NCBI GenBank assembly: GCA_049975525.1
Contig: JBNGCW010000001.1
Span: forward strand, 12,472-76,471
From: Anaerolineae bacterium
Lineage (GTDB): Bacteria; Chloroflexota; Anaerolineae; B4-G1; SLSP01
Direction of reading: 5' to 3'
DNA: 64,000 nt
Shown: piece by piece, positions 1 through 64,000 of the stretch
How positions within the stretch are numbered: position 1 is the first letter of the stretch
Layout of the letters: each line of letters begins with the position of its first letter
The notes under the pieces: generated by a model
The model's database searches: none
Seen by the model: only the letters and a program-made list of their open reading frames with translations
Told to the model about the DNA's origin: nothing
Program-made: the position numbers and the translations under genes

Positions 1-65
1 ACGGCTGCTTGCCACAGTAAGCATAGGGTGTCTTCGATAGGTTCAACTCCGATTCCTCTTCAGCC

Positions 66-1568
66 ATGAATGCTTTAGAAAAGCGTATGCTCGGCAAATA
101 CCAAATCCTGGAGCCACTGGGTCGAGGAGGTATGGCGCGCGTCTATCGTGCTTATCATCCCCATCTGGAACGTTACGTCGCCATCAAGGTGTTGCGCACC
201 GCTCTGGCGGACGACGTTACCTTTCTGGCCCGCTTCCAGCGAGAAGCCCGGGCGGTGGCTGCGTTGCGACATCCCAACATTGTGCAGGTCTTCGATTTCG
301 ACGTCGAGGGTGAGCTGACGTATATGGTGATGGAGATGCTCGAAGGTGACACCCTCAAGACGCGCCTTAACGACTATCGCCTTCGCGGCGAGTACATGCA
401 AGAAGGTGAGATCGCCCGCATTCTGTTGGACGTGCTTAACGGCCTGGCTTACGCTCACAGCCGGGGAATGATCCATCGGGATATCAAGCCGGCGAACATT
501 CTGCTGACACGTCAAGGCGACGCCGTGCTCGCCGATTTCGGTATTGCGCAGATCATGGACGGCACTCGCTACACTGTCGAGGGCGCGTTAATGGGCACCC
601 CTGAGTACATGGCACCCGAACAGGGCCTTGAAAACCACAGTGACGCGCGGAGCGATCTCTACTCGCTGGGCGTCATCGTCTACGAGATGCTTACCGGCCG
701 AACACCCTTCACCGCCGAGACACCGCTGGCGGTGTTGATGCAGCACCTCAATACGCCACCACCGTCGCCCCGCAGCGTCGCGCCTCACATCCCCGAGCCT
801 TTCGAACGTCTGGTGCTCAAGGCGCTGGCGAAGGACCCCGACGACCGTTATCAAAGCGCCGGAGAGATGAGGAGCGCCGTGCAGCTGGTGGTGCAGGCGC
901 TCCAGATCACGCTGCCGAAGATGCTCTCACCACCGCTCTCCTTCGCGACCGAGGAGCTACCCTCAGATTCCGTCGCCATCTTTTCCGGTGAGGTGCGTGA
1001 GCGGCTGACCGAGGTGGATTTCGCTGCTCAAGAAACCGACGCTTCGTTAGGTCAACGTCTGGAGAAGGGGGAGCGGCGATCTCCGACTGCCAGTGCGCGC
1101 GGGGAGCGCGTGGGTCAGGCTCTCATGGCGGCCCTGCTCCTGATCCTTTTCGGCAATCTGATGATGTTGGCGATGGGCGGACTTTCGGGTAACTGGGGGG
1201 CTTTCGAGCGCGGCTGGCCCATGGAGCTGTGGCTCCTCGGCTCGGCCCTCGCGCTGATCATGGCGCAGGTGGAAAGCATCTGGCTCCTGCTTCCCACCAC
1301 GCTGGTGATGGGCAATGCGCTGCTGATGAGTTACTGCACCTTGACGGGAAAGTGGAACCAGTGGATCTTCCTCTGGGTCCTGGAGGTTCTGATCGTCGCT
1401 ACAGCGATCTTTGTGCCCCTTCGGCTTGCCAAACAGAGCGAGAACGCCCAAAAGGTGAGCCATTCCCTGGGCACCCTGCTGGCGGTGGTGGGCGCGGGCT
1501 TTACCTTCCTTATGGCTCTGTTGGGGATGGTGGTACACTTGTGGCATCAGTGGTTCGGAGGCGGCTAG
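66..1568 (+). CDS. Hanks-type Ser/Thr protein kinase with C-terminal polytopic membrane domain
   Basis: N-terminal kinase motifs GRGGMARVY, AIK, HRDIKPANILL, DFGIA, APE; Pro-rich linker; four C-terminal hydrophobic segments. Start ATG at 66. Confidence 0.85.
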   Translation: MNALEKRMLGKYQILEPLGRGGMARVYRAYHPHLERYVAIKVLRTALADDVTFLARFQREARAVAALRHPNIVQVFDFDVEGELTYMVMEMLEGDTLKTRLNDYRLRGEYMQEGEIARILLDVLNGLAYAHSRGMIHRDIKPANILLTRQGDAVLADFGIAQIMDGTRYTVEGALMGTPEYMAPEQGLENHSDARSDLYSLGVIVYEMLTGRTPFTAETPLAVLMQHLNTPPPSPRSVAPHIPEPFERLVLKALAKDPDDRYQSAGEMRSAVQLVVQALQITLPKMLSPPLSFATEELPSDSVAIFSGEVRERLTEVDFAAQETDASLGQRLEKGERRSPTASARGERVGQALMAALLLILFGNLMMLAMGGLSGNWGAFERGWPMELWLLGSALALIMAQVESIWLLLPTTLVMGNALLMSYCTLTGKWNQWIFLWVLEVLIVATAIFVPLRLAKQSENAQKVSHSLGTLLAVVGAGFTFLMALLGMVVHLWHQWFGGG

Positions 1569-1573
1569 GCCCT

Positions 1574-2989
1574 TCACGCCGAGGAGGCGTGGGGCAAGGT
1601 GAAGGTGAACGTTGCGCCTTTGCCTGGCTCGCTGGCGACCCTCACCTGTCCGCCGTGCAGCTCGACGATCTGTTTGACGATAGCCAGCCCCAGGCCGCTA
1701 CTCCCGTACTCTGTTCGCACGCGCGCTCGATCCCCGCGCCAAAAACGCTCGAAGATGTAGGGTAGTTCCTCCCGTGGTATGCCGACGCCGGTGTCCCGCA
1801 CCGAGATCGCTACCTCTTCCCCCTGGGGACGCGCCGAGAGGGTCACCTGCCCCCCCGAGGGCGTGTGCTGGAAGGCGTTGACGATGAGATTTCCCAGTAC
1901 CTGAGAGATGCGCCGCCAGTCTGCGTCTACCGGTGGTAAAGCCTCCGGTAGATCCAGAATCAACGTGAGGTTCTGATCCCCGGCCTGGGGGGTGAAGTTG
2001 ACGTAGGCGTCGCGCAACAAGTCGCCCACGTCGGTGGGCCGGCGGGCCAAGTGCAGCTGCCCTGCTTCTGCCTGTGCCAGGAGCCGCAGATCCTCGACCA
2101 GCTGGGTGAGCACGGCGGTCTCTTCCAGAATCGGCGCCAAGTGCTCCTCGTTGGCAGGGTACACGCCGTCGATAATGCCTTCCAACTTCCCCCGGATCAC
2201 GCTCAAGGGCGTCCGCAGCTCGTGAGCAATGTCGGCGGTCAGGTTGCGGCGCAACTCGTCCGCGCGCTGCAGCTCGGTGGCCATGCTGTTGAAGGCCTCG
2301 GCCAGCTCGCCGAATTCCCCCGCGTGCCCGGTGGAGACGCGTACCTCGAGATCACCCTGAGCTACCGCCCGCGTGGCCTCGGTCAGCTCCATCAAAGGGT
2401 GGCTGATGGAGTGTGAAAGTAACAGGCTGAGCAGCAGCGCTAAGCCCAAGAGGTAGGCACTGCTCACCAGCAGCTGCTGTCGGACGTCCAGGCGGGGCAA
2501 AAGGGGCAGCCGCCGCTCGACGTATATCCGCTCGGGAAAGGAGACGATGAGCGTGCCCACGACCTTGTTGTCGTGGACAATGCTGATACCCTGGGAGGTC
2601 TCGGCGGGCGGCACCACGCTCCCGAGGCGACTGGGATGATCCGCCGCCACGACGACGCCCTCGGCGTTGACCAGCACGAAAGACTGTCGTCGCTCTCTGA
2701 GATTCTGTATCATGGGATGAAAGGGGGCCGAGACCACCACCTCTTGAACACCTTCCCAACTTCCATGAAGTGCGTAATACTCGCCCAGGCGGGCGGCCCA
2801 AACGCGTGCCATCATCAGAGAGGGATTCTCACGGAAAAACTCCCGCGTGTTATCCACAGCACGTTGTCCGGCCAGGAAAACCCCCACGCCGGTCATCAAC
2901 GCTACCAACATGAAGGCCAGGAACAGTTGCCAGAAGAAGCCCGGATTCAGGCTGCGACGGAGGTATCGGAGACGTTCTCTCAGGTTCAC
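1574..2989 (-). CDS. two-component sensor histidine kinase (TM-HAMP-HisKA-HATPase)
   Basis: N-terminal TM, H-box HELRTPLSVIRG, G-boxes GVGIPREELPYIFERF and GSSGLGLAIV. Overlaps the upstream response regulator by 4 nt. Confidence 0.85.
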   Translation of the reverse strand: MNLRERLRYLRRSLNPGFFWQLFLAFMLVALMTGVGVFLAGQRAVDNTREFFRENPSLMMARVWAARLGEYYALHGSWEGVQEVVVSAPFHPMIQNLRERRQSFVLVNAEGVVVAADHPSRLGSVVPPAETSQGISIVHDNKVVGTLIVSFPERIYVERRLPLLPRLDVRQQLLVSSAYLLGLALLLSLLLSHSISHPLMELTEATRAVAQGDLEVRVSTGHAGEFGELAEAFNSMATELQRADELRRNLTADIAHELRTPLSVIRGKLEGIIDGVYPANEEHLAPILEETAVLTQLVEDLRLLAQAEAGQLHLARRPTDVGDLLRDAYVNFTPQAGDQNLTLILDLPEALPPVDADWRRISQVLGNLIVNAFQHTPSGGQVTLSARPQGEEVAISVRDTGVGIPREELPYIFERFWRGDRARVRTEYGSSGLGLAIVKQIVELHGGQVRVASEPGKGATFTFTLPHASSA

Positions 2990-3687
2990 GAGGGGGCCTC
3001 CAATTTATAACCGACGCCGTAGACAGTGATGATGTACTTAGGGCCGTCTTCTTCTGGCTCGATCTTGTGCCGCAGATTGGCGATGTGTGAGTCGATGGCA
3101 CGGTCGTAGCCGGTGTAGGCGGCCTCGTACACTCGCTCGATGAGCTGCGCGCGGGTGAAGGGACGGCCGGGTTGTTGGGCCAGGGTGGCCAAGATGTCGA
3201 ACTCCGTAGGTGTCAGCGAGACGGACTCGCCGTTCAAAGTCACCGCGCGTTTGGGTACGTCGATGACCAGCCCACCGACGCGGATAACGCCGGAGCGGCC
3301 CACATCTTGCTTTACGCGGCGCAGCACCGCCTTGACGCGCGCTACCACCTCGCGAGGGCTGAAGGGCTTGGTGACATAATCGTCTGCCCCCAGCTCCAGG
3401 CCGATCAAGCGGTCCGCCTCTTCGACGCGGGCCGTGAGCATGATGATGGGAAGATCATCCAACACCGTGTCGCGGCGGATCCTCCGGCAGACGTCGAGAC
3501 CGTCGAGGTCGCCCGGCAGCATGATGTCGAGTACCATCAGATCGGGGTGCTTGCTGCGGGCGATGCTCAGCGCCGTCCGACCGTCGCGTGCTGTCAAGAC
3601 CCTATATCCGGCCCGCTGGAGATAGTCGCGCACCACACCCAGAATCTGCACTTCGTCATCCACGACCAAAATCGTCTCGCCGCTCAT
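2986..3687 (-). CDS. OmpR-family response regulator (receiver plus winged helix)
   Basis: ILVVDDE receiver motif with conserved Asp/Lys; C-terminal winged-helix region LTPTEFDIL...YIITVYGVGYKL. Translationally coupled to the kinase. Confidence 0.9.
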   Translation of the reverse strand: MSGETILVVDDEVQILGVVRDYLQRAGYRVLTARDGRTALSIARSKHPDLMVLDIMLPGDLDGLDVCRRIRRDTVLDDLPIIMLTARVEEADRLIGLELGADDYVTKPFSPREVVARVKAVLRRVKQDVGRSGVIRVGGLVIDVPKRAVTLNGESVSLTPTEFDILATLAQQPGRPFTRAQLIERVYEAAYTGYDRAIDSHIANLRHKIEPEEDGPKYIITVYGVGYKLEAPS

Positions 3688-3739
3688 GGATCACCGCTTT
3701 CCTTTTCCTTTTCTTTTTGCGTAAGCATGATTGACTCCG

Positions 3740-3866
3740 CTGAAAAAAGGTCCTAAAAATCGGATTTTTAGCAAAACGCCCCCCTATATCTAGTGGTTTT
3801 GACCGCGAATTTTCCCGCATGTAGTGGCGAGTTCCGGAAAAATCCGATTTTTCCCACCTTTTTCAG
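3740..3866. repeat. MITE-like ~127-bp element, copy A, with ~30-nt terminal inverted repeats
   Basis: Left end ctgaaaaaaggtcctaaaaatcggatttttagc; right end ggaaaaatccgatttttcccacctttttcag is its near reverse complement. Each arm carries a 14-nt palindrome AAAAATCSGATTTTT. A near-identical arm recurs at 33045. Confidence 0.45.
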
Positions 3867-4368
3867 GTGAGTCAAGTATACTCTAGAGGAAACCGGGGGC
3901 AAAATGAAAGGGCCGACTGCACTCAGGGAACCTGCTTCCGCCTGGCCTTTGGTCCGCTTTTTCATCCGCCGCAGGCCAGGCCCGCGACCATCACCTCTGT
4001 ACCGGCCACCGCCACTTTTTCATATGTTCCCCTTAACGCCATGTTCCCTCCAAATGATACCCTAACATAGAATTGTAGAGAAAATATGGAGATCCGATGG
4101 AGAGTCTGTTTTTCTTGGGAAACCGGAGAAAGCTCTGGGCTGCTGGGCTGCCTGGGCATGACTCGGCAATGAATCCCCCACAGGAGTCTCTTGCCAAAAT
4201 GCGTAGTTTTGGTATAGTAGGGATTGACATCGTGCTTTCCTTTAACGCCCCTCGGTGCCGCTCCATTGAGGGACGTTAACCCAAGGGTAACGAAAAAGCA
4301 ATGTCGTGGGGAGCGTTGTCCTTTATAATTAGGATAAAATATTCTTTGAACCTATAAGGAGGTTTAGT

Positions 4369-4719
4369 GTGAGAAGAGAACGGGGTTTTACGCTGATTGA
4401 ATTGTTGGTGGTGATCGCCATTTTAGCAGTGCTCTTCGGGCTGACTGCGCTGGCGTTGAATGGCGTGGGCAGCGATGCTAAGAACAGGGCAGCCCAGGCT
4501 GAAGCGGATATGGTGCAGACGGCGATTGATGTCTATTCGGCCGTCAACGACGGCGCGACGGTGGCAAATTCAGCAAACTGCGAGAAGGTTGGCCCGGGTA
4601 GTGAGTTCGGTGCTTACCTGCGCCGGACATCACGCTATTACATTGGTTGGTCCAGCAACACCGTCCTGACCGCGTCTGAGAGTGCCGATTGTTCTTCGCC
4701 GCTCTGGACCCGCGATTAG
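4369..4719 (+). CDS. type IV pilin-like protein (prepilin N-terminal cleavage/methylation domain)
   Basis: Leader MRRERG followed by FTLIELLVVIAILAVL with Gly-1, Phe+1, Glu+5. GTG start at 4369 with AAGGAGG RBS 6 nt upstream. 116 aa. Confidence 0.75.
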   Translation: MRRERGFTLIELLVVIAILAVLFGLTALALNGVGSDAKNRAAQAEADMVQTAIDVYSAVNDGATVANSANCEKVGPGSEFGAYLRRTSRYYIGWSSNTVLTASESADCSSPLWTRD

Positions 4720-4803
4720 TCATTTGATTGTTTTGGCAGACCTGCAAAACACCCCAAAGGTCCCCAGGGCTTTTGGGGTGTTTTCCTGTCCCCCGTTTGG
4801 CCT

Positions 4804-6933
4804 GTGACGGCGAGCCGACGGATTCTTCCTGTAAGCCCCATTGCCTGCGCCGCACGACATCTCCGCGAAGGGTTGATCTTGCTCGCGGTGGGACTCGTGC
4901 CGCTGGTCTTGAACCCTCGCGGGCTCAACTACGTGCTTCCCAGGACGGCACTGCTGCGCGGCCTGATCCTGCTGCTGGGAGCGGCGCACGTGGTCGCGCT
5001 GTCCTGGGGTGACGGCGCGCTTCATCCCAGACTGTGGTTGCAACGTCCGCTGGTGCGACCCATCCTGGCCGTCGGCGCGGTTACGTTGCTCACTGCCTTC
5101 ACCTCCCTCGTTCCGCTCACCAGCCTGTGGGGCAGCTACCACCGTCAGCAAGGCGCTTATCTCACGTTGCTGCTCGTCGCGTGGAGTCTGCTGGTCGCCG
5201 GCAGCTTGCGCACGGCAAGGCAACGCAGGCGTGTCAGCACCGTCGTGGCCATCACCGGCACCTTGCTGGCGATCACGCCCTTCGTGGAATCTTTTTACTG
5301 GCATGAGAATCCCTTCACCTGGCGACCGGGTGGTACCCTGGGCAATCCCATTTTCCTGGGTGCGACGTTGGTCATGACCCTGCCCTTCACGCTGGCAACG
5401 ATGATAGCGTCCGTACGCCAACCCTCCGAGGTCTCCGAGAACTCGAAGGCTTCCAGGCTACACCTCGTCTGGGGTACTGCGCTGCTCCTACAACTCGTGG
5501 CCCTGCTTATCACGCAGAGCCGGGGACCGTGGCTGGGCGCGCTCGCCGGATTGTCGCTCTTCGTTGCGCTGTTCCTTGGACGCTCGCACCGTCGCTGGAT
5601 CGTGGGCGGGCTGATCGTGGCTGTTCTCGTGGGGGGCGGGCTGTTGGCCGGGCTCAACATAGGCGTCGTCCCGGCGGAGCGTCTCTCCCGGCTGCCCTAC
5701 GTAGGACGTGCCGTCAAAGCGACCGATCTCAGCCGGGGGACGACGCGCGTCCGCCTTGTGCTCTGGCAAGCGGCTCTGCAGCTGGTGACCACCTGGCCTG
5801 AAATCGGCCTGGAGCCGGACGCGCTGTACCCCTTGCGGCCTCTCATCGGCTACGGTCCCGATACGAGTGCCGTCGCTTACACCGCCGTCTACCCGCCGGA
5901 GCTGGCGCACATCGAAGACCCGGACGCCATTTGGGACCGGGCGCACAATGAGCTGCTGGACGTCGTGGTCATGCGCGGGCTGCTGGGACTTGCGGCTCTT
6001 GGCTGGCTGGCGGTGGCGCTGGGGCAACGTGGGTATCGACTCTGGCGACACGCGGCTTCCTCGACGGACCGGCTTTGGGTCGCGGCACCGTTGGCGGCGT
6101 TGGTCGCTCACGCCGTCGAAGTGCAGTTCGCGTTTTCCATCACCACGACGCAGATGCTGGGCTGGCTCGCGGTCGCGTGGATTGCTGCCCTGCCCAGGGA
6201 GGCAGATGCCGCGTCCGTTACGCAGGACGCGCAGGCGTCTCTACCCGCGATACGCTGGCGGATCTACGCTGCGGTTGGTACGCTGTTGCTTGTAGCCGTC
6301 GCCTTGCGCGTCGAAGGCGGCGCGATCTGGGCCGACACGCTGGCCGGACGCGCTCGACGCCTGGATCGACCGGCGCAGTGGCAGGAGAGCCTGGCGCTCT
6401 ACGACCGTGCCATCTCGTTCGTGCCCTGGTATGCGCCCTATTATCAGTTCCGGGCCGAAGCGCTTTTCAATCTGAGCCGGGGATTGCCGGAGACCAAAGC
6501 GCCGCTCAAAGCGCAGCTTTTCGCCGCCGCCGACCGGACATTGGCCCGCGCCCGAGACCTGCATCCGCTGGATCTGGAGCACTATGCCAACGCCGGGATC
6601 CTGCACGCCGCCTGGGCCGAAATCGATCCGGGACATCTGGAAGAGGCGGTGGCGTACTACGAGCAGGCCTTCCGGCTTGCTCCGACGCGCGTCTCTTTGC
6701 GCGTCGAATTGGGCCGTATCTACCATCACCACGCGCGCTACCGCGACGCGCTGACGCAGTATGACGCTGCGCTCGCCATCGATCCCCGCAGCGTCGAAGC
6801 CTGCTACAGTGCGGGCCTCGCCTGGGAAGCGCTGGGCGAGAGCGGACGGGCCCGCGCCGCCTTCGAGCGAGCTCTGGAACTCGATCCCGCCTGTGAGGCC
6901 TGCAAAGTGGCCCTGGCCTCGCTTTTGGAGTAG
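4804..6933 (+). CDS. O-antigen ligase (Wzy_C) family polytopic membrane protein with C-terminal TPR repeats
   Basis: About 12 TM helices with a large periplasmic loop typical of the Wzy_C / O-oligosaccharyltransferase family; C-terminal ~200 aa are TPR-like (AYYEQAFRLAP...ALAIDPRSVEACYSAGLAWEALGE...). Sits immediately downstream of the pilin gene. Start uncertain (GTG 4804). Confidence 0.65.
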   Translation: MTASRRILPVSPIACAARHLREGLILLAVGLVPLVLNPRGLNYVLPRTALLRGLILLLGAAHVVALSWGDGALHPRLWLQRPLVRPILAVGAVTLLTAFTSLVPLTSLWGSYHRQQGAYLTLLLVAWSLLVAGSLRTARQRRRVSTVVAITGTLLAITPFVESFYWHENPFTWRPGGTLGNPIFLGATLVMTLPFTLATMIASVRQPSEVSENSKASRLHLVWGTALLLQLVALLITQSRGPWLGALAGLSLFVALFLGRSHRRWIVGGLIVAVLVGGGLLAGLNIGVVPAERLSRLPYVGRAVKATDLSRGTTRVRLVLWQAALQLVTTWPEIGLEPDALYPLRPLIGYGPDTSAVAYTAVYPPELAHIEDPDAIWDRAHNELLDVVVMRGLLGLAALGWLAVALGQRGYRLWRHAASSTDRLWVAAPLAALVAHAVEVQFAFSITTTQMLGWLAVAWIAALPREADAASVTQDAQASLPAIRWRIYAAVGTLLLVAVALRVEGGAIWADTLAGRARRLDRPAQWQESLALYDRAISFVPWYAPYYQFRAEALFNLSRGLPETKAPLKAQLFAAADRTLARARDLHPLDLEHYANAGILHAAWAEIDPGHLEEAVAYYEQAFRLAPTRVSLRVELGRIYHHHARYRDALTQYDAALAIDPRSVEACYSAGLAWEALGESGRARAAFERALELDPACEACKVALASLLE

Positions 6934-7206
6934 CCGCACTCTTCCGTGAGCACGCTTTCGTTTCACCTGCGTACCCTCAGGTATATCCGTTCGTCGTCAG
7001 GCACAGAACGCAGGGGGAATGCTGTTCTGTGCTCTCTGACGCCCCACCACCTACAAGCGGGCCTACAGGCATTTTGGGACTCCGCTGACGTTGCGTTGCT
7101 TACTGCGAGCGGAAGGCTCGTCGTCAAGCACACAGACGTCGGCCAGCTTGAAACGATATTGAAAAGCCTGCTATAATTCAGGTGTCGCAAAATCGGGTGT
7201 TTACGC

Positions 7207-8712
7207 TTGAAACAAGGAGGGGCCATGGAGGAGGACATCACCATCATCGGTGCCGGATTTGCAGGGCTTGCCGCCGGTATCTACGCCCAGATGAACGGCT
7301 ACCGGACTCAGATCTTCGAAATGTACGATCTGCCGGGCGGGTTGTGTACGGCCTGGAAACGCACACTATCGACGGTTGCGTTCACTGGCTGGTCGGTTCC
7401 TCTCCCGAAAGCAGTATGCATCACTATTGGGAGGAGGTCGGCGTTGCCCAGGCGCACGAGTTCGTCAACTTGAAGGAGTATCTGCGCTTTGAGAGCGCCG
7501 ACGGCCGTACCCTCGTTTTCTACACCGATGTGGACAGACTGGAGGCGCACTTGCTGGGGTTTTCGCCGCAGGACGCCCGGCCCATCAAGGAGTTCATTGA
7601 CGGCATTCGTCTGGGTCTTGACTTCGAGCTGCCCTCGGATGCGGGATGGTTGACTCGCTTGCACAAGGGGCTCAAGCTGGTGTTCAAAGGGCGGGCGATG
7701 CAGAAGTGGATGCAGCTTTCGGCCGAGGCGTTCGCCGCGCGTTTTCAAGATCCTGTGTTGCGTCGGGCTTTGCTGGAGATGTGGTTCCCGGAGTTCTCCA
7801 TGCTCTTTATGCTCTTTACCTTAGCCTGGCTGCACAACGAGAACGCGGGATATCCCATCGGTGGCTCCCTGCCCCTGTCCCGAACGTTGGAGGCGCGCTA
7901 CACGGAGCTGGGCGGCGTGATCCACTACAATAGTTGGGTGGAGAAGATCTTGGTCGAAGACGACCGCGCGGTGGGCGTTCGTTTGGTGGACGGAAGCGAG
8001 CACCGCGCCGGACGCGTGATCTCCGCGGCCGACGGCCACGCTACCATCTTCGAGATGTTGGAAGGACGGTACGGTGACGAGACGACCCGCGAGCCCTACG
8101 AGACGTGGCCTACGTTCCCCGCGCTCCTCTTCATAGGTCTTGGGGGTGGACCGCGCCTTTGACGAGGCTCCTGAGACGGTTGCCGGCGTCAGCTTTCCCC
8201 TGGAGCGGCCGACGAGGATCGGGGCGGCGGTGCGAGAGCGCCTGGCGGTGCGTCTCCTCAACTACGATCTTACGCTGGCGCCGCCGGGTAAGACCACCTT
8301 GGTGGTGACGTTGGCCGAGAGTTACACCTATTGGAAAGAGCTGGCGCAGGATCGGGCAGCCTACAAAGCCGAAAGAGAGAAGGTGGGACGTACGGTGGTC
8401 GCGCTGTTGGATCGACGTTTCCCCGGCCTGGTGCAGCAGGTGGAGGTAGTGGACGTGGCCACCCCGGTGACCTTCGAACGTTACACAGGCAACTGGAAGG
8501 GCAGTTTCGAGGGTTGGTTGCTCACGCCGCAGAATGCTTTCACCATGATCCGTCCCATGAGTCAGACGCTGCCTGGCCTGGCGCGCTTCTACATGTGTGG
8601 GCAATGGGTCGAACCGGGTGGGGGCCTTCCCACCAGCGTCATGTCCGGGCGGCGGCTGGTGCAGAGGTTGTGTGAGGAAGACGGGAAGCGCTTTGAGACC
8701 GAGAAGGCGTGA
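7207..8712 (+). pseudogene. FAD-dependent oxidoreductase (phytoene desaturase / CrtI-like family), disrupted by two frameshifts
   Basis: Rossmann motif IIGAGFAGLAAG in frame 1 (7207-~7355), homology continues in frame 3 (~7356-8145), then returns to frame 1 (8146-8712). The second shift is inside a GGGGG run at 8143-8147: removing one G restores ...FIGLGVDRAFDE. Confidence 0.55.
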
Positions 8713-8732
8713 CCTGAGGGGAGAGAGCGGCC

Positions 8733-8761
8733 TTGACAAATGAAATGGGATAATGTATACT
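8733..8761 (+). promoter_or_regulatory. sigma70-like promoter TTGACA-17-TATACT upstream of the Fur-family gene
   Basis: TTGACA at 8733-8738, 17-nt spacer, TATACT at 8756-8761. The -10 overlaps a GTATAC palindrome that recurs upstream of the peroxiredoxin gene. Confidence 0.5.
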
Positions 8762-8798
8762 ATTTGAGAGTCATTCCTGATAGAAAAAGGTTATCGTT

Positions 8799-9248
8799 AT
8801 GATGACAAAAGAGGACAGTCGTTTTGAAGCCATGCTCGTCGCACTTCGCGAGCACGATTACCGTCTCACGCCGCAACGTCTGGCTGTGGTCCGCCTGTTG
8901 GCGGAAAGCGAGGCGCACCTGAGCGCGGCGCAGATCCACGAGCGGTTGTGTGAGCAATTTCCCACCATGAGTCTGGCCACCGTCTACCGCACGCTTAACG
9001 TGCTCAAAGAGGTGGAGGAAGTGCTGGAGTTGAGGGTTAACGACGACGAGCACCGCTACGACGGCCGCGATCCCCGCCCGCATCCGCACGTGATCTGCGT
9101 TCGTTGCCGGAAGATCATCGACTTTGAGATCCCCGGACTTTCCGACCTGGCGCAGAAGGTGGTCGCTGCGACGGGTTTTCAGGTCACCGGTCACCGGCTG
9201 GATTTCTTTGGCGTCTGTCCTGACTGTCAGCGTGACGAGAGCCTTTAA
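8799..9248 (+). CDS. Fur-family transcriptional regulator (PerR-like by context)
   Basis: Fur fold with DNA-binding helix LATVYRTLNVL and metal sites HxH...CxxC...CPDC. Directly upstream of a peroxiredoxin gene. Confidence 0.8.
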   Translation: MMTKEDSRFEAMLVALREHDYRLTPQRLAVVRLLAESEAHLSAAQIHERLCEQFPTMSLATVYRTLNVLKEVEEVLELRVNDDEHRYDGRDPRPHPHVICVRCRKIIDFEIPGLSDLAQKVVAATGFQVTGHRLDFFGVCPDCQRDESL

Positions 9249-9341
9249 TCTGCAGCAGGTCTCCCAAAAGGTCAAAGGGGGCCTACGTTTGTGGGGATGC
9301 TCAGTATACATTCACCCTTCACATGCAAAGGAGGTTTAACT

Positions 9342-9986
9342 ATGGAACAAAAGGCCATGCCGCTCATTGGTGATAAATTTCCGCAGATGACGGTTCAAAC
9401 TACTCATGGTACGATGACGTTACCGGATGCCTTCGAGGGGAAATGGTTCATCCTGTTCAGCCACCCGGCCGACTTCACGCCCGTCTGCACGACGGAGTTC
9501 TACGCTTTCCAGAAGCGCTATCCGGAGTTCCGCGAGCTCAACACCGAGCTGATCGGTCTGAGCATCGACCAGGTCTTCTCCCACATCAAGTGGACGGAGT
9601 GGATTGAGGAGAACCTGGATGCTGAGATCGAGTTTCCCATCATCGCCGATCACGGTGAAGTGGCGAACACGCTGGGGCTCATCCACCCCGGCGCCGGTTC
9701 TAGCACCGTGCGCGCCGTCTTCTTCGTCGATCCCGAAAGCACCATTCGGGCGATCCTTTACTATCCGGCCGAGCTGGGGCGCAACTTCGACGAGTTCCTG
9801 CGCATGATCAAGGCCTTCCAGGTCGCCGACGCGGAGAACGTCGCTATGCCGGCGAACTGGCCCGAGAACGAGCTGATCGGCGACCGCGTTATCGTCCCGC
9901 CTGCCAGCACCGTGGAGGAGGCCAAAGAGCGCCTGGAAACCTACGAATGCTACGATTGGTGGCTCTGCCACAAGCCCGTGGAGTGA
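9342..9986 (+). CDS. peroxiredoxin (AhpC/TSA family, 1-Cys / Prx6-like)
   Basis: FTPVCTTE peroxidatic-Cys motif; Prx6-type C-terminal extension. Start at ATG 9342 ([10 protein letters not shown]) with AAGGAGG RBS; the longer ORF from 9291 lacks an RBS. Confidence 0.85.
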
Positions 9987-10041
9987 CGTTTAGGCGCTGG
10001 AACGCTCCTTCTCCAAGTGAAGCGCTGAGTTGATAAAAGAG

Positions 10042-10090
10042 CGGGTCCCAGGTTGCAATGTCTCTTTCGACCTGGGACCCGTTTGTGGTG
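10042..10090 (+). terminator. rho-independent terminator-like hairpin downstream of the peroxiredoxin gene
   Basis: 11-bp perfect stem cgggtcccagg / cctgggacccg with 18-nt loop, followed by tttgtggtg. Confidence 0.5.
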
Positions 10091-10164
10091 GGATAGTCGG
10101 GAGCATGGGCTCATCTTCTGTGGGGTACGGTGAGGATGCCGACCCGGCCTGCTAATCTGGGCCG

Positions 10165-10971
10165 TTACATCTGCATGCGTGCGATAAGTTCGACCAGATC
10201 CTGCACCACATAGTCCGGTTGATGAGGCGCATCCGCCAAATCCGTGCGTTGCGTCTCCCCCGTCAGCACCAAAACCGTGGTCACGCCCGCTTGCCCCAGG
10301 GCGATGTCCGTGTAGAGTCGGTCGCCCACCATGCACATCTCCTCGATGGGCACACCGGTCTTCTCCTCTACGGCCTCGATCAGCGGTGGATTGGGCTTGC
10401 CGACGATGACGTCAGGGGACCGACCGGTGGAGGCTTCCACCAACGCCATGATAGCGCCGATGTCGGGCATGAACCCGTCCTCGGTGGGGCAGTTCACGTC
10501 GGGATGGGTGGCGATGTAGGGCCGTCCCGCGCGCACGAAGTCGCAGAGCCGCCGGATCTTCGCGTAGGTCAGCGTGGTGTCGAATCCCAGCACGACGAAC
10601 TCAGGATCTTCTTGTACCAGCGCAAAGCCATGGGCGGCGAACTCCTCTTCCAGTGCCGGCGTGCCCACCAGGTAGATGCGGGCGCCGGGGTGCTGCTTTT
10701 TGAGGTAGCGCGCCGTGGCTTCGCCGGAGGTGAAGATCTCTTTCTCGTCCACGTCCAGACCCAGGCGGCGGAGCTTGGCCGCGTAGCGTCCCCGGTGGCT
10801 GGAAGAGTTATTGGTCAGGAAGAGATAGCGGGTGCCGCGTCGGCGCAATAGCTGGAGAAAACGGCGCGCGCCGGGCAGCAGCTGCTCCCCCAGGAAGACG
10901 GTGCCGTCCATGTCCAACAGGAAGCAGCGAGCGCTCCTGAGCCGGTCGAGGGGCGCGTTGACATCGCTCAT
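10165..10971 (-). CDS. HAD-IIA family sugar-phosphate phosphatase (NagD-like)
   Basis: DMDGTVF motif I, LTNNSS motif II, GDRLYTDI motif IV. Start ATG overlaps the stop of the upstream isomerase (ATGA). Confidence 0.8.
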   Translation of the reverse strand: MSDVNAPLDRLRSARCFLLDMDGTVFLGEQLLPGARRFLQLLRRRGTRYLFLTNNSSSHRGRYAAKLRRLGLDVDEKEIFTSGEATARYLKKQHPGARIYLVGTPALEEEFAAHGFALVQEDPEFVVLGFDTTLTYAKIRRLCDFVRAGRPYIATHPDVNCPTEDGFMPDIGAIMALVEASTGRSPDVIVGKPNPPLIEAVEEKTGVPIEEMCMVGDRLYTDIALGQAGVTTVLVLTGETQRTDLADAPHQPDYVVQDLVELIARMQM

Positions 10972-12392
10972 CGCTGGAGATAGGGGGTGTAGCGCCGCGC
11001 GGCGATAGGTGCAACGTCCAGCCAGGCAGCCAGCTCCAGGCTTGCGGCGGTGAAGTCACCGTAGACCAGAGGGTAGTGGTGCTGGAAGTGCGCGTGCATC
11101 AGTGTTTCAACAAGCTCTGGCACCGTGACCGCCTTCCCGTTGAGGCGCAGGTCGGTCAGCCAGCCGCGACTGCCGACGTAGGGCGGCGCTTCGTCCGCAA
11201 TGCGTCCGTCGAGCACCAGCATGCGGGCGAAATCCGGCGTGAAACCCATGACGGTGACGGGTCCCGGACGTAGCACCAGGTCGTTGCGCAACCCCATGGG
11301 CGGCCCCTCGTAGCCGTCGAAGAGCCAGAGTGAGCCCATACGGGATCCGTTCTCGTCGGCCAGAACCGGCGCCGTCGGTCCACAGTGCCAGAAGAGGATG
11401 CGCTCCTTCTCCGGATCGACGCCGGAGAGGTCCATCAATGTGACGACGTCGTCGCTCATGTAGTGTAGCGCCAACATGTTCACCGCTGAAGGGACGTCGC
11501 CTTCACAGGCTGTGACCTGCGCGTCGGCGTTGAGCTGGCCCACCACGCTGCAAACGGCGAGGTGGTAATCCTCCTGGAAGCGTGGCCAACAGCTGACCGC
11601 CAGCGCGTCCAGGTTCAGCTCTTCGGCAAGGGCTTGATAAGCAAGGTAGACGCGCGCCGAGCGCTCCAGCGCCGTCTCCTGGCCGGCTTCAAACTCGGCG
11701 GCGCCCGCCCGCAACGTGCTCTGGGCCGCGGCGACGCGGTCGCGTCCCTGTTCCTGCGCGCGCTGCAGCACCGCATCGAACTCTACCGGCACGACCTTGA
11801 CACCCAGTTGCGCCCGCAGGTCGCGCGGATCCACGATCAGGTTGTCGAAGCCGGGCGCGACGCCGCCGATGAGCCCTACGCGCGCGTCGCATAGGTTGAC
11901 CAGGGCCGTCAAGGCGCGCACCGTTGCCTGGAGCCGCGCGTCGAAGAGCGGCTGGCCCGGTCGCCCGTAGAACCACTTGACCGGGCGGTCGTAGTTCAGG
12001 AGATACGAGCCGACGATGCTGTTGTACATGTTGGCGGCGACGAAGCTGTTGAGCGGCAATCCGCCTTCCTCGGTCGGGGGGCCCTCGGGCACGGCCCAAA
12101 GGCCCAGGCGGGCGTCCAGCGCCGTGAACTCGTAGATGAAAGCCCCCGGTCCAAAGGAGCTGCTCTGCAACAGCACGAAGTCGGCGTCCCAGGCGGCCAG
12201 CTCCGCTGCCGCAGCCTCTGCCTGGGTTTGAGTGTACATGCCTTGTTTGACGACGTGCAGCTCGAAGTCCAGTTGGGCCGCCAGGGCGTTTAACGCCTCG
12301 GCGCTGGCCGCGTATTGGGTTTCTTTGTCGCCGCGAAAGGGAGTACACATCAAACCGGCTACTCCCACTCTAAGTTTACGTTTCGTTCCCAT
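10968..12392 (-). CDS. L-arabinose / L-fucose isomerase superfamily protein (AraA/FucI-like)
   Basis: About 475 aa. N-terminal segments (FVLLQSSSFGP) and C-terminal segments (ILFWHCGPTAPVL, HAHFQHH) align with AraA landmarks from memory. Start chosen at ATG 12392 (MGTKRK...) with GAGGGGAGA RBS rather than the ORF-track start 12476. Confidence 0.5.
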   Translation of the reverse strand: MGTKRKLRVGVAGLMCTPFRGDKETQYAASAEALNALAAQLDFELHVVKQGMYTQTQAEAAAAELAAWDADFVLLQSSSFGPGAFIYEFTALDARLGLWAVPEGPPTEEGGLPLNSFVAANMYNSIVGSYLLNYDRPVKWFYGRPGQPLFDARLQATVRALTALVNLCDARVGLIGGVAPGFDNLIVDPRDLRAQLGVKVVPVEFDAVLQRAQEQGRDRVAAAQSTLRAGAAEFEAGQETALERSARVYLAYQALAEELNLDALAVSCWPRFQEDYHLAVCSVVGQLNADAQVTACEGDVPSAVNMLALHYMSDDVVTLMDLSGVDPEKERILFWHCGPTAPVLADENGSRMGSLWLFDGYEGPPMGLRNDLVLRPGPVTVMGFTPDFARMLVLDGRIADEAPPYVGSRGWLTDLRLNGKAVTVPELVETLMHAHFQHHYPLVYGDFTAASLELAAWLDVAPIAARRYTPYLQR

Positions 12393-12497
12393 GCTATGTC
12401 TCCCCTCGTTCCTTATCAACACGAGGCTGATGAGGTCGCCTCGCATGTTGGTCGTGGCTGCCGCGGGTGACGACACGCCCCGAAGTTGTCTGCCCTA

Positions 12498-14186
12498 CTA
12501 CGAACGCTCATGCTTGCAAAAGTACGCGCTGTGCGCCGGTGCATCCCACCAGACCGCCGTCTCGTCGTCCAGGGCGCAGAGGGAAAGTGAGAAGCCGCCT
12601 GTCTCCTGCGTGGTGAAGTACGAGTTGACGATTCCATCGGCGACGTGCAGCCCTCGGCGTTGCAGCGCATGGACCACACCCCGGTAGACGATGTGCAGCT
12701 CCATCATGGAGGTGCCGCCCGCGCCGTTGACGAAAGCCCAAAGCTTCTTGCCCTCGATCAGCGTGTCCAGATCCTCCACCAGGGGGGCGACAATCCGCTC
12801 GGCAATCTTGTCGGCGGGGAGGTGGGGGCCGCTGTAGACGCCGCTCTCGCCGTGCACGCCGGTGCCGATCTCGATATTGCCCGGCGAAAGGTTCATGAGC
12901 GGCTCGCCGGTGGCGGGGTGGGTGCCCGAGCGAACGGCGACGGAGAGGGTGGCGGTGCGTTCGTTGACGTGCTCGATGAGGGCGGCGACCTCGTCGAGCG
13001 AGGCGCCGGCCTCGGCGGCGGCGCCGCCGACCTTGAGGGCGAAGAGCAGGCCGCCCAGCCCACGTCGTTTGTGGTACGAGGCGCGCGGCGCCGTCGCCAC
13101 GTCGTCGGTCAGCAGTGTCATGCGTGTCTCGATGCCCAGCTGCTGCGCGCGATGCAGGGCCAGCCGCGCGTTGAGCACGTCGCCAGTGTGATTGGAGACC
13201 AGCAGCACCACACCCGCGCCGCGATTTGCTGCGGCGATGGCGTGGGCGATGCGCACGCCGGAAGCGCAGGTGAAGAGCGAGCCGTAAGCGTCGGCGTCGA
13301 GCAGACCTGCGCCGATGAAGCCGGCCATGGAGGGTGTGTGACCGCCGCCGTGTCCCATGGCCAGCCCGACTTTGCCTCTCGCTTTGGGCTGTGCCCGCGC
13401 CAGCACACCGGGGTGCTCGGTCAGGCGGAGGTGGTGCGGGTGTGCCCGCGCCAGGCCTTCCAGCTCCTCGCGGATCATCTCCGTTGGATCGTTGAGCAGC
13501 TTGCCCGGCGGCGGTGTGGTCGGATGTGCCACCTTCGCCGCCTCGTCCGGGGGGGCGGCCCGCACGCCGACGATCAGGTCGTGGCAGGCTTCCAGCAGGA
13601 GAGAGATGGAATGGGCGCCGGGGTCCTCGTGTCCGCGGCTGCGTTCTCCCAGAAAGCGGGCGCGACCGTGGGCCGCCCTCAGCGCCGCCGTACCCGCCGC
13701 GCCACGGCGGGCCGCTGCGAGTGCGGCCTCGAAAGCTGCGCGAGGCCCTCTTTCGACCTGCGCCCGGAGCGTCTGCACGGCGGGCGCCAGCGCGTCCAGC
13801 AACGTCTTCTCGCCCACCTCGGCCTGCCCTACGGCCTGTACCGCATCCTGACCCTGTTCGAAGGCACGGGTAACCGCCTGTAGATCGACGTGGGTTGCGT
13901 CTGCGAAAGTCGTGCCTGCCTGTGCAAGCAGCGCGGAGAAGAGCGGGCCGATGGCGCCGCCGGCTGTCTCGGCGAATGTGGCCGCTGCCGCGTCGAAAAG
14001 CGCCCCCAGATCCGTGAACTCTTCCGCCTGCACGCGCGCTTCGGCGGCCTGGAATGCCCGCGCCATGGTCGTTCCGTGGTCGCCGTCCCCGATGGCGCGA
14101 TCCAGGGCGTTCAGGCGCGCTGCGGCTTCCGCAAAGCGCTCCCGCCAGAGTGAGAAGAGCGCGCGGGCCTCGTGCAGCTCAAGCAT
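12498..14186 (-). CDS. dihydroxyacetone-kinase-family protein, single-chain DhaL (Dak2)-DhaK (Dak1) fusion in reversed domain order
   Basis: N-terminal ~200 aa is a DhaL/Dak2 ADP-binding domain (DGDHGTTM, GERSRGHEDPGA). C-terminal ~330 aa is a DhaK/Dak1 domain (KLLNDPTEMIREELEGL, GHGGGHTPSMAGFIGAGLLDA, LLVSNHTGDVLN). No stop between the domains. Start ATG 14186 with GGGAGG RBS overlaps the upstream gene's stop by 8 nt. Confidence 0.75.
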   Translation of the reverse strand: MLELHEARALFSLWRERFAEAAARLNALDRAIGDGDHGTTMARAFQAAEARVQAEEFTDLGALFDAAAATFAETAGGAIGPLFSALLAQAGTTFADATHVDLQAVTRAFEQGQDAVQAVGQAEVGEKTLLDALAPAVQTLRAQVERGPRAAFEAALAAARRGAAGTAALRAAHGRARFLGERSRGHEDPGAHSISLLLEACHDLIVGVRAAPPDEAAKVAHPTTPPPGKLLNDPTEMIREELEGLARAHPHHLRLTEHPGVLARAQPKARGKVGLAMGHGGGHTPSMAGFIGAGLLDADAYGSLFTCASGVRIAHAIAAANRGAGVVLLVSNHTGDVLNARLALHRAQQLGIETRMTLLTDDVATAPRASYHKRRGLGGLLFALKVGGAAAEAGASLDEVAALIEHVNERTATLSVAVRSGTHPATGEPLMNLSPGNIEIGTGVHGESGVYSGPHLPADKIAERIVAPLVEDLDTLIEGKKLWAFVNGAGGTSMMELHIVYRGVVHALQRRGLHVADGIVNSYFTTQETGGFSLSLCALDDETAVWWDAPAHSAYFCKHERS

Positions 14187-15024
14187 CGGCGACCTCCCGG
14201 CGGAGGAAAGCCGCGGCTGCCCGCGCGTCGGCATCCAGCGTGTCCGAGAGGGGCCGCCAGACGAAGACGTCACGTCCGACCTGGCCCTCGGGCCGCACGT
14301 AGGCCTCGACGACGAGCCAGCCCTCATAATCGATGGCATCCAACGCTCGACGTACCTCGTCCCAGGGGATGTGTCCGCGGCCGGGACAGCCGCGATGGTT
14401 GGCGGAGCAGTGGAGGTGTCCCAGCCGGGGGCCGGCCGCCGCGATGGCAGCGCCGATGTCCGGCTCCTCGATGTTCAGGTGGAAGGTGTCCAGGTGCAAT
14501 TTGACCGCCGGGCTGTCAATCTCTGCCAGCATCTGCAGGCCCTGGGTGACGGTGTTGAGCAGATAGCCCTCGAAGCGGTTCAATATCTCCAGGCAGAGCG
14601 TCACGCCCACGTCTTCGGCGATCCTGGCGACGTCTCGCAGTGCCGTGACGCAGCGATGACGGCGTGCGGTGTGGTCGTCCTCCGGGAAGGCGCCCCAGGG
14701 CGCGTAGGTGACGCCGCCGAGCACCGGGCTGCCCAGCGTGGCCGCACCCTCCAGGCAGGCGCGGAGGTGGGCGACGCCGGCGGCCCGCACCGTGGGGTCA
14801 GGATGGGTGATGTCGGTTTGGGGGCCTAACCCCGTGCCACAGGTGGCGCGGAGGCCCTGTGCGTCGAGGGTGGCCTTGAGCGCGGTGAAGTCCAGCGCCT
14901 CCGGCCGAAGCAGCGGCAACTCCGCGCCGTCGTAACCGGCGGCTGCGGCCCGTTTGAGGAGCGGCGTCAGCTCGTCGTCCCAGGCCGTCTGCCAATACGA
15001 AAGATGTATGCCTAGAGCTCGCAT
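14179..15024 (-). CDS. xylose-isomerase-like TIM-barrel enzyme resembling ketose 3-epimerases (D-tagatose / D-psicose 3-epimerase family)
   Basis: GIHLSYWQTAW N-terminus; candidate metal ligands in EILNRFE, LDTFH, GHLH, VEAYV match the DTEase/DPEase pattern from memory. Start ATG 15024 with GAGGA RBS; the TTG at 15048 is less likely. Confidence 0.6.
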   Translation of the reverse strand: MRALGIHLSYWQTAWDDELTPLLKRAAAAGYDGAELPLLRPEALDFTALKATLDAQGLRATCGTGLGPQTDITHPDPTVRAAGVAHLRACLEGAATLGSPVLGGVTYAPWGAFPEDDHTARRHRCVTALRDVARIAEDVGVTLCLEILNRFEGYLLNTVTQGLQMLAEIDSPAVKLHLDTFHLNIEEPDIGAAIAAAGPRLGHLHCSANHRGCPGRGHIPWDEVRRALDAIDYEGWLVVEAYVRPEGQVGRDVFVWRPLSDTLDADARAAAAFLRREVADA

Positions 15025-15114
15025 GGTATCCTCAATTTCAGACAACAACGCACCCCCGGGCGGTGATGCGCCTCTTGCCCGAGTGGGTGCGTTGTGTGTC
15101 GCTTGGCGAAAGCG

Positions 15115-16392
15115 TTAGAATCCCAGCAGCCGCGCCAGCCCGCCCACCACGATGGCGATGACGGAGAAGTCGTTGCCGCCGAAAGCGTTGATGAAGCCGG
15201 CCGCGGTGTTCTGGACGAAGAAGAGGGAGAGCGCCTGGAAGACGATGAGCAGGACGCCGCCGACGATGGAAGCCACGACTGTGCCGCGAATGCCGCCGGT
15301 CTTGTTGGCCAGGATCGCCGCCGGGCCTACGTCGAAGAAGGCGGCGACCACCAGGGGCAGGAGCACGTATTGGAAGCCCGCCAGGCCGAAGATGACCAGC
15401 GTGACCAGGGAAGCCGCCACGGCGATGGGGAAGCCGATGGCCAGGGCGTTGGGCGCATAGGGGAAGAGCATGGGGCAGTCCAAGGCCGGAATGGCGTCCG
15501 GGACGATTTTGTTGGCGATGCCGTGGAAGGCGGGCACGATCTCGCTCAACGTCATGCGCACGCCGGTGAGCAAGATGACCAGCCCCGCGCCGAAGCTGAT
15601 GGCCTGGTAGATCATCCACAGGATCCAGACGGCGGTGGAGCCGCCGGCGAACTGTCCCGCCGCCCAGAGCGGCCCGGCGAGGAGCCCCATGACGATGTAG
15701 ACCAGCAGCATGATGAGCGAGGTGGAAATCACCATCTCCTTGATGAACCCCCAGCGTTTGGGGATCTCCAGATCCTCGGTGGAGGTGGAGGGATCGCCGA
15801 CGAGCTTGCCGACTTCGGCGCCGATGATGGCCAGCACCGTGGTGGTGTGACCGATGGAGAACTCCCGTCCGCCGGTCACCTTTTCCACGTAGGGCATGAT
15901 GAGGGCCGGCAGCACCGTGGAGATGATGCCCAGGATGATGCTCCCCAGGATGATCAGGGGAACCCCGGTGATTTTGCCGCCGTCGGCCAGCGCGGCGGTG
16001 ACCATGAAGGCGTTCCAGAAGAGGATGTGCCCGGTGAGGAAGACGTACTTCAGCGGGGTGATGCGGGCCAGAAGCACGTTAACTAAAAAGCCGAAGACCA
16101 GCACCAGCACGATTTGCACCCCGTACTCACCAAGGAAGGTGGTGAAATCCACCGTAGCCTGGCCTTCGAGGGCGTAAACTTGGTTGAACATGGTGGAGAT
16201 GGGGGAGATGGCGCCGCTCAGTAGATCGACGGCGGTGAAGAGGATGATGACGCCGGCCATGGTCTTGATGGTGCCCTCGATGACCTCGTCGAATTCTTTG
16301 CGTTGGATCAGCAGACCGATGAGCGCCACGATCCCCAGCATAAAGGTGGGGAGGAGACGCGGAACTATCGCAAAAATAAGATTAATGTCCAT
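15115..16392 (-). CDS. PTS EIIC component, L-ascorbate (UlaA/SgaT) family
   Basis: 425-aa polytopic membrane protein with a UlaA-like N-terminus (MDINLIFAIVPRLLP...). Strong AGGAGG RBS. Confidence 0.75.
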   Translation of the reverse strand: MDINLIFAIVPRLLPTFMLGIVALIGLLIQRKEFDEVIEGTIKTMAGVIILFTAVDLLSGAISPISTMFNQVYALEGQATVDFTTFLGEYGVQIVLVLVFGFLVNVLLARITPLKYVFLTGHILFWNAFMVTAALADGGKITGVPLIILGSIILGIISTVLPALIMPYVEKVTGGREFSIGHTTTVLAIIGAEVGKLVGDPSTSTEDLEIPKRWGFIKEMVISTSLIMLLVYIVMGLLAGPLWAAGQFAGGSTAVWILWMIYQAISFGAGLVILLTGVRMTLSEIVPAFHGIANKIVPDAIPALDCPMLFPYAPNALAIGFPIAVAASLVTLVIFGLAGFQYVLLPLVVAAFFDVGPAAILANKTGGIRGTVVASIVGGVLLIVFQALSLFFVQNTAAGFINAFGGNDFSVIAIVVGGLARLLGF

Positions 16393-16456
16393 GGAAAACC
16401 TCCTGCTGTCTGTTGATATTTAAAGGATGGATGACCGTTTCGTTCTATAACATCGC

Positions 16457-18616
16457 TTACGTGTACCAGACGATCTCAAATACACCTCCTTTTTGCTTGA
16501 AGATGAGTTCAAGGTGCAGCTTGGTCTCTTCTACGGCGCCAGCGAGGGACGCTTGCGTGGGCCAGAGCTGCCGGATCTCTGCGCGTTCACCCCGCGCGGT
16601 CATCTCCAGCGTCGCTGTGATGCGCCCCGGCAGATAGTTGGCCACGAAGATCATGTCGCGCCGTCCGCGTCGCAGCAGATGGGGGTCGAGGGCGCGCCGT
16701 TCACCAGCGTAGAGGAGGCGCAGCTCCGGCCCTATCTCCAGACGACGCAAGACGCTTTCCAGCACGGGACGCAGAAGTGGACGTTCCGTCTCCACGTAGC
16801 CCGCGTCGGCCTGCGTGGCGAAGTAGAGGCCGTGTCCGGCCCCGTGATGCGCCAACGTCACCGCCGGCCGACCGTCCGGGAAAGTACCCAGCACCTCAGT
16901 CTCCGCCGCAGGTTGTACCACATCCCGCTTCAGGTGACCGGCATACGTCTGTCCTGCGAAGGTCACGGGCTCGTCGGCGCGGTCGTCGGCCGTCACCGCC
17001 CTCAGGCCGAAGGTGTCTTGGAGTGGGGGGATGGGGAGGGGATGATGATACCAACCGCGTTGGTCCAGGGTGGCACAGCGGGCGAAGCCGACCAGCAGAC
17101 CGCCGTCGGCGACGTACTCGCGCAGCGCGCCGGCCGTTTCCATGTCGAGCAGGCCCACCAGCGGCAGGGCGAGGGCTTTGTAACCGGCGGTCGCGCCCGC
17201 CAGCACCTGCATCGGCGTGACAAAGTCCACACGGTAGCCCAACTCCCAGAAGGCGCGGTAAGCGCCCCGTTGCGCCTGAAAGAGAACGCGCTCCTGATGG
17301 AGGCCCCGCAGGAAGATGGCGTTGGGTTTGGTCTCCAGAATCGCCACCTCGCCCTGGGGCACGTGAGCCTCCAGCAGGAAGTCGGCGTGGGTTTGGAGGA
17401 AACGCCCGAACTCGGCGGCGGCTGTATAGCGGGGCGTCGGTTCGCCGTCCAGCTCGACGAGCGCGCCCCAGCGGATGGGCTGGTAGGGCCACTCGCGCCA
17501 GGGCATGAAGAGGCCCAGTTTAACGTCGTGGCCCAGCGCTTCCAGGCCGTTGCGCAGGATCTCCTCCGGTCTGGTGTTGTGATCGGGGCCGAGCAACCAG
17601 CCGTTGATGGGACCGCTTTCCATCTCGTGCAGCCAGAAATCCGTGCCGGCGGCACGACTGACGCTGCGACCATGATCCAGGAAGATGGAGTTGTGCTCCG
17701 GTCGGGTTTTGAGCTTATCGCCGCTGCCGGGGTAGAGATCGTAGCCCACGTGATCCACGCGCTGCGCAATTTTCCATTGATCGAGGCCCATGAAGGTGCC
17801 GAAGCGGTCGTGGCCTTTGAAGTTGAAGGTGTTGACCGAGGTGGGGTGGGCGGGGTCGTAGCGCTTGAGCAGCGCGTGCTGCCAGCCGGCGAAGTCGGCG
17901 AAGGCCTCCTGCCAGAAGAGGCGCCAGTCGATCCAGCGGGTGACGCCGGACCAGGCATAGGGCAGTGCCTCAGGCGGTTCGACTTCCTCCCAGGCGTTGT
18001 AGTGGAAGGCGGTCGTGCTCCACGTCCAGGCGTGGGTCAGCGCCTCCAACGTCTCATATTTGGCCTGCACCCATTGCCGGAAACGTGCCTTGCAGTGCTT
18101 ACAATAGCAGTAGAGGTCCAGTTCGTCCTGACCGCGCGCGGGCATAAAGGGGAAACCCATCTCGTTGGAGATCTGCCAGCCGAAGTGGTTGGGTTGGGTA
18201 GCGGCGAATTTGGCCAGTGCCGTGGTGTACCGGCGTGCCTCGTCTAGGAAGCCCGGGTGGTGGATGCAAGCCCAGTGGTAGGAGGCCGCCAGCGGATAGC
18301 GTTCACCGCGACTGGAGAGCAGCCGTACGTCCGGATATTTCCGTGCCAGCCAGAGCGGCGGGCAGGCGGTGCCGTTGCTCAGCAGCACGCGGATGCCGTG
18401 ATCGGCGGCAGCGCGATAGAAACGCTCCAACAGATCCAGGCGGAGCTCGCCCTCCTGCGGCTCGATGCGGTCCCAGGAGCCGTGTACGTCCCCGATGCGG
18501 ACCAGGTTCATGCCTGCCGCCTGCATCCTGCAGAGGTCTTGGGCCCAGGTCGCCTCAGGATAGATCAGCGGTGAATAGGAGGCCCCGTAGGGATAGGTGT
18601 GCCCCGTTTCGGACAT
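16457..18616 (-). CDS. glycoside hydrolase family 42 beta-galactosidase (alpha-L-arabinopyranosidase activity possible)
   Basis: GH42 TIM-barrel motifs NEMG (acid/base Glu) and the Cys cluster YCYCKHCKARF; trimerisation and C-terminal domains follow. Start taken at ATG 18616 (MSETGHTY...); the ORF-track extension to 19417 overlaps EIIB and EIIA in another frame. Confidence 0.85.
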   Translation of the reverse strand: MSETGHTYPYGASYSPLIYPEATWAQDLCRMQAAGMNLVRIGDVHGSWDRIEPQEGELRLDLLERFYRAAADHGIRVLLSNGTACPPLWLARKYPDVRLLSSRGERYPLAASYHWACIHHPGFLDEARRYTTALAKFAATQPNHFGWQISNEMGFPFMPARGQDELDLYCYCKHCKARFRQWVQAKYETLEALTHAWTWSTTAFHYNAWEEVEPPEALPYAWSGVTRWIDWRLFWQEAFADFAGWQHALLKRYDPAHPTSVNTFNFKGHDRFGTFMGLDQWKIAQRVDHVGYDLYPGSGDKLKTRPEHNSIFLDHGRSVSRAAGTDFWLHEMESGPINGWLLGPDHNTRPEEILRNGLEALGHDVKLGLFMPWREWPYQPIRWGALVELDGEPTPRYTAAAEFGRFLQTHADFLLEAHVPQGEVAILETKPNAIFLRGLHQERVLFQAQRGAYRAFWELGYRVDFVTPMQVLAGATAGYKALALPLVGLLDMETAGALREYVADGGLLVGFARCATLDQRGWYHHPLPIPPLQDTFGLRAVTADDRADEPVTFAGQTYAGHLKRDVVQPAAETEVLGTFPDGRPAVTLAHHGAGHGLYFATQADAGYVETERPLLRPVLESVLRRLEIGPELRLLYAGERRALDPHLLRRGRRDMIFVANYLPGRITATLEMTARGERAEIRQLWPTQASLAGAVEETKLHLELIFKQKGGVFEIVWYT

Positions 18617-18630
18617 GAGATGTCTCAGCC

Positions 18631-18921
18631 TTATTCCTCTATCAGCGATTGGATAACGGGAAGGCCCTTTTCTTCGATCTCGCTTTCGTTCATGAAGTTG
18701 TCGATGAGGACGATGGGTTGCTCGATGCCTTCGAAGGTGTTGAGCAGCTCCTTGGAGGTGAAGACGACGTCGAAATCCTGGCCTCTGGCTGTGGTCGCAT
18801 CGGCGCAGAAAGTCTTGGCCGAAAGGCCGTGTTTCCTCAGCAGGCCGTCCAATTTCAGGCGCAGGACCATGCTGGAGCCCAATCCAAATCCACAGACGAT
18901 CATGATCTTCGGTTTTGCCAC
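18631..18921 (-). CDS. PTS EIIB component (UlaB/SgaB type)
   Basis: 96 aa with phospho-Cys motif IMIVCGFGLGSS near the N-terminus. Confidence 0.8.
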   Translation of the reverse strand: MAKPKIMIVCGFGLGSSMVLRLKLDGLLRKHGLSAKTFCADATTARGQDFDVVFTSKELLNTFEGIEQPIVLIDNFMNESEIEEKGLPVIQSLIEE

Positions 18922-18990
18922 GTAATCCTCCTACTGGGGGGCGGTTTTCGCCGCCGCCCTTTGGGTGAGTCATAAGGGTCGGTTGTGTGC

Positions 18991-19434
18991 TTAGAGTTCG
19001 TCCATCAATGCCATCACCTCGTCTACGGAGGTGGCCGTCATCAGTTGTTGACGATGGGTAGGGTGATCCAGGAAAAGTGCGAGTTCCTGGAGCATGTTCA
19101 GGTGTTTCTCTTTGTCCACGGCGCCAAAGGCGATGACCAGGGAGACAGGATCGTTGCGCTCGGATCCGAAGGAGACCGGGGGGTCGAGCGTCACCAGGCT
19201 CAGGGCGATGTGCTTGACGCCATCCTCGGGGCGGGCGTGGAGGAGGGCCAGGCCCGGTGCCAACACCATGTAGGGTCCGAGCTCGCGAACGGCGTTGATC
19301 ATGGCCTCGGTGTAGCGTGGCTCGCAGGCTTCGATCTCTTCCAGCAAGCCGCCGGCCAGACGTACGGCTTCTTCCCAGTTCTTCACTGCGACGTGCAAAC
19401 GGATACATCGGGAACATAAATGATCAGATAGCAT
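18991..19434 (-). CDS. PTS EIIA component (EIIA-2 / mannitol-fructose-ascorbate type)
   Basis: 147 aa; phosphorylatable His in LALLHARPE; fold-typical length. Confidence 0.7.
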   Translation of the reverse strand: MLSDHLCSRCIRLHVAVKNWEEAVRLAGGLLEEIEACEPRYTEAMINAVRELGPYMVLAPGLALLHARPEDGVKHIALSLVTLDPPVSFGSERNDPVSLVIAFGAVDKEKHLNMLQELALFLDHPTHRQQLMTATSVDEVMALMDEL

Positions 19435-19438
19435 AGGA

Positions 19439-20389
19439 TTATTTCTCGTGTAAAATCTGTTGTGCTGTCCAGGCGTCGGTGATCAGGACGTTAAAGAGCC
19501 GTCCTCGTAAGGCGGCGAGCAGCACCGGAACCTTTTCGGGGCCGCCGGCCATCACCAGGCTGAGCGGAATGCGGGCGATATCTTCCAGGCTCAGCCCGAT
19601 GATGCGCTCGCTGATAGGGTTGAGGACCGGCTTTCCTTGGGCGTCGAAGTAGTGGCCCAGCATGTCGCCCACAGCCCCGCGCTCCTGCAGGAAGCGGAGA
19701 TCCTCGTCGCTCAGGTGACCGTGGAGGTAGAGGAGTGCCGTTTCGTCCACCGGCCCGACGCTTTGAATGAGGATGTCGCTGTGACGGGCGCGCTCCAGGG
19801 CCTGGGCCACCGCCGGTTCCTGAACGATGGAATCGTGACTGGCCGGGTTGGAAGCAAGCATCGGGGCGTAGATGTACTCGGCGCGGCCGCCGGCCAGCTC
19901 GGCCATCTTCGAGGTCACGTTGTACGCCATCATCTCCCCGGAATGCGCGGCAGCTCCGCCGACCACCTCGGCGAAGGCGCAGTCGATGGGGGTGGGGGGC
20001 GCGAAGTAGTCTGGCAGGCGGGAGATCGTGCGTCCTGTCCCCAGCCCTACGCGCATGCCTTCCTTGAGGTGCGCCGTCAACCAGTCGGCCGTGGTGCGGG
20101 CCAGCGCGGCGTAACGCGCCTCCGTGGCCTCGGGTTCCACCGCCAGGGTAACCAGGGCGTCGTGCAGTTCGAAGCGTTGACGCAGCGCGCTCTCCAGCTC
20201 CAGGTTTTCCACCCCGGAGGTGTCGATGTGAAATTGGACGACGCCGCGCTTTCGCGCCCGCTGGAGCAAACGGTTGATGGTCACTCGAGAGAGGTTCAGC
20301 CGATCACCGATCTCCTGCTGTGTCAAGCCTTCCTTGTAGTACATCCAGGCCGCCCGGGCCATGACCTGTTGTTCATCACTGTAATTCAT
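19439..20389 (-). CDS. SorC-family sugar-binding transcriptional regulator
   Basis: N-terminal HTH (LTQQEIGDRLNLSRVTINRLLQRARKRGVV) and C-terminal sugar-phosphate-binding domain. Start chosen at ATG 20389 (MNYSDEQ...) with GGGAAG RBS; the ORF track extends to 20428. Confidence 0.75.
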   Translation of the reverse strand: MNYSDEQQVMARAAWMYYKEGLTQQEIGDRLNLSRVTINRLLQRARKRGVVQFHIDTSGVENLELESALRQRFELHDALVTLAVEPEATEARYAALARTTADWLTAHLKEGMRVGLGTGRTISRLPDYFAPPTPIDCAFAEVVGGAAAHSGEMMAYNVTSKMAELAGGRAEYIYAPMLASNPASHDSIVQEPAVAQALERARHSDILIQSVGPVDETALLYLHGHLSDEDLRFLQERGAVGDMLGHYFDAQGKPVLNPISERIIGLSLEDIARIPLSLVMAGGPEKVPVLLAALRGRLFNVLITDAWTAQQILHEK

Positions 20390-20409
20390 GGACTTCCCGT
20401 TGGGAGATG

Positions 20410-20421
20410 TTACATATGTAA
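20410..20421. promoter_or_regulatory. perfect 12-nt palindrome TTACATATGTAA upstream of the SorC gene
   Basis: Lies 21-32 nt upstream of the preferred SorC start codon; candidate autoregulatory operator. Confidence 0.35.
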
Positions 20422-20683
20422 TGCACATTTAACTAATGTTCATTATGCGGACAAAAGCCGACGGAGGATAATGTCAAACCTCACCTGTATCCTATGACGT
20501 TTGACGTATTATACTGAAGTGACGGCATCAGGGTTCAGGCAGGTGTACTACATCTTCGGATACCTTGAAAATAGCCCGTCTGCACACTCTCGGATGCAAT
20601 CCGGCATAACAGATAAGCGCAGGTGCGTCGCCCCTTATTCCGTAACTTTAGCGGAAGCCGCGTCCGAGAAGCATGCCGGAGAG

Positions 20684-22465
20684 CTAGCGGCCGACTGGAG
20701 CGTTCTTGTTGAAGGTGACCTCTTCTGCTGCGGGCAGGGAAAACCAGAAGCAGCTGCCCTTTCTCTCTTCGCTCTCGACGCCCACCTGTCCTCCCAACTT
20801 TTCCATGATCCGCTGGACAATGGAAAGTCCCAGACCGTGGCCCTCGGCTCGTGTCTGGTTTAGTCGCTCGAACTGGGTGAAAAGTTTCTCCCGCTCTTCG
20901 GGTGTGAGTCCTTCCCCGTTATCTCGAACCCAAAAGTGGACCCATTTTTGGCCCTCGCGGGTGAGGGGTGTAACTCCGACCTCTATCTGCGGGGGGGTTC
21001 CACCGTATTTGATGGCGTTGCTGAGGTAATTGACCCACACTTCTTCTATCCAGGGGCCGTAACCGATGCAGAGAGGCCACTGCTTCTGAACGCTGATGTG
21101 CGCGTGGTGATCGTGGATCATATCTTCCAGGCGGCGAAGAGCGTTGTCGACGACCGGTCCCATCTTCAGCGTGCGGGTCTTCACGTCGTCGACCTTGCGC
21201 ACGCTGGCAAGCAACAAAAGCTCCTCGATGATGTTGGCCATCTTGCGGGCGTTGCGCCCGATGATCTGCAGGTTGCTGACCAGCGTCTCCTCGGGCAGCT
21301 TAGCGTGCCGGCTTTCCAGCAGTTGGGCGTAACCCACCAGCGCCGACAAAGGGTTCTTGAGGTCGTGGGCGACGGTGTGAGCAAAGGCGTCCAATTCCGC
21401 GTTGCTTACCTCCAACTCGGTGGCGTAGCGCTGCAGGGCAGCTTCGGCGATGATACGCTGGGTGATGTCGTGGAGGATCAGCAGTCGGGCGTTGACCTGT
21501 CCCAGGTGGTTCTTCAGGGTGGAGATTTGCAGGTCGTAATAGCGTTCTTCCTCGGGCAGTTGGATCCGCAGTTCCGTCTTTTGATCCCCGGTCGCTTCTA
21601 TCTGGTGCAACAGCTGCGGTTGGTCCTGGATCAATTTGTCCACGGGTTGACCGAGGGCCTTGTGTGGGGGGAGACCTAAAATTTTCTGCATGGTAGGATT
21701 GAAGTCCAGGATGCGTCCTTGCGCGTCCAGGAGGAGCATCCCGTCATCCATGTTGTCGATGATCTTCTCCCGCGCGACGGGTACCAGGTCCAGCAGCTGG
21801 TAGCGGAAAAGCGCCCAGCCGTAGATGAGGCCGGTGATGGTGAAGCCCACGTGGGTGAGGGGCATCTCCACCCACTGGAAGGTGACCAGGATGTTGGGGA
21901 TCAGGGGGGCGATGGAGCCGACGAGGAGCGCCAGTGCCTGCAGGCGGTAGATTTGAAAAGTGCGTATCGCCTGGCGCAGGAGCAGATACATGCCCACCAC
22001 GATGAGTACGTAGTTGTAGAAAGCGTGGATGTAGAACCAAGGACCGTTGATCCGGTGGGGGATCAGCAGTACCCCTTCTCGCCGGAACGTCAGGGACTTG
22101 AAAAAAAGGTGATGGAAGGGATTGGTCCAGTTGAGGGCCAGGCTGACGGACGGCACCAACAGCAGAAGCAGGAGCGTCCGGCGGGAGATCCAGGCGCGGT
22201 TATCTGTGTAGGAGCAGGCGAAGACGAACCACGCGATAGGCAGGAGGATGATGGCGCTGAAGTAGACTTTGTCGATGAACTGTGCGATGTTCAAGTTGGG
22301 GCTGACGACCTGAAGGGCGTAGCCTCCGGACCAGAGCGTAGCAAAGGTCATCAGCCAGGCGAAGCTTGCGGCGCTGTGCGTCCTCCGATGTCGCCAGGCG
22401 TAGAGCGCAGCAACGGCGGTGATCAAGGTGGAAAGCAGAGGACTGACGAAGTACAAAAAGTACAT
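20684..22465 (-). CDS. membrane sensor histidine kinase (7TM N-terminal domain, PAS, HisKA, HATPase)
   Basis: Seven N-terminal TM helices, PAS segment, H-box HDLKNPLSAL, N/G boxes NAIKYG, DNGEGL, GHGLGLSIV. No cognate response regulator adjacent. Confidence 0.8.
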   Translation of the reverse strand: MYFLYFVSPLLSTLITAVAALYAWRHRRTHSAASFAWLMTFATLWSGGYALQVVSPNLNIAQFIDKVYFSAIILLPIAWFVFACSYTDNRAWISRRTLLLLLLVPSVSLALNWTNPFHHLFFKSLTFRREGVLLIPHRINGPWFYIHAFYNYVLIVVGMYLLLRQAIRTFQIYRLQALALLVGSIAPLIPNILVTFQWVEMPLTHVGFTITGLIYGWALFRYQLLDLVPVAREKIIDNMDDGMLLLDAQGRILDFNPTMQKILGLPPHKALGQPVDKLIQDQPQLLHQIEATGDQKTELRIQLPEEERYYDLQISTLKNHLGQVNARLLILHDITQRIIAEAALQRYATELEVSNAELDAFAHTVAHDLKNPLSALVGYAQLLESRHAKLPEETLVSNLQIIGRNARKMANIIEELLLLASVRKVDDVKTRTLKMGPVVDNALRRLEDMIHDHHAHISVQKQWPLCIGYGPWIEEVWVNYLSNAIKYGGTPPQIEVGVTPLTREGQKWVHFWVRDNGEGLTPEEREKLFTQFERLNQTRAEGHGLGLSIVQRIMEKLGGQVGVESEERKGSCFWFSLPAAEEVTFNKNAPVGR

Positions 22466-22789
22466 ATGTGACCTTTCTTCGGGCCCGGAGCCCCATAAAA
22501 GCTCAAGCGCTCCTTACTTCGGCGAGCTGTTATGCTACGCGCCTGACTTTTCTTTATTTTAACGCAGATTCGGGGATATGCCAGTAGTCTCTGGTCTTCT
22601 GCTTCCAGAGGGAAAACTGCGTCGGCCTGGAGCTCAGTTGAAGGAGCGTGGAGATGGGCGGCGAGCACGTCCATGGGTGCCTTCGCACAGTCGAAAGCGG
22701 CGATGATCACCTGCGCCCGGGGGTGGATGCTGCAGATGCGGCAACGCCACCTGGGCAATCTCTCGGGGGGATGTGGCGTCCAGGATGGC

Positions 22790-23124
22790 GCGATCCAGCT
22801 GGAGGTATCCGTTCACGTCTCTGTGGAGTGAGCGCTCCTCGCGTTGAAGAGGTCGCCGAGTCCCTCAGGGTGTCTCAAATTGACGAGCCCTGCTCGGCGC
22901 TGGATCCTATCGACACGCTGCGCATTGAGGATCTGATGCGCGAGTTGCGCGAGACCTATGCGTTGGTTATTGTCGTCCACAACATGCAACAGGCGGCCCG
23001 CGTCTCCGACAGCACTGCTTTCTTCTGGCTCGGTGAGATGGTCGAGTATGGGAGGACCGGCGAAATCTTCATCCGACCACGCGAGCAGAAGACTGAGGAT
23101 TACATCAGCGGGCGCATGGGGTGA
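22790..23124 (+). pseudogene. pstB: 3' remnant of phosphate ABC transporter ATPase pstB
   Basis: Frame of ORF 22648-23124 ends ...[80 protein letters not shown], matching the PstB D-loop / H-loop / C-terminus. Walker A and the signature motif are absent; upstream sequence is degenerate. Confidence 0.6.
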
Positions 23125-23145
23125 TCGAGGTGTTCGCGGCGGGCG

Positions 23146-24561
23146 TCAAAGGTCTCGTTCCCAATCTGTGTGAAACGTCCCTGGCTTATCCACGCGTTGA
23201 TAGGTGTGCGCGCCGAAGTAGTCGCGCTGTGCCTGGATGAGGTTGGCGGGCAGGCGCGCGGTCCGGTAGCCGTCGAAGTAGGCCAAGGCCGAGCCGAGCG
23301 CGGGCGCCGGCACACCGTGCTCCACCGCAAGCTGCACCACAGAGCGCAGGGAGCGCTGTCGGGCTGCCACGCGCTGACCGATCTCCGCGTCCACCAGTAG
23401 ATTGGGAATCTCGGGATCGCGGGCGAAGGCAGCACGGATCAGCTCCAGCGCCGCCGCCCGGATGATGCAGCCGCCGCGCCAGATTTTGGCGATGTCCCCG
23501 TAATTGAGGTGGTAGCCGTATTCGGCGCTGGCGACGCACAGCAGGGCGAAGCCCTGGGCATAGGCGCAGAGGGTAGCGGCGTAGAGGGCGTCACGCGCGG
23601 CTTCGCAGATGACCTCACGGTCGCCGGTGAATGGGGCATCGGGCCCGCGCAACACCTTCGAGGCTGCCTGGCGCTGCTCTTTGTAGGACGAAAGCACACG
23701 TGCTTCCACCGCTGCGCTGATGGTGGGGACCGGGGTGCCCACGTCCATGGCGCTCTGCGAGGTCCATTTGCCCGTGCCCTTTTGCTTGGCGGCGTCGAGG
23801 ATCATGTCCAGCAGCGGCTTGCCTGTCTCCTCGTCGATCCGGTTGAAGATATCCGCCGTAATCTCCACCAGGTACGAGGCCAACTCGCTTTCGTTCCACG
23901 CGGCGAAGCGTTCGTGAAGTTCGCTCCTCGTCAGCCCCACGACACGGTGCAAAAGGTCGTAGGTCTCGGCGATGAGCTGCATCACGGCGTACTCGATGCC
24001 GTTGTGTACCATTTTGACGTAGTGCCCTGCGCCTCCTGGCCCGATATAGGTCACGCAGGGCTCGCCGTCCACCCGGGCGGCGATGGCTTCCAACAGCGAC
24101 TGCATCAACGTCCAACCCTCACGCGGCCCCCCGGGCATCAACGAAGGTCCCCAGAGCGCGCCCTGCTCGCCGCCGCTGACGCCCATGCCCAGGTAAAGGA
24201 TGCCCCGCGTTTCCAGCGCCCTGGCGCGTCGTTCCGTCTCTTTGAAAAAGGAGTTCCCGCCGTCGATGAGCAGATCCCCCGCCTCCAGCTGCACTTTGAA
24301 AGCCTCGATGACGGCGTCCACAGGACGGCCTGAGGGGACCATCATCAGGATCCGCCGAGGACGCGCCAGCGCTTCCAGGAACGCTTCCGACGTCCTGCAG
24401 CCGATGAGGCGTCCGTGTGGGCGTTGCGCTTCAAAAGCCGCGATTTTCTCTGCGTCGAGGTCGTAACCGGCGACCGTGTAGTCGTTGCGCTCCATGTTCA
24501 GCGCCAGCATCCGGCCCATGATGCCCAATCCGACAATGCCGATGTCCGCTTGCTTGGTCAT
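23146..24561 (-). CDS. gnd: 6-phosphogluconate dehydrogenase, decarboxylating (NADP-dependent)
   Basis: N-terminal Rossmann motif IGIVGLGIMG and full-length 471-aa Gnd architecture. Confidence 0.9.
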   Translation of the reverse strand: MTKQADIGIVGLGIMGRMLALNMERNDYTVAGYDLDAEKIAAFEAQRPHGRLIGCRTSEAFLEALARPRRILMMVPSGRPVDAVIEAFKVQLEAGDLLIDGGNSFFKETERRARALETRGILYLGMGVSGGEQGALWGPSLMPGGPREGWTLMQSLLEAIAARVDGEPCVTYIGPGGAGHYVKMVHNGIEYAVMQLIAETYDLLHRVVGLTRSELHERFAAWNESELASYLVEITADIFNRIDEETGKPLLDMILDAAKQKGTGKWTSQSAMDVGTPVPTISAAVEARVLSSYKEQRQAASKVLRGPDAPFTGDREVICEAARDALYAATLCAYAQGFALLCVASAEYGYHLNYGDIAKIWRGGCIIRAAALELIRAAFARDPEIPNLLVDAEIGQRVAARQRSLRSVVQLAVEHGVPAPALGSALAYFDGYRTARLPANLIQAQRDYFGAHTYQRVDKPGTFHTDWERDL

Positions 24562-24783
24562 AAGGCTCCCTTTTTGTCTAAACTACTCGCTGGGTTACAA
24601 ATCAAGTATATGTCGCCTTGGCCATTTGTCTATGCATCCGATCTCGCGCCTCGAGGAGCCGTGCCAAGTCAAATGATAAGGTTGCCGAAGCAGTTGCGGT
24701 TCTATCAGTGGAGGTTGGACTTCCGACCCGCCTTGCTGTATACTGGCGGGGTCAGTTGTTTGTTATTGAACACCGGAAAGAAG

Positions 24784-26013
24784 ATGAGCGCCCTGATCAA
24801 ATTACTGTTGGTCTTCGTCGGTATAGTGATGCTGTTGAGCCGCCACTGGAACTTGGCGGTGGTGTTGGTGATTGCTTCGGCGGCCATCGGGCTGCTCTTT
24901 GGATATCCTCTGTCCGAGGTGGCACGAGACGCGCTCCGGGCTTCCATCGACGTGTTGACGCTGCGCCTGACGATGATTGTCGTGCTCATCATGGTGCTCA
25001 GCGAGTTGTTGCGTCGGACGGGGGGGCTGCAGGGGATGGTGGAGGCGCTTCAGGCGTTGATCCCCGGTCCCGTCGCCATCGCCGCGCTGCCCGCCTTAGT
25101 AGGGTTGCTACCCATGGTCGGCGGGGCTATGTTCTCGGCGCCCATGGTCGAGGAGATAGGGGCGCGACTGGATGCCGATGCGGAGCGCAAGACCTTCATC
25201 AACTACTGGTTCCGCCACGTCTGGGAGTACGTCTTCCCGCTCTATCCCTCCATGATGTTGGCGGCGGCGCTGCTGGAGATGACCACGTTGCAGCTGGCCT
25301 ACGCCACCTGGCCCCTGGCGATAACGGCTGTTGTCGGCGGCGCGGTGTTTGGCCTCTGGGGGATAGGATCAGACGCCGGAGAGAAAATAGAGGGACCGAC
25401 GGTGCAACATCCGGTCCGTAGCTTGGTGGACAGCATCTGGCCCATCGTTCTGGTCCTCGGTCTTTCTCTGGTGTTGCCCCTGGACGAGCGCTTGCGTCTT
25501 ATCGTCAGTTTGTTGGTGACCATCGCGTTGCTCATGGTGGTGAAGCGGGTGCCCGCCTCTGAACTGGGGACGATTTTGCGGGAACGGATTCCCTGGAAGA
25601 CCGTCGCCGTTATCTTCGGCGCGCTGATCTTCCGCCGCGTCCTCGACGAGAGCAGCGCCGTCGTCGCCGTCTCCCGCGATTTGACCGCGCTGAAGGTCCC
25701 GCCGGCGCTGATCGCCTTCAGCGTGCCGTTCATTGCCGGGTTGTTGACAGGCCTGGCCTCCGCGGCTTTCAGCATCGGCTTTCCCGTGGTCGCGCCGCTG
25801 CTGATCGACGGAGCCGGTAGCATGACGTCTGCCTGGGCAGCATGGCTGATGGCAGGCGGGTTTCTGGGCGTGATGCTCTCTCCGCTTCATCTCTGCCTGT
25901 CCCTCACGCGCGTCTATTTTCGTGCCGAGTGGGGGCCTATCTACCGCCGCATGGCGCCCGCTGTCTTGAGTGTTGCCCTTGTGGCCGGGTTACTTTTGTT
26001 GGTCCGGGTGTAG
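24784..26013 (+). CDS. polytopic membrane protein of unknown function (DUF401-like putative permease)
   Basis: About 410 aa with 10-12 TM helices. Start ATG 24784 (MSALIKLLL...); a candidate promoter TTGGAC-18-TATACT lies ~70 nt upstream. Confidence 0.45.
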   Translation: MSALIKLLLVFVGIVMLLSRHWNLAVVLVIASAAIGLLFGYPLSEVARDALRASIDVLTLRLTMIVVLIMVLSELLRRTGGLQGMVEALQALIPGPVAIAALPALVGLLPMVGGAMFSAPMVEEIGARLDADAERKTFINYWFRHVWEYVFPLYPSMMLAAALLEMTTLQLAYATWPLAITAVVGGAVFGLWGIGSDAGEKIEGPTVQHPVRSLVDSIWPIVLVLGLSLVLPLDERLRLIVSLLVTIALLMVVKRVPASELGTILRERIPWKTVAVIFGALIFRRVLDESSAVVAVSRDLTALKVPPALIAFSVPFIAGLLTGLASAAFSIGFPVVAPLLIDGAGSMTSAWAAWLMAGGFLGVMLSPLHLCLSLTRVYFRAEWGPIYRRMAPAVLSVALVAGLLLLVRV

Positions 26014-26056
26014 CCGAACCTGCGAGGACTCTTTTTTGAGGAAAAGGGGGTGGATC

Positions 26057-28150
26057 ATGAGATGCCGGATGTTGGGCTCCGCCTTGCTGAGTGTGTTGCT
26101 GTTGGTCCCGGCGCCGACGCGCTGCGAGTTGGATGTGTTTTACCAGGACGCGCTCCCCCCGGAGACCGCGCCCTGGTCCCCGGACTTTCCTCGCCTGGGG
26201 ATGTGGTGGCCGGATCCCTGGGAGCAGTCACTCTCCAAGATCGCCCGCTACGATTGGGTCATCCTGGGGCCCTGGGCGGTGGAGTTCATCCCCAATCTAC
26301 GGACCCTCAACCCCGATATCCTGCTCCTCACCTCGACCAACGCCTGCGAGTTGAGTTACAACGCCGCACCCGACGCCGAGCCGTGGGAGAACGAGGCCGT
26401 GTTGAAGATTCCCCCGGAGTGGTTCCTCACCCAGGTCGGCTCTACGCTGACCGAGCCGGTGGATGCCACGACGACCATGTTTCACGTTGCTGCCGTCACC
26501 GCGACCGACGGTGTGGAGGTCTACGAGCTCTTCGTGCCCGGCGATACCGCGCTCATCGCGGGTGAGAGTGTGCTGATTGAGGCCGTGGACGCCGATGCCC
26601 GGACGCTGACGGTGCGGCGCGGGTATGTACGACCGGCGGCGTCTCATGCGGCGGGCGAGCGCATCGCGGCTCACGTCACCTTCTGGCCTAACTCCTGGAT
26701 GCTCAACGTCAGCACACTCTGTCCCACAGCGACGGTCAGCACAACGGTGGGCGCGGAGATCTGGGCCGATTACAATGCCCGCGTCGCCGCCGATTTGGTG
26801 CAGGCCGCGGACTGGGATGGCATCCTGCTGGATCGCAGCGACGCCGACGAGAGCTGGATTATCGGCAACTCCACCGCCCGCACGCTCGATCCCGATCAGT
26901 CCAACACGCTGCTGACAGACTACGCAGCATTTGACGCCGCTTGGAACGCCGGGATCCGCCGTTACGAGCAGGCGCTGCGCGAGGCCGTCGACCCGGAGAC
27001 GATTATCTTTGTCAACTGGGGCATGGCCAACTACGATCTGCTCAACGGCAATAACTTCGAGGCCTTTCCGCTGGATGATGGACGCTCCTATGGAGCCTCG
27101 TGGCTGCAGACCGTCTTCGGTCCCGCGCCGCAGGGCAGCTATATGGAGTGGTTGGCCCAGGCGCGGGACCCCAACCTGACCATGATCGAGACCTACGAGG
27201 ACGATGGCAGTCCCGATCCCGACGATGACGGCGAGTACGACAACCCCGTCGACGATCCCGACTTCGTGCCGAACTATCGAAAGATGCGTTTTGGTCTGAC
27301 CACGGCGCTCTTGGGCGATGGTTTTTTCAGCTACGAGATCAACACCAACGGGCATGGCTCTCTGGGCCTGCTCTGGTTCGACGAGTACGACAACGCCGGG
27401 GTAGGACGCGGTTATCTGCGTCGGCCACGCGGCGACGCTTACCGCCTGCTGCCTACGTTGACGACGCCGAATCTGCTCGGGGACGGGACCTTTGAGGAAG
27501 GAGTGGAGGGGTGGGATCTCTGGGCCGACGACGGCTACGCGGCCACGGCAGCGCAAGACACGACCACGGCGGCGGAAGGCAACGCTTCGGCCCGCGTGGA
27601 GGTGACGAAGAGCCAGGGCGTCGACTGGCGGGTGGAGTTCTCGAAAGCGCCGGTCGAGATCCTCTCCGGCACCGAATACACGCTCTCCTTTTGGGCCAGG
27701 GCCGACGCGCCGCGCACCATCGGTGCCTGGGTCCAGAAAACGTCGGAGCCGTGGACCGGTTATCTTGAGCTGGAGGAGATCGAGCTGACCCCGAGGTGGA
27801 CTGAATACCACGTGAGCGACGTGGCCTTGGGGGGTGACGTTGAGGCCGGCCTGTATTTGGGGCTAGGTGCGACGACCGGGACCGTCTGGCTCGATGATGT
27901 GCGGTTGCAGGAAGGCTCCCGTGAGGTCTGGCGGCGCGACTACGACGGCGGCGTGGTGCTGGTCAACGCGACCTCGACGACGCAAACCCTTGAGCTGGGG
28001 GGACGTTACCGCAAAATCCAGGGCACACAGGTGTCGGAGATCAACGATGGCAGCGTCGTCACCCAGATCACCCTGCCGCCATTGGATGGCCTCATCGTCC
28101 TGCGAATCTGGGAATCCCTATATCTCCCGATCGTGTTGCGAAAGGGCTGA
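26057..28150 (+). CDS. secreted glycoside-hydrolase-like TIM-barrel protein with C-terminal CBM4/9-like beta-sandwich
   Basis: Signal peptide MRCRMLGSALLSVLLLVPAP. Central region resembles putative GHL families; Asp-rich linker; C-terminal CBM_4_9-like segment (LLGDGTFEEGVEGW...). Start ATG 26057 with AAAAGGGGG RBS. Confidence 0.4.
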   Translation: MRCRMLGSALLSVLLLVPAPTRCELDVFYQDALPPETAPWSPDFPRLGMWWPDPWEQSLSKIARYDWVILGPWAVEFIPNLRTLNPDILLLTSTNACELSYNAAPDAEPWENEAVLKIPPEWFLTQVGSTLTEPVDATTTMFHVAAVTATDGVEVYELFVPGDTALIAGESVLIEAVDADARTLTVRRGYVRPAASHAAGERIAAHVTFWPNSWMLNVSTLCPTATVSTTVGAEIWADYNARVAADLVQAADWDGILLDRSDADESWIIGNSTARTLDPDQSNTLLTDYAAFDAAWNAGIRRYEQALREAVDPETIIFVNWGMANYDLLNGNNFEAFPLDDGRSYGASWLQTVFGPAPQGSYMEWLAQARDPNLTMIETYEDDGSPDPDDDGEYDNPVDDPDFVPNYRKMRFGLTTALLGDGFFSYEINTNGHGSLGLLWFDEYDNAGVGRGYLRRPRGDAYRLLPTLTTPNLLGDGTFEEGVEGWDLWADDGYAATAAQDTTTAAEGNASARVEVTKSQGVDWRVEFSKAPVEILSGTEYTLSFWARADAPRTIGAWVQKTSEPWTGYLELEEIELTPRWTEYHVSDVALGGDVEAGLYLGLGATTGTVWLDDVRLQEGSREVWRRDYDGGVVLVNATSTTQTLELGGRYRKIQGTQVSEINDGSVVTQITLPPLDGLIVLRIWESLYLPIVLRKG

Positions 28151-28168
28151 GCGATAATCTCAAAGGCC

Positions 28169-28993
28169 ATGAGCTTTTCACAGAAGGGCAATGAGCTCCC
28201 TCAGTTTGTCGTCTGCCCGCCCGGCGATGCGTATGTCGGCGCGCACGACCTGGCGGCGCACAACCTCACGGCGTCGGCGGATCTGAAGCGGGCGCGGGCG
28301 CAGCACACGGCCCTCCGTCAGACCCTGGCAGCTTGCGGGGTGGAGGTGCTGCGGATCCAGGAGCTGGTCGGTCATCCCAACAGCGTCTTTGTCCAGGACG
28401 TGGCGCTGGCGACGCCTAGGGGCTTTATCCGCCTGCGCATGGGCTTGCCGAGTCGCCGGGGGGAGCCGGCCTGGATGGCGCAGTATCTGGCGGCGCGGGG
28501 TGTGCCGGAGGTGGGGCGTATCGTCGCGCCGGGCACCGTCGAGGGCGGCGACGTGATTCTGGCGGACGACGTTGCCTTTGTGGGGCGCTCGTCGCGCACC
28601 AACGACGCGGGCATTGCCCAGCTCGCCGCGCTGTTGGAGCCCCAGGGCTTCACGCTCCGCGTGGCAGACGTGCCGCCGCCGTCGTTGCACATCGGCGGCA
28701 TGCTGAGCCTCGTCGGCCCGCGACAGGTGCTGGCCTGCGCCGAGGTCTTCCCGATGGGCTACTTCGAGGGCTTCGAGATCATCCGAGTGTCCAGGACCGA
28801 TTTCATCAGCGGCAACGTCATCGGCTTGGGCGCGGGCCAGATCATCGCCGAGGCAGGGAACGTGGGCGCCATGGCGGCGTTGGAGCAAGTGGGGTTTACC
28901 GTGCATTCCCTGGACCTCTCGGAGTTCGTGAAGGGAACCGGTGGTCCAAGTTGTCTGATCCTTCCGTTGAGGTGGGGGAAAAGGCTCAGGTAA
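28169..28993 (+). CDS. amidinotransferase-superfamily hydrolase (dimethylarginine dimethylaminohydrolase-like)
   Basis: 274 aa with C-terminal catalytic Cys motif GTGGPSCLILPL, characteristic of the DDAH / arginine deiminase fold. Confidence 0.65.
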   Translation: MSFSQKGNELPQFVVCPPGDAYVGAHDLAAHNLTASADLKRARAQHTALRQTLAACGVEVLRIQELVGHPNSVFVQDVALATPRGFIRLRMGLPSRRGEPAWMAQYLAARGVPEVGRIVAPGTVEGGDVILADDVAFVGRSSRTNDAGIAQLAALLEPQGFTLRVADVPPPSLHIGGMLSLVGPRQVLACAEVFPMGYFEGFEIIRVSRTDFISGNVIGLGAGQIIAEAGNVGAMAALEQVGFTVHSLDLSEFVKGTGGPSCLILPLRWGKRLR

Positions 28994-29068
28994 ACTCTTG
29001 CCCGGACGGTGGATTTCCACTATAATGATAGATGGAGATCATTCCCGTATCACGAGAAACGAAAGGCT

Positions 29069-30094
29069 ATGTCCAAGATCACCAATCCCCACGATCGGTT
29101 TTTCCGGGAGACGCTGGCGCGACCGGGTGCAGCGCGGGCGTTTCTGGAGCACTACCTGCCGGACAAAGTGCGGGCGGAGCTGGACGTGAGCGATCCCCAG
29201 TTAGAGCAGGATTCTTTTGTAGACACGGAGTTGCAAGCACACCGAGCGGATTTGCTGTATCGAGTAGGGCTGCGCCAGGGAGGAGGAGCGTACGTCTACG
29301 TGTTGTTCGAGCACAAGAGTGTGCCGGATCGCTGGGTGGCGTTCCAGCTGTTGAGGTACCTGGTGCGGATCTGGGAGCGAAACCTGCGGGAACGGGGAGA
29401 ATTGTGGCCGATCGTGCCGCTGGTCGTGTATCACGGGCAGGACGCCTGGTGGGTGGAGTTGAAATTTGGGGCGTTGTTGGAGATGCCGGGGGCGCTGCGG
29501 AGGTATACTCCGGACTACGAATATCTGTTGTGTGATCTGACGGAATATACGGACGATGCGCTGAAAGGCGAAGTGCTGTTACAGGTAGCGTTGCTGACGT
29601 TGAAGTATGTATTTCGACCGGAGTTGAATGAGCGCCTGCCGATATTGATGGCGTTACTGAGGGAGCTGGAGGCGCAACAGACGGGATTGGAGTACATAGA
29701 GACGGTGTTGCGGTATCTGACGCAGAGTGCGACCTACGTGGAGGTTGAGACGTTGAGAGAAGCGGTGGAGACCGCGTTTTCTGAGGAAGGGGAGGCACTG
29801 ATGTCTACCATAGCCCAGAAGTGGATAGAAGAGGGTTTGGAGCAGGGTCTAAAACAAGGATGGAAACAAGGACTGGAACAAGGACTGGAACAAGGACTGG
29901 AGCGGGGGAAGCGCGAGGGATTGCTGGCGGGGATCAGGTTAGGATTGAAATTGCGCTTCGGAAGCGAGGGGGTGCGGTTACTGCCGGAGATCGCCAAGAT
30001 TGAGGATGTGGACGTGCTGCAGGCCGTTCACGAGGCCTTGGAGACGGTGAACTCGCCGGAAGAACTGCGGACGCTATACTATCTCAATGCGTGA
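29069..30094 (+). CDS. Rpn-family recombination-promoting nuclease / putative transposase (PD-(D/E)XK, YhgA-like) with DUF4351-type C-terminus
   Basis: N-terminus MSKITNPHDRFFRE...YVLFEHKS...VVYHG is typical of Rpn/YhgA-like proteins. C-terminus has tandem GLEQGL(K/E)QG repeats encoded by a 12-nt repeat at ~29870-29905. Confidence 0.8.
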   Translation: MSKITNPHDRFFRETLARPGAARAFLEHYLPDKVRAELDVSDPQLEQDSFVDTELQAHRADLLYRVGLRQGGGAYVYVLFEHKSVPDRWVAFQLLRYLVRIWERNLRERGELWPIVPLVVYHGQDAWWVELKFGALLEMPGALRRYTPDYEYLLCDLTEYTDDALKGEVLLQVALLTLKYVFRPELNERLPILMALLRELEAQQTGLEYIETVLRYLTQSATYVEVETLREAVETAFSEEGEALMSTIAQKWIEEGLEQGLKQGWKQGLEQGLEQGLERGKREGLLAGIRLGLKLRFGSEGVRLLPEIAKIEDVDVLQAVHEALETVNSPEELRTLYYLNA

Positions 30095-30518
30095 TCGCGG
30101 TGCCCAGTTCCGTCCCGCAATAGGGACAGTTGTGCCAGTTGGACGCGACTGGTTGCCCGCATTGGGGGCAGGTGGCGGCAGGGGACGCTGATGCGGTCGT
30201 CTCTGACTGGCGAAGACCACGTGCCAGCCAGACACCCCCCGTGATCAGCAGCGCCAGAAGTCCCAGGGGGATTAACCAGCCCACCAGCATAAAGAGGGGC
30301 GTGAAGAGCCAGCCTAGCCAGCCCATCCCTCGTCCACTACCGAAGCGCGCTATTCCCCCGCACCAGCCACCCCAGCTGCCTGGTCTCTGCCCCATCATGC
30401 CCGGCCCCATGCCCTGGTATCTGCCGAAAGCCAGCGTCAGCAGGCCGAGGCCACCTGCCAGGACAAGCAAGGCGATTAATCCCAGGATCAGTATCGGCAT
30501 CCAGTTGGTATTTTTCAT
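30084..30518 (-). CDS. small membrane protein with C-terminal zinc-ribbon
   Basis: Two TM segments flanking a Gly/Trp/Met-rich loop; C-terminal CPQCG...CPYCG zinc ribbon. Located 6 nt downstream of the cysteine desulfurase gene. Confidence 0.45.
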   Translation of the reverse strand: MKNTNWMPILILGLIALLVLAGGLGLLTLAFGRYQGMGPGMMGQRPGSWGGWCGGIARFGSGRGMGWLGWLFTPLFMLVGWLIPLGLLALLITGGVWLARGLRQSETTASASPAATCPQCGQPVASNWHNCPYCGTELGTAITH

Positions 30519-30524
30519 CGTTTC

Positions 30525-31697
30525 CTACTCCTTTCTTGAGGTGACTTCCGGACTTCGATCCCGATGTTGACGTACCGCCCGCGCTACAATCTCCACTACC
30601 TGATTGATCTCTTCGGCGGTGGTGTCGCGGCCCACTGAGAAACGCACTGTCCCTTTGGCCCACGTGAGGGGGACTCGCATCGCTTTCAGCACCGTCGAAA
30701 TGGTCGTCGCCTCGGCGTGACAAGCCGCCCCGGCGGACGCTGCCACCTCTGCGCCGATCTCCGACAGCAGGGTGCTGGCTTCCACGTCCCGAAAGCCGAG
30801 GCTCAGGGTGTTTGGCAACCGTTGCTGCGGGTGACCGTTTAACCTGACCAGTTCCTCGCCCAGTTCCCGTACCAGTCCTTGGTGGAGGTGGTGGCGCAGG
30901 GTTTGAAAGTGGCTCATGTTTCTCTCCAGGTCGCGGGCGGCGATCTGACAAGCTTTACCCAGCCCTACGATTTCTAACACATTTTCGGTGCCGGGCCGAC
31001 GTCCGCCCTCCTGTCCTGCGCCGTGCAATAAGTTGGCCGGTCGAACGCCGTTGCGCAGGTACAGCGCGCCGATGCCCTTGGGCGCGTACAGCTTATGCCC
31101 CGCGACGGAAAGCAGATCCACGCCCAGAGCATTTACCTCAATCGGCACTTTGCCGAGCGATTGGGCCGCGTCGGTGTGCATCAGTGCGCCATGGGCGTGG
31201 GCGATCTCGGCCAGCGCGGTGATAGGCTGGAGGGTACCCACTTCGTTGTTGGCGTGCATGACGGACACCAGCAGCGTCTCGGCGGTGATGGCTCGCTTCA
31301 GGTCGGTGGGGTCCACCAACCCGTGCTCATCCACTGGCAGCGTCGTGATCTGGAAACCCTGGCTCTCCAGCCAGCGACAGACCTCGGTGACAGAGGGATG
31401 CTCTATTGCCGAGGTGATGAGGTGGCGCTTTTGCTCTGCGTTTGCCAGAGCGACGCCTTTGATGGCGTAGTTATTGCTTTCGGTGCCGCCGCTGGTGAAG
31501 ATCACCTCGGCAGGGCGACAGCCCAGTAGCGCCGCTACCTGAGCGCGGGCTTTCTCCACAGCACGTCGCGCTGTGGTCCCATAAGAGTGGTTGCTGGAAG
31601 GATTGCCAAAGTGCTCATACAGATAGGGCTTCATCGCTTGGGCTACTTCGGGTGCAATGGGTGTCGTCGCGTTGTAATCAAGATAGATCGGTTTCAT
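30525..31697 (-). CDS. cysteine desulfurase (NifS/IscS class, PLP-dependent)
   Basis: IYLDYNATTP N-terminus; 390-aa class-V aminotransferase fold. Confidence 0.9.
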   Translation of the reverse strand: MKPIYLDYNATTPIAPEVAQAMKPYLYEHFGNPSSNHSYGTTARRAVEKARAQVAALLGCRPAEVIFTSGGTESNNYAIKGVALANAEQKRHLITSAIEHPSVTEVCRWLESQGFQITTLPVDEHGLVDPTDLKRAITAETLLVSVMHANNEVGTLQPITALAEIAHAHGALMHTDAAQSLGKVPIEVNALGVDLLSVAGHKLYAPKGIGALYLRNGVRPANLLHGAGQEGGRRPGTENVLEIVGLGKACQIAARDLERNMSHFQTLRHHLHQGLVRELGEELVRLNGHPQQRLPNTLSLGFRDVEASTLLSEIGAEVAASAGAACHAEATTISTVLKAMRVPLTWAKGTVRFSVGRDTTAEEINQVVEIVARAVRQHRDRSPEVTSRKE

Positions 31698-31874
31698 CTT
31701 TCGGATCTCCTCTTGTGAGAGGCGCGACTTTTCTGCGCAACTTCCGCTCCAGACACGGTAAGCCTCACTCAGCTCGTGGCCAGAGTATAAGTCGAGAGAG
31801 GAGAAAATAGGAGGGGAAGGTGGCCTGGGGCCAACCCCGCTGTTTGGCGGAGATGCGGGCGAATGTGAAGTCGG

Positions 31875-32966
31875 TCAACCGGCGAAGTGCAGTGCGTCGA
31901 CGGGGCAGCGCGTCAGGCAGAGGCCACAGTGCGCACAGTTCTCCGGCCGCAGGCGGATCCTCTTCTCCTCAAGATAGAGCGCGTCGTAGACGCAGCTGAT
32001 GACGCAGCGGTTGCAACCGATGCACTGTTCTGGGAGGAGCTCCGGCGGGCGCGTCATCGCCGGGGCGCTCCGTTTCAGCGTCAATCCCTGGATGTCGCCA
32101 ACCGCAGCGTAGCCGTGCTTGTCCAACCACCGAGCGAGCTGCCTGGCCAGCTTGCCGAAGATGTCGGGCCCTTTGATGATGGCGGCTGTGCAGACTTGAA
32201 CCGCCGTCGCACCTGCCATGAGGAACTCGACGACGTCGCTGCCGGTGGTGATGCCTCCCACACCGATGACGGGCACGTCCACCACGCGGGTTACTTCGTG
32301 GACGATGCGCAGGGCCAGCGGTTTGAGCGCCGGGCCGGAGAGCCAGCCGTAGCCGGTCTCACTTCCCATCCACGGGCGGCCTCCGTGTTCGATGTCGATT
32401 CCCAGCGTGGGGCCGAAGGAGTTGACGGCGACGATGGCGTCGGCACCGGCCTCCTGCGCAGCGACGGCGGCACGGGGCGCGTCGCGGAAAGGGCTGAGTT
32501 TGACCAGCACCGGCACCTCCAGGGCGGCCTTGGCGGCCCGGATGGTCTCCTGCATGGGGTGCGGGTCGTCGCCGATGTAGTGGGTGCTCAATTCTACAGC
32601 GTCGGCGAAAGGGGCGATTTGGGGCGCCAGCGTGGCGATGTCTTCGGTCGAATAGCCCAGTCCCACGATGAGGGGCAGGCCGGTCTCATTCGCTGTCGTG
32701 CGGGCTCGGGGATACTCCTCTGCGATCCACTGTTCCGGCGGTAGCTCCGACCAGAGTTCGGTGTTGAGAAAGTAGGTCTTGAAGTCGGCCATATTGGGGT
32801 GGGGGACTTGTGCGGCGCGGGTGGAGATGGTCTTGGCGACCAACGCCGACGCCCCACCTTCGGCGCAGGCTCGAAGGGCGTCCGCGTTGCGCACCGGCGG
32901 TCCGGCGGCGGGCATGATGGGATGCTTCAACGTGAAAGCTAACAACTGCGTCGTCAACGTGCTCAT
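31875..32966 (-). CDS. dihydroorotate-dehydrogenase-family flavoprotein with C-terminal 2x[4Fe-4S] ferredoxin domain (PreA-like)
   Basis: DHODH-like TIM barrel (VKLSP..., GVGGITTG) followed by CIGCNRCVISC...CAHCGLCLTRCP. Confidence 0.7.
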   Translation of the reverse strand: MSTLTTQLLAFTLKHPIMPAAGPPVRNADALRACAEGGASALVAKTISTRAAQVPHPNMADFKTYFLNTELWSELPPEQWIAEEYPRARTTANETGLPLIVGLGYSTEDIATLAPQIAPFADAVELSTHYIGDDPHPMQETIRAAKAALEVPVLVKLSPFRDAPRAAVAAQEAGADAIVAVNSFGPTLGIDIEHGGRPWMGSETGYGWLSGPALKPLALRIVHEVTRVVDVPVIGVGGITTGSDVVEFLMAGATAVQVCTAAIIKGPDIFGKLARQLARWLDKHGYAAVGDIQGLTLKRSAPAMTRPPELLPEQCIGCNRCVISCVYDALYLEEKRIRLRPENCAHCGLCLTRCPVDALHFAG

Positions 32967-33043
32967 GGGGTGCTCCTTTTGGGGTGTAAGGGTTTATCAT
33001 TCTCCAGGTGCTACGTGCTTTCGAACCGGCAAATGAGGACTCT

Positions 33044-33169
33044 ATGAAAAAAGGTCTAAGAAATCGGATTTTTAGCTGACCATACTCTACCTTTGCTGAC
33101 TTTGGTCATGAGAAACCCACCTGTAGTATCAAGTCGTAAAAAACCCGATTTCTGCCGGTTATTTTTGTA
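33044..33169. repeat. MITE-like element, copy B
   Basis: Left arm tgaaaaaaggtctaagaaatcggatttttagc matches copy A at 3740 in 28 of 31 positions. Right arm gtaaaaaacccgatttctgcc...tttttgtag is the inverted counterpart. Total length ~126 bp, equal to copy A. Confidence 0.4.
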
Positions 33170-33343
33170 GAACCAATGAGAAACGTCAAAACCGTACTGT
33201 TTTCATAGGTGCGTTGCGCCTCTGGATCGAAAGCGACAATGTGCTGCCACAACGGTGTTGCGCCTTAGCGAAGGTCGTGTATGATGAGAACAATTCTATG
33301 TACATTTAGGGCCTTGTCAACGGGCAGGCCAAGGAGGTTTGGG

Positions 33344-34096
33344 ATGGCTGATCATGTTCCCATTGCGCTGCAACTGTACACGGTGCGAGAGCAGATGGCT
33401 GAGGATTTTGAAGAAACGGTACGTCACGTCGCGGAGATCGGTTACGAGGGCGTGGAGGTGGCGGCGTTGCCGGACAGTGTCACGCCTGCTGCGGCTAAGT
33501 CTTTATTCGATGCGTTGGATTTGACCGTCGTGGGAGTTCACAGCCCGTTGCCGTTGGATGAAGATCAGGAAACGGTGCTGAAGACATGGGCAGCGCTGGA
33601 CTGCCCTTATCTCGTCTGCCCCTGGCTTGACCCGGACACCTACTTCCGCTCGCGCGCCGGTGTTTGGAAGGCCTGCGCGCTGTTGAATGAGGCTAACGTG
33701 GTGGTGCGGCAGAAAGCAGGGGGGACGTTACTTTATCATAATCATTGGTTTGAATTCACCGCCGTGGAAGGAGAAACGGCTTTCGAGATCCTGAACGGCT
33801 GCCTGGATCCGACTATAGGCTTCGAGGTGGATACTTACTGGGTGCGCACGGCAGGATTGGATCCGGTGGCGTTGTTGCGCGATCTGGGCAATCGATCGCC
33901 TCTGCTCCACATTAAAGATGGCCCGGCGACAATGGAGGCAGCGATGACGGCTGTCGGCGCCGGGGTCATGGACGTGCCGAGAATTCTAGAAGCAGCTTCG
34001 CCGGAGTGGCTCATCGTCGAGCTGGATCGTTGTGACACGGATATGTTGACGGCGGTCGAGGAGAGCTATGCGTACTTGAGCAAGATAGGCCGGTAA
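33344..34096 (+). CDS. sugar phosphate isomerase/epimerase (xylose-isomerase-like TIM barrel)
   Basis: ALQLYTVRE N-terminus. Start ATG 33344 with AAGGAGG RBS. Confidence 0.75.
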   Translation: MADHVPIALQLYTVREQMAEDFEETVRHVAEIGYEGVEVAALPDSVTPAAAKSLFDALDLTVVGVHSPLPLDEDQETVLKTWAALDCPYLVCPWLDPDTYFRSRAGVWKACALLNEANVVVRQKAGGTLLYHNHWFEFTAVEGETAFEILNGCLDPTIGFEVDTYWVRTAGLDPVALLRDLGNRSPLLHIKDGPATMEAAMTAVGAGVMDVPRILEAASPEWLIVELDRCDTDMLTAVEESYAYLSKIGR

Positions 34097-34119
34097 GTAT
34101 CTGACCGGGGACAGAAGAT

Positions 34120-34158
34120 GGGAGACCGGCTTACGAACCCGGTCTCCCATTTTGTGTT
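34120..34158 (+). terminator. rho-independent terminator
   Basis: 10-bp perfect stem gggagaccgg / ccggtctccc, 9-nt loop, followed by attttgtgtt. Confidence 0.7.
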
Positions 34159-34220
34159 CCTGGAGTTGGCGGGGGGCACCGGCCTGCGCTGCTGGAGGTC
34201 GGTGTGCTGTTTGGGCGTTT

Positions 34221-35228
<1,008 letters not shown>

Positions 35229-35263
35229 AGGTATCTCCTTTTATTTGAAATGAAAACGTTCCC

Positions 35264-35291
35264 ACGTTCCAACGTTCTAACGTTGGAACGT
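35264..35291. promoter_or_regulatory. perfect 13-bp inverted repeat (ACGTTCCAACGTT ct AACGTTGGAACGT) inside an AACGTT-rich 63-nt spacer
   Basis: Five AACGTT/CACGTT hexamers between the cofE stop (35292) and the LLM oxidoreductase start (35228). Confidence 0.45.
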
Positions 35292-36062
35292 TCATCTAAA
35301 CAGGTCCTTTTCTACGGGTCGCTGCATCTCCGTCGCCCTGCCTTCACCGCGCGGGTAGTCCGCCCCACGGATGAGAACGACGGGCAATCCTTCGGCGGCC
35401 TGTCCGGTGACCAGGCCGGCGGCGGCCGCCAGTTCGTCGGCGCGGGCCACGGTGGTGACGCGCAGCATGTAGCCGTGCCGGTCGAGGCGCCCACGCAAGT
35501 CGTCGATGGGCTGCATGCCGGCGACGCCCAGGGCCAGATTGACGGTGCCCTCGCGCCAGGGCCGTCCGTGGGTATCACTGACGATGACGGCGACGTCGGC
35601 GCCGGTGGCTTTCTGCAAGCCCGACCGCAGGCGTCGCGCCGAGGCGTCGGGGTCTTCCGGCAGCAGCAACGCCACCGCCTCGCCCGGGACGTTGGACCGG
35701 TCGACGCCGGCGTTGGCGCAGATCCAGCCGTGATGTGTCTCCATGATGAGCACCGGCCCGCGCTGACGGACGACGCCTTTGGATTCGCGCAGGATCACCT
35801 CGACGAGACGGGGATCCTTGCCGCTCTTCTCCGCCAGGGTCTGCGCTGCGGGCGAAGGTTCGACGGTAGTCAGATCCACGGCGCGCCCTTCGGCTTTGGA
35901 GACGATCTTCTGCGTGACGACGAGCACGTCGCCATCGCGCAGCGAGAGCGCGGCGCGGTTAAGCGCGTCCAGGATCAGGGTGACCAAATCGTCACCGGCT
36001 TGAATCTCCGGAAGGCCGGGGAGTCCGTAGAGTTCGACGTCAGCTTTCATAGCGTGAGGCAT
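35292..36062 (-). CDS. cofE: coenzyme F420-0:L-glutamate ligase
   Basis: 256 aa; CofE/FbiB N-terminal-domain family (ADVAVIVSDTHGRPWREG..., LPVVLIRG). Confidence 0.8.
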   Translation of the reverse strand: MPHAMKADVELYGLPGLPEIQAGDDLVTLILDALNRAALSLRDGDVLVVTQKIVSKAEGRAVDLTTVEPSPAAQTLAEKSGKDPRLVEVILRESKGVVRQRGPVLIMETHHGWICANAGVDRSNVPGEAVALLLPEDPDASARRLRSGLQKATGADVAVIVSDTHGRPWREGTVNLALGVAGMQPIDDLRGRLDRHGYMLRVTTVARADELAAAAGLVTGQAAEGLPVVLIRGADYPRGEGRATEMQRPVEKDLFR

Positions 36063-36127
36063 CTATTGTATCCTGCTTTGGGAGATGAGCAACTGAGCTT
36101 TGAGATGAGACGTGTGTCTCTTTCCCA

Positions 36128-36153
36128 AAGGTGAGGGGGAAGCCCGTCGGGCT
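36128..36153 (-). terminator. GC-rich hairpin terminator downstream of the giant GH13 gene
   Basis: gggggaagccc-tcgg-gggcttccccc, located 32 nt past the stop at 36185. Confidence 0.5.
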
Positions 36154-36184
36154 TCCCCCTTTGCATGTCTGAGGTTGACCGGCG

Positions 36185-39100
36185 CTAAGGGGTGCCGTTT
36201 TTGAAGATGAGGGGCATGTAGATGGTGTGGAGAGGTTCGATGGTGAAGGAGGCCATGGCACTATCTTGACCGTTGTTGAGGGACGTAACGTGGGCGGTGT
36301 TGGTGATGGTCACGCCGTGGAGCTCCCAGGCGCTGCCCACGGTGGCGGTGTAGACGATAGCGATGGGCTGCACGCCGGAGGGAAGGGCGCCGCTCCAGGT
36401 GATGGTGCCGGAGGCGTAGACGGGGGAGACGTTGGTGGCTGCTGTGAAGCCGCCGAAGGTGATCTCGGAAGGCAGGGTGTCGGTGAGGTGGACACCCATG
36501 GCTTCGGCTTCTCCGTTATTGACGAGGGTGAGGGTGTAGGTGACGACGTCACCCAGGGCGACGTTTGTTTCAGGCGTGACGGATTTGGTCAGATCGAGGG
36601 CCGGCGCGCCGACGACGGTGAAGGCGGTCTGCGCCTGTCCGCTGCCGGAGGTGTGACTGTAGGCGGCGGTGTTGGTGATGGTCGCGCCCCAGGTGTCCGC
36701 GTCGATGGTGGCAGGTAAGGTGAAGGAGTACAGACCATTGGCGGTGACGGTGATGACCTCGTCCAGGTCCATGCCGGTGACGCCGCTGGGCAGGGTGTCG
36801 GTGACGTGCACGTTGAGCGCGGGTGCGTAGCCCGTGTTACTAATCTGGATGGTGTAGGTAAGCGCGTCGCCGGGCTCCGGCGGATCTTGCTCGAGCGCAA
36901 CCTGCTTGTCGATGGCCAAATTGTGTTCGGCCCCGAAGGACCAGATATAATCCGAGCGCATCTCGGTGTCGTCGTAGTAGCCGGCCTTGAGCAGTGCGAT
37001 GGTGTAGCCGTGCGCTGGGTCGAGGGTGAGGGTGGGCGTGTAGAGGATCAGGGTGCCGGTGACGTTGACGGTGCCGTAGACGGGGTCGCTGTGCGTCTCC
37101 ACCGTCTGTGCAAAGCCGAACTCGCCATCAATGTGTGCGTGCCCGCCACCTTCCAGTTTGAAGGTGCTCGTGTTCACCCGGCTCGTGTCCAGTGGGCGGT
37201 TGAAGGTGACGGAGATGGGGCGGCTCACGGTCCAGGTGGCAGCATCGACGGCGGGATAGTGATCTATGACGATGGGGTCGCGCCAGTTGTGGACGGTGTC
37301 GGTGACGGTCATGACGCCGGTAGCGCCGTACTGCGCCGTCAGCTTGCGGTTGGTCAGCCCGACCAGGGTGCCCCAGTTCTCCACGGTCTCCCAGGAGCCG
37401 CGCGTGTACTTGTATTCCAGGTCGGTCCCGTCTGCGACGGTGGTCGTGTACACGTACTCGGTGGCGCTCAGCGGCGTGAGCGCTTGCCCACTGGCGTTCC
37501 AGGCGCTACCGAAGGCGTCGGCGTCGTTGCCCGCGATGTAGATGGTGTCGCCGAGGGGTGTGTAGTCCGGCACGGTGACGTGGAAGCGCAGCTCCACCAG
37601 ACGCGCTTCGGCGGTGGCCGAGGCTTCGTTGGAGGGGGTGGAGGCATTGAAGTTGCGGTCCAGCGCTCTGACGGTGTAGGTGTAGGTCTGACCCGTGGTC
37701 ACCGTGGTGTCGGTGTAGGCCGTCGTCGATGAGAGGACGCGACCCACTTTGACCGCCTCACCCGAGGTTTCGCCCTCCCCGTAGCGGAAGAGGTCGTAGG
37801 CGTAGAGGTCAGTGTCTGTCACGGCGTCCCAGGCCAGGCTGATGCTGCCCACGCTCCAATTGGTGACGCGGAGGTTCTGGGGTGTGGCCGGCGGTGTGGT
37901 GTCCGCAGCCGGTTGGACGTGGAGCAGGCCGGGGCTGATGACGTTGTCGGCGGAGATCACCCCGCTTTGGTCCGCGTAGGTCCAACTCCGCCCGTTGGTG
38001 GTGGTGTAGCGGTAGACGTAGTAGAACTCGCCGGTCTCTTCGGGCACTAGTTGCCCCTTGAATTCGTCGTTGTTACCAGCATCGGTGTTGAATTCTGCGT
38101 CAACCCACATGGTCCAGGAGATGGGCTGCGTGGTCGTCGGACCGAAGCCCACCTGCGCCGTCAACCCCGGCGTCGCCCCGCTATCGGAGGTTACGCCGTC
38201 GATCCAGACCTGACCGTAGATGTTTTCTGTAGGGGTGATGCCGATGGTGTGGGTGATTTCCGGGGGCCACTGCAGGTTGGCCCAGCCGATGGTGTCGTGA
38301 GGCATGCCGCTGGCCTCGTTGGAGGTGCCGCTTTTCAGCAATGTGGTGTCGTCTCGGCTGACGACGACGTAGTAGTAGGTGGTGGCGTTGGTCAGGCCGG
38401 TATCGGTGTAGACGGTGCTCGTGGTGGTGACCACAGGGGTGTAGCCGCCGCCGCTGACCTGGCTGCGGTAGAGGATGTAGCTGTCGGCGCCGGTGGCCGC
38501 GCTCCAGCCCAGCGTCAGCTCACCGCTGCCTTCGTTCGTCACGCTGAGGTCGGTAACGGCGTCCGGCGGCGTGTCCATGGTGCCGTTCAGCACCAGCACC
38601 GCGCCGCTCATGGCGGGCACGTCAGGGACGGTGATCTCGCCCGAGGTGGTGACGGTGTAGACCGCGCCACCGTCCAGCACGTCGATGAAGACGGTGCCCG
38701 CGCCCAGGTAGCCGGCGACGTCCACGGTGACGGTCTGTGATGTGCTACCGCTGTTGGCGATGATCACAGCCGCATCCGAATGATCGGCCTTCTTGCGCCC
38801 GTAAGCGTAGACCGCGTTGTCGTCGTCGACCAGCAGCGTCTCGAAGTCGCCGGTGCGCAGGGCCGGGTGATCGTTGCGGGCGTCGGTCAGCAGCTTGTAG
38901 TAATCCCGCAGGTCATCCTGAGTGGCCTGTGACTGCAGGTGGGTGTAGAAGGGGGTGCCGCTCTCGTCGAGCCAGGGGTAGGGGAGACGGTTGTAGGGAT
39001 CGTCCTCCCACTTGCCGCCGGCGTAGGTGGTTGGCCCGACCAGGCCGACCTCGTCGCCGTAGTAGGTGGTCGGCGCGCCGGGCAGCGTCATCTGCAGCAG

Positions 39101-42100
39101 CCAGACGCCCTTGAGGCGGGTGATGGCGTCGCTCCAGTCGTAGTTGGGATCGTCGAGCAGGGTGTCGTCGGTGCCGGTGGCGGCGTTGTGATCGAGCATG
39201 AAGAGGGCGCGGTTGGTGTCGTGGCTGCCCAGCAGGTTCATCATGGCGTAGAAGGCCTCCGGCGGATAGCGCTCCTCAAGGTAGTGCAGGCGCTCGTCGA
39301 GTTCGGAAGGCGTCAGCGGTTCGATGACGCCGGCGGAGCTGCTGGCGTTGTGGTCGTTGTCGGTGAAGGTGGAATCACGCCAAAAGCCCATAATGGCCGT
39401 GCCGAACTGGTAGTTCATGGAGGCGTCCCACTCCGGCGCGATAAGCCAGGGCGTGGAGTTGCCCCACTCCTCGCCGACGATGTAGGTGTCGCTGTAAACG
39501 TCGCGCACCGCGGCGCGGAAGCCCTCCCAGTAATCGTTGGTGGGATCGTTGGTGACGCCGGGGTCGACGTCGCCCGCCACGTCCAGGCGCCAGCCGTCGC
39601 CGCCCTGGGAGATCCAGTAGGGGGCGATGGAGGTCGTGCCGCTGGTCCAGACCATGGCGCGGACTTCGGCGTTGTCGGCCTTGAGCTTGGGCAGGCTATC
39701 GTAGCCGAACCAGCTCTCGTAGGTGGCGGCGTTGGGGGTGCCGTCGGAGCCGACGCACTCGCCGCTGCCCGGCGTCACGTCGGTGAAGTAGTACCAGTCG
39801 CGGTAGGGAGAGTCGGGACTCTCACAGGCGCCGCTCCCGTCGTTGATACCGGGACCGTCGGGGCTGGTCAAGTTGCCGTCGGCGTCGAAGCGCGAATAGC
39901 GGTCGAAGTAGATGCTGTCCGACGAGGTGTGGTTGAAGACACCATCGAGGATGACGTGCATGCCCCGGTTCGCCGCCTCGGTGGTCAGCGTGATGTAGGT
40001 GCTCAGGTCGCCGAAGTTGTCGTCGATGACGCCGAAGTCCGTCGTGTCGTACTTGTGGTTGGAGGGGGATTCGAAGATGGGATTGAGATAGAGCGCCGTC
40101 ACGCCGAGATCGTCCAGGTAGTCCAGCTTATCGATGATGCCCTGCAGATCGCCGCCGTAGAAGTTCTCCCCGTACTTGTTGGGGCAGTCGCCGTCGGTGT
40201 CGCGGGGGTCGCAGATGGGCGTATTCCAGTCGCTTCCCGTGGAGCGCACGATGGAGCCGTCGGGCAGATTGTAGTGGAAGGAGCCGGCGGGTGTGTTGTT
40301 GGTGGGATCGCCATCGCGGAAGCGATCGGTGAAGATCTGGTAGATGACGGCGTTCTTGACCCAATCGGGCGATTGGAAGGCGGGATTGTAGACGGTGATC
40401 TGCCAGCTGTTGTCCTGGCTTTCGTCGAAGGTCTGGCCAACGCCCATGGTGCGCTCGGCGTCGTCCTCATAGTAGTCGGTGTCCGTGCCGTCGATGGCGA
40501 TAAAGCGGTACCAGTGGAGGGTGGGATCGTCGCCGACCGGCACGTCCACCTCCCACCAATCGTAGGTGCCGTCACTGGAGACTACGCTCATGTCCAGGAG
40601 TTGCTGCGTGTCTTGGCGGTCGTCCCAGATGCGGACCTTGGCAGCGGTGAGGTCGTTGGCGAAGGCGCGCAGTCGCAGCGTGACGGTGGTGCCGGTGACG
40701 ACCGCGCCGACGGGCGAGCGGTAGAGGGGGTCGCGGGAGTCGTGGTAGAGGCCGTCCCACCAGACGTCATCATCTTGGGAAGCTGCTCCGGAGGGGATGT
40801 CAGGGATCGTGTAGGAGGCGTAGACCTTCTGCGTCGTTGCGTCATCCCAGCCGGTGGACTGATCGTCGCCGGGTACAGTGTCATAGGCGCCTTTTCCCCC
40901 GCCTCCTTGTGTGCCGAAGAATTCGAGGTCTACCGTGTCGCCGGCGCTCACCCCGATGTCGGCGAAGGGGATGGTCAGGCGCAGGCCCTCACCGTCGCTC
41001 CAGGCGACTTTGGAGTTGGGCTGCGAGGGGGAGCCGGTGTTACCGATGCCGCCCCAATCGATGCCACCGCCTGTGTCCCAGTTGCTGCCGTTCCAGGTGC
41101 GCAACTCCGTCCAGCCGTTGTCACTGCTGCTGTAGATATTACCCCGGATGTAGTAATCGGGTAGAAGCGTGTTGGTGGTCACGACGGGCGTGTAACCGAG
41201 GTTCTGCCAGGTAGTGGTATACGCCGCGGTGATGGCGTTGCCCCAAGGGTCGCCGGCCCCGCCGCCGCTCTTGGTGTTGATGGTCATACCGATCTGTCCA
41301 GTGGAGTTTGAGGTATCGTAATTCGGCATGGGAATGAACAAATGCAGGTTGGCATGGTCGGCCCAGACGTGCAGGCGGTGCACATCGGTCCAGGTGGTGC
41401 CGCTCCAGTCGGCTGGTCCCGGACTGGCGAGATCGCCCTCTGGATCGGTCGCCAAAGGCACGGAGACGAGTTGATACTGGGTGGTCGGGTCATCCCAGCC
41501 GGTGGATTGGCTGTCGCTGGGCACCGTGTCGTAGGTCCCTTTGCCGGTGCCACCCTGCGTGGCGAAGAATTGCAGGTGCACGTCGGACGGCGCGGGGTGG
41601 CCGAGGTCGGCTAAGGGGATGGAGAACTCGACGCCCTGCGTGTCGCTGTAGGCGACGTGGGTGCCGATTTGACCGCCACCGCTAATACCACCCCAGTTGG
41701 TGCCGCCGCCGGTCCACGTGCTACCGTCCCAGGCGCGCAGCTCTGTCCATCCCCCATCCTTAGGTACATTCCCGCGGATGACGTAGTCCGGTAGCATGGT
41801 CGCCGTGGTCTCTGTGCCGTCTACGTGATCGTAGCTGAAGGTGATGGCGTTGTCCCAGGGATCTGCACTATCCCCGCTGTTGGGCGCGGCGTCTATGTCC
41901 ATCACCAGCCCGATCTGCCCGGAAGAGACGGTGCTGGTGTACGAGGGCAGACTGGCGTAGACGTAGAGGGTGGTGGCGTCGGCTGCTACGTAGAGATCGG
42001 TTAAATCTGTCCAATGGGTGCCCTCCCACCCGGCGGGAGCCCCGAGGTCACCGGCCGGATCACTGGCGATTTTGACGTAATCGGTATCGAGGAGGCCATC

Positions 42101-42226
42101 TAGGGTGATGTTGGCCTCGTCGGCGAGCACGGGGTCTGGCGCCAGATCAGGGAAAAATTGTGGGTGGAGAAGGAGTCCAGAAAGAAGGGCTGTTAAAACA
42201 ACGAGCGTCAAGGTTTTCCTTCGCAT
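36185..42226 (-). CDS. giant secreted multidomain alpha-amylase/pullulanase-family (GH13) surface protein with DUF11/CARDB-type C-terminal repeats
   Basis: 2013 aa with signal peptide. Two duplicated ~300-aa N-terminal modules (DPxGDL...W.GT.WTD...), then a GH13 catalytic core (NAVIYQIFTDRF, GGDLQGIIDKLDYLDDLGVTALYLNPIF, HVILDGVFNH), then FN3/CBM-like domains and DUF11 repeats (DLTKSV...TYTLTLVNNG). Confidence 0.8.
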   Translation of the reverse strand: MRRKTLTLVVLTALLSGLLLHPQFFPDLAPDPVLADEANITLDGLLDTDYVKIASDPAGDLGAPAGWEGTHWTDLTDLYVAADATTLYVYASLPSYTSTVSSGQIGLVMDIDAAPNSGDSADPWDNAITFSYDHVDGTETTATMLPDYVIRGNVPKDGGWTELRAWDGSTWTGGGTNWGGISGGGQIGTHVAYSDTQGVEFSIPLADLGHPAPSDVHLQFFATQGGTGKGTYDTVPSDSQSTGWDDPTTQYQLVSVPLATDPEGDLASPGPADWSGTTWTDVHRLHVWADHANLHLFIPMPNYDTSNSTGQIGMTINTKSGGGAGDPWGNAITAAYTTTWQNLGYTPVVTTNTLLPDYYIRGNIYSSSDNGWTELRTWNGSNWDTGGGIDWGGIGNTGSPSQPNSKVAWSDGEGLRLTIPFADIGVSAGDTVDLEFFGTQGGGGKGAYDTVPGDDQSTGWDDATTQKVYASYTIPDIPSGAASQDDDVWWDGLYHDSRDPLYRSPVGAVVTGTTVTLRLRAFANDLTAAKVRIWDDRQDTQQLLDMSVVSSDGTYDWWEVDVPVGDDPTLHWYRFIAIDGTDTDYYEDDAERTMGVGQTFDESQDNSWQITVYNPAFQSPDWVKNAVIYQIFTDRFRDGDPTNNTPAGSFHYNLPDGSIVRSTGSDWNTPICDPRDTDGDCPNKYGENFYGGDLQGIIDKLDYLDDLGVTALYLNPIFESPSNHKYDTTDFGVIDDNFGDLSTYITLTTEAANRGMHVILDGVFNHTSSDSIYFDRYSRFDADGNLTSPDGPGINDGSGACESPDSPYRDWYYFTDVTPGSGECVGSDGTPNAATYESWFGYDSLPKLKADNAEVRAMVWTSGTTSIAPYWISQGGDGWRLDVAGDVDPGVTNDPTNDYWEGFRAAVRDVYSDTYIVGEEWGNSTPWLIAPEWDASMNYQFGTAIMGFWRDSTFTDNDHNASSSAGVIEPLTPSELDERLHYLEERYPPEAFYAMMNLLGSHDTNRALFMLDHNAATGTDDTLLDDPNYDWSDAITRLKGVWLLQMTLPGAPTTYYGDEVGLVGPTTYAGGKWEDDPYNRLPYPWLDESGTPFYTHLQSQATQDDLRDYYKLLTDARNDHPALRTGDFETLLVDDDNAVYAYGRKKADHSDAAVIIANSGSTSQTVTVDVAGYLGAGTVFIDVLDGGAVYTVTTSGEITVPDVPAMSGAVLVLNGTMDTPPDAVTDLSVTNEGSGELTLGWSAATGADSYILYRSQVSGGGYTPVVTTTSTVYTDTGLTNATTYYYVVVSRDDTTLLKSGTSNEASGMPHDTIGWANLQWPPEITHTIGITPTENIYGQVWIDGVTSDSGATPGLTAQVGFGPTTTQPISWTMWVDAEFNTDAGNNDEFKGQLVPEETGEFYYVYRYTTTNGRSWTYADQSGVISADNVISPGLLHVQPAADTTPPATPQNLRVTNWSVGSISLAWDAVTDTDLYAYDLFRYGEGETSGEAVKVGRVLSSTTAYTDTTVTTGQTYTYTVRALDRNFNASTPSNEASATAEARLVELRFHVTVPDYTPLGDTIYIAGNDADAFGSAWNASGQALTPLSATEYVYTTTVADGTDLEYKYTRGSWETVENWGTLVGLTNRKLTAQYGATGVMTVTDTVHNWRDPIVIDHYPAVDAATWTVSRPISVTFNRPLDTSRVNTSTFKLEGGGHAHIDGEFGFAQTVETHSDPVYGTVNVTGTLILYTPTLTLDPAHGYTIALLKAGYYDDTEMRSDYIWSFGAEHNLAIDKQVALEQDPPEPGDALTYTIQISNTGYAPALNVHVTDTLPSGVTGMDLDEVITVTANGLYSFTLPATIDADTWGATITNTAAYSHTSGSGQAQTAFTVVGAPALDLTKSVTPETNVALGDVVTYTLTLVNNGEAEAMGVHLTDTLPSEITFGGFTAATNVSPVYASGTITWSGALPSGVQPIAIVYTATVGSAWELHGVTITNTAHVTSLNNGQDSAMASFTIEPLHTIYMPLIFKNGTP

Positions 42227-42496
42227 AGCTCTACTCCTTGGTTAAATTTAAGTGGACTTGACTCAAGCGGATTTGACTCGTTTTGAGTACCGGTTAGAAC
42301 ATCTTTTCTTGATCACCTCCCTTTACAACTATAACCTTGGCGGGGCTACGCACATTTGTGGGGACATGAAGTTTATACGTTCCCAAACGCGACTCCGCCA
42401 GCGCTGCGTCGCTTACTACAAACGGAAGGTTTGTCGTCAGCCGGCGTGCTGTCAAACCGGCAGCTCGGTTTTTTCTTCCCTCTATTCTGCGTAGAC

Positions 42497-42552
42497 TTCG
42501 GATAACAAAAGCCTCTGTGTCGGTGAGCCCTACGCCAGGGCTCCCTCCACAC
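42497..42552 (-). terminator. long bidirectional terminator-like hairpin downstream of npdG
   Basis: 14-bp outer stem aaaagcctctgtgt / acacagaggctttt with a 7-bp inner stem gagccct / agggctc; A-run before and T-run after. Confidence 0.55.
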
Positions 42553-42651
42553 AGAGGCTTTTGGTTCACTCTGATTGAGTGAGGTAAACATCTGATTCGG
42601 CGTACGATACGAAGTCATGGGCTTATGAGAATACTTTTGCCCTGACGCTAT

Positions 42652-43326
42652 CTATTTTTCTTTAGACAACCCCGTAATCCGTATCCCTGATCCGGGCACT
42701 TTATATCGCTTGTTGATCCCGATGAGCACCGAGGTCAGGCCCTCGACGACTTTGGCGTTGGCCAGCGGGCCGGCGTCGATGCCGCGCGTGCCGATCTCCT
42801 CGGCCAGTTGGATGGCGATGGCTTTGGCCTCTGCGTCGTCCCCGCAGACGAGCACGTCGCAGTCCACAGGATGATCCGGCGGCTCCAGGTTGTGCGCGCC
42901 GACGTTCTGGAAGGCGGCCACGACGGCGACTTCGTCGCCTAAAATCTCCTGCGCCTGTTCACAGGCGGAGCCTTCTGGCGGGATGTAGGCTTGGGTCACT
43001 TTGGGCGGCTTCATCGCCACGGTGACGTTGATGAGGATTTTGCCCCGGAGCTCGTCCTTGAGCGCCTCCAGCAGGGCGTTCTGGGCGAAGTAGGGGACGG
43101 TGAGCACGGCCAATTCACAGGCGCGCGCGGCGTCGACGTTTTCCAGGCCGCTGATGAGGTCGTCGCCCAGTTTCTCGTTGAGCTCACCTGCGATGCGCTG
43201 GGCTTTGGACGCCTTGCGTGATCCGATGATGATGTTGTGGCCCGCCTTGGCCCAGCGCAGGGCCAGACCGGGGCCTTCGTTGCCGGTGCCGCCTAAGACG
43301 GCGATCGTGTAGGTGGTTTTCTGCAT
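42652..43326 (-). CDS. npdG: NADPH-dependent F420 reductase (F420H2:NADP+ oxidoreductase)
   Basis: IAVLGGTGNEGPGLALRWAKAGH Rossmann N-terminus and ~224-aa length typical of Fno/NpdG. Confidence 0.8.
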   Translation of the reverse strand: MQKTTYTIAVLGGTGNEGPGLALRWAKAGHNIIIGSRKASKAQRIAGELNEKLGDDLISGLENVDAARACELAVLTVPYFAQNALLEALKDELRGKILINVTVAMKPPKVTQAYIPPEGSACEQAQEILGDEVAVVAAFQNVGAHNLEPPDHPVDCDVLVCGDDAEAKAIAIQLAEEIGTRGIDAGPLANAKVVEGLTSVLIGINKRYKVPGSGIRITGLSKEK

Positions 43327-43391
43327 GGGTCTCTCCTTAACGTGGTGGTTGGATCGGTTACGCGGTCCGCATGGGGAACCGCAAAGAGATA

Positions 43392-44321
43392 TCAGGTCGC
43401 GTTTACGTCGACGACCTTGCCTTCTTGCGCCATGTGCGTCTTTGGGAAAACGGCCTGCGCTTTCTTCTCCATCTCGTCCAGGTACGCGTCGTCGTGGAGG
43501 GGACTATGGTGGGTGAGGATCAGACGTCCGACCTGCGCCGCTTGTGCCACGTCCGTCGCCATGCGCCAGGTGCTATGTCCCCAGCCCTGCTTGACCACCG
43601 TCCCATCGGCATATTCGTGTTCGTCGTATTCGGCGTCATGGATGAGTAGGTCGGCGTGGCGTGCGAAGCGGATGAGGCGCCGGTCGCCGCCGATGTAGCC
43701 CTCCACGTCGGTGGCAAAGACGAAACTGCGGCCCTGATAAGCGACCCGGAAAACCAAAACGCCGTGTTGGGGGTGGGCGTAGCTGTGGTGTGTGTCGATC
43801 ACCACATTTTCCGGCGCAATCTCAGCCTTTTTATCTGAGGCTTCGACGTGGCGGGGCGGTTTCTCCGCGTCGCTGAGGATGACCCTGGCCCCATGGGTGA
43901 TGTGGGTGAAGGTCCGCTTGCTCAGGATGTCTTGCTGGCTGATCGGGGAGAGGGGAGGGCGCATGATGCGCTGTAACGTCTCCTCCAGATTCTCCCCGCT
44001 GATGGGCTCAGGTCCGAAAACGTACAGTCGACAGTGAGGACACAGCGCCGGTTGGAAGAGGGGGAGGCCCTGGATGTGGTCGTTGTGGACGTGGGTGAGC
44101 AGCAGCGGCAGATTGATAGGTTGTCCCGTAGCGTGCTGGGCTGCCATGATCTCTTGTCCCAGGCCGATGAGGCCGGTACCCCCGTCGATGATAAAGAAGT
44201 GTGGGCCGGCGTGCACCTCCAGGCAAGTTGTGTTGCCGCCATATTTGACGGTGGTAGGACCGGGGGTGGCGTAACCACCGCGTACGCCTCGAAATTTGAT
44301 CCAGAACTCGTCCCCTTGCAT
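43392..44321 (-). CDS. MBL-fold metallo-hydrolase
   Basis: HxHxDH motif THVHNDHIQG and downstream His/Asp ligands. Start ATG 44321 with AAGGAG RBS. Confidence 0.75.
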   Translation of the reverse strand: MQGDEFWIKFRGVRGGYATPGPTTVKYGGNTTCLEVHAGPHFFIIDGGTGLIGLGQEIMAAQHATGQPINLPLLLTHVHNDHIQGLPLFQPALCPHCRLYVFGPEPISGENLEETLQRIMRPPLSPISQQDILSKRTFTHITHGARVILSDAEKPPRHVEASDKKAEIAPENVVIDTHHSYAHPQHGVLVFRVAYQGRSFVFATDVEGYIGGDRRLIRFARHADLLIHDAEYDEHEYADGTVVKQGWGHSTWRMATDVAQAAQVGRLILTHHSPLHDDAYLDEMEKKAQAVFPKTHMAQEGKVVDVNAT

Positions 44322-44470
44322 GGCGCTCCTTTGTTGTGTGCCGCCCGCTGCTATGGCATTTTCACACCATCTTATGCTTACCCTCTCGTTTGTCAAATGG
44401 ACGATATCTTTTCGCCGGCCCTGCGGAGGCCCCGAGGGTTTTGGCCTCACGGTCGGTGCGCACGACCCTA

Positions 44471-44501
44471 CCTACCGGGGAGGGGCCCCCTCCCCGGTAG
44501 G
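44471..44501 (-). terminator. 31-nt GC-rich perfect palindrome downstream of the cyclase-peptidase operon
   Basis: cctaccggggagggg c cccctccccggtagg, 7 nt past the stop at 44508. Confidence 0.45.
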
Positions 44502-44507
44502 AGGAGA

Positions 44508-47500
44508 TTACTGTCGGAATACCAGCGGCAAGTACAGCGTCGGCAACTCGATGTTCAGATACTCGCCTTTGGCTGTGGCCAGTGTCACGTTCCCGGCGGC
44601 GTCCACCGCCTGGATGAAATAGCCGATGTTGAACCACGATGAGCTGCTGGTCTCGCCGATCCAGCGCTCGCCGGTGACGTCGTTGGGATCACGCTCCAAG
44701 GGGAGGCTCCAGATGCGCGTGGGGGAAAGGAAGGTGGCGTAGACGGCTGCCACTTCACCCTCGCCGTCCAGGGCCTCGGCGGCGATGTGCAGCTGCTGAC
44801 CATCTACCGTGGCGACGGCGTTGCTTACAGAAGGTGGACCGTAGTCGGTCTCGTCAGCGGTGAGGAGGACGCCCACTTTCATCTTGTCGATGAGCCGCAG
44901 CTCCGCAGTGGGCGCGTTGAAGAGGGCGAAGGTAGCAACCAGCTGCGGTGTCTCTCCTGCCCGGTTGACGACGAGAGGATGGGTGGGTATCCAGCCCAGG
45001 TCGGGATTCAACGCGGGCTCGGGCTGGGCCGTGTCGGTGACGGGACGGGTGATGACGGGATCGAAGTCGGGATAGGCGGTGAGCGTCGCGGTGAGCAGCA
45101 GAGAGCCGTGAGGGATCGCGTTCCCGCTCTCGATTGCGAAGGAAGCCGTCGGCAGGAGCGGGCGACCGGTGGCGCCGTGCGCCCCGCCGTTCGCGGTGTA
45201 ATACACGCCATGGGCGCCGTCATGTCGTTCCAGCGTCGGCTCCAGCACATGCATCGTTATCTGTTGTGGGCTGACCCGCGGTTCGGTGAGGGGGCGCAGA
45301 GGCGTTTCTGGGGCTGTCTGAACGGTCACCGGCGTGTCGATTTCGTACATGGGCAGGCCGTAGAGCGTGGCCTCCATGATGGACTTGGCGTCGTAGGGGG
45401 TCAGGCCGCCGGCCGGAAGACTGTGCAGGTAGCGTACCTTGGCCCGGCGCAGCGCCTCGCCGACGGCCATGCGGTCCGCTTCGCCCAGCGCCTGGGTGAA
45501 GAGCGTCATCAGCTGCTCGGAGCCGGCGATACCGTCGTCGGTTCCGTAGCCGTAGCCCGTGTTGGCGATCCAGACGGCCCCCTGTTGTGCCAGCGCTTGC
45601 GGGAAGTCCGGCTTGGTTTGACTTAGGCTGGCGTCGCCGTCGGGCACGCTGTACCCGGCGTGACAGCCCATGGACCACGCAACGGTGCCGCTGAGCGCAG
45701 CGGTGGCGTTGACGATGTGCGTGTTGTAGAACGTTGTGCTGGTGTCCGCCGGTTGGAGCCGCCAGTGTTCGAAGTGCGCGTTGATGGATGCCAGATCCGG
45801 TGCCTCGGTCGCGCGGTTGGGCCAGGCGTTGATCAGCTGATCGGCGGTCCAACTCTCACTGATGAGGCTGTCGTCGACCTGGGCGGCGCCGTGGGTAGCG
45901 CCCAGATCCTCTGCGATCTGTCGTGCTGCGTCACTGAGGAAGTCGTAGCCGGTGACCAGGGCGTCCTGCGATGTTAACGTGGGCTGTGACAAGAACTGCT
46001 CGATCATGTCCGCGATCTCCGCCGGCGCCTCCACCAGCCGCCCCGTGGCGAGCAGCGGTCGCCAGAAATAGTGCCCGCGCCAGCCCAGTTCCTGACCCGG
46101 CGGCGTGCCGTAGGCGTCGTCGGTGAGGTAGAAGCCGCCTTGGGTGGCGGAGCGCAACGCGCCGGGCAGCGTCGCCGAGCCGTGAGTGTACTCGCGTTCG
46201 TTGGCGATGATCGCGTGATCCGGTTGTCGATACATGGGAATCTGAGCGTCGTCGCCGACCACGACAACGTATTGGATAGTATTGAACTGGGACAGTGTGG
46301 GAGAAATGATCTGGGTGCGAATGGCTTGGACGACGTTGTTAGCCATCTGAGGATCGCAGTAGTTTTCGTTCCAGATTTGATAGGTGGCCGCCACTTCCGA
46401 GTTAAACTCGACGGGATAGAGCAGACCTTGTGTCGCCTCGGCCAGCTCTTCGAGGCGGGAGGAGAGAGCGCCTATCTCGGTGTAAGTTCCGATCATGCGG
46501 GCGGGGTTGTAGAGGATCAGGGTCTGGGGGGTTGCACTACCCCAGTAGGGGGTGTGCGAAGTGGAGGTATAAGGTAGGTGTGTACACACCTCACCGGGGA
46601 TGGGTGTGGCTCGCGTGGAGAGCGTATACGGTGAGGGGGAGTAAGTCTCATCTTCCGTACCTACCACGAGAATGTAGTAAATACCGGCCTTATCGGCGGT
46701 CAGCTGCACCTGTTCCCCTTCGGTGTCCGCGTTGGCAGAGGTGGCCCACCAGCCTCGGGTCGCCCACCAGCCGCGCGTGGCCCACCAGCCTCGGGTCGCC
46801 CACCAGCCGCGTGTGGCCCACCAGCCGCGCGTAGCCCACCAGCCCCGGATGCTCTCCACGCTGGCATCCTCGGCTGTTTCGGCGCCGTCGTCCAGAGCTC
46901 CGAGATCCCGGCCGGGCGCGAGGGCGGGTAGGAGAGAAGGATCCGGCAGCACCAGCAAGTCGTAGTCGGCAGGTAAGTCTTCCAACGTCACGGTGAGCAC
47001 GGAAGGGGAGATGACCTCGACGGCGTACCAGTCGATGTCGCCCGGCTGCCCGATGGTGGCCGTCAGCTCGACATTGAGGTCAATGGGTGCGGCGGTATCG
47101 GGAGAGTCGTTGGGTTCGTAGTCATCCGTTATGGGCTCGCTTGAAGGCGCGAACCCTCGCTCGTGGCCCACCACCAGAATCTCACCCTCGGCGCTGATCT
47201 CACCCGTGCCATCGAAGGTTCCAAGCTCCGACATTTGTTTCTGATCCCACTCCAGACTGGCGTGAGGGGCGATATGACGTTGGGTATAGAAGACGGGAAC
47301 CCCGCCCGCATCGAAAAGCGTCAATGTGACCGTGACGGTCTCCGAGTTGGGATTGTGAACCCAGTAGCTCGTGGCATGCGTGCTGTGTCGATGAACGGCG
47401 GGTAAGTAGACAGGGCTCCCCGAGGCATAAGAGGGAGATAAGAGATAGCCGTCCACGTCGCCGCCTGCGGTGGCGTCGGTTGGCCTGTCGAGCACCAGAC

Positions 47501-48581
47501 CTCCATTGAGCCAATCTTCTGGGCTGATTTTAGCGCTTGCCCAACCGATTTCGGAGGGAGGAGGGGCCTTTTCGGGCTTGTTCCGGAAGAGCGTGAAGGA
47601 AAGATTGTCAATAGTGCTTCCATCGCCACTGTGATAGTAGTTGAGGGAGACGGATGTCTGTGTGACGACTTTCTGAGTCAACCAGATTTCACTTTGATAA
47701 TCCGCCGTGTTGACAACGCGCGGCACTTGCAGGTTGGAAAAACTCTCCGAAGCCATCTGGGCGGGCCAGGCTTCAGCCTGCGCACCGTTCTCGTCCACCA
47801 GTGCCATGTACCCCATCAGGGAGGCTGTGCCGTTGCGGGTCTGGATCATCCCCTTTTGTCCGGTGACGAGTCCGTCTACTTCGGGATTGTAGACAACGAC
47901 TCCGTAGGGCGGCACGGTGATAGAGCGGGTCACGGGACCGTCGCCTTCGATGTAGAGCTCCAGATCAAAAGTGGCTGAGATCGAGTCAGGGCTGTGGAAA
48001 TAGATTTCCGGGTGCAGGTTCGGAGTTCCTCCCACCCAGGGGAAGAACAGGTTGTAAGTGTAGAACTCCGAGGAGGGAGGCGTGTAGGCCATCAGATAGT
48101 CGGGGGAACCGTCACCGGGTGTACTCTTGACCAGACAGACGAGGGTGCCCATATTATAACTTTCCAGATAAGCCGTGCCTGTCACCATGTCGACGGGTAG
48201 ATGGGGGGCGAGCATTTCTGGCCCCAGGATAAGACTTCCCCGCGGGGGAAGAGTGTAGGTGAAAACGGTGGCGTCTGACCACTGGCCTCCGTTGGGGCCC
48301 CAGAAGTGAAAGCGGATCTCGTTGTCGAAACTTGCCGTGTTCATCACGTGAAGGGTGGTGGGGACTTTGTCTGTTTCGATAGAGAAGTAAGGAATATGGC
48401 AGTCTGTGTACCCGTAGTAGCTACTGGGAGGCACAAATGAGGTGATACCGTCGTTGGGAGGGATGGTGGTTTCGGTAGGAGATTTGGCAAGGGCAGACAC
48501 GGCGCCCCGGTAGAACAAGAAGAGCAACGCGACGCTTATCACAACGATAACAAGGGTTTTGAAAGCCGTTTTTTGCGTCAT
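44508..48581 (-). CDS. giant secreted protein with PPC (pre-peptidase C-terminal) domain, (RGWWAT)6 repeat and clan-CD cysteine-peptidase (gingipain/C25-like) domain
   Basis: N-terminal signal/TM MTQKTAFKTLVIVVISVALLF. PPC motif EPNDSPDTAAPIDL...GDIDWYAVEV...LPADYDLLVL. Candidate His...Cys dyad (NAHFEHW ...~40 aa... SMGCHAGY). Start ATG 48581 with AAGGAGAG RBS, 19 nt after the upstream gene. Confidence 0.55.
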   Translation of the reverse strand: MTQKTAFKTLVIVVISVALLFLFYRGAVSALAKSPTETTIPPNDGITSFVPPSSYYGYTDCHIPYFSIETDKVPTTLHVMNTASFDNEIRFHFWGPNGGQWSDATVFTYTLPPRGSLILGPEMLAPHLPVDMVTGTAYLESYNMGTLVCLVKSTPGDGSPDYLMAYTPPSSEFYTYNLFFPWVGGTPNLHPEIYFHSPDSISATFDLELYIEGDGPVTRSITVPPYGVVVYNPEVDGLVTGQKGMIQTRNGTASLMGYMALVDENGAQAEAWPAQMASESFSNLQVPRVVNTADYQSEIWLTQKVVTQTSVSLNYYHSGDGSTIDNLSFTLFRNKPEKAPPPSEIGWASAKISPEDWLNGGLVLDRPTDATAGGDVDGYLLSPSYASGSPVYLPAVHRHSTHATSYWVHNPNSETVTVTLTLFDAGGVPVFYTQRHIAPHASLEWDQKQMSELGTFDGTGEISAEGEILVVGHERGFAPSSEPITDDYEPNDSPDTAAPIDLNVELTATIGQPGDIDWYAVEVISPSVLTVTLEDLPADYDLLVLPDPSLLPALAPGRDLGALDDGAETAEDASVESIRGWWATRGWWATRGWWATRGWWATRGWWATRGWWATSANADTEGEQVQLTADKAGIYYILVVGTEDETYSPSPYTLSTRATPIPGEVCTHLPYTSTSHTPYWGSATPQTLILYNPARMIGTYTEIGALSSRLEELAEATQGLLYPVEFNSEVAATYQIWNENYCDPQMANNVVQAIRTQIISPTLSQFNTIQYVVVVGDDAQIPMYRQPDHAIIANEREYTHGSATLPGALRSATQGGFYLTDDAYGTPPGQELGWRGHYFWRPLLATGRLVEAPAEIADMIEQFLSQPTLTSQDALVTGYDFLSDAARQIAEDLGATHGAAQVDDSLISESWTADQLINAWPNRATEAPDLASINAHFEHWRLQPADTSTTFYNTHIVNATAALSGTVAWSMGCHAGYSVPDGDASLSQTKPDFPQALAQQGAVWIANTGYGYGTDDGIAGSEQLMTLFTQALGEADRMAVGEALRRAKVRYLHSLPAGGLTPYDAKSIMEATLYGLPMYEIDTPVTVQTAPETPLRPLTEPRVSPQQITMHVLEPTLERHDGAHGVYYTANGGAHGATGRPLLPTASFAIESGNAIPHGSLLLTATLTAYPDFDPVITRPVTDTAQPEPALNPDLGWIPTHPLVVNRAGETPQLVATFALFNAPTAELRLIDKMKVGVLLTADETDYGPPSVSNAVATVDGQQLHIAAEALDGEGEVAAVYATFLSPTRIWSLPLERDPNDVTGERWIGETSSSSWFNIGYFIQAVDAAGNVTLATAKGEYLNIELPTLYLPLVFRQ
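46744..46851 (-). repeat. six tandem 18-nt units encoding (RGWWAT)x6 inside the peptidase gene
   Basis: Plus-strand units gcccaccagccNcgNgtN repeated six times. Wobble positions vary while the amino acids are conserved. Confidence 0.8.
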
Positions 48582-48600
48582 GGGATCTCTCCTTATCGAG

Positions 48601-51600
48601 TTATGTTTTTTGACTGTGAGAACTTCCTGTCCACTGCCGATATAGTCGGTTGACCGTATCCAGATCACCGGACGCCCCCAGTCGCTCGAAGGCAGCGCGC
48701 GCCTCTGCAAGACGTTGAAGCCCCCGCGAAGGGCTGTCACACTGGTGGAGATAGCGCGCTTCTATCAACCGCAGGTGGGCTCTCTCATAAGGATCCTGAG
48801 CGCTATCGGTGACGCTCCTGGCCTGATGGAGTGCGGTCTCTGCAGCGGGGCAGTTGTCAAGCGCAAGGTGAATCTCCACCCTGAGTCGTTGAAGGGGGCC
48901 GTTTTCCTGCGTGGCGCCCTGATCCGCTACGATCTGGAGGGCTTGTTCACATTGTTTCAATGCTTGAGTTGTGTTTCCTGTTTTGTGGGCCAACGCGGCG
49001 TGAAGATAATAGATATCGGGCAGAAGCGTTCCCGAGCCTAAAGCGTGGGAAAGGGACTCGGCCTGCGTCAGATGTTCTCTGGCCTCCTCCCAGTTTTTTT
49101 CTTGGAGGGCAATAGCGGCCAAGTTGATTTCCATGACGGCCTCCCCGAAGGTGATCCCCCGATCCCGGGCGATTTTCAAGGCGCGTTGATAGGCCTGACG
49201 GGCGGCGTCAAATTTCCCTTGATAGCGGTAGACCTCGCCCAGGTTGGCTGCGACCCGCGCTTCGCCTTCCACGTAGTGGATGCGCCGGGCAAGCATCAGC
49301 GCTTGCTCGCCGTGCTCAACCGCCTGATCCCACCGTCCCAAATTCAAGTGCACCAGCAGCAGATTTGTGCGGGCGTTGACTTCACCCATCAGATCGTGAA
49401 GCTCGCGGTAGATAGCCAGACTCTCCTCACTGAGCGAGCGAGCCACCTCCAGGTGTCCCTGTTGGTATTCCAGGGGGGCCAGAGCGTAAAGGGCTTGCGC
49501 CTGCACGCGGCGCGCCTCGATTCCGCCGATCCCTCTGGCGACCTCAATCGCGCGGTTGTTCCAGAGCTTGCCTTGCTCATAATGACCCTGCTTATAAAAG
49601 AGCGAGCTGCCACGAAGGTACAGACGGGCACCCTCTAAGGTCTCTTTGACGTGGGGCAGGGCCAACCCCCGTTCCACAGCTTGAAAAGCTTCCTTGATCT
49701 CCCCCTGTGTCTCCAAAGTCGAAGCGATGTGGTATTCAAGGTGGGCCAGTTCTTCGATCTCTGCGGTGGTGACGGAAGGGGAGAGCAAGTGGTGCGCCTG
49801 TTGAAGGTGCTGGAGAGCTTCAGGATACTGTCCCTGGATGGTCAGGGTCTCGCCCAGGAGGTGATGAGCTTCTGTTCGGAGACGCATGTCTTCGATCTGA
49901 CCGGCTTTCAACGCTTGGAGGACCCGCCGGAAAGCCTGGGCGGCCTGTTCCATCAAGTAGTTTTCCAAAGCCCGGTGTCCCAGATCCAGGTTGGCTCGAA
50001 CGGCAATTGGCCATTGCTGTCCTTCAAAAGCGTGATGGGCCAGCAGCGCCAGCCAATTCGACGTGGCGTGCTCTCGTTGCTCGTCGAGGTACGCGGAGAG
50101 ACGGCGGTGGATCTGTCGGCGGATGCGGTAGGGCAGGCCGCGCCGGGCCACCTCGCGGACCAGCGGCTGCTGGAAGATCAGCGTTTCGTGTCCGGGATCG
50201 CCGTAGACCAACCCCATGGGGCTCAGGCTTGCCAGACGCTGCTCCACGATGGAACGAGGCTCTTCCCCGTATCCCTCCACCAGCATGGACATCGTCATCT
50301 GCTCACCGACGATGGTGGCGGCGCGCAACAGGTGGCGGCTGGGGGGCTCCAGCTGGTCGATGCGGCTTTGGATCAGACCGTAGGTGGTCTCAGGCAGCGG
50401 TGCCTCTTCCAAAGGACGCGTGAGGGCCCAGCCTTGTTCCTCGCGTTTCAGCAGGCCGGCCGCGCGCAGGGCGCGCACGGCCTCGATGGCGAAGAGTGGC
50501 TGTCCTTCTCCCCGGCGGAGGATCCAGCGCTTGACCTCCAGGGGCAGGGTGTGGGTACCGGCTGCGTACTGTGCCAGAGCGCTCATGGCCTGATCCGAGA
50601 GGGGAGGGAGGTGCAGGTCCACTGCTTTGGCCGGTGGCTGCCACCTCGCAAGAAACGCGTCCTCGTCCCTATAGGTGACGATGAGCAGGAAACGCCCCGT
50701 CGGAGGTTCGTGTAGCAGGCTTTCCACGAGGCGCAGAGAAGGGGCCGGCATCCAGTGGGCGTTTTCCAACACCAACATCAGCGGCTGGTGTGCGGCATGG
50801 GCCGTAAGCAGGTCGCGCAGCACGGCCTGACGTTGGGCTTCGCGTAGCTCCGGCGAGAGTGCCTCCACCTCCGGTGAAGGTTCGATGTCAAGACCTACCA
50901 GCGGGGCCAACAACGCCGCCCACATCTCTTGCTCCTGTTGGGCCAAGACCTCGCGTAGGATGGTGGGGTGCGCCTTGGACGGAAAGTCGTCCAGTCGGAG
51001 CAGATCGCGGAGAGGGCGTTCCCAGGCGGCGTAGGGTAAGTGTCCGCCGTAGGAGGGCGCCGTGCCCGCATAGGTGACAAACCCATCGGCGCGGGCCTCC
51101 TCGTTAAAGCTGCGCACGAGTCGGCTCTTGCCGCTGCCGGCTGCGCCATGCAACAACACCACGCCCGCCTCCCCCACCAGGGTCCTCTGCAGCGCTTCCC
51201 TAAACCTTTTCAGCGTGGCGAGGCGACCGACTAAAGGTAACGACTCCAACTCCTCGCCGGCGAAGAGCCTGCGCACGCCTTGAGCGAGGTAAGGGGTGAT
51301 GAGCTCCCGTTTGCCTTTGAGGTGTTGAGCGGGGGCCGGTTGGACCTCCACCCGCCGACTGACGCTGCTGTGCTGGGCGGTGTGCGGTCCCAACCAGACC
51401 TCCCCGGGTTCGCAGCGGTTCATCAGACGATAGGCCAGGTTGACGGCGTCGCCCATCACCGTGTACTCCCGGCGTGCATCGGTGCCCACATCGCCGGCAA
51501 AGACAAAGCCCGTGTTGATGCCCACTTGGAGCGGTACGTCGATGCGCTCTTGCAGTTCCAGCGCGGCCATCACGGCGCGCAGTGGATCGTCCTCATGCGC

Positions 51601-52728
51601 CTGGGGTGCGCCGAAAAGCGCCATCAGATAGGCGTCCTCGGGGCCGATGCCGATCTTGTTGACCGTCCCGTCGTAGGTACGGATGATGTCGCGGATCTGG
51701 ACGAAGAGGGCGTTGGATTGTGCCACCGTCCCCTCCAGCTGTTGGGGCGACTCACGGTGCACGGTGAAGTCCGGCAGGGCGGCGAGGGCGATCATCAAAA
51801 TGGTGACGTGGCGGTGCTCGCTCCACAGCCGAAAACGATCCAGCGCCGTAAGCGCGGTGAGGCGCTTCAGGAGCTCGGGGGCCAGATAGGGGGAGAGTGC
51901 GTCCAGCCGCGTCAGCAGCCACTGCGTCTGCTCCGGGGCGGAGAGCCCTTCGGGAAGCTGGGGCAGGGGAGCGGTTTGGGGTTCCACGTCCAGTGGCTGA
52001 TGCGGGGAGACCAGGAACAGCTCAGGCTCTTCCAGGGGGGTGCAATGAGCGATTTCGGTAGCGCATTGATGGGTGGAGGCGTGCAGTACGACGCCGCCGG
52101 GCGGCGCGGCCTGCTGCGCTCGCCCCATCTGCTGCAGTGGTGTCCCGGTCAGCAACCAGTTGCGGTGATCGGGCGTGCCCAACCCCACGCCGATCAGCTC
52201 GCCGCTGGAGACGCCGATGGCGATGCGGAAGGGGAAAGGACCCAGCGACGTCTCGACCTCGTCCATGGCCTGCATGGCGCGCTGCGTCTCCAGCGCAGCG
52301 GCGATGGCGCGTTGAGCGTGCTGGGTTCCCGTGAAGAGCAGCAGGCCGGCGTCGCCGCCGAACTTATGGAGATCTCCGCCGTAAGGCAGAGCCGCTTCAA
52401 TCAACAGGTGCAAAAAGCGGTTGACCAGCTCCGTCACCTCTTCGGCGCCGCTCTGTGATTCGTCCTGAGAAAAACGTTCGGTCAGCGCCGTGAACCCGTC
52501 GATGTCGGCAAAGACGACTGTCCCCTCCAGCGGGAGGATAATGGGGGTCGTTACCGGACGCTTCAGTAAATGCTGGGTCAGACCCTGGGGGAGATACGTG
52601 GTGACGGTATCCAGCAGATGTTTAAGCCGTTGAGGCAGCTGGGGAGTATAGCGCAGAATCCTCTTCAGCCACGCCGGGTGAGTGGAGGTCGGCTCGCTCT
52701 CCGTGGTCGGCTCTTTGAAGGTTGACAT
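48601..52728 (-). CDS. signal-transduction protein: two tandem class-III nucleotidyl-cyclase domains, STAND/AAA+ P-loop NTPase, C-terminal TPR array
   Basis: Cyclase domain 1 (VVFADIDGFTAL...KFGGDAGLL) and domain 2 (GIGPEDAYLMALFG...MGDAVNLAYRLMN). Walker A GAAGSGKSRL; about 450 aa of TPR repeats. Start ATG 52728 with GGGAGA RBS. Confidence 0.8.
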   Translation of the reverse strand: MSTFKEPTTESEPTSTHPAWLKRILRYTPQLPQRLKHLLDTVTTYLPQGLTQHLLKRPVTTPIILPLEGTVVFADIDGFTALTERFSQDESQSGAEEVTELVNRFLHLLIEAALPYGGDLHKFGGDAGLLLFTGTQHAQRAIAAALETQRAMQAMDEVETSLGPFPFRIAIGVSSGELIGVGLGTPDHRNWLLTGTPLQQMGRAQQAAPPGGVVLHASTHQCATEIAHCTPLEEPELFLVSPHQPLDVEPQTAPLPQLPEGLSAPEQTQWLLTRLDALSPYLAPELLKRLTALTALDRFRLWSEHRHVTILMIALAALPDFTVHRESPQQLEGTVAQSNALFVQIRDIIRTYDGTVNKIGIGPEDAYLMALFGAPQAHEDDPLRAVMAALELQERIDVPLQVGINTGFVFAGDVGTDARREYTVMGDAVNLAYRLMNRCEPGEVWLGPHTAQHSSVSRRVEVQPAPAQHLKGKRELITPYLAQGVRRLFAGEELESLPLVGRLATLKRFREALQRTLVGEAGVVLLHGAAGSGKSRLVRSFNEEARADGFVTYAGTAPSYGGHLPYAAWERPLRDLLRLDDFPSKAHPTILREVLAQQEQEMWAALLAPLVGLDIEPSPEVEALSPELREAQRQAVLRDLLTAHAAHQPLMLVLENAHWMPAPSLRLVESLLHEPPTGRFLLIVTYRDEDAFLARWQPPAKAVDLHLPPLSDQAMSALAQYAAGTHTLPLEVKRWILRRGEGQPLFAIEAVRALRAAGLLKREEQGWALTRPLEEAPLPETTYGLIQSRIDQLEPPSRHLLRAATIVGEQMTMSMLVEGYGEEPRSIVEQRLASLSPMGLVYGDPGHETLIFQQPLVREVARRGLPYRIRRQIHRRLSAYLDEQREHATSNWLALLAHHAFEGQQWPIAVRANLDLGHRALENYLMEQAAQAFRRVLQALKAGQIEDMRLRTEAHHLLGETLTIQGQYPEALQHLQQAHHLLSPSVTTAEIEELAHLEYHIASTLETQGEIKEAFQAVERGLALPHVKETLEGARLYLRGSSLFYKQGHYEQGKLWNNRAIEVARGIGGIEARRVQAQALYALAPLEYQQGHLEVARSLSEESLAIYRELHDLMGEVNARTNLLLVHLNLGRWDQAVEHGEQALMLARRIHYVEGEARVAANLGEVYRYQGKFDAARQAYQRALKIARDRGITFGEAVMEINLAAIALQEKNWEEAREHLTQAESLSHALGSGTLLPDIYYLHAALAHKTGNTTQALKQCEQALQIVADQGATQENGPLQRLRVEIHLALDNCPAAETALHQARSVTDSAQDPYERAHLRLIEARYLHQCDSPSRGLQRLAEARAAFERLGASGDLDTVNRLYRQWTGSSHSQKT

Positions 52729-53040
52729 TTTTCTCCCATTGTGCTTTTATGCCGGCTTCTCGGAGGTGAATGACTGTGTGAGATCATCCCCATGATCAGC
52801 GTAAGGGTGAGAAGGGCACGGTGAGAAGTGTGGGGCCCCTTTCCTTACGTCCTATTGTAACGGATGCCGCCGGAAAAGCCAATTCGTGCGGCATTCAGGA
52901 TTTCGAAACGAATCCGCACCGTAGAAACTGCGTAAACGAAAGCAAGGTAAACGAAGATGGGGTTGATGCGGGAAGGCAACATGATGGGGGAAGCCGCCCA
53001 GGGCGGTTGAGCCACCCTGGAACTGCTTCGTTTGCCCCCT

Positions 53041-53997
53041 TCAGGATGTTGCCGGTGGGGGGAGTGTGGCGTAGATGCGCGCCCGGGCGATCTTGCCCCG
53101 CGGTGGGCCGACGCGGGTGAGCTTGCGGCGCACCACCTCCCGCGCGAAGAGGGCGCAGCGCATCGGAGGATTGCCGTCCAGCAGCGCCACCAGAAAACCG
53201 GCCCAGAAAGCATCGCCCGCGCCTGTTGCATCCACCACCTTCACCGCCGCGGCGGGGATGTGGGTGATGTTCTCCGCTTGGGAGAGCAGGATGCCGTCTC
53301 GTCCCATGGTGAAGACGACCAGCTCCGGCCCCATGGCGTGGTAGCGGGCGATGTAGGCCTCCGGCGTCTCCCCCGGGCCGAAGAGGCGCTCCGCATCGTC
53401 CAGTGAGGGCTTGGTCAGGCGGACGTAGCGGAAAAGTCCTCTGAGCACGGCCAGCGCTTCCTCACGGTCGGGCCAGACGGGGGGATTGTAGTTGGGGTCC
53501 AACGAAATCAGTTTGCCCTGGGCGTGCGCCAGGCGAAAGGCCTTGGCGATGGCCGAGCGCGCCGGTTCCCGCGAGAGCGCGAAGGTCGAGGCGTGGACGA
53601 TGCGCGCCCGGCCGATGATCGCCGCGTCGATCTCGTCCGGCGAGAGGCGGTAATCGGCCTGACGCAGCGCCAGAGAGTCGGCGGTGCCCGGCGTGCGCGT
53701 GATGAAGATGGTCGTGGTGTACACCGCCGGGTCCATGATCAGCGCCTCGGTGCTGACGCCGGCTTCCGCCAGTTCCGCCTTGAGAAAGTGGCCGAAGTCG
53801 TCGGCGCCGGTCTTGGAGACGAGCGCCGCCCGCTTGCCCAGCGCCGCGACGTAGCGGGCCAGGTTGGCGGGCGAGCCGCCCTGGTAGCGTGCAAAGTGCC
53901 GCGCGTCGCGTATCCGCTCCACTTCCTCGGTGGAGATCATGTCGACGACGGTCTCGCCGATGGCCAGCAGGTCCAGGTCGCCCTCGGGGATCTCCAT
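53041..53997 (-). CDS. PfkB-family carbohydrate kinase (fructokinase / ketohexokinase-like)
   Basis: N-terminal GG motif (YQGGSPANLA) and C-terminal DATGAGDAF anion-hole motif. Confidence 0.8.
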   Translation of the reverse strand: MEIPEGDLDLLAIGETVVDMISTEEVERIRDARHFARYQGGSPANLARYVAALGKRAALVSKTGADDFGHFLKAELAEAGVSTEALIMDPAVYTTTIFITRTPGTADSLALRQADYRLSPDEIDAAIIGRARIVHASTFALSREPARSAIAKAFRLAHAQGKLISLDPNYNPPVWPDREEALAVLRGLFRYVRLTKPSLDDAERLFGPGETPEAYIARYHAMGPELVVFTMGRDGILLSQAENITHIPAAAVKVVDATGAGDAFWAGFLVALLDGNPPMRCALFAREVVRRKLTRVGPPRGKIARARIYATLPPPATS

Positions 53998-54003
53998 GGG
54001 CGC

Positions 54004-55140
54004 CTACCCTGCTGATGGCTTGTTGAGGAGGTCGCGCAGGCGGCGGGCCACCTCCTCAGGCGTGCCCTGACAGATGTAAAGCCCCAGGTGCTCCAGGCCG
54101 CCGATCTCCTGGGTGTAGGGCAGGAACTCGAAGTAGAGCCCCGCGCCTGGCCCATTGTGGGTCACGATATTGTAGGCGATCTCCCGCCCGATGGACGGCA
54201 TGACGGCGCGGATAGCGCGGATGGCGTCGTGCCAGCCCTCTGCCACCGCTGTGATCTCGTCAGCGTCGAGTTCGTGCAGATACCGCTTGCGCACGTCCTT
54301 CAGCACCAGCAGCATATCGTAGGGCCGCCGCATGAAGTAGGGGACCAGGAGCGTCGCGGGGCCGTAGTCGTCTACCCGCAGGGAAGCGGGGTTTTCGCGC
54401 AGCATGTAGGCCGCGAAGGTCTCCCCGTGGGCCTGAGCGAAGCGCCAGTTATCCAGCAGGCGCCGGGGGATCAGGTTGCTCAGCGCGATCTGCTGGTGCC
54501 CGTGGATCAGGGAGCCGCCGACCAGGTGCCCGTAGTTCTTGATGATGGAGACGAAGACCGGCGCGGCAGTGGGATTGTGCGGCGAGGGGGGCAGCCCCTC
54601 CGCCCCTTGCTCCAGCAGCGTTTTCTCCAGCGCCGCCAGCCGCTGCATGACGACGACGCGGTCGGCCTGGGGCATGTTGTGCCAATCTCTGTCGTGGTGC
54701 GACGAGGTCCACTGGAGCAGGTGCAGACCGGCGGCCGGCCCCGGCGCGGTGGCAGCCGGCGACGGCGGCGTCTCCTGCAGATCGGGGTAGAGCACGGGGT
54801 AGAGGTTCTTGTTGATGAAGGTCACGCCCTCGCTCAGCGGCGCGACGTCGAGGATGCCCGTGGTCTTCCCCTGGCAGACCACGCACGCGCGCTCCGGCGG
54901 CTCGGGCGGTGCCTTCTCGTCGGGCCGATTGTCGTGGGGGCGCCGCGCACGGGCCGCGTTGAAGACGATGCGCTCGCCGTTGCGCGGATCGATCTGAAAG
55001 ACGCCGTCGGGCCGGAAATCGGCCAGTCCCGGCTCCTCCCGCACGGACTGCGCGAGTTGCTCGAAGGAGAGCGCGGTGACGTCACCTGCTTCGATGAGAG
55101 CGGTAAGCTGTTCAGATTCAAGCCGTTGATCAGATGACAC
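54004..55140 (-). CDS. GalT-like HIT-superfamily nucleotidyltransferase (galactose-1-phosphate uridylyltransferase-like)
   Basis: CVVCQG zinc-knuckle-like motif and HGHQQ (HxHxQ) HIT-like motif. GTG start 55140 with GGGAGGA RBS. Confidence 0.45.
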   Translation of the reverse strand: MSSDQRLESEQLTALIEAGDVTALSFEQLAQSVREEPGLADFRPDGVFQIDPRNGERIVFNAARARRPHDNRPDEKAPPEPPERACVVCQGKTTGILDVAPLSEGVTFINKNLYPVLYPDLQETPPSPAATAPGPAAGLHLLQWTSSHHDRDWHNMPQADRVVVMQRLAALEKTLLEQGAEGLPPSPHNPTAAPVFVSIIKNYGHLVGGSLIHGHQQIALSNLIPRRLLDNWRFAQAHGETFAAYMLRENPASLRVDDYGPATLLVPYFMRRPYDMLLVLKDVRKRYLHELDADEITAVAEGWHDAIRAIRAVMPSIGREIAYNIVTHNGPGAGLYFEFLPYTQEIGGLEHLGLYICQGTPEEVARRLRDLLNKPSAG

Positions 55141-55197
55141 GTTTTATCCTCCCGTGACAGCGAATTGACGGGATTCAATGGATGCCGCCATCAGATG

Positions 55198-55376
55198 CAA
55201 AAAATCCGTTACATCCGTTCAGTATTCTGAGAGGTGCGACGCACTTAAGAATGCAAATCCTACTGCATTCTCATGAGCGTCGTAAGAAGCCTGTGGCTCT
55301 CGTGGATTTGAGCTCGAAAGTGCGTTGCACCTGTCGTCTGCTCACAGGACTAAACGATTACAAAATCCGTTACATC
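55198..55376. repeat. structured intergenic element: 17-nt direct repeats AAAATCCGTTACATC flanking a 15-bp long-range inverted repeat and an inner perfect hairpin
   Basis: Direct repeats at ~55198-55216 and 55360-55376. aggtgcgacgcactt (55232-46) pairs with aagtgcgttgcacct (55318-32). Inner hairpin gaatgca-aatcctac-tgcattc (55249-70). Confidence 0.45.
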
Positions 55377-56722
55377 TTCATGGCTTCCAGAAACGCCGGC
55401 ACCTGCTTCGACCACGTGAAGTAGGGCACGGTGATCTCCAAAGCCCGACGGCCCATCCTACGTGATAAAGCCTGATCCGTCAAGAGGCGCGTGAGGGCGG
55501 CCGCGAAACCGGCGACGTCGTCGGCCTGCACCACGATGGCACCTTCGCCCCGGCGCAAGGGGTGATCGCTGTCGGGCACCTCCACGCTCTCGACCTCCTC
55601 TCCCAGCAGGTACTCCGTGGCGAAGGGCACCCGGTGGCTGGCGATGACGGGCACGCCCGTCGCCGCCGCCTCCTGGGCCGACATGCCGAAGCCCTCCATC
55701 ACCGAGGGCGTGCAGTAGATGTCGGTGACGGCGTAGACCTTAGGCAGCCGCTGGGGGATGGAGCCCACGACGGCGACGTCGTGCTCCAGGCCGCGCGCGC
55801 GGATCAGCGCCCGCAGCTCCTCGGCCAGAGGCTGCCGTGGGTCGATGGCGACGACGAGCAGGCTCTCCGGCACCTCCGCGTGGGCGCGCGCGAAGGCCTC
55901 GATGAGCACGTCCTTGCGCTTGGTCGTATCGGTGCGGCTGATCTCGGTGACGATCTTGCGGCGACGCACTTCCTCCGCTGGGAGGCCCGCCCGCTCGCCC
56001 AGGAAGGCCCAGATGGGGTCGCCAGCGTCGATCTCGCGGGGATGGTAGCGGTCGGTGTCGACGCAGGGCGGTAAGAAGAGATCGGGGCCGTCGTAGCCGT
56101 AATCTTCGCACAGCGATTGGCGGATGGTGGAGGAGGTGGCGACGACGCCGTCCACCGCCGCGACCAGCTCGCGCTCCATGGCGATGCGCGCGTCGATGCG
56201 CAGCTCGCTCCATCGTTCGGGCGCCACGTTGCGCTTTTTGACGGCGCCCAGCGAGTGCGGGATCCAGGCGTGGAGCGCAGGCGTCGACCGGCGCCGATTG
56301 TAACGCACGCCCAGCGCCGCGCCGTCCCAGTAGTGGGAAAGGATCAGATCCACCGGCGTTTTTTCTAACCCCAGCGTCTCGTCCAGTTCGGTCGTCAGGT
56401 GTGGCAGCCGCTCCGCCATCTCCTCCTTGCGGACGAAGGCGGCGAGGCCGTCCTGGAGATAGAGGAGGCGTTGGAAGTCGTCGCGGTAATGAAACCCGCG
56501 CCGCAGCTCGTGGGTGAGGGGATGCGCGTAGCCTCCGCGATTCACAATCGTGATCTTGAAGCCCTGCTGCGCCAGTTCCGCCGTGAGCCGGTTGACGAAG
56601 ACGTTCTGTCCGCCGGTGTCGGGCAGTCCAGGCTTGACCTCCCACTGGTGGATCCCGTGGTTGGTGATCATCAGCACGTGCGGGCGGGAGGACAGCCGGA
56701 AACGCGTCGCACTTTTCGCCAT
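55370..56722 (-). CDS. family-4 glycosyltransferase, sucrose-phosphate-synthase-like
   Basis: MITNHGIHQWEVKPGLPDTGGQNVFVNRLTAELAQQG matches the SPS / sucrose-synthase GT-B N-terminal motif; C-terminal half is GT4-like. Confidence 0.65.
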   Translation of the reverse strand: MAKSATRFRLSSRPHVLMITNHGIHQWEVKPGLPDTGGQNVFVNRLTAELAQQGFKITIVNRGGYAHPLTHELRRGFHYRDDFQRLLYLQDGLAAFVRKEEMAERLPHLTTELDETLGLEKTPVDLILSHYWDGAALGVRYNRRRSTPALHAWIPHSLGAVKKRNVAPERWSELRIDARIAMERELVAAVDGVVATSSTIRQSLCEDYGYDGPDLFLPPCVDTDRYHPREIDAGDPIWAFLGERAGLPAEEVRRRKIVTEISRTDTTKRKDVLIEAFARAHAEVPESLLVVAIDPRQPLAEELRALIRARGLEHDVAVVGSIPQRLPKVYAVTDIYCTPSVMEGFGMSAQEAAATGVPVIASHRVPFATEYLLGEEVESVEVPDSDHPLRRGEGAIVVQADDVAGFAAALTRLLTDQALSRRMGRRALEITVPYFTWSKQVPAFLEAMKM

Positions 56723-56737
56723 GCGTGCTGCTCCTCC

Positions 56738-57646
56738 CTAGGCGCCCTTGATGCCGCTGGTCGCCACGCTCTGCACGAACCACTTCTGGAATATCAAGAA
56801 GACGATGAGCACCGGCACGGTGATCATCGAGGCGAAGGCCATGATGTCGCCCCAGAGCCGGGGATCCTGTCCGAAGAAGGCCTGCATGCCGATGGTGAGC
56901 GGGCGCACGTCACTGCCGCGGGTGACCATGAGGGGCCAGAGGAAATCGCCCCAGTGCGTCAGGAACTGCAGGATGGCGACGGTGGCGAAGACGGGTTTGG
57001 AGAGGGGCAGCACGATGCTCCAGAAGATGCGCAGCCGGCTGGCCCCGTCGACCAGCGCGGCCTCCTCCAGCTCTTTGGGGATTCCGAGGAAGAACTGGTG
57101 GAAGAGGTAAATGGAGAAGGCGTCGGCGATAAAGGGGATGATCTGCACGTGGTAGGTATCGAGCCAGGTTGTGGAGCCGTCGAACCAGGGCAGGTTGTTG
57201 ACCAGAAGCAGCAGTGGTACGGCGACCGACTGGAAAGGGATGATGATCAGCGCGACGATGATCGATAGAATGGTCTCCCGGCCTTTGTACTCCAGCCGCG
57301 CCAGCGCGTAGGCGATGAGACTGTTGACGATCAAGCCCAGCGTCACCATGGTGCCGACGATGAAGACTGAGTTGAACATCAGCTGTCCGAAGTTCGTCTG
57401 CTGGAAAACGTCCCGGTAGTTTTGGAAGCCCAGGTCGCCCCGGGGGATGAAGGCGTAGAGCGTGCTCATGTCGGTGGTGACTTGCATCTCGCTGTTCTTG
57501 ATGGAGGAGACCAGCATGAAGATGATGGGAAAGAGGAAGAAGAACCCTATCACGCTCATCAGCAGATAATTCAGGGCCAGTCGGATGAACTTGCGGAGCC
57601 GGTATTCAAAACTATACGGAGATTCCTTCCGTTTTGTCATCTCCAT
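56738..57646 (-). CDS. carbohydrate ABC transporter permease (MalG-like)
   Basis: Six TM helices; EAA loop region ...EAALVDGASRLRIFWSIVLPL. Confidence 0.85.
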   Translation of the reverse strand: MEMTKRKESPYSFEYRLRKFIRLALNYLLMSVIGFFFLFPIIFMLVSSIKNSEMQVTTDMSTLYAFIPRGDLGFQNYRDVFQQTNFGQLMFNSVFIVGTMVTLGLIVNSLIAYALARLEYKGRETILSIIVALIIIPFQSVAVPLLLLVNNLPWFDGSTTWLDTYHVQIIPFIADAFSIYLFHQFFLGIPKELEEAALVDGASRLRIFWSIVLPLSKPVFATVAILQFLTHWGDFLWPLMVTRGSDVRPLTIGMQAFFGQDPRLWGDIMAFASMITVPVLIVFLIFQKWFVQSVATSGIKGA

Positions 57647-57648
57647 AC

Positions 57649-58566
57649 CTACCTTTCCGTGGGCAAGAAACGGCGCTGGATGATGGAAACGCCCAGCACG
57701 ATGAGGAAAAAGACAATGCTGATGGCAGCGGCATATCCAACCCGCAAGTTACCCCATCCCTGGTGAACCAGGTGGACGATGGTCGTCATCGAGGCGTTCT
57801 GCGGGCCGCCCTGCGTCATCACCTCCACCTGAGTGAAGAGCTTGAAGGCCAGAATGGTGGTTGAAACCACGACGAAGATCGTGGTGTTGCGCAGTTGGGG
57901 CAGCGTGATGAAGAAGAACTGTTGGATCTTGTTCGCGCCGTCGACCTCGGCAGCTTCGTAGAGATAGTCAGGGATGTCTTGTAACCCCGCCAGAAAGATC
58001 ACCATCTGGAATCCCGCGCCCTGCCAGATGGAGAGCACCATGATGGCCGGGAAGACCAGTTTGGTGTTCTGCAACCAGTTAAAAGGGCCCACGGCGCCAA
58101 AGGTCACCGTCTGGATCACGGCGTTGATCAACCCGTCTGGGTTATAGAGAAAGGTCCAGATGATGGCCACGACGACCATGGTGGTGACCACCGGGCTGAA
58201 GTAGATGGTCCGAAAAACGGTCGTACCCTTGAGCTTCTGGTTGACCAGCAAGGCCAGGAAGAGCGCCAGGCCGGTCTGCAACGGCACGACGACGGCTGCG
58301 AAGTAGAAGTTGTTCAGCAATCCTCGCAGAAACGCTTCATCCTCCAGCAGGCGCAGGTAGTTGCGGAGACCGATGAAGCGGGTCGGTAGATTGGGGTTGG
58401 GGATCAGGCGTTGGTCGGTAAAGGAAAGCCCGATGGCCATGAAAAAGGGCACGGCGAGGAAGATGATCAACAGCAGGAGCGCCGGGGTGGAGAAGAGCCA
58501 GGCGATGATCGCTTCGGTGCGTTTGCGTTTTGAGAGACTCGAACTCTCTGATGTGTTGACAGTCAT
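57649..58566 (-). CDS. carbohydrate ABC transporter permease (MalF-like)
   Basis: Six TM helices; EAAEVDGANKIQQFFFITLP EAA motif. Confidence 0.85.
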   Translation of the reverse strand: MTVNTSESSSLSKRKRTEAIIAWLFSTPALLLLIIFLAVPFFMAIGLSFTDQRLIPNPNLPTRFIGLRNYLRLLEDEAFLRGLLNNFYFAAVVVPLQTGLALFLALLVNQKLKGTTVFRTIYFSPVVTTMVVVAIIWTFLYNPDGLINAVIQTVTFGAVGPFNWLQNTKLVFPAIMVLSIWQGAGFQMVIFLAGLQDIPDYLYEAAEVDGANKIQQFFFITLPQLRNTTIFVVVSTTILAFKLFTQVEVMTQGGPQNASMTTIVHLVHQGWGNLRVGYAAAISIVFFLIVLGVSIIQRRFLPTER

Positions 58567-58642
58567 GTTCGCCTCCCTGATGACTCATTGGGAGCAGGTT
58601 GGCCTGCTCCCAATGAGCGATTTGGTAGGTCGCAGCCCAGGG

Positions 58643-59986
58643 TTAGTTCTCCGGGGCCGGGTATCCCTGATTGTCCTGGATATCCTGATCGATCTTGTCC
58701 ACTGCTTTATCCAACTCCTCCTGCACGTCGGCGCCGGCCACGATGTTGTTCACAGCCTCGGCGAAGGAAGAGGTGATGACGGGATAGGCCGGGGTCGCCG
58801 GGCGGGGAATCGCCACGCCGCCCTGCAGTTGCTGCACGAAGATGTTCAAGGGTCCGCCTTCTGCGTAGAGCTCCGACTGCTTGATGGCGCTCACGCGGGC
58901 GGGCACCGCGCCGTTGGCGTTGGTCATGCGTAGAATCTGTTCAGGCTCGATGAGGTACTCCAGGAACGCCCAGGCGCCGTCGGGGTTCGGGCAGTTGGTG
59001 GTGATGCCCCAGTTCCAGGAGCCCATACCGGTGGCCGGTCGCTCGGGCCAAATGGGCATGGGGATCAGGACCAGGTCGTCGCCCAGCCCCTCACTGTGCG
59101 GCCCCCACATCCAGTGGCCGACGTAGGAGAGGGCGGCGACTTTCTTGCCGTAGAAGTCGTCGTCGCCGCCGGGTTCGGCGATGGCATAGCCGTCTTCGAA
59201 GAGACTCTGGAACCACTCCATTGCCTTGACGGCCTCGGGGCCGTTGAGCACGCCGTCGGCGCTCTGGTAGTCGCTGCGATTGATGAGGTCACCGCCGAAG
59301 CCCTGCACGATGGGCGAGAAGCCGTAGGTGAACCATTCGCCGGCGCCGTAGTTCATCTTCAGGTCCAGCGCGTACTCCACCTCGTCTAGCGCCTGGAGTT
59401 TCTTGAGCGCCTCCTTGAACTCCTCGAAGGTCCAGGCGTCGTCGACACTCTTCGGGATGCGCACCCCGGCCGCTTCCAGGTAGGCTTTGTTGCCCCAGAT
59501 GGCCAGACCGGAGTCGAAGGTGCCCAGGCTGTAGAGGTTGCCCGCATAGGTGCCCTGTTCGATGATAGAGGGCAAGAAGTCGTTGCGCAGTTCATCGGAG
59601 ACATACTCGTCGATGGGCCGCAGATAACCGGACCAGGCGTAGTTGTAGAGGAAGGGGCCGTCGAAGTCCAATAGGCAGGGCAAGTCGCCGGCCAGCGCCG
59701 CCGAGTTCACCTGATCGTTGTAGGAGCCCTCCGGCAGCTTCACCGCGTTGATCTGGTATTTGTCCTGCATGGCGTTGAAGTCCTCTACCTGGGCGTTGAG
59801 CACGTCGCGCTCTTCGCCCTTGCCGGAGTGGAACCAGACCTCGATGGGGATCGGCTCGGCGCTTTCCTCTTCCGTGGGTTTCTCTTCCGGGGGCGCCTTG
59901 GTGGCCCCACCACCACAGGCGGTGAGGAAGAGCGAGGTGACGACCAGAAGACTCCACAACATCCAAATAGCGTTTCGCTTACGCAT
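58643..59986 (-). CDS. ABC transporter extracellular solute-binding lipoprotein (family 1, sugar-binding)
   Basis: Lipobox LFLTAC; 447 aa. Coordinates follow the ORF track; the line numbering disagreed by 1 nt here. Confidence 0.85.
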   Translation of the reverse strand: MRKRNAIWMLWSLLVVTSLFLTACGGGATKAPPEEKPTEEESAEPIPIEVWFHSGKGEERDVLNAQVEDFNAMQDKYQINAVKLPEGSYNDQVNSAALAGDLPCLLDFDGPFLYNYAWSGYLRPIDEYVSDELRNDFLPSIIEQGTYAGNLYSLGTFDSGLAIWGNKAYLEAAGVRIPKSVDDAWTFEEFKEALKKLQALDEVEYALDLKMNYGAGEWFTYGFSPIVQGFGGDLINRSDYQSADGVLNGPEAVKAMEWFQSLFEDGYAIAEPGGDDDFYGKKVAALSYVGHWMWGPHSEGLGDDLVLIPMPIWPERPATGMGSWNWGITTNCPNPDGAWAFLEYLIEPEQILRMTNANGAVPARVSAIKQSELYAEGGPLNIFVQQLQGGVAIPRPATPAYPVITSSFAEAVNNIVAGADVQEELDKAVDKIDQDIQDNQGYPAPEN

Positions 59987-60166
59987 TGCGTTCCTCCTTC
60001 TTGGTAAGATTTGGGTTTAAACAACGTTGGATGCAATTCACAAATATATTTGTCTTTCGAGGGCCTGTTGCACCTCCTTTCTTGTCTTGCGGCTCTGCCG
60101 ATCCTCTGACAGGCTCTCCGTTGGTCTTTTTCAGGCCGACTATCCCAGGGTAGCCGGGTGGTGGGA

Positions 60167-61183
60167 TCACGCCGACGAAGGTGGTGCGGTGGAGTTGCGA
60201 ATGACCAATTCGACGTCAAGGTATTCGTGAACCGGCTTGATGTCGGGTTGCTTCAGCGTGTGGAGCAGGAGTTCTACGCCGCGTCGTCCAGACTCGAAGA
60301 GCATCTGGCGGACGGTGGTCAGTTGCATGATGTCGGCCAGTTCGATGTCGTCGTAACCGATCACCGAAAGGTCCTCTGGCACGGCAAGGCCCAGGTCGCG
60401 CGCGGCCTCCAGCACACCCACGGCCTGGGTGTCGCTGGCGGCGAAGATCGCCGTGGGGCGCTCCGGTTGGGCGAGCATCTCCCGCGCCAACTCTCGGGCC
60501 TGATGCCGTCCGTGTTCGCCCTCGGCGTAATACGCTACTTGGAAGGGAAGGCCGGCAGCCTCCAGGACGTTGCGGTAACCCCGGTAGCGGTCGCGGCTGG
60601 AGCGAAAGTTGAAGGGGTTATCGATGATATCCCCGATGAAGCCGATGCGTCGGTGTCCCAACTCGACCAAGTGTCGGGTGGCCAGCTCGCCCCCGGCGAC
60701 ATCGTCGACGTTGACCTGGTGGAACATCTCCAGGGCAGGGTGCTCGGAGTCGATGAGTACGATGGGGAACTCGACTTCGGTCAACCGTTGAGCTTCTTCG
60801 TCGAAGGGGGGAAGTGAGAGGAGCAGCGCGCCATCCACCAGCTCGCGCGGGGGCAGATTCTCAAAGCAGCGTCGTCGCAGTTCCGGCGTATCGACGTTGT
60901 AGATCAGCAGATCGTAGGGGCTTTGGGAGAGAAGACTGACCACGCCGTTGAGCCGTTCGCTGAAAGCCGGGCGGGTGAAGAAGGGGACAATGACGGCGAC
61001 GGTAAGCGTTTTTCCCAGGGAGAGCCGCCGGGCTACAGGGTTGGGCTTGTAATCAAGCTTCTCAATGATCTCAAGGACATGTTGGCGGGTGGTTTCGCTG
61101 ACCAGTGGGCTGTCGTTCAACACGCGCGAGACCGTTCCCAGGCCGACGCCTGCTTCTCGGGCTACGTCACGGATGGTGGGCAC
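60167..61183 (-). CDS. LacI-family transcriptional regulator
   Basis: N-terminal HTH PTIRDVAREAGVGLGTVSRVLN and a periplasmic-binding-protein-like C-terminal domain. Confidence 0.85.
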   Translation of the reverse strand: MPTIRDVAREAGVGLGTVSRVLNDSPLVSETTRQHVLEIIEKLDYKPNPVARRLSLGKTLTVAVIVPFFTRPAFSERLNGVVSLLSQSPYDLLIYNVDTPELRRRCFENLPPRELVDGALLLSLPPFDEEAQRLTEVEFPIVLIDSEHPALEMFHQVNVDDVAGGELATRHLVELGHRRIGFIGDIIDNPFNFRSSRDRYRGYRNVLEAAGLPFQVAYYAEGEHGRHQARELAREMLAQPERPTAIFAASDTQAVGVLEAARDLGLAVPEDLSVIGYDDIELADIMQLTTVRQMLFESGRRGVELLLHTLKQPDIKPVHEYLDVELVIRNSTAPPSSA

Positions 61184-61208
61184 CTGCTTGCACCCCCTCT
61201 CAAGGCTA

Positions 61209-61222
61209 TGGAACCGGTTCCA
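61209..61222. promoter_or_regulatory. LacI-family operator-like perfect palindrome TGGAACCGGTTCCA
   Basis: Fits the TGnAAnCGnTTnCA consensus; lies 26 nt upstream of the LacI-family gene start. Confidence 0.5.
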
Positions 61223-61453
61223 ACCCTATCATAGCATAAAAAGAGGGTCTTTGTCAAGGGGGAATTGGTTGCACTGAAATAACTCAGACAAAGCGAAGTC
61301 GGGGTACTTCTCCCCTCAAGCTGTGACCGGTGTCCCCACCGCGCCACCGCAGAGGGAGGGGTGAGCGGTTTTCGGCCTTCAGGCAGCGCGGTGTGGGCAG
61401 CGCAGAACGGCACTTCACTGCGTTCCGTACCCGACTGCAAACCGGCGTCGCCT

Positions 61454-61480
61454 TGTCTATTTCCGTGGGTATGTTATAAT
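61454..61480 (+). promoter_or_regulatory. sigma70-like promoter for tRNA-Gly (TTGTCT-16-TATAAT)
   Basis: -35 TTGTCT at 61454-59 and -10 TATAAT at 61475-80, 10 nt upstream of the tRNA 5' end. Confidence 0.6.
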
Positions 61481-61490
61481 AAGGGTCGTC

Positions 61491-61562
61491 GCGGGCGTAG
61501 TTCAGTGGTAGAACGTCAGCTTCCCAAGCTGAATGTCGCGGGTTCGAGTCCCGCCGCCCGCT
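61491..61562 (+). tRNA. tRNA-Gly (anticodon CCC)
   Basis: Cloverleaf: acceptor gcgggcg/cgcccgc, D arm gttc-agtggta-gaac, anticodon stem tcagc/gctga with loop ttCCCaa, T arm gcggg-ttcgagt-cccgc, discriminator T. CCA is not encoded. Confidence 0.9.
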
Positions 61563-61578
61563 CTGAGGTATCAAAAAA

Positions 61579-61605
61579 GGCCGGAGCGCAAAGCTCCGGC
61601 CTTTT
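61579..61605. terminator. bidirectional rho-independent terminator
   Basis: aaaaaa-ggccggagc-gcaaa-gctccggcc-tttt. Terminates the tRNA on the plus strand and the MalK-type ATPase gene on the minus strand. Confidence 0.75.
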
Positions 61606-61627
61606 CCATATCTCTGTATCCCCGTGA

Positions 61628-62728
61628 CTAGCGGATGGCTTCTTCGGTATCTCTGTTGAAGAGGTGCATGCGGCTCATGTCGAAGGCGGCACGCTTGGTC
61701 ATCCCCACGCGGACCTTGGTGCGCGGGTCCAGGCGTCCGAGGAAGTTGGTGTTCTCGGTGGCGAAGTAGGCGATGACCTCGTTCCCCATCAGCTCCGTCA
61801 CGTCCACTTTGGCCTCGACGTACGCGGGCTTGATGCCCGGCGGCGCGTACTCGGGGTCGTGGATGTGCTCCGGGCGCACGCCCATGATCAATTCCTCGCC
61901 CAGATACGGCTTGTAGGTCTCATGGCGGTCCTCGGGGATCTTCACGCGGAAGTCCTTGCAGTCCGCGTACATCTCGCCGTCTTCCTGGATCAACGTGACG
62001 TTGAAGAAGTTCATGGAGGGGCTGCCGATGAAGCCGCCGACGAAGACGTTGGCGGGCTCGTCGTAAAGCTTCTGGGGCGTGTCAACCTGCTGCAGGATTC
62101 CGTCCTTGAGCACGGCGATGCGGGTACCCATGGTCATGGCCTCCACCTGGTCGTGGGTCACGTAGATGAAGGTGGTGCCCAGGCGCTGGTGCAGCTTGGA
62201 GATCTCCGCGCGGGCCTGTACGCGCAGTTTGGCGTCCAGGTTGGAAAGCGGCTCGTCCATCAGGAAGACGTTGGGCTCGCGCACGATAGCGCGACCGACG
62301 GCCACGCGCTGGCGCTGCCCGCCGGAGAGCTGTTTGGGCTTGCGATCCAGCAGCTGCTCGATGCCCAGGATCTGCGCGGCCTCTTTTACCCGGCGGTCGA
62401 TCTCCGTCTTGGGGATTTTGCGCAGCTTCAGGCCGAAGGCCATGTTGTCGTAGACGCTCATGTGAGGGTAGAGGGCGTAGGATTGGAAGACCATGGCGAT
62501 GTCGCGGTCCTTGGGCGGCACGTCGTTGACCAGGCGGTCGCCGATGTAGATTTCGCCCTCGGTGATCTCCTCCAGGCCGGCCAACATGCGCAGGCTGGTG
62601 CTCTTGCCGCAGCCCGACGGGCCGACGAAGACCAGGAATTCCTTGTCCTCGATTTCGATGTTCAGATCTTTGACGGCGACGACGTCGCCAAAGCGTTTTG
62701 TGACGTTTTTATAGGTTACGCTTGCCAT
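61628..62728 (-). CDS. sugar ABC transporter ATP-binding protein (MalK/UgpC/MsmX family)
   Basis: Walker [10 protein letters not shown], signature [10 protein letters not shown], Walker [13 protein letters not shown]-terminal TOBE domain. Start ATG 62728 (MASVTY...) with AAGGAGA RBS. Confidence 0.85.
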
Positions 62729-62778
62729 GTGCGTTCTCCTTTTGCGCTCTGCTGAGTTCACGGATAAGATGCTACTTT

Positions 62779-63507
62779 CTACGTCAGGACGATCTGCACG
62801 CCGGCTTCACTGAGATCCCAGAGAGGGGCGTTGGAGGCCTCTCGGCCGGTGATCAAGACATCTACCTCGCCGGCCGGCGCGATCAAGAGGGCGCCGGCTC
62901 GTCCCACCTGTTGCGGGGACAGCAATACCATGATCTGGCTGCCGAGTTCGAAAAGGGCGCGTGCCATGCCCGCGTAGCGGATGTGATCGTGGGTCAGGCC
63001 GCTTTCCGCGTCCAGTCCTCCCGCCTCCAGCACCACCCAATCGACCAGGAGGTTGGACTGCGTGGTCAGGTTCCCGAAGATGGCGTAGTGTTCTTCGACT
63101 TGTCCGCCGATGAGATGAAGGGGATGCTGGCCGGTCTGGGCGACGCGCCACGCCACGTCCAGGGCGTTGGTGATGATGGTCAACGGTCCCTTATCCTCCA
63201 AGAAGGGGACGATCTCCGCTGTAAAGTCGCCTGGGGCGAGGAAAACAACGCTCTTTTCCGGTATGAGGCGGGCGGCCGCTTCGCCGATGCGCCGTGCCAG
63301 CTCGCTGGGCGGGGAGCGCGAGGCGTGCTCCCGGGGGACCGCCCCCCCGTACACCCGCCGCAGCTGCCCCGCCTCTTCCAGCCGGTTTAGATCCCGGCGG
63401 ATGGTCACCGGATTGACACCCAGCTCCTCCGCCAGGGCGGTGACTCGTACGCTGCCACGCTCTCTCAGGGTTTCTAAAATTAAGGTCCGTCGTTCAGTGC
63501 CTAACAT
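62779..63507 (-). CDS. DeoR-family transcriptional regulator
   Basis: N-terminal [42 protein letters not shown] and a DeoR C-terminal sensor domain. Confidence 0.85.
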
Positions 63508-63532
63508 AAGTCTCAGGTTGCACTATAGCACG

Positions 63533-63606
63533 GTCTGCACGCTTTGTCAATGTTTTTCGGTGTAGACGTGCAGAATCGTGCAGAACCGTGCAATATCGTG
63601 CTCTCG
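63533..63606. promoter_or_regulatory. CGTGCAGA repeat array (one inverted plus three to four 10-nt direct repeats) upstream of the DeoR-family gene
   Basis: tctgcacg at ~63533, then cgtgcagaat / cgtgcagaac / cgtgcaatat / cgtgctctcg at 63567-63606. Confidence 0.45.
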
Positions 63607-63626
63607 AAGCGCAGTCGTGGGAGCGC

Positions 63627-64000
63627 TTAGGGCGCAGCGGTGGGGGTGGGCTCTGAAGAGGGGCCAGGCTCCTCCGGCAGCGGTGTGAGGGGCAGGCCAT
63701 AGTAGGCTTCGACGATCTGGCGGAACAGAGGCGCGGCGATCGCAGATCCCTCGCCTGCGTTTTCCACCAGCACCACCAGCGCGATCTCAGGGGCGTCGGC
63801 GGGGAAGTAGCCGGCGAACCAGGCGTGGGGCAGCGCCTCTTCGCCGGGCGCCTGTGCTGTGCCCGTCTTGCCTGCCACGGGAATGGACAGCCCCTGGAAG
63901 CGATGGCTGGCCGTGCCCAACGGTTGGGTGGTCACCCCCAGCATGGCCTCTTGGATCGTCGCCAGATGGTCGGCCGAGAGGGGCAGTTGCCCCACGGCCA
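63627..64000 (-). CDS. penicillin-binding protein transpeptidase domain, C-terminal fragment (gene continues beyond the window)
   Basis: KTGTAQ motif and a Pro-rich C-terminal tail; 5' end truncated by the window edge. Confidence 0.6.
   Translation of the reverse strand, partial: AVGQLPLSADHLATIQEAMLGVTTQPLGTASHRFQGLSIPVAGKTGTAQAPGEEALPHAWFAGYFPADAPEIALVVLVENAGEGSAIAAPLFRQIVEAYYGLPLTPLPEEPGPSSEPTPTAAP

Follow-up and report, generated by a model that had tools for sequence, protein, structure and literature searches.

The window, the whole stretch of 64,000 nucleotides of Anaerolineae DNA analyzed here, carries two related intergenic elements, designated copy A and copy B. Copy A lies upstream of a PhoP-like operon encoding a response regulator and a histidine kinase, and copy B lies upstream of a preA-like gene (dihydropyrimidine-dehydrogenase; 31875-32966, minus strand) that diverges from an AP-endonuclease gene. 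The features of both elements, the promoter-like sites next to them and related repeats in other genomes are collected in Table 1.

Table 1. Positions of the elements, their parts and associated features (window coordinates unless a locus number is given).
Feature	Position	Strand	Basis
Probable MITE copy A, full element, 141 nt	3733..3873	-	family alignment, nhmmer E=4.9e-39, terminus motif search, flanks
Copy A, left terminal inverted-repeat block GACTCCGCTGAAA	3733..3745	+	motif search
Copy A, subterminal palindrome 1 AAAAATCGGATTTTT	3755..3769	.	
Copy A, subterminal palindrome 2 AAAAATCCGATTTTT	3838..3852	.	
Copy A, right terminal inverted-repeat block TTTCAGGTGAGTC, reverse complement GACTCACCTGAAA	3861..3873	-	motif search
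Promoter-like TTGCCC-16-TATACT, response-regulator/histidine-kinase operon	3875..3902	-	consensus scan 9/12 and conservation
Left copy of 6-bp duplication AATGAG, copy B	33032..33037	+	read from sequence
Probable MITE copy B, full element, 137 nt	33038..33174	-	family alignment, nhmmer E=7.7e-41
Copy B, palindrome 1 AGAAATCGGATTTTT	33059..33073	.	
Copy B, palindrome 2 AAAAACCCGATTTCT, decayed	33139..33153	.	
Right copy of 6-bp duplication AATGAG, copy B	33175..33180	+	read from sequence
Promoter-like TTGACA-16-TAGAAT toward the preA-like gene	33293..33320	-	scan 11/12, invariant in two relatives
Probable solo or decayed terminus of the same MITE superfamily, GGTTGCACTGAAATAACTCAG	61264..61287	+	nhmmer marginal, E=0.063
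Members of families F2-F4	L012:5368-5563; L022:5216-5338; L059:54-241; L016:6832-7179; L082 near position 74		
Sites of the unrelated ~190-nt repeat	L002:4087-4154; L005:7461-7528; L021:1240-1425; L045:3250-3403; L049:4575-4630		

The conserved termini of the elements, GACTCNNCTGAAA...TTTCAGNNGAGTC (GACTC...GAGTC), were set by the family alignment, which carries the unit out to GACTCACCTGAAA...TTTCAGGTGAGTC. A first-pass annotation, made from the sequence alone, had described a 127-bp element with a second copy of the same length at 33044-33169; both copies are real, but the true ends lie further out, by ~7 nt in copy A and 5-6 nt in copy B, and the two lengths differ (141 versus 137 nt). The copies have the same orientation, which is reversed relative to the family member used as orientation reference for copy A (L001:4793-4931). 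Each arm contains two conserved blocks, a terminal block of 13 nt and a subterminal 15-nt palindrome (AAAAATCSGATTTTT), separated by a variable spacer of 8-11 nt; in the type common among MAGs, the spacers of the two arms are unlike each other (TAACTAGC versus AAAGGTCCA). The terminal sequence of the superfamily comprises 13-18 nt and reads GACTCNNCTGAAA(A/T)AA, and the left block of copy A is common to at least three other MITE families. Terminal inverted repeats had been estimated at ~30 nt; they are present, but extend over ~37 nt and are bipartite. In copy A, the arms at 3744-3769 and 3838-3863 form an inverted repeat of 26 nt with 88% complementarity, and out to the true termini 31 of 37 columns match (counted by eye). 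The spacing between the palindromes is 83 nt in copy A and 80 nt in copy B, where the right arm has decayed (terminus GGTTCTACAAAAATAAC, palindrome AAAAACCCGATTTCT). The interior of ~65 nt is non-coding and holds a direct repeat, ACTA(T/G)ATGTGGG. At 137-141 nt in the window, and mostly 139 nt in MAGs, the element is too short to encode a transposase. As a single strand with its arms paired, copy A has a folding energy of -51 to -53 kcal/mol (z = -5.5 to -6.7), while the decayed copy B reaches a z of merely -2.5 to -2.7.

Within the window, the palindrome is confined to these elements. Searching for AAAAATCSGATTTTT at up to two mismatches gives four matches against 0.00 expected from 100 shuffles, so that the palindromes reported earlier in each arm are all found in place; the 11-nt palindrome core occurs three times and nowhere else. 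Left arms of copies A and B are identical at 29 of 32 positions, and the identity over the whole element is ~65%. A profile search of the 64-kb window recovers the two full copies and one marginal solo terminus (61264-61287), which is 95% identical over 20 nt to GGTTGCCCTGAAATAACTAGC of locus L033. This terminus precedes a tRNA gene (61491-61562) by ~200 nt. A further motif, CCGGTGTCCCCACCGCGCC, is located ~40 nt beyond it (61327-61345); L005 contains many repeats of this motif (4300-4960), and it is also present in L080.

To define the distribution of the family, one genome per species (185,579 species) was scanned with the arm pattern AAAGGTNNNANAAATCGGATTTTT, which returned 63 loci. About 50 of these fall in four MAGs, namely DAOTUH01 (37), CAYVKR01 (9), CAZCPK01 (3) and JBNGCP01 (1), the tallies being counts of the contig names listed. 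DAOTUH01 is an Anaerolineae MAG (isolate F17_49), and the other three are all assigned to Anaerolineae or Anaerolineales. Most of the Anaerolineae loci carry a second palindrome 79-83 nt away, as the window copies do. When 42 copies are aligned, the unit is conserved throughout, interior included, and the flanks are unrelated. All copies are intergenic, and they occur in tandem, divergent and convergent gene contexts and in both orientations. Counting copies had been suggested in the first-pass annotation; in related Anaerolineae there are dozens of them rather than two, and the similarity between copies A and B spans the whole element rather than the arms alone.

Among the DAOTUH01 copies, identity ranges from 92 to 100%, and many contigs of this MAG (with MEGAHIT-style names, k129_) break off 126-127 nt into the element, at either their start or their end; together these are the marks that a recently amplified repeat leaves in a short-read assembly. 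Copies are also found on metagenome contigs, and independent contigs of this kind (L065, L066 and L068) encode proteins identical to those of the window and break inside copy A at the first or second palindrome. The copy of JBNGCP01 (L027) is closest to copy A, the chief difference being a 12-nt deletion in the left arm of L027, and the DAOTUH01 type is closest to copy B; each window copy is thus nearer to copies of other genomes than to its partner. The two belong to the same family, as first proposed, yet to different subfamilies, and by these comparisons they are read as old, diverged insertions. Nothing suggests current activity in the source genome.

The remaining loci of the scan comprise a repeat in a Gammaproteobacteria MAG, two Dehalococcoidia contigs and chance matches in coding sequence. 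The gammaproteobacterial matches were considered as the end of an IS and rejected, since they belong to a separate intergenic repeat of ~75 nt whose likeness was forced by the search pattern. This multi-copy repeat is found in the Gammaproteobacteria MAG and in a Rhodobacteraceae MAG from the same sample (L053:1510-1585; L018, L029, L046-L048, L054 and L058); it contains a 33-nt near-perfect palindrome, AAAGGTCTGAAAAATCGGATTTTTCAGACCTTT, with its dyad around one central base, and adjoins a GC-rich hairpin. Its core resembles the Anaerolineae arm, which may be chance given a match forced by the search pattern. In the Dehalococcoidia MAG SOJQ01, L037:6790-6900 and L050:1-110 share a repeat starting with AAAGGTAGCATAAATCGGATTTTTCAGTGCTAATGGAGCGCGAAA, which may represent another Chloroflexota repeat family with a related core.

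Target-site duplications, whose presence had been proposed as a check, are found across the family, including the exact 6-bp one at copy B. Thirty-one full copies have readable flanks, and eight of them show exact 6-mer duplications (AAGCAT, AAAGGT, AGTCTT, TTACTT, ATGATT, ATCTTT and AACCTT, plus AATGAG at copy B); exact 7-8-mers flank five copies, bringing exact duplications of 6-8 bp to 13 of 31, and seven further copies have flanks matching at five of six positions. Seven of the exact 6-mers and the seven five-of-six matches come from a tally, and the AATGAG of copy B from direct reading of the sequence. Mismatched-flank controls give exact 6-mers in 0.9% of cases. The target consensus, AANNTT, is palindromic, with A at -6 in 26/31 copies, T at -1 in 29/31, A at +1 in 29/31 and T at +6 in 28/31. 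The alternative of longer termini (TTGACTC...GAGTCAA or TG...CA) with a shorter duplication was rejected; the 6-bp model is preferred because deviations from the TT/AA flanks recur in duplicate (AATGAG, TTACTT, AAAGGT and AAGCAT). The flanks of copy A (ATGATT at 3727-3732 and AAGTAT at 3874-3879) match at three of six positions, its duplication having decayed beyond recognition. The spread of 6-8 bp in duplication length is unusual and counts against a MITE. Duplications of this length occur in a few IS groups.

The position of copy B can be compared with two relatives, L080 and L082, whose preA-like proteins are 86% and 83% identical to that of the window and which keep the divergent AP-endonuclease/preA pair. 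The intergenic region measures 135 nt in L080 and 254 nt in L082, both without the element, versus 378 nt in the window, and the block TTGACA-16-TAGAAT is invariant across all three. Copy B lies downstream of this block, within the predicted leader of the preA-like gene and ~110 nt past the expected transcription start. About 100 nt around copy B (33008-33037 and 33181-33240) are likewise missing from the closest relative, L080, and this flanking DNA contains outer inverted repeats, GCTTTCGAACC (33017-33027) and GGATCGAAAGC (33224-33234). The DNA that received copy B may thus have been an earlier insertion, or a hairpin region that varies.

Copy A is located 1 nt downstream of the conserved -10-like box TATACT. 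In the relatives L084 and L086-L089, whose response regulators are 85-87% identical to that of the window, the upstream gene is different and the intergenic regions are short, and the block GAGTATACT is invariant. The distance from TATACT to the ATG is 25-29 nt in these relatives, whereas in the window it comprises 1 nt, the 141-nt element and 45 nt. When copy A is deleted in silico, the window aligns with the relatives over GAGTATACT, a purine-rich RBS block and the ATG, with ~20 additional nt separating copy A from the conserved RBS block. Should the promoter suggested by the scan and by conservation be real, the transcription start would fall within the terminal part of the element, and copy A would be leader RNA in its entirety. 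For the divergent pilin-like gene (4369-4719, N_methyl domain), which lies upstream of the operon, the best promoter-like site is TTGCCA-16-TATAGT with a TG extension (window 4191-4218), which precedes the gene by ~150 nt and is well clear of the element. The synteny of the operon (window region upstream of 3687) is unlike that of the relatives L084, L086 and L088 on both sides: a Ser/Thr kinase gene lies downstream in the window, and a co-directional MacB/FtsX ABC-transporter gene lies upstream of the operon in L086 and L087. The rearrangement breakpoint coincides with the intergenic region of copy A.

Both copies sit, as first described, in divergent or promoter-proximal intergenic DNA, each lying between a conserved promoter-like block and a gene start. 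Empty sites had also been named as a check, and the element is absent from the orthologous loci of both copies in relatives, but the exact empty-site allele was not found: the predicted site for copy B gave 0 matches in an exact-match metagenome scan. Divergence of the intergenic DNA leaves the empty sites in relatives imprecise. This weighs against a MITE, as do the unrecognizable duplication of copy A, the ~20 additional nt beside it, and a count of two full copies and one remnant in the 64 kb of the source genome covered here.

Further signs of mobility are seen in the wider family. Tandem and nested insertions occur in L036, L038, L061 and L063, and deletion derivatives of 108-109 nt (L021:350-457 and L031:2233-2341) are attributed to recombination between the two copies of the interior direct repeat. 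A solo arm in L003 lies between a stop codon and the next RBS. At least three sister families (F2-F4) share the 18-nt termini GACTCNNCTGAAA(A/T)AA and the TT/AA flanks of the family described here (F1), with unrelated interiors; they are 120-350 nt long and lack the palindrome, and the ends of F3 form a self-complementary fold-back (CTCTACTGAAAA-AAGGG-TTTTCAGTAGAG). One of them is also present in L082, which is closely related to the window organism. The common termini of F1-F4 point to one common transposase.

The parent of these families was sought among the MAG loci (~430 kb), viral contigs, a metagenome scan, plasmids and phages, and none of these contained an autonomous IS with such termini. 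On viral contigs, the terminal pattern gave four chance matches and the arm pattern none; a second metagenome scan returned four loci, all of them copies of the element and none a parent; BLAST against plasmids and phages gave no meaningful matches; and no long repeats common to different loci were found. Several candidates were rejected. Terminus pairs 0.5-4.5 kb apart in all loci have unrelated 'arms' (13-21 of 45 matches), a 3-kb candidate in L003 is the solo arm beside ordinary genes, and the sequence joined to the element in L002 and L005 is a different, unrelated MITE-like repeat, which in both loci interrupts an F1 element at one and the same position. This last repeat, of ~190 nt, occurs in DAOTUH01 and has the ends GTTAACTTC...GAAGTTAAC. 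The missing parent is weak negative evidence, as MAG assemblies commonly lose IS copies.

Taken together, both features are very probably copies of a ~140-bp non-autonomous DNA transposon (MITE) native to Anaerolineae. The element combines the traits of a MITE, being small (under ~600 bp) and non-coding, with terminal inverted repeats, target-site duplications, dispersed copies with unrelated flanks, and presence/absence polymorphism. Of the two natures first put forward, the miniature non-autonomous transposable element is borne out by the many copies in related genomes, the duplications and the absence at orthologous sites. The family had also been called undescribed for this genome, with which a full-text literature search agrees, in that it found no such element among MITEs of Anaerolineae or Chloroflexi; it is apparently an undescribed family of ordinary mobile DNA, of a known kind. 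A transposase encoded elsewhere, most likely of the DDE type, would move the element in trans by recognizing the terminal block and cutting AT-rich AANNTT targets with a stagger of 6 bp, or now and then of 7-8 bp, which would yield the observed duplications. The sites of both copies are in the 5' leader or promoter region of a minus-strand gene. If the promoters are used, the element would be transcribed as part of the mRNA leader, and its arms could fold into a long hairpin that could alter mRNA stability or translation.

The second nature first put forward was a dispersed operator pair, in which a dimeric regulator binds two copies of AAAAATCSGATTTTT, 80-83 nt apart, to loop or bracket promoters, and the remainder of the unit is incidental. 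Across 11 diverse copies, conservation is highest in the palindromes (mean column identity 0.91-0.92; termini 0.61-0.80, interior 0.63), although the use of a palindrome-containing pattern to collect the copies inflates this figure. Read inward from the termini, the palindrome takes the form AGAAATCGGATTTTT in 73 arms, AAAAATCGGATTTTT in 7, AAAACTCGGAGTTTT in 4 and AAAAATTGAATTTTT in 1, and the last two keep the dyad symmetry via paired changes; such changes, and the conservation itself, fit an operator, transposase binding and ascertainment bias alike. The promoter-proximal leaders in which both window copies lie would also suit an operator. So would a palindrome found in L052 in front of a TetR-like gene, but that site is a decayed solo MITE arm and not an independent operator, and the TetR-operator lead was rejected on this ground. 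The arm in question (L052:5545-5630) includes AAAAAATCGGATTTTAT and lies between the promoter-like TTGTCA...AATAAT and the RBS of the TetR-like gene (MKHRLDRRVRRTRKALQKALL...). As a primary nature, the operator pair fails on several counts and is highly doubtful: the whole 140-nt block moves, with its non-palindromic termini and interior also conserved; it is accompanied by duplications and stands beside unrelated genes in tandem, divergent and convergent intergenic contexts; nested insertions are left without an account; relatives keep the same promoters without the element; and F2-F4 have the termini and no palindrome.

The lack of the palindrome in F2-F4 also implies that it may be dispensable for mobilization. 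In the MITE, it could be bound by the transposase as an accessory site, be bound by a host factor or form a local hairpin. It is improbable, if conceivable, that the palindrome doubles as an operator for a dimeric DNA-binding protein (a regulator of the host or a repressor derived from a transposase), so that the MITE spreads operator pairs and rewires regulons. If so, ready-made operator pairs would enter promoters and 5' leaders across Anaerolineae, for instance at the PhoP-like operon and the preA-like gene.

Mobile elements of another class were also considered. A REP/REPIN or IS200/IS605 derivative would be moved as single-stranded DNA by an HUH tyrosine transposase (RAYT/TnpA) recognizing subterminal hairpins, and the element resembles these in having subterminal palindromes at both ends, in being short, intergenic and of high copy number, in its ability to fold back on itself as a whole, and in the failure to find a DDE parent. 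However, the 6-8-bp duplications of variable sequence and the terminal inverted repeats of 13-18 nt are both features that HUH-mobilized elements lack, there is no fixed 4-5-nt target 5' of the element, and the palindrome consists entirely of A-T pairs save one G-C pair next to the center, which would make a weak hairpin. The GTAG or CGTC heads that characterize REP superfamilies (PMC3733652) are absent, the termini being GACTC.... The duplications and missing heads thus separate the element from REP/REPIN sequences, in which a palindrome of 20-40 bp bears such a head and the target site is not duplicated, and the terminal inverted repeats and variable duplications from IS200/IS605, which leaves this origin with very little to recommend it.

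A structured ncRNA gene or cis-regulatory leader (sRNA- or riboswitch-like) conserved in Anaerolineae is just as hard to credit: the strong folding (z down to -6.7) and the location of both window copies in leaders, in the same orientation to the downstream gene (uninformative at n=2), are offset by copies in both orientations and all gene contexts, convergent 3' ends included, by duplications and nested insertions that denote DNA mobility, by a predicted structure that is merely the inverted repeats pairing, and by the lack of any Rfam match above threshold. With Rfam 15 at the gathering threshold, no family is found at the elements, the sole match in the window being a tRNA elsewhere. In E-value mode, copy A gives sub-threshold matches to generic long-hairpin plant miRNA models (best 25 bits, threshold 83) and copy B to the sRNA family PsrR1 (21.6 bits, threshold 42). 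Intrinsic terminator function was likewise rejected, no terminator-like site being found in or at the elements.

As a MITE, the element can be set beside several known systems. Correia elements (CREE), the MITEs of Neisseria, are similarly ~100-150 bp long and non-coding, with terminal inverted repeats and many intergenic copies; they often lie near promoters and become part of mRNA leaders by co-transcription, their repeats pairing there as a hairpin. They are known only from Neisseria and have a TA duplication, terminal inverted repeats of ~26 bp and an IHF site, whereas the element described here has a 6-8-bp duplication at AANNTT, a bipartite repeat with a 15-nt palindrome and no sequence similarity to them. 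The enterobacterial ERIC/IRU sequences (127 bp) and RUP of Streptococcus pneumoniae are also small intergenic imperfect palindromes of similar size, which are transcribed with their neighbors and thought to be mobilized in trans by an IS transposase (for RUP, of the IS630 type). They differ in sequence, host phylum and duplication length, ERIC having no clear target-site duplication, and similarity to the element is absent from the plasmid and phage collections. The presence of several families with different interiors and common termini in one lineage (F1-F4) recalls Nezha and other cyanobacterial MITEs, although a cognate IS is known for Nezha-type families and none was found here. REPINs and their RAYT share the arrangement of paired, inverted short palindromic units, intergenic and in high copy, but are without duplications and carry GTAG/CGTC heads (PMC3733652), in contrast to the duplications and other termini seen here.

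While the general understanding of MITEs is unchanged by this finding, the Anaerolineae, which are poorly studied and mostly uncultured, gain a defined MITE superfamily of at least four families for repeat annotation. These elements fragment MAG assemblies, and masking them or scaffolding across them would improve such assemblies. The local interest lies in their placement in two gene leaders: located between a conserved promoter-like block and a start codon, both copies are natural candidates for insertion-driven changes of expression, in a two-component operon in the case of copy A and in a pyrimidine-catabolism gene in the case of copy B.

Follow-up and report, generated by a model that had tools for sequence, protein, structure and literature searches.

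What is a gene for a Wzy_C-family membrane ligase doing directly behind a type IV prepilin gene, and does its product glycosylate the pilin? We addressed this question for a locus in a 64,000-nucleotide stretch of Anaerolineae DNA (hereafter, the window), whose source organism is an uncultured MAG. We think it probable that the locus is a two-gene pilin-glycosylation module, consisting of a pilin and a ligase that would act on internal Ser or Thr residues of that pilin. The features on which this reading draws are collected in Table 1.

Table 1. Features of the pilin-ligase locus, with positions numbered along the window.
Feature	Position	Strand	Details
Promoter-like site TTGCCA-16-TATAGT with TG	4191-4218	+	Some 150 nt before the pilin start; consensus scan only
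Shine-Dalgarno AAGGAGG	4356-4362	+	6 nt before the prepilin GTG; read directly from the sequence
Type IV prepilin gene	4369-4719	+	GTG start; 116 aa
Pilin codon S88	4630-4632		Candidate acceptor
Pilin-ligase gap	4720-4803		Exactly 84 nt
Intrinsic-terminator-like hairpin	4746-4784	+	Terminator scan and RNA fold; 5' arm 4746-4763, loop 4764-4766, 3' arm 4767-4784
Ligase gene	4804-6933	+	GTG start; 709 aa; Wzy_C and TPR
WaaL-fold (Wzy_C) catalytic domain, residues 1-465	4804-6198	+	12 TM
Ligase codon R240	5521-5523		Active centre
Ligase codon R317	5752-5754		Active centre
Ligase codon H381	5944-5946		Active centre
13th transmembrane helix, residues 483-519	6250-6360	+	Hydropathy, positive-inside, AlphaFold
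C-terminal TPR domain, residues about 520-709, and stop codon	6361-6933	+	

The first gene encodes a protein with the features of a class III signal: a short basic leader of six residues (MRRERG), a G/F cleavage site, Glu5 in the mature protein and a hydrophobic N-terminal helix of about 20 residues. Its N-terminus reads MRRERG/FTLIELLVVIAILAVL (also given as MRRERG/FTLIELLVVIAILAVLFGL). Two models match the protein, Pfam N_methyl with 39.3 bits (cutoff 21.2; E 3.8e-10) and TIGR02532 with 33.1 bits (cutoff 16.3), and its AlphaFold model is pilin-like (pLDDT 87.4), with a helix at residues 9-59, a loop and a small beta-sheet. A fold search with the pilin returned non-significant matches (E > 6), the top ones nevertheless being type IV pilins. 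The chain contains two cysteines, Cys71 and Cys108, and ends in ...SADCSSPLWTRD, with Asp as the last residue. We retrieved 331 pilin homologues, of which the nearest (57-75% identity) share contigs with homologues of the ligase. The consensus scan for promoters returned 5 sites in the region against 1.0 expected, and the one listed in Table 1 is to be read as a candidate site. A second FTLIE-like DNA site, at 42562, lies outside any credible ORF and was set aside as a chance occurrence.

The second gene lies on the same strand. Pfam Wzy_C matched residues 226-329 of the full protein at 46.9 bits (cutoff 31.7) and the membrane domain alone at 51.5 bits; 8 of 8 orthologues also matched, and several TPR models aligned with residues from about 600 to 700. 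The original prediction, a prepilin gene followed after 84 nt by a Wzy_C-family ligase with a TPR tail, is thus borne out in its domains and its coordinates. The NCBI annotation gives a shorter ligase of 678 aa starting at 4897; the start at 4804 is supported because the first transmembrane helix is conserved among orthologues.

Structure search identified WaaL, and not ArnT, as the best match of the ligase. Sequence searches of the PDB were less informative and detected no O-oligosaccharyltransferase (O-OTase) or WaaL: the single membrane-domain sequence gave no match, the full profile was dominated by TPR proteins, and the sole match of the membrane-domain profile, to a bile-acid transporter (E 0.24), was rejected as spurious. 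In a 51-sequence MAFFT alignment, R240 and R317 were conserved in every sequence and H381 in 50 of 51. These residues align with the known Arg/Arg/His active centre, namely R215, R288 and H338 in Escherichia coli WaaL and R224, R298 and H349 in PglL (PMC3643930); hhalign against E. coli WaaL aligned the His motif only, so that the Arg correspondences are those of the MAFFT alignment. A large outward loop (residues 285-382) precedes TM10. Beyond the WaaL-like domain, a low-confidence linker in the AlphaFold model (residues 467-477) leads to the 13th helix, which joins that domain to the TPR tail, and the TPR domain of about 190 aa ends in an invariant CxxC (C697, C700). On the basis of homology, hydropathy, the positive-inside rule and AlphaFold, we predict that the TPR domain is located outside the membrane. 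DSSP assignment of the AlphaFold ligase model gave one long helix at residues 240-285, where two membrane passes are expected.

We analysed the genomic context of the ligase in related genomes. A same-strand prepilin gene was found 111-761 nt upstream of the ligase in 15 of 18 evaluable GTDB orthologous loci (ligase identity 34-59%), and the pair was also present in four further metagenomic loci (L063, L064/65 and L067). The gene order PilM-(PilN)-Peptidase_A24-T2SSE-pilin-ligase occurs in both orthologue clades, the block PilM-(PilN)-A24-T2SSE preceding the pilin in L003, L004, L006, L008, L010-13, L018, L063, L064 and L067. None of the PilM, PilN, prepilin peptidase or ATPase genes is present in the 64-kb window, where the pair nonetheless persists; the window has lost the pilus machinery but retained the pilin and ligase. 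No other neighbour in the window travels with the ligase. General synteny was rejected as the cause of the conserved pairing, as only scattered, low-identity response-regulator and kinase paralogues recur.

Proteins linked to type IV pili (T4P) comprise two clades from Anaerolineae, one clade next to prepilin peptidase and members from Patescibacteria, and related Wzy_C proteins are found inside pilus clusters of Patescibacteria-type genomes. These T4P-linked proteins are separate from a clade of 890-1340-aa paralogues, in which all 17 of 17 cases lack a T4P neighbour. Because the conserved neighbour of the ligase in one clade is the prepilin peptidase and not the pilin, the link could be to the pilus machine generally. 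Taken together, gene order gives good support to the view that the two genes work together, as a conserved pair, in connection with type IV pili. Literature searches of incomplete coverage yielded no description of Wzy_C or O-antigen-ligase-like genes from pilus loci of Chloroflexota or CPR.

Between the two genes lies a terminator-like hairpin, which was absent from the original prediction. Its stem of 18 bp includes 2 G.U pairs and ends in UUUU, and the RNA folds with a dG of -38.2 kcal/mol (z -3.26), a stability equalled by 0 of 200 shuffled sequences. Strong hairpins also follow the pilin stop codon in L003, L004, L008, L012, L013, L015, L016 and L018, several of them accompanied by T-runs; this recurrence is a lower bound, since the scan of relatives used fixed window lengths and missed the hairpin of the present locus itself. 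The distance from the hairpin to the ligase start is only 19 nt, which leaves no room for a separate ligase promoter. A terminator in this position argues against simple equal co-expression of pilin and ligase.

We next considered which pilin residue might be modified. The original prediction had noted a Ser-rich pilin tail and regarded it as compatible with C-terminal O-glycosylation. The terminal residues are as it described, whereas the tail varies among relatives: related pilins end in CTPALWP or CDPALWTRP, and a distant clade lacks both the Cys and the tail. Moreover, none of 30 cognate pilins has Ser or Thr as its last residue, which is Pro in most. The alignment excludes a C-terminal site and implies that the putative acceptor is an internal residue. 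S88 is Ser or Thr in 30 of 30 aligned pilins and is the sole head position for which this holds, whereas T64 is Ser or Thr in 24 of 30. Thus, S88, within a conserved L-R-x-[ST]-[ST] motif, is the best candidate acceptor, with the Ser/Thr-rich loop that follows the N-terminal helix, and T64 in it, as an alternative candidate. A structural constraint may also explain the conservation of S88.

Pfam Wzy_C spans polymerases and lipid ligases as well, and the acceptor cannot be read from sequence alone. The ligase could instead join or polymerize a surface polysaccharide (on a lipid anchor, peptidoglycan or a sheath polymer) in coordination with pili whose pilin stays unmodified. Such a role would suit a family that covers O-antigen ligases and polymerases, the nearest solved structure being WaaL and the nearest NCBIfam match being the uncharacterised IctB family, far under its cutoff. 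It would also suit the wider Wzy_C+TPR family, which comprises 1,926 clusters at E <= 1e-30, most members having no pilus neighbour. In addition, some bacteria functionally couple pili with exopolysaccharide. The gene content argues otherwise. In the window, the pair is flanked by a two-component system, an oxidoreductase pseudogene, Fur and peroxiredoxin; the window holds no initiating phosphoglycosyltransferase or flippase, and in the window and the relatives examined no glycosyltransferase, flippase or chain-length genes lie beside the ligase, nor any S-layer or glycan genes near it. Pilus genes, those for the pilin and the prepilin peptidase among them, are the sole partners conserved beside the ligase. 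The only GT4 gene in the window, at 55370-56722, was dismissed as a glycan locus, as it adjoins a sugar ABC transporter and LacI/DeoR regulators instead. LPS and BAM genes are reportedly missing from Chloroflexota, and for this reason a protein acceptor is more plausible than lipid A-core; this report, together with the position of the gene outside any polysaccharide locus in the window and in relatives, renders a lipid A-core acceptor unlikely. We regard a non-protein acceptor as unlikely.

Alternatively, the ligase may be a general protein O-OTase like Neisseria PglL, for which the pilin is merely the most abundant or ancestral substrate and whose TPR domain recognizes disordered Ser/Thr-rich segments and not pilin specifically. 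PglL-type enzymes with larger periplasmic C-termini do modify internal sequons in many proteins, PglL-type genes often adjoin pilin genes and OGT-type TPR domains handle many substrates. Three orthologous loci (L001, L002 and L005) have no upstream pilin, and three orthologues, among them L001 and L002, are intact despite the loss of that neighbour. On the other hand, the ligase ends pilus operons in two diverged clades, and signatures of PglL are absent: the PglL-specific Pfam models (PglL_A PF15864 and Wzy_C_2) gave no match to the full ligase at E <= 0.1 and matched 0 of 8 orthologues even at E <= 10. Such PglL-specific HMMs separate PglL from WaaL (PMC3643930). Together with the operon position, the persistence of the ligase beside the pilin where the operon has broken up, as in the window, fits a dedicated partner better, and we consider a general O-OTase to be quite unlikely.

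A third view holds that the ligase mainly serves the structure or assembly of the pilus machine in single-membrane bacteria, as a TPR scaffold on a Wzy_C-like membrane anchor with little or no transferase activity and a role akin to that of the TPR proteins PilF, PilW and TadD. We judge this very improbable. The catalytic-centre residues and the loop motifs GNPIFLG, SRGPW and DRAHNE are invariant across very diverged ligase relatives, which is unexpected of a mere scaffold; the TPR matches are generic, since OGT and designed TPRs reach equal scores; and one locus (L046) has a Wzy_C-only protein without TPR downstream of a pilin. Finally, the strong terminator between the genes and the lack of pilus machinery nearby in the window could be taken to mean that the adjacency is coincidental and the genes unrelated, an idea with next to no chance of being correct and effectively refuted by synteny, given that the pairing is found again in 15 of 18 orthologous loci, at ligase identities as low as 34% and with every other neighbour different, and that contigs are common to the pilin and ligase homologue lists.

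On the basis of these observations, we propose how a pilin-glycosylation module of this kind might operate. The small type IV pilin would be abundantly made by means of a promoter of its own and a strong ribosome-binding site, with most pilin transcripts ending at the intergenic hairpin and read-through past it yielding a low level of the 13-TM membrane ligase. The ligase would act at the outer face of the cytoplasmic membrane, its first 12 helices forming the WaaL/Wzy_C fold. We infer that the donor is a glycan pre-built on undecaprenyl pyrophosphate and moved en bloc; the R240/R317/H381 centre would transfer it onto a Ser or Thr hydroxyl of the membrane-anchored pilin before polymerization. 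Through the extra helix, the TPR domain is predicted to come to lie on that outer side too, and there it might dock the pilin head and so confer acceptor specificity.

To our knowledge, pilin O-glycosylation enzymes (TfpO, TfpM, PglL, PglS and TfpW) are known almost only from Proteobacteria; such enzymes are working tools of bioconjugate-vaccine glycoengineering. It is conceivable, although we hold the idea tentatively and would sooner doubt than assert it, that the ligase represents a distinct, unrecognised class of pilus-operon O-OTases in single-membrane lineages (Chloroflexota, Patescibacteria and other uncultured groups), in which an extracytoplasmic TPR domain captures the pilin and steers glycosylation to a conserved internal Ser or Thr (S88), and that glycosylation is an ancient, built-in step of T4P biogenesis in these phyla. 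If so, pilin glycosylation would no longer be a proteobacterial speciality. A pilus-linked Wzy_C enzyme whose TPR module binds the acceptor would extend pilin glycosylation to phyla in which it is unexplored, as a recent study of Saccharibacteria pili explicitly calls it there. It would also offer an enzyme and a substrate that can be tested together, with the site (S88) and the catalytic residues predicted, and a new O-OTase scaffold whose specificity could perhaps be re-targeted via the TPR domain. The Wzy_C+TPR family, very large and for the most part unannotated, could be split into pilus-linked and unlinked branches.

How does the ligase relate to known enzymes? We set it against TfpO, TfpM, PglL, PglS and WsfB by published description. 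TfpO (PilO; P. aeruginosa group I, Acinetobacter) and TfpM (Moraxellaceae) are likewise Wzy_C enzymes encoded on the same strand directly downstream of a pilin. They modify a pilin C-terminal Ser or Thr (PMC9829042) and have a conserved catalytic His, with an Und-PP-linked oligosaccharide as the presumed donor (PMC9829042, PMC3643930). In contrast to the present protein, with its 709 aa, extra TM helix and TPR, they comprise 420-470 aa (TfpO 440-470 aa) and have no C-terminal domain; their hosts are proteobacterial, whereas the host here belongs to the Chloroflexota, with LPS reportedly absent, and its cognate pilins lack the terminal Ser or Thr. The TfpO-like reading put forward originally survives in part: the ligase is directly downstream of the pilin as in Pseudomonas, and it retains the WaaL-type Wzy_C fold and the catalytic Arg/Arg/His, while the length, the TPR and the pilin C-terminus differ.

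Neisseria PglL and Acinetobacter PglS are also Wzy_C enzymes with an Arg/Arg/His centre, often beside a pilin-like substrate; indeed, 21 of 31 pglL homologues adjoin pilin genes, and experiments have confirmed pairs of this kind (PMC3643930). They span 520-620 aa, have a C-terminal periplasmic domain and modify an internal Ser, and an internal site is implied here too. The C-terminal domain of the present ligase differs from theirs in being a canonical multi-repeat TPR that follows an extra TM helix.

In its architecture, the ligase resembles two further enzymes. TfpW of P. aeruginosa group IV, whose gene follows pilA directly, carries a large TPR domain at its periplasmic C-terminus, and glycosylation of internal Ser/Thr positions in the pilin depends on this enzyme (bioRxiv 10.1101/2020.04.19.049825). 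Both are polytopic membrane proteins with a C-terminal TPR, outward in our prediction for the ligase, and a gene 3' of the pilin; The catalytic domain of TfpW, however, is GT-C/ArnT-like and carries a DDX motif, in contrast to the WaaL/Wzy_C fold here, and its sugar is D-arabinofuranose. WsfB, the S-layer O-OTase of Paenibacillus alvei, combines Wzy_C with a C-terminal TPR motif, and PglL is said to have TPR too (PMC2943079). The ligase shares with WsfB the domain order of Wzy_C then TPR, and WsfB acts on a surface protein in a Gram-positive-type (single-membrane) bacterium. WsfB differs in belonging to an S-layer glycan cluster and modifying Tyr, as opposed to a pilus operon without glycan genes. 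Given TfpW, WsfB and, according to the review, PglL, the earlier statement that the TPR tail is foreign to known pilin and protein O-glycosylation enzymes was too strong.

E. coli WaaL (7TPJ) shares only 14% identity with the ligase; its 403-residue chain ends after TM12, with no TPR tail or 13th helix, and its gene lies in an LPS core locus and its acceptor is lipid A-core. The LPS core/O-antigen locus typical of WaaL proper was found neither among the window neighbours nor in the pilus operons of relatives. The ligase is most likely a pilin-directed O-OTase of a new subfamily that would modify an internal site.

Both genes of the original prediction, a prepilin followed after 84 nt on the same strand by a Wzy_C ligase with a TPR tail, lie exactly where it had placed them. 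The pilin scores well above the Pfam N_methyl cutoff for the prepilin N-methylation motif (39.3 versus 21.2 bits) and also matches TIGR02532. The ligase matches Wzy_C (46.9 bits versus a Pfam cutoff of 31.7) and carries several TPR matches in its C-terminal ~110 residues. Proteins P0001 and P0121, database entries from an Anaerolineae MAG, are 100% identical to the window's products. NCBI starts the ligase (P0001) at GTG 4897, giving 678 aa. Residues from about 12 to 36, conserved among orthologs and forming the first membrane helix in the AlphaFold model, are included only from GTG 4804; because the annotated start would remove this transmembrane helix, GTG 4804 is more likely to be the true start.

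Features of the pilin–ligase pair and of the surrounding window
Feature	Position	Strand	Details
Ribosome-binding site AAGGAGG	6 nt 5' of pilin start	+	read from sequence
Prepilin gene	4369-4719	+	116 aa, N-terminus MRRERG/FTLIELLVVIAILAVL
Terminator-like hairpin between pilin and ligase	4746-4784	+	18 bp, two G.U pairs, UUUU end
Ligase gene	4804-6933	+	709 aa
Split oxidase ORF	7207-7473		Rossmann N-terminus
Split oxidase ORF	7182-8162		Amino_oxidase
Split oxidase ORF	8140-8712
ORF	10968-12476	-	502 aa; no Pfam match at E <= 0.001
Putative transposase gene	29009-30094	+	YhgA-like (Transposase_31)
Secreted protein	36185-42226	-	2013 aa; GH13 alpha-amylase catalytic domain, fn3, Big_5, C-terminal DUF11 (CLIPPER) repeats
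GFTLIE-like DNA match	42562-42579		one mismatch to the back-translated motif; intergenic or non-coding stretch, no credible prepilin ORF; rejected as chance
Very large ORF	44508-48740	-	adjacent to the next
Very large ORF	48601-52728	-
ORF	54004-55140	-	378 aa; no Pfam match at E <= 0.001

The intergenic hairpin had escaped the original prediction. RNA folding gave it a dG of -38 kcal/mol (z -3.3), and none of 200 shuffles was as stable. Its end is 19 nt short of the ligase GTG, an interval in which no promoter-like site was found, so that, on this reading of the sequence, the ligase would have to be expressed by read-through of the hairpin or from upstream promoters. In at least eight orthologous loci, too, the stop codon of the pilin gene is followed by a strong hairpin, in several cases with a T-run behind it; this pattern suits a structural subunit made in quantity with a scarce enzyme encoded after it.

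Homolog searches and alignment delineated a Chloroflexota ortholog family of about 700 aa (34–73% identity), and when both homolog lists were compared, many pilin homologs had the same longest-contig size as a ligase homolog and appear to share contigs with them. Among 62 loci sampled from species-representative genomes, 18 were ortholog-class with usable upstream sequence, and 15 of these carry a same-strand prepilin 111–761 nt upstream of the ligase. Two exceptions have unrelated upstream genes (L001, L002), and the third (L005) has a truncated ligase with pilus genes a few kb downstream. No other neighbour in the window was co-conserved with the ligase in the compared orthologous loci. This gene arrangement strongly supports functional coupling of pilin and ligase. 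Elsewhere in the window, an FAD/NAD-binding amine-oxidase or phytoene-desaturase-like gene (7182-8712) appears to be broken into three ORFs that overlap and occupy two frames, which points either to a pseudogene carrying two frameshifts or to an error of assembly. One of the two very large ORFs (1410 aa) has no Pfam match; the other (1375 aa) encodes a STAND-type signalling protein with an adenylate/guanylate cyclase domain, an AAA_16 ATPase and MalT-like TPR repeats.

In Chloroflexota relatives, pilin and ligase are the last genes of a pilus operon ordered (minor pilins, DUF11/CLIPPER protein)-PilM-(PilN)-prepilin peptidase-T2SSE ATPase-pilin-ligase. This position was found in L063, L064/65 and L067 and, by tblastn, in L003, L004, L006, L008, L010-13 and L018, and the arrangement is common to both Anaerolineae ortholog clades. 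In one lineage an inserted DUF2281-PIN toxin-antitoxin pair (L064 7333-7993, L065 1903-2563) separates the coding regions of pilin and ligase, yet both genes are still together and still in the pilus operon. A search and Pfam survey of the 64-kb window found no match to the operon's machinery genes; here the pair has been cut off from the pilus operon but kept together. DUF11/CLIPPER proteins occur within relatives' operons (L063, L064), and the window encodes a secreted DUF11 protein of its own; in another Chloroflexota species, a DUF11 protein is reported to make grappling-hook filaments.

Patescibacteria and further uncultured bacteria also carry Wzy_C or Wzy_C+TPR genes within their pilus clusters, either between pilins and pilD or just behind pilD. 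A patescibacterial locus (L032) reads PilC(T2SSF)-pilin-pilin-Wzy_C (738 aa)-prepilin peptidase, and in Kerfeldbacteria (L046) a pilin precedes a TfpO-sized, 421-aa protein with Wzy_C only. In L033, L037, L038 and L050 the gene directly after the prepilin peptidase encodes about 860 aa with Wzy_C and TPR domains, and a PilB-type ATPase adjoins the pair in L038. A crude neighbour-joining tree (51 sequences, 430 membrane-domain columns, E. coli WaaL outgroup, no bootstrap) separated pilus-linked proteins from 890–1340-aa paralogs, none of which (0/17) has a pilus neighbour. In this tree the protein from L034, a contig binned as the archaeon 'Candidatus ainarchaeum', groups tightly with bacterial L033 and L050; the contig is probably mis-binned and bacterial. 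Exhaustive profile searching showed the wider family to be large, with 18,583 representatives at E <= 1e-3, of which 1,926 pass E <= 1e-30; no more than three score in the ortholog range. Our literature searches turned up no account of genes of this kind in pilus loci of Chloroflexota or CPR; a recent study of Saccharibacteria pili went no further than predicting glycosylation sites and called the process there unexplored.

Sequence searches detected no solved structure related to the ligase. Aligned with 50 other sequences including E. coli K-12 WaaL, its R240, R317 and H381 (invariant in 51/51, 51/51 and 50/51) occupy the columns of WaaL R215, R288 and H338, and hhalign independently paired RAH381NE with HLH338NE. 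These WaaL residues are important for function and conserved in PglL (PMC3643930), and with them retained the ligase looks like an active Und-PP-glycan transferase. An invariant H436-x-x-E439-x-Q441 in TM11 (window 6109-6126; D389/I392/A394 in WaaL) could, judged by residue spacing, be the equivalent of H400/E404, noted as PglL-specific (PMC3643930). From hydropathy, positive-inside analysis and homology to 12-TM WaaL, the loop 285-382, with R317 and H381, is predicted to lie outside the membrane; with a further helix (483-519) following TM12, the TPR domain would be outside too. DSSP assigned a single long helix (240-285) where two membrane passes were expected. A C-terminal CxxC (C697, C700), invariant among aligned orthologs, is compatible with an extracytoplasmic TPR domain without proving it.

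The pilins form a well-conserved family, with identities of 57–75% in the near clade and 32–43% in the far clade, which lacks both cysteines. The Ser-rich tail had been called compatible with C-terminal O-glycosylation, but the C-terminal tail is not conserved and none of 30 cognate pilins ends in Ser/Thr; nor do CPR pilins adjoining Wzy_C genes. As TfpO and TfpM modify a C-terminal Ser/Thr (PMC9829042), this is ruled out as the conserved mechanism. The S88 position (motif L84-R85-R86-T87-S88) is Ser/Thr in 30/30 pilins, the only such head-domain position, and that of T64 in 24/30; in the AlphaFold model both lie within residues 60-90, which are not helical, and they are candidate acceptor sites only.

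A true WaaL role is unlikely, since Chloroflexota reportedly lack LPS and BAM genes and the ligase gene was never in a polysaccharide locus among loci examined. The label 'TfpO-like' holds for gene position, directly downstream of the pilin as with TfpO/TfpM, but not for ligase size, TPR tail or pilin C-terminus. The PglL-specific HMMs PglL_A and Wzy_C_2 matched none of eight orthologs even at E <= 10, and NCBIfam gave only a sub-threshold IctB match. By these sequence features the ligase is not a TfpO, TfpM or PglL member. We consider its most likely function, with moderate confidence, to be pilin-directed: the TPR domain would dock the pilin and the ligase would move an O-oligosaccharyl group to an internal Ser/Thr. 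That PglS may recognise internal sequons through its larger C-terminal periplasmic domain, as PMC9829042 suggests, fits this model. The TPR tail, which the original prediction held not to be part of known TfpO/PglL, has precedents: TfpW, a GT-C-fold protein encoded directly downstream of pilA, is reported to have a periplasmic C-terminal TPR domain, and WsfB (a Wzy_C O-OTase) and PglL are said to have a C-terminal TPR motif (review PMC2943079). The ligase joins a TfpO/PglL-type catalytic fold to a TfpW/WsfB-type TPR tail.

Follow-up and report, generated by a model that had tools for sequence, protein, structure and literature searches.

A conserved PTS-linked operon of Anaerolineae that probably encodes an undescribed sugar pathway

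Several described sugar systems resemble the operon analysed here. In the lactose-PTS/tagatose-6-phosphate pathway (lacABCDFEG) of Staphylococcus and Lactococcus, as in this operon, PTS uptake of a glycoside is combined with a cytoplasmic glycosidase, an aldose-ketose isomerase, a 1-kinase and an aldolase, and the logic of the gene order is also alike. However, every protein belongs to another family: the EIIC is of the Asc/Gat type rather than the Lac type, the glycosidase has the GH42 fold rather than GH1, the isomerase has the AraA fold rather than the RpiB-like fold of LacAB, the kinase is a Dak rather than a PfkB protein, and the aldolase found in relatives is of class II rather than class I. 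A ketose 3-epimerase and a HAD phosphatase are additional, and Pfam and NCBIfam identified no GH1 phospho-beta-galactosidase, LacAB, LacC or LacD among the nine genes. The L-fucose, L-rhamnose and L-arabinose routes (FucI-FucK-FucA/AraA) likewise combine a metal-dependent isomerase of the AraA/FucI fold, which turns a free aldose into a ketose, with a kinase and then a DHAP-releasing aldolase. Unlike these routes, the operon encodes an isomerase that is 12–16% identical to AraA/FucI and lacks a Pfam match, a Dak instead of an FGGY kinase and, in relatives, an aldolase of the FBP/TBP class II family instead of FucA or RhaD; a 3-epimerase is inserted, and uptake would be by PTS and glycosidase.

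The L-ascorbate PTS (UlaABC) has EIIA, EIIB and EIIC proteins of the same PTS superfamily, and the EIIC encoded here passes an ascorbate IIC model (NF006919, 'PTS ascorbate transporter subunit IIC'; 406 bits, cut-off 380). In contrast to the Ula regulon, the operon has no UlaD, UlaE, UlaF or UlaG, its EIIC scores far under the E. coli UlaA model (NF009549; 290 bits, cut-off 890), and its TIM barrel is of the free-ketose 3-epimerase rather than the UlaE type, reaching only 31 bits on a UlaE-type model. With the dihydroxyacetone kinases (DhaKLM, the ATP-dependent two-domain Dak and the erythrulose kinases LerK and DerK), the operon kinase has the Dak1 and Dak2 domains and the covalently binding His with its partners in common, whereas its L-then-K order is permuted, DhaM is lacking and the surrounding sugar operon contains no glycerol or Dha genes. 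Within the Pfam-less superfamily of the isomerase, only SftI, from the sulfo-transaldolase pathway of Firmicutes, has been characterised. The two proteins align over their full length at ~26% identity with Glu, Asp, His and His in common, whereas the operon contains no sulfoquinovosidase, transaldolase or sulfolactaldehyde enzymes. In B. subtilis, the HAD-IIA phosphatase AraL is co-transcribed with a sugar route, as the HAD gene would be here. MapP of Enterococcus acts after the maltose PTS and shows that a PTS product can lose its phosphate ahead of an enzyme that works on the free disaccharide; the fold of MapP differs from that of the HAD-IIA protein described here, whose role is putative.

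Gene content and conservation

The window, that is, the whole 64-kb stretch of DNA that was analysed, contains nine ORFs running in one direction on the minus strand between positions 10165 and 20428 (ORF calls and translations of the window). Families were assigned with Pfam and NCBIfam, and start codons were picked by upstream ribosome-binding sites and homologue length. The genes, in order, are:

19439–20389 (alternative upstream ATG at 20428), minus strand: SorC/DeoR-type regulator with HTH and sugar-binding domain (PF04198, 1.4e-64)
18991–19434, minus strand: PTS EIIA, mannitol/fructose/ascorbate type (PF00359, 1e-29)
18631–18921, minus strand: PTS EIIB, Lac/Cel/Asc-type, GTG start (PF02302, 3.4e-9)
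16457–18616, minus strand: GH42 protein, 719 aa (PF02449, 1e-61; PF08532, 5e-19)
15115–16392, minus strand: PTS EIIC, ascorbate/galactitol superfamily (PF03611, 1.2e-96)
14179–15024, minus strand: AP_endonuc_2 TIM barrel, ketose 3-epimerase (PDB 7x7w, 5e-59)
12498–14186, minus strand: Dak2-Dak1 fusion, 562 aa (PF02734, 1.1e-46; PF02733, 2.5e-90)
10968–12392, minus strand: isomerase, 474 aa (NF048012, SftI, 1.8e-45; no Pfam match)
10165–10971, minus strand: HAD-IIA phosphatase (PF13344 and PF13242; TIGR01460, 155 bits)

With these starts, the intergenic distances in gene order are 4, 69, 14, 64 and 90 nt, followed by an 8-nt overlap of the TIM barrel and Dak genes, a distance of 105 nt from the Dak gene to the isomerase gene, and a 4-nt ATGA overlap of the isomerase stop and the HAD start. 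The automatic starts of the TIM barrel, Dak and isomerase genes in the ORF list would be too long, and the 986-aa ORF at 16457–19417 is the GH42 gene with a spurious upstream extension. Unrelated genes flank the operon, a histidine kinase (20684–22465, minus strand) and a convergent peroxiredoxin (9291–9986, plus strand), and no ula, ara, lac or tagatose-6-phosphate genes lie within it. A first-pass annotation of this DNA had described an uncharacterised nine-gene unit with gaps and overlaps that match these and without canonical ula, ara and tagatose genes. This description was reproduced here, canonical dha genes are absent too, and the family that it named for every gene was upheld by Pfam and NCBIfam or, for the isomerase, by a structure model only.

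The SorC-type protein, which would control the operon as a repressor, scores under the NCBIfam cut-offs for B. subtilis-type DeoR and for LsrR. EIIA has ascorbate IIA as its best NCBIfam match (112 bits, below the cut-off of 187) and carries a putative phospho-His in ...LALLHARPEDG..., and EIIB, whose gene is preceded by the ribosome-binding site AGGAGG, carries a putative phospho-Cys in MIVCGFGLGSS (both from the translations). EIIC is the sole transporter of the operon.

Conservation of the gene set was checked in 31 close loci, defined as Chloroflexi loci with an isomerase identity of at least 45%. The core order SorC-EIIA-EIIB-GH42-EIIC-ketose 3-epimerase-Dak(DhaL-DhaK)-isomerase is kept in 19 of these Anaerolineae loci, as well as in two remoter ones with an isomerase identity of 41–45% (L029 and L030). 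As eight genes occur in the same order in all of these loci, their arrangement is not due to chance. The 21 genomes, among them those of the isolates Ornatilinea apprima and Bellilinea caldifistulae, span isomerase identities of 41–82% and all have the SorC gene at the head of the conserved string, and the operon may have been inherited vertically within the class Anaerolineae. A class II aldolase with its zinc ligands kept lies directly 3' of the isomerase in 14 of the 31 close loci and in L029 and L030; it is missing from the operon in the sub-lineage of the present genome, and the remainder of the window did not yield one either. The HAD gene, present in 13 of the 31 related loci, comes right after the isomerase or after the aldolase. 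A check for Enzyme I and HPr found neither within the 64-kb window, whereas both are encoded in or beside orthologous operons, after HAD in L022, L016, L014 and L010 and adjoining SorC in L020; in L017, HPr alone was seen. The cluster is a genuine, tightly conserved and uncharacterised one of anaerobic Chloroflexi, for sugar import and breakdown. Because of its unusual enzyme set, it probably encodes a sugar pathway that nobody has described.

A candidate order of reactions

We tentatively prefer a reading to which we give somewhat less than an even chance: a self-contained PTS glycoside operon in which the released sugar passes through the isomerase, the 3-epimerase, the Dak-type kinase and the aldolase. 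EIIA, EIIB and the ascorbate/galactitol-type EIIC would import and phosphorylate a small glycoside, as their families and phospho-sites suggest, and the cytoplasmic GH42-fold retaining glycosidase would cut it. The PTS phosphate may sit on one half of the molecule and leave as a sugar phosphate, or the HAD-IIA protein may remove it before cleavage, as MapP does on maltose-6'-phosphate in Enterococcus. The free aldose would then be converted to a ketose by the AraA-fold isomerase, C3 of the ketose would be inverted by the 3-epimerase, DhaL-DhaK would phosphorylate the primary hydroxyl beside the keto group, and the class II aldolase would split the ketose phosphate into DHAP and an aldehyde. 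From isomerase to aldolase, the families and active-site residues are observed, and we infer the order and the substrates. As the ketose phosphates cleaved by known class II FBP/TBP-type aldolases are 3S, the epimerase would most simply convert the isomerase product from a 3R ketose to its 3S epimer (for example, psicose/ribulose-type to fructose/xylulose-type).

Counted in favour of this reading are the eight-gene order in 21 genomes, the tight spacing, the position of the aldolase after the isomerase and the HPr and EI genes of relatives, together with the free-ketose-like epimerase, the AraA/FucI fold of the isomerase, the hemiaminal His of the Dak kinase, the free-sugar kinases beside isomerase homologues, and a glycosidase that keeps its catalytic residues and has lost the readers of galactose O4 and O6. 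Other points count against it. To our knowledge, Dak-family kinases act only on C3–C4 carbonyl compounds, so that activity on a C5/C6 ketose would be new, and we know of no ascorbate/galactitol-type EIIC that carries glycosides. The substrate range of SftI would better fit a phosphorylated substrate, the aldolase of relatives scores as a generic ketose-bisphosphate aldolase, and removal of a PEP-derived phosphate by the HAD protein would be wasteful. Moreover, the pathway is incomplete here, as the aldolase, HPr and EI are missing from the window.

Glycosidase, isomerase and epimerase

The GH42 protein is ~25–30% identical to solved GH42 enzymes and lacks a signal peptide. Its acid/base N-E and nucleophile E align with those of 8IBR and 1KWG, and it retains the Cys4 zinc site as well as Asp285, Tyr287 and Trp326; judged by its sequence, it is a cytoplasmic GH42-fold retaining glycosidase. 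In the -1 subsite, Arg121 is replaced by Ser, Phe356 by Met, Glu366 by Leu or Ile and Trp200' by Thr or Ser, while His369 is deleted (BiBga42A numbering), and all five changes occur in 40 of 40 clade members. Every solved GH42 enzyme has these five residues, which serve to read O3/O4/O6 of galactose (PMC10688820). Because its -1 subsite is remodelled and the galactose readers are lost, the protein is probably not a canonical beta-galactosidase. This speaks against the galactoside cleavage proposed in the first-pass annotation, in which GH42 would cut a beta-galactoside or L-arabinopyranoside and the galactose or arabinose would be isomerised to tagatose or ribulose, 3-epimerised, phosphorylated by Dak and dephosphorylated by HAD. 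Its family assignments are correct, and AraA-type enzymes do convert L-arabinose and D-galactose. However, the readers of galactose and arabinopyranose are replaced clade-wide, a kinase step that a phosphatase then undoes brings no gain, the aldolase conserved in relatives points to a different end, and tagatose or L-ribulose inverted at C3 is a 3R ketose, a configuration that is not cleaved by known aldolases of the class II FBP/TBP type. We consider this scheme very improbable.

The remodelled pocket also bears on the main rival, a non-orthologous analogue of the lactose-PTS/tagatose-6-phosphate pathway (LacFE-LacG-LacAB-LacC-LacD) with phosphorylated intermediates throughout. The PTS would phosphorylate O6 of the glycon, the GH42-like protein would be a 6-phospho-glycosidase, and the SftI-like isomerase would convert an aldose-6-phosphate to a ketose-6-phosphate. 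After 3-epimerisation where needed, Dak would add a 1-phosphate and a class II ketose-bisphosphate aldolase would produce DHAP and GAP, with HAD as an overflow valve. Although we judge it unlikely, several observations point to it. Glycosidases in PTS operons normally act on phospho-glycosides, the PTS is a dedicated one, relatives co-encode HPr and EI, and the reaction order would be mirrored in the gene order. The absence of the O6-binding His369 and the acidic Glu366 throughout the GH42 clade resembles the Glu-to-Ser switch of GH1 6-phospho-glycosidases; against this, the pocket has lost an Arg (Arg121) instead of gaining one.

The isomerase has no Pfam match at E 0.01, including the Arabinose_Isome and Fucose_iso models, and a profile search of the PDB found FucI only at E 0.15. 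Its sole NCBIfam match, near full length, is sulfoquinovose isomerase SftI (NF048012; 155 bits, cut-off 700). The AlphaFold model (pLDDT 93) matched L-arabinose isomerases in Foldseek with TM 0.76–0.82 (E down to 2.5e-26) and L-fucose isomerases with E 1e-17. In a sequence alignment of the superfamily, the putative metal-binding and catalytic residues Glu297, Asp321, His336 and His438/439 do not vary, and their spacing resembles that of E306/E333/H350/H450 of E. coli AraA. On this model, the protein is a predicted metal-dependent aldose-ketose isomerase with the three-domain L-arabinose/L-fucose isomerase fold. The earlier label of an AraA/FucI-like isomerase stands for the fold (Foldseek TM 0.8) and fails for Pfam membership at the sequence level.

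Besides 6-sulfo-glucose, SftI accepts F6P and G6P, which it interconverts (PMC7491151). This acceptance of both 6-sulfo and 6-phospho sugars favours phosphorylated intermediates, whereas the distance of the isomerase from SftI speaks against them, and no anion-binding motif common to the two proteins was seen. Outside PTS operons, isomerase homologues keep company with free-sugar kinases and ABC importers: an FGGY kinase, a D-psicose 3-epimerase, a class II aldolase and SorC in a Lachnospiraceae locus (L035), FGGY kinases in L012, and a ROK kinase and CUT2 transporter in L054, L044 and L034.

The TIM barrel is ~45% identical to solved D-psicose/D-tagatose 3-epimerases (7x7w, 4pgl and 3vni; 5e-59 to 6e-55). 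It keeps the metal-binding and catalytic Glu/Asp/His/Glu, the Glu156/His186/Arg215-type binders of O1–O3 and most of the hydrophobic distal pocket, in agreement with its earlier assignment as a ketose 3-epimerase. It scores below the equivalog cut-off of the NCBIfam D-psicose 3-epimerase model (NF051856; 243.7 bits, cut-off 300), and clade-specific changes include Tyr6 to His, which is invariant, and one Arg to His. Because of such changes, the ketose may differ from psicose and tagatose. The closeness to free-ketose 3-epimerases and the lack of any gained Arg or Lys for a phosphate argue against phosphorylated intermediates; the substrate is probably a non-phosphorylated ketose, as far as the residues indicate.

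Kinase, aldolase and phosphatase

The Dak kinase is a single chain of DhaL (nucleotide domain), linker and DhaK (substrate domain), with PF02734 at residues 82–253 of the long ORF and PF02733 after it, the reverse of the domain order in known fused Daks. Its clade is restricted to Chloroflexi, and every member is ~555–560 aa long. The DhaL-DhaK fusion of the first-pass annotation is thereby borne out, with equivalents of E. coli DhaK His56, Asp109 and His218 (the hemiaminal His and its partners) kept. Over its full length, the kinase matches the two-domain family PRK14479 best (467 bits, cut-off 492). Its DhaL half scores above the cut-off of TIGR02365, the model for PTS-dependent DhaL (164 bits, cut-off 138), and the K domain is nearest to PTS-dependent DhaK.

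The kinase might alternatively be a triose kinase for dihydroxyacetone or glyceraldehyde from cleavage of a ketose-1-phosphate, with the other enzymes forming the sugar route; its phosphate might then be passed from the PTS (HPr, EIIA or EIIB) to ADP bound at DhaL rather than be taken from ATP. We hold this to be distinctly improbable. When a ketose-1-phosphate is cleaved, one product is a triose without phosphate, for which a kinase is required, much as mammalian triokinase acts after aldolase B, and the operon kinase retains every residue with which E. coli DhaK binds Dha. The affinities of both domains and the HPr and EI genes of relatives also favour it, and would be open to a PTS-fed Dak. 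However, known fused two-domain Daks, the family of the best full-length model, are ATP-dependent. The DhaM domain belongs to the mannose-type EIIA family, whereas the EIIA here is PF00359, and neither the operon nor the related loci that were examined contain a DhaM-like gene. This speaks against the earlier suggestion that EIIA might feed Dak as DhaM does, although the match of the DhaL half to TIGR02365 and the HPr and EI genes of relatives leave it some room. The operon also contains no other kinase to make a ketose phosphate, unless the PTS makes ketose-1-phosphate, in which case no free substrate would remain for the isomerase and the epimerase. Finally, an FGGY sugar kinase takes the place of Dak in the Lachnospiraceae analogue.

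In the preferred reading, with Dak acting on the free ketose, the route ends in aldol cleavage, as most relatives have a class II aldolase after the isomerase. The first-pass annotation had ended it with phosphorylation and then dephosphorylation by HAD, which does not fit the aldolase between isomerase and HAD in most relatives. This aldolase passes the generic ketose-bisphosphate model TIGR00167 (228 bits, cut-off 216), a point for phosphorylated intermediates, and the present sub-lineage could afford its loss from the operon if the route led to an FBP-like product. On the other hand, no Dak is known to act on hexulose-6-phosphate, and HAD would have no clear role among such intermediates. 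The HAD-IIA protein has its DxDGT motif in LLDMDGTVF (from the translation), scores above the TIGR01460 cut-off of 100 bits and is a predicted NagD/AraL-type sugar-phosphate phosphatase. It would be an accessory or early step.

It is improbable, in our estimate, that the operon replaces a whole pathway of the lactose-PTS/tagatose-6-phosphate type with non-orthologous proteins. If it did, it would contain the first GH42-fold phospho-glycosidase, the first AraA-fold sugar-6-phosphate isomerase and the first Dak-family kinase for a C5/C6 ketose (or ketose-6-phosphate). The Dak kinase might then draw on the co-encoded HPr and EIIA/EIIB rather than on ATP, which would be the first link of a non-mannose-type PTS branch to Dak.

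Layout and conservation of the operon

Nine ORFs, all on the minus strand, occupy positions 10165–20428 of the window, which has a G+C content of about 62%. Gene starts were picked by ribosome-binding site and homologue length.

Genes of the operon at 10165–20428, with families from Pfam and NCBIfam
Gene 1, minus strand: SorC/DeoR-type regulator
Gene 2, minus strand: PTS EIIA (PF00359)
Gene 3, minus strand: PTS EIIB (PF02302)
Gene 4, minus strand: GH42 enzyme (PF02449 and PF08532)
Gene 5, minus strand: EIIC, ascorbate/galactitol-type (PF03611)
Gene 6, minus strand: TIM barrel (AP_endonuc_2)
Gene 7, minus strand: Dak2–Dak1 fusion
Gene 8, minus strand: 474-aa protein, the putative isomerase (no Pfam match)
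Gene 9, minus strand: HAD-IIA hydrolase

In gene order, gaps of 4, 69, 14, 64 and 90 nt are followed by an 8-nt overlap, a 105-nt gap and a 4-nt overlap. These ORFs and spacings agree with the first-pass annotation, which described nine co-directional, tightly spaced genes. Pfam and NCBIfam confirmed the gene families it had named; the isomerase has no Pfam match, and its fold comes from a structure model. The same searches bore out its statement that canonical ula, ara and tagatose genes are absent. A canonical ula, ara, dha, lac or tagatose operon was rejected because the defining genes are missing, as are those of the fuc system, so that the operon is a member of none of these. The flanking genes, an upstream histidine kinase and, on the downstream side, a convergent peroxiredoxin, are unrelated. 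A scan of 9800–20800 revealed promoter and terminator sites no commoner than in shuffled sequence, and an Rfam search for RNA motifs identified only a distant tRNA.

To find related loci, we scanned one genome per species with an isomerase profile, which yielded 79 loci, and mapped the nine window proteins onto these by tblastn. The exact order SorC–EIIA–EIIB–GH42–EIIC–TIM–Dak–isomerase was found in 19 of the 31 Chloroflexi loci whose isomerase is at least 45% identical, as well as in two more distant loci (L029 and L030, 41–45%). The gene set that the first-pass annotation proposed to look for in other genomes is thus conserved in its core. Carriers include the cultured isolates Ornatilinea apprima P3M-1 and Bellilinea caldifistulae GOMI-1, a JGI contig with independent gene calls has the identical gene order, and an Anaerolineae metagenome-assembled genome (MAG) encodes a protein with 100% identity to the window isomerase. 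Given the conserved synteny, we rejected an artefact of assembly or annotation. All three clades, those of GH42, Dak and the isomerase, occur within Chloroflexi only, and their parallel divergence, down to about 51–60% identity, is consistent with vertical inheritance of one unit. The operon is one of the most conserved Anaerolineae sugar loci.

The window contains further genes:
25970–28150, plus strand: GHL15 and CBM_4_9 protein, unlinked to the operon
29009–30094, plus strand: YhgA-like putative transposase (PF04754), the sole mobile-element-type gene seen in the window
33281–34096, plus strand: second, weak AP_endonuc_2 TIM barrel (E 6e-8), unlinked to the operon
36185–42226, minus strand: probable cell-surface amylase of 2013 aa that combines several domains: alpha-amylase (catalytic), fn3 and DUF11 repeats
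44508–48740, minus strand: 1410-aa ORF with no Pfam match at E 1e-5, sharing about 140 nt with the 3' end of the next large ORF
48601–52728, minus strand: 1375-aa adenylate/guanylate cyclase–AAA_16–TPR (MalT-like) signalling protein

Downstream genes in related loci

In 14 of the 31 close loci, and in L029 and L030, a class II aldolase (PF01116) directly follows the isomerase. Its zinc ligands are kept, and it is often fused to a C_GCAxxG_C_C domain. This putative redox-active domain is C-terminal in L011:11439–12740 (O. apprima), L022:11437–12738 (B. caldifistulae) and L008:11441–12679 (an Anaerolineae MAG); an aldolase has no evident need of it. By similarity, the aldolase stands no nearer to one of AgaY, FBP aldolases, KbaY and the ketose-1-phosphate aldolase YdjI than to the others, and was not decisive between free-sugar and phospho-sugar models. 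The HAD gene comes after the aldolase in relatives and right after the isomerase in the sub-lineage of the window (L004–L006 and L032). HPr and Enzyme I extend the string in Bellilinea and three other loci (L016, L014 and L010), HPr alone is seen before the available sequence ends in L017, and both adjoin SorC in L020. On the evidence of these gene strings, the ancestral unit is a self-contained PTS pathway of twelve genes, namely regulator, EIIA, EIIB, glycosidase, EIIC, epimerase, Dak, isomerase, aldolase, HAD, HPr and Enzyme I. The window copy of the operon lacks the aldolase, HPr and Enzyme I, and tblastn of the 64-kb window found none of the three. In L008, the aldolase is followed (12759–15012) by a RuBisCO-like protein (PF00016, 384 aa) and a URO-D-like gene, which hints at variant downstream chemistry.

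Predicted properties of the enzymes

The GH42 enzyme keeps the acid/base N-E, the nucleophile Glu, the Cys4 zinc site, Asp285, Tyr287 and Trp326 (numbering of the solved enzyme BiBga42A). In BiBga42A, Arg121 and Glu366 read the axial O4, Arg121 reads O3 as well, His369 with Trp326 reads O6, Phe356 stacks on the ring and Trp200' contacts O3 via water (PMC10688820). According to the same paper, every solved GH42 enzyme keeps these galactose-reading residues (PMC10688820). When 40 clade members were aligned with three solved enzymes by MAFFT, Arg121, Glu366, His369, Phe356 and Trp200' proved to be replaced in the clade, without exception, by Ser, Leu/Ile, a deletion, Met and Thr/Ser, respectively. 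As the catalytic residues are kept and the galactose readers replaced, the protein is predicted to be a competent retaining glycosidase with a non-ordinary glycon. Ordinary galactose or L-arabinopyranose is very unlikely; the glycon might have a different C3/C4 configuration, be deoxygenated or be phosphorylated at C6. The first-pass annotation had proposed a candidate galactoside/rare-ketose route that ends in dephosphorylation by the HAD enzyme. Read as a galactose–tagatose scheme, this now appears highly improbable, as it is weakened by the remodelled GH42 pocket, by the aldolase of the relatives and by the futility of pairing a kinase with a phosphatase.

Sequence methods hardly tie the isomerase to solved proteins: a sequence search of the PDB gave no match and a profile search only FucI (E 0.15), so a structure model was needed. 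The AlphaFold model, built with 47 homologues (pLDDT 93), matches L-arabinose isomerases (TM about 0.8, E 2.5e-26, identity 12–16%), followed by L-fucose isomerases. Glu297, Asp321, His336 and His439 are invariant through the entire superfamily, and the family itself comprises about 350 clusters at 50% identity (E < 1e-30). The sole curated relative is the sulfoquinovose isomerase SftI (155 bits against a cut-off of 700), which isomerises 6-sulfo-glucose and also interconverts F6P and G6P (PMC7491151). Members of the family may thus take sugars with an anionic group at C6. A search for a phosphate-binding signature gave nothing decisive between the free-sugar and phospho-sugar models, and the isomerase has no motif in common with SftI-like proteins in particular. 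An all-phosphorylated analogue of the lactose-PTS/tagatose-6-phosphate pathway, which we consider rather unlikely, would account for this kinship, as well as for the PTS, the loss of the GH42 residues that read O6 and O4 and the bisphosphate-type aldolase.

Such a pathway clashes, however, with the free-ketose character of the epimerase. This protein shares about 45% identity with solved D-psicose and D-tagatose 3-epimerases and keeps the metal ligands, the residues holding O1–O3 of a free ketose and the greater part of the hydrophobic distal pocket. Its clade-specific invariant changes (e.g., Tyr6 to His) bring no Arg or Lys that could form a phosphate-binding signature. From these residues, we take it as a putative 3-epimerase whose ketose is non-phosphorylated and neither psicose nor tagatose.

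Known Dak substrates likewise clash with the all-phosphorylated pathway. Dak is one chain, with DhaL before DhaK, and retains the hemiaminal His known from E. coli DhaK together with the His/Asp partners. At full length it scores best with the two-domain Dak family PRK14479 (467 bits, cut-off 492), and its DhaL half passes the PTS-dependent DhaL model TIGR02365. That match agrees with the earlier suggestion that EIIA feeds phosphate to Dak as DhaM does. However, DhaM belongs to the mannose-type EIIA family and the operon EIIA (PF00359) does not, which leaves this idea without its defining component. We consider it improbable that Dak is a triose kinase, possibly PTS-driven.

Isomerase homologues with 34–41% identity in Firmicutes, Spirochaetes and Thermotogae lie beside importers and kinases for free monosaccharides. 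Their neighbours include a ROK kinase and CUT2 ABC system (L054, L044 and L034), a GatZ-like gene (L033 and L034) and, in a Lachnospiraceae MAG (L035), a bona fide D-psicose 3-epimerase, a class II aldolase, SorC and an FGGY kinase. The module of isomerase, kinase and, in some cases, epimerase and aldolase thus exists without a PTS, with an ordinary sugar kinase replacing Dak. An Anaerolineaceae orthologue (57% identity; L012:63–14329) lies with a CUT1 ABC transporter, an IU-nucleoside-hydrolase-like gene, SorC, a Zn-dehydrogenase, two FGGY kinases and a 2-hydroxyacid dehydrogenase, which may constitute a riboside or polyol route. A Firmicute cluster (L075:3312–13401, also L063 and L065 of Anaerotruncus) has the order AP_endonuc_2–FGGY–DhaK–DhaL–FGGY–isomerase-like–RpiB–RpiR–Tpi-like and resembles erythritol/tetrulose pathways. 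Its isomerase-like gene is distant (23% identity, no Pfam), and the cluster shows that Dak kinases are repeatedly linked with the isomerase superfamily. The tetrulose (C4) route that it suggests for the operon was judged unlikely, since the operon has neither RpiB nor a Tpi-like gene and formaldehyde would be a product of the aldolase.

A candidate route and its implications

The scheme that we tentatively favour, with a likelihood somewhat short of even, is PTS uptake of a glycoside followed by GH42, isomerase, 3-epimerase, Dak and aldolase. The PTS would import and phosphorylate a small glycoside, which the GH42-like enzyme would cleave in the cytoplasm. The PTS phosphate would either stay on one half of the glycoside, to be released as a sugar phosphate, or be stripped first by the HAD enzyme; Enterococcus MapP is a precedent for phosphate removal first. 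The released free sugar would be isomerised and 3-epimerised, Dak would phosphorylate the ketose next to the keto group, and the aldolase would split the ketose phosphate into DHAP and an aldehyde. As class II aldolases of the FBP/TBP type are known to act on 3S ketose phosphates, the epimerase would most simply turn a 3R ketose into its 3S epimer. Such a step would tentatively point to ribo/allo-type (ribulose/psicose-type) sugars or their deoxy forms. In its workings, the operon would be like isomerase–kinase–aldolase routes and the Lac-PTS pathway. Our literature search found no paper describing the cluster. The component superfamilies are known. What is new is their combination, together with a permuted Dak, a remodelled GH42 subsite and an isomerase family outside Pfam.

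In anaerobic digesters, sediments and the subsurface, few fermenters are more abundant than Anaerolineae, and to our knowledge their carbohydrate metabolism has been little tested. As the operon is present in two cultured isolates, the prediction is directly testable. Rare-sugar production relies on ketose 3-epimerases and AraA-type isomerases, so natural partners of new specificity have practical value. If the scheme is true, these bacteria would possess a new catabolic route, from isomerase through 3-epimerase and Dak kinase to class II aldolase. It would also reveal a new GH42 specificity, provide a function for a Pfam-less isomerase family with the AraA fold and extend the substrate range of Dak kinases.

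Follow-up and report, generated by a model that had tools for sequence, protein, structure and literature searches.

The window analysed here, a stretch of 64,000 nucleotides of Chloroflexota DNA, carries on its minus strand two long genes lying one directly behind the other, together with several flanking signals which may delimit them as a transcription unit. In the direction of reading, the layout is as follows.

52999..53021 (-), hairpin directly 3' of the upstream PfkB kinase gene (fold energy)
52854..52882 (-), promoter-like -35/-10 pair, TTGGCT, 17 nt, TACAAT (consensus scan, 9/12 matches)
48601..52728 (-), gene 1: C1-C2 cyclase, STAND NTPase and TPR; predicted cytoplasmic, soluble adenylyl cyclase type, 1375 aa
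48582..48600 (-), intergenic spacer of 19 nt; ribosome-binding site AAGGAG at 48589-48594
44508..48581 (-), gene 2: predicted exported multidomain gingipain-family (C25-like) protein, 1357 aa
44471..44501 (-), perfect palindrome with 15-nt arms, 7 nt past the gene 2 stop codon

Gene 1 starts with ATG and ends with TAA at 48601-48603, while the supported start of gene 2 is the ATG at 48581, the same Met being used by its orthologues. The ends of the open reading frames, the AAGGAG motif and the orthologous Met all agree with the two-gene arrangement with a 19-nt gap and ribosome-binding site that had been described from the sequence alone; we infer that the genes are co-transcribed. The upstream neighbour is assigned to PfkB by Pfam, and the hairpin behind it (a 61-nt stretch folding at -32.6 kcal/mol, z -2.5) likely marks the end of the preceding transcription unit. 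The promoter-like pair sits 126 nt 5' of the cyclase start codon; the consensus scan returned four such sites in the region against 1.6 expected, so that it counts as weak evidence. On the other side of the pair, the palindrome at 44471-44501 has arms of 100% complementarity and is the unique and strongest inverted repeat within the window; its transcript would pair into a stem of 14 bp, and the 81-nt stretch folds at -40.6 kcal/mol (z -2.7). Stems of at least 9 bp follow the peptidase gene in 53 of 76 relatives, whereas of 85 control windows lying within the genes 32 have one. The earlier characterization of this element as strong and terminator-like holds for its strength and for the comparable hairpins found in most relatives, but a U-tract is absent at the palindrome, which for that reason deviates from the classical intrinsic-terminator pattern; it is nevertheless likely to represent the end of the transcription unit.

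The product of gene 1 is divided into four recognizable segments.

52066..52545 (-), cyclase domain 1, C1-like, residues 62-221 (conservation in 72 orthologues, ADCY10 alignment)
51286..51816 (-), cyclase domain 2, C2-like, residues 305-481 (orthologue conservation, ADCY10 alignment)
50680..51237 (-), STAND (AAA_16) NTPase core, residues 498-683 (Pfam AAA_16, E 7.4e-23)
48739..49881 (-), TPR / MalT-like sensor repeats, residues about 950-1330 (TPR_12, E 3e-24; TPR_MalT, E 1.2e-16)

Two Guanylate_cyc stretches, AAA_16, TPR_12 and TPR_MalT are the Pfam domains of this protein, in accord with the tandem cyclase, STAND NTPase and TPR calls of the sequence-only reading. Domain 1 retains the metal-binding Asp75 and Asp126 as well as Lys122 and is devoid of the transition-state Asn; domain 2 retains Lys358, Thr423, Asn430 and Arg434 and is devoid of the metal-binding Asps. 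Conservation among the 72 orthologues is complementary in the same manner (D75/D126 in domain 1, K358/T423/N430/R434 in domain 2), and, judging by these residues, the two class III domains complement each other as a pseudo-heterodimer with one predicted active site. Further downstream, Walker A occupies residues 528-535, with GxxGxGK[ST] kept in 71-72 of 72 orthologues (G528 in 71), and Walker B lies at Glu655 (hhhhE655; E655 in 67/72), W659 being present in all 72. Both Walker motifs are present, the effector is N-terminal and the repeat sensor C-terminal, as in STAND NTPases of the AAA_16 / MalT-like kind. Among cyclase partner proteins of related loci, 40 of 44 are free of any TM-like segment. 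Assignment of gene 1 as a TOMM kinase/cyclase fusion protein (TIGR03903) was rejected, since the score of 174 bits lies below the NCBIfam cut-off of 705.75 and the N-terminal kinase domain is absent; the match, spanning residues 304-1273, reflects a common cyclase-STAND-TPR backbone.

The known protein closest to gene 1 is soluble adenylyl cyclase of the ADCY10 type, and not the actinobacterial cyclase-AAA-HTH group to which the protein had initially been compared; the C1-C2 tandem and the position of the P-loop are common to both. Bacterial sAC-like cyclases, such as the bicarbonate-activated Chloroflexus enzyme, belong with full-length ADCY10 (sACfl) in this comparison. The catalytic core of human ADCY10 is the best sequence match among solved structures (phmmer, E 1.4e-26) and is covered over both cyclase domains: ADCY10 D47, K95, D99 and R176 align with D75, K122, D126 and R203 of gene 1, and K334, T405, N412 and R416 with K358, T423, N430 and R434, so that the catalytic residues are split across the tandem class III domains in the same way as in sACfl. 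The sequence comparison concerns the catalytic core, whereas the STAND-TPR half is likened by architecture and P-loop position: the P-loop of human sAC at 516-523 lies nearly as far from the N-terminus as that of gene 1 (PMC3475452), and TPR-like repeats are placed behind the P-loop in sACfl as well (PMC12802110). An AAA_16 core with a MalT-like TPR sensor is also found in MalT and other STAND transcription regulators, from which gene 1 differs by an output consisting of the cyclase pair and not of a DNA-binding domain; as in their case, an extracellular hydrolase is encoded next door, and its products could be what the sensor responds to. Mycobacterial proteins of the Rv0386 type likewise fuse a class III cyclase to an AAA_16-type NTPase, but in them a single cyclase domain is combined with a LuxR-type HTH, whereas gene 1 has two complementary cyclase domains and TPR repeats and is free of an HTH.

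Gene 2 encodes a protein of more composite build.

48483..48581 (-), signal peptide or signal anchor, residues 1-33: MTQKTAFK, 15 hydrophobic residues, then ...SALA/K (read from sequence)
46596..47150 (-), PPC (pre-peptidase C-terminal type) domain, loop-interrupted, residues 478-662 (Pfam, sub-threshold)
46740..46848 (-), six tandem TRGWWA units repeating every 18 nt within the PPC loop (Tandem Repeats Finder, 6.1 copies)
45327..46529 (-), catalytic domain of predicted gingipain fold (clan CD, C25-like), residues about 685-1085
45774-45776 (-), His936 of the predicted dyad
45663-45665 (-), Cys973 of the predicted dyad
44547..45269 (-), C-terminal beta-sandwich (Ig-like) domains, residues about 1105-1345 (model secondary structure)
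44511..44537 (-), C-terminal tail LYLPLVFRQ

An N-terminal signal feature is found in 54 of the 62 peptidase relatives with intact N-terminus, which, together with that of gene 2 itself, supports predicted Sec export of the product and bears out the secreted location originally suggested. The AlphaFold model (pLDDT 91.8, pTM 0.92) displays a caspase-hemoglobinase alpha/beta fold of gingipain type, in which H936 comes just after model strand 276-278 and C973 just after strand 313-315. Both residues are 97% conserved in 123 family representatives, the few losses affecting both positions, and invariant in 85 genomic relatives; the earlier assignment had turned on such a His/Cys dyad, and the alignment contains it. 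Profile searches are less generous to gene 2 itself: Peptidase_C25 (PF01364) gave neither a Pfam nor an NCBIfam match even at E up to 10, and PPC scores 17.2 bits on the native sequence, below threshold. With the repeat loop of 66 residues removed in silico, PPC matches over its full length at 25.1 bits, slightly short of the cut-off of 25.9 (E 3.4e-5); PF04151 is present in several homologues, and in orthologues this position of the PPC loop is occupied by GGWWAT x6 or GGWASI x8. Among 43 family members, 13 match Peptidase_C25 with E values of 0.01 or less (best 1.5e-12), and many bear a precomputed PF01364 label. Thus the PPC and clan-CD calls made previously survive in part, the clan-CD call because of predicted fold, conserved dyad and Pfam matches in homologues, while the direct matches on gene 2 are sub-threshold for PPC and missing for C25. 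The model supports gene 2 as a predicted cysteine peptidase of gingipain (C25, clan CD) fold with intact dyad.

The resemblance to gingipains RgpB and Kgp of Porphyromonas gingivalis (MEROPS C25) comprises the His-then-Cys order with each residue following a beta-strand, an Ig-like domain behind the catalytic one, which is conserved across the gene 2 family, and an exported multidomain organization. Apart from the missing C25 match, the differences are an identity of 14-17%, the N-terminal PPC and unknown beta-rich domains, and the Chloroflexota host; RgpB and Kgp carry a type IX secretion C-terminal domain, for which Pfam and NCBIfam gave no match on gene 2; the gene 2 product ends instead in the short YLPLVFRQ tail. 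TPR-CHAT protease (Craspase) and other CHAT proteins combine TPR and protease in one cytoplasmic polypeptide, whereas here these are separate proteins in different compartments and the predicted fold is much closer to gingipains.

Linkage was estimated over 36 species-level loci having at least 4.5 kb of flank on both sides, adjacency being defined as a distance within 500 nt. A cyclase-STAND gene adjoins the peptidase gene in 33 of these loci of Chloroflexota, a phylum made up largely of filamentous bacteria, 27 times upstream on the same strand, and the link is also encountered in distant genomes, so that the pair has the conservation which the sequence-only reading had made decisive for its proposal. 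Cyclase domains occur in 44 of 45 adjacent partners, and the estimated intergenic gap has a median of 54 nt. All five TPR-bearing cyclase homologues tested adjoin a peptidase gene, against neither of two TPR-less paralogues, which are followed by PP2C, LysM and Ser/Thr kinase genes. Divergence of cyclases and peptidases is correlated (Mantel r 0.90, reached in 0 of 2000 permutations), although co-divergence would partly be expected from shared vertical descent alone. Peptidase family members without an adjacent partner exist as well, e.g. in Motilibacter, and several proteins exceeding 2000 aa likewise have none. No description of a cyclase-STAND-TPR protein paired with a gingipain-like protease was found in the literature searched, as had been supposed, and the pair brings two known kinds of protein together in a new way; among accounts of sAC, PMC12802110, PMC11006738 and PMC3475452 mention no protease partner.

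The identities of the two products, their intact catalytic motifs, opposite compartments, tight adjacency and co-divergence across deep branches are what the analysis shows; a functional link between cyclase and protease, and with it second-messenger control of the surface protease, is what we infer from them. We tentatively favour a conserved Chloroflexota two-gene module in which a cAMP-producing cytoplasmic sensor is dedicated to a surface protease. Binding of a ligand to the TPR sensor and nucleotide-driven switching of the STAND core would turn on cAMP synthesis, which in turn would set the production or use of the protease. By analogy with MalT sensing maltotriose, the most likely cue would be a peptide or other product of the extracellular activity of the protease, and bicarbonate at the degenerate cyclase site may provide a second input. 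Since the partners belong to different compartments, any direct contact between them could take place only before export. No cAMP receptor gene lies consistently near the pair, and CRP-like sites are not enriched (14 found versus 18.5 expected).

Bicarbonate might also be the principal signal. A CO2, bicarbonate or pH sensor would then drive the protease, the catalytic core itself being responsive, like that of the soluble-type cyclases of mammals and Chloroflexus, and TPR-STAND serving as scaffold or autoinhibitor only rather than sensing products of the protease, so that exoprotease production would be tied to inorganic carbon or pH. K122 and R203 of gene 1 align with human sAC Lys95 and Arg176, which we take from sAC crystal-structure work to be the bicarbonate-binding residues; the Lys is kept in 68 of 72 orthologues, but the Arg in only 36, a variability which also separates the group from ADCY10. 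Bicarbonate activation of a Chloroflexus cyclase has been reported, as cited in PMC11006738. The pairing, however, goes with the TPR-bearing subfamily and is not seen for the TPR-less paralogues having the same cyclase core, pointing to the TPR region as the partner-specific part, and we regard this alternative as unlikely.

For the favoured module, a narrower and more speculative version, to which we give little weight as yet, is that the TPR-STAND half of sAC-type enzymes serves as receptor and perceives a peptide or protein linked to an exported protease of its own; either a product of proteolysis or one end of the precursor of the protease could be perceived in this way. What the regulatory region of full-length sAC does in mammals has not yet been established (PMC12802110, PMC3475452). 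The pairing offers a lead to this unexplained half of the enzyme and, if the receptor version is true, would give it a partner and a class of ligands for the first time.

C-terminal peptides are common ligands of TPR domains, which leaves room for an export or sorting unit: gene 2 would be a sorting transpeptidase for the newly noticed YLPLVxR tail, comparable to PorU or GPI transamidase, and the TPR part would bind the tail or a pre-protein before export and report the load via cAMP. This tail closes three signal-peptide proteins in the window and most gene 2 family members, being located at the true C-terminus and not at the end of a module. PorU, the type IX secretion sortase of the C25 family, also applies this fold to C-terminal signals of exported proteins, and the gene 2 product, as PorU does, shares its C-terminal tag with its possible substrates; PorU, legumain-type ligases and GPI transamidase are among the fold matches of the gene 2 model. 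We nonetheless hold such a sorting role to be quite improbable.

An anti-phage or conflict system is conceivable too, where STAND-TPR would detect an invader protein, the cyclase would signal and the peptidase would act as effector. Defence systems often employ STAND-TPR sensors and cyclase signalling, and the cyclase domains of gene 1 are similar to those of Pycsar (E 1e-13). In the conflict systems of multicellular bacteria, moreover, cyclases and caspase-like peptidases can replace one another as effectors (PMC7159879). Against this, the peptidase is predicted to be exported and has surface-protein domains, PADLOC models (Avs, Pycsar and others) return only generic PycC cyclase and TPR similarity, and the neighbourhood consists of housekeeping and sugar-use genes in conserved synteny rather than of a defence island, the pair behaving as vertically inherited core genes; a defence function thus seems very unlikely. 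Inherited synteny without shared function is scarcely credible: close relatives do share unrelated flanks, e.g. an F420 oxidoreductase and a metallo-beta-lactamase-fold gene, but adjacency of the pair is kept down to about 27-33% identity with every other flanking gene changed, it outlasts in distant branches three gene orders and a split of the cyclase gene, and non-adjacent STAND matches are rare, amounting to only 5 in 857 kb of flank.

The two genes considered here are surrounded in the window by genes for sugar metabolism and housekeeping, and are delimited as follows:

48601-52728, minus strand: gene 1, cyclase-STAND-TPR protein, ATG start, 1375 aa
44508 (stop end) to 48581 (supported start, ATG), minus strand: gene 2, gingipain-family (C25-like) peptidase, 1357 aa

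The layout agrees with the sequence-only reading, which had proposed two genes 19 nt apart with a ribosome-binding site: TAA of gene 1 precedes the start of gene 2 by 19 nt, AAGGAG (48589-48594) stands ahead of ATG 48581 and the same methionine is the first residue in gene 2 orthologues, while the mechanical list of open reading frames starts gene 2 further out, at GTG 48740. The palindrome described there as terminator-like (44471-44501, 7 nt 3′ of the gene 2 stop) has perfect 15-nt arms, occurs once and is the strongest in the window, with the 81 nt around it folding at -40.6 kcal/mol (z -2.7), but it is devoid of a U-tract and is therefore absent from the list of the consensus terminator scan. 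Comparable hairpins were found 3′ of the homologous peptidase gene in 53 of 76 related loci vs. 32 of 85 control windows inside genes. Together with a hairpin 3′ of the PfkB gene upstream of gene 1 (52999-53021) and a weak promoter-like site at 52882-52854, also upstream, the palindrome brackets a two-gene unit, from which both genes would be co-transcribed. A further perfect inverted repeat of 13 nt (36134-36160) immediately follows the stop of the gene for a 2013-aa amylase; all three repeats, at 36134-36160, 44471-44501 and 52999-53021, are GC-rich, lack a U-tract and mark gene ends in this genome. A single CRP-type site with two mismatches is present upstream of the operon (52777-52792), and CRP-type control was rejected, as the window shows no enrichment of sites of this type. 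Rfam recognized no RNA element within the operon or close to it; the sole Rfam or ARAGORN match in the window is tRNA-Gly (CCC) at 61491-61563, plus strand.

The pair is retained far beyond this genome. In a scan from the peptidase side, with one genome per species, the relatives numbered at least 564, the 80 best loci among them being nearly all from Chloroflexota. Where at least 4.5 kb was available on both sides, a STAND gene is located within 500 nt of the peptidase gene in 33 of 36 loci (27 upstream on the same strand, three downstream on the same strand and three on the opposite one), other STAND matches in the flanks numbering only five in 857 kb; cyclase domains are carried by 44 of 45 adjacent partners. 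From the other side, a peptidase gene adjoins each of the five TPR-bearing gene 1 homologues examined (30-68% identity), and in the two TPR-less paralogues examined its place downstream is taken by PP2C, LysM and Ser/Thr kinase-FHA genes. Pairwise identities of both proteins across 41 pairs are correlated (Mantel r 0.90, reached by none of 2000 permutations), and the median estimated distance from cyclase stop to peptidase start is 54 nt, with a 4-nt overlap in two pairs. Distant branches exhibit reversed order, an intervening gene or cyclase, AAA_16 and TPR parts as separate genes, the neighborhood being kept; in Motilibacter, an actinobacterial member, it is absent. In inheritance and arrangement the two genes behave as a unit. 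No third gene was found consistently beside the pair, the search for one giving only generic histidine kinases (13 loci). A Lactamase_B_2 gene of metallo-beta-lactamase fold adjoins the peptidase gene in the window (43392-44450, minus strand), in a distant related locus (L001, 8875-9723) and in only five loci overall, which is probably residual synteny. Among the metabolic genes of the window an ORF with a YhgA-like Transposase_31 (PD-(D/E)XK) domain is also present (29009-30094, plus strand).

The product of gene 1 matches at 100% identity an NCBI protein of a metagenome-assembled Anaerolineae genome, its near full-length relatives number more than 100 (29-68% identity), and it comprises two Guanylate_cyc stretches, AAA_16 and TPR_12 / TPR_MalT according to Pfam. 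Among solved structures, the catalytic core of human soluble adenylyl cyclase (sAC, ADCY10) comes closest to it in sequence (E 1.4e-26), with both cyclase domains covered. In the printed alignment D75, K122, D126 and R203 stand opposite sAC D47, K95, D99 and R176, and K358, T423, N430 and R434 opposite K334, T405, N412 and R416. Among 72 orthologues, both metal-binding aspartates of domain 1 are kept in 100% and no asparagine is conserved there, while domain 2 has lost the aspartates and its Lys, Thr, Asn and Arg are near-invariant. As judged from these residues, the two domains correspond to C1 and C2 and share one catalytic site, and the Lys/Thr pair, by analogy with sAC and cyanobacterial CyaC, points to ATP as substrate. 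Walker A and Walker B are conserved in the orthologues; the P-loop occupies residues 528-535 vs. 516-523 in human sAC, where TPR-like motifs are described beyond it (PMC3475452) and the P-loop region is called a STAND domain (PMC12802110). Given the cyclase pair, the P-loop position and the overall layout, gene 1 is best described as encoding a bacterial protein of full-length-sAC type. A TM-like segment is absent in 40 of 44 partner cyclase proteins of the related loci. The TPR-less paralogues (about 1095 aa, approximately 50% identical over cyclase and NTPase parts; related loci L084, 7001-14877, and L085, 7001-14890) belong to another conserved cluster, where genes for a PP2C phosphatase, a LysM protein and a Ser/Thr kinase with FHA domain follow, so that members of this cyclase family have different dedicated partners.

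For gene 2, neither Pfam nor NCBIfam recognized a peptidase family in the protein, and sequence and profile searches of PDB sequences found nothing. The word-indexed homologue search returned two relatives only, the query itself being missing, though gene 1 is present in the same collection at 100% identity; the repeat-rich sequence may have filled up the list of candidates, or gene calling in the source assembly may have missed gene 2. Exhaustive protein search with residues 655-1357 retrieved 2602 cluster representatives, 1366 of them with E up to 1e-30, and thus the family is not rare. Proteins that contain its module of about 680 residues range in length from 650 to more than 3000 aa. A usable AlphaFold model came from a 43-sequence alignment, the one from the single sequence being unusable (pLDDT 31.7). 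Family-wide, N934-x-H936 and G972-C973-H974-x-G976 are conserved, both at ~97%, along with acidic and Gly-rich motifs. The His/Cys dyad is intact: His936 and Cys973 are invariant in 85 of 85 genomic relatives and His939 is variable. For a dead peptidase beside a cyclase-less partner, a possibility prompted by the homologous protein P0001, the same relatives provide one cyclase-less adjacent partner and 85 intact dyads. The PPC domain assigned earlier is borderline on the native sequence (17.2 bits) and reaches 25.1 bits over the full profile once a 66-residue loop with six TRGWWA repeats is removed in silico. The repeats (46740-46848, minus strand), whose loop lies within the PPC domain, have an 18-nt DNA period; relatives (loci L002, L003, L082 and L087, protein P0002) contain GGWWAT x6, GGWASI x8, GMISAI, PLRSI or PISSI, and with copy number and sequence so varied the loop is a repeat hot spot. 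No confident family was found for residues 34-477. The N-terminus, where Met and basic residues precede 15 hydrophobic residues in a row, is of a kind predicted to mark export and is common to 54 of 62 relatives.

Catalytic machinery is kept in both proteins, which belong to different compartments. cAMP synthesis by the gene 1 protein would be switched by its STAND-TPR part, and a regulatory tie would lead from cyclase to protease. Because the pairing tracks the TPR-bearing subfamily, a product-sensing or feedback loop modeled on MalT is favored. Bicarbonate acting at the cyclase core could plausibly replace or supplement such a loop; a Chloroflexus relative activated by bicarbonate has been recorded (cited in PMC11006738). 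That the protease has a sorting role is suggested by its C-terminal tail, the sole hint, and the broader spread of the C25-like family speaks against it. A defense role is unlikely in view of the export signals on gene 2, the core-gene-like behavior of the pair and the merely generic similarity to PADLOC models. The nearest thematic precedent is provided by conflict systems of multicellular bacteria, with cyclases and caspase-like peptidases as alternative effectors; these are cytoplasmic, and C25 and secreted partners are unmentioned (PMC7159879).

Taken singly, both components are familiar, one as an sAC-type cyclase with STAND-TPR and the other as a C25 peptidase of gingipain fold; their coupling is strict and ancient and, as had been claimed, no description of it was found in the literature searched, some 8 million papers. 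Human sAC extends for more than 1100 residues past its catalytic core. This larger part of the full-length form has no known function (PMC12802110, PMC3475452), and a 2025 biochemical study, finding no regulator specific to full-length sAC, proposed a missing binding partner or metabolite (PMC12802110). In bacterial proteins built the same way, each with a partner gene dedicated to it, the question of what the STAND-TPR region senses becomes tractable, and the main value of the pair is this handle on the unexplained regulatory half of the enzyme, along with annotation of a large Chloroflexota surface-protease family. Chloroflexota, most of them uncultured, abound in sludge from wastewater as well as in sediments and hot springs; for them the result defines a large gingipain-fold family, detected by Pfam in part, and suggests second-messenger control of its enzymes. 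If the link is ordinary regulation only, the outcome is useful annotation and no new principle.

The tail of gene 2 has counterparts in the window:

44511-44537, minus strand: LYLPLVFRQ, tail of the C25-like protein of gene 2
25970-28150 (C-terminus), plus strand: LYLPIVLRKG, tail of a glycoside-hydrolase-like/CBM_4_9 protein
36185-42226 (C-terminus), minus strand: IYMPLIFKNGTP, tail of the 2013-aa alpha-amylase/DUF11 protein

All three fit [IL]Y[LM]P[LI][VI]x[RK] followed by 0-5 residues, in proteins with signal peptides and no TM helix after the tail. In the C25-like family the tail is found at the true C-terminus of 47 of 59 proteins with a terminal module and after an internal module in one of 73. 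The tail has the look of a so far undescribed signal by which Anaerolineae would sort or anchor proteins at their C-terminus; the literature searched for the motif and for a Chloroflexota C-terminal sorting signal gave nothing relevant. Distant C25-like members (proteins P0130, P0138, P0142, P0146, P0148, P0147, P0176, P0197, P0201, P0222 and P0234) have other recurrent endings, namely ...LGCPLN, ...KYFGKTC[TV], ...MPDxG...Y[VL][IL]x or a TM helix with Arg-rich tail, which suggests lineage-specific surface-attachment signals.
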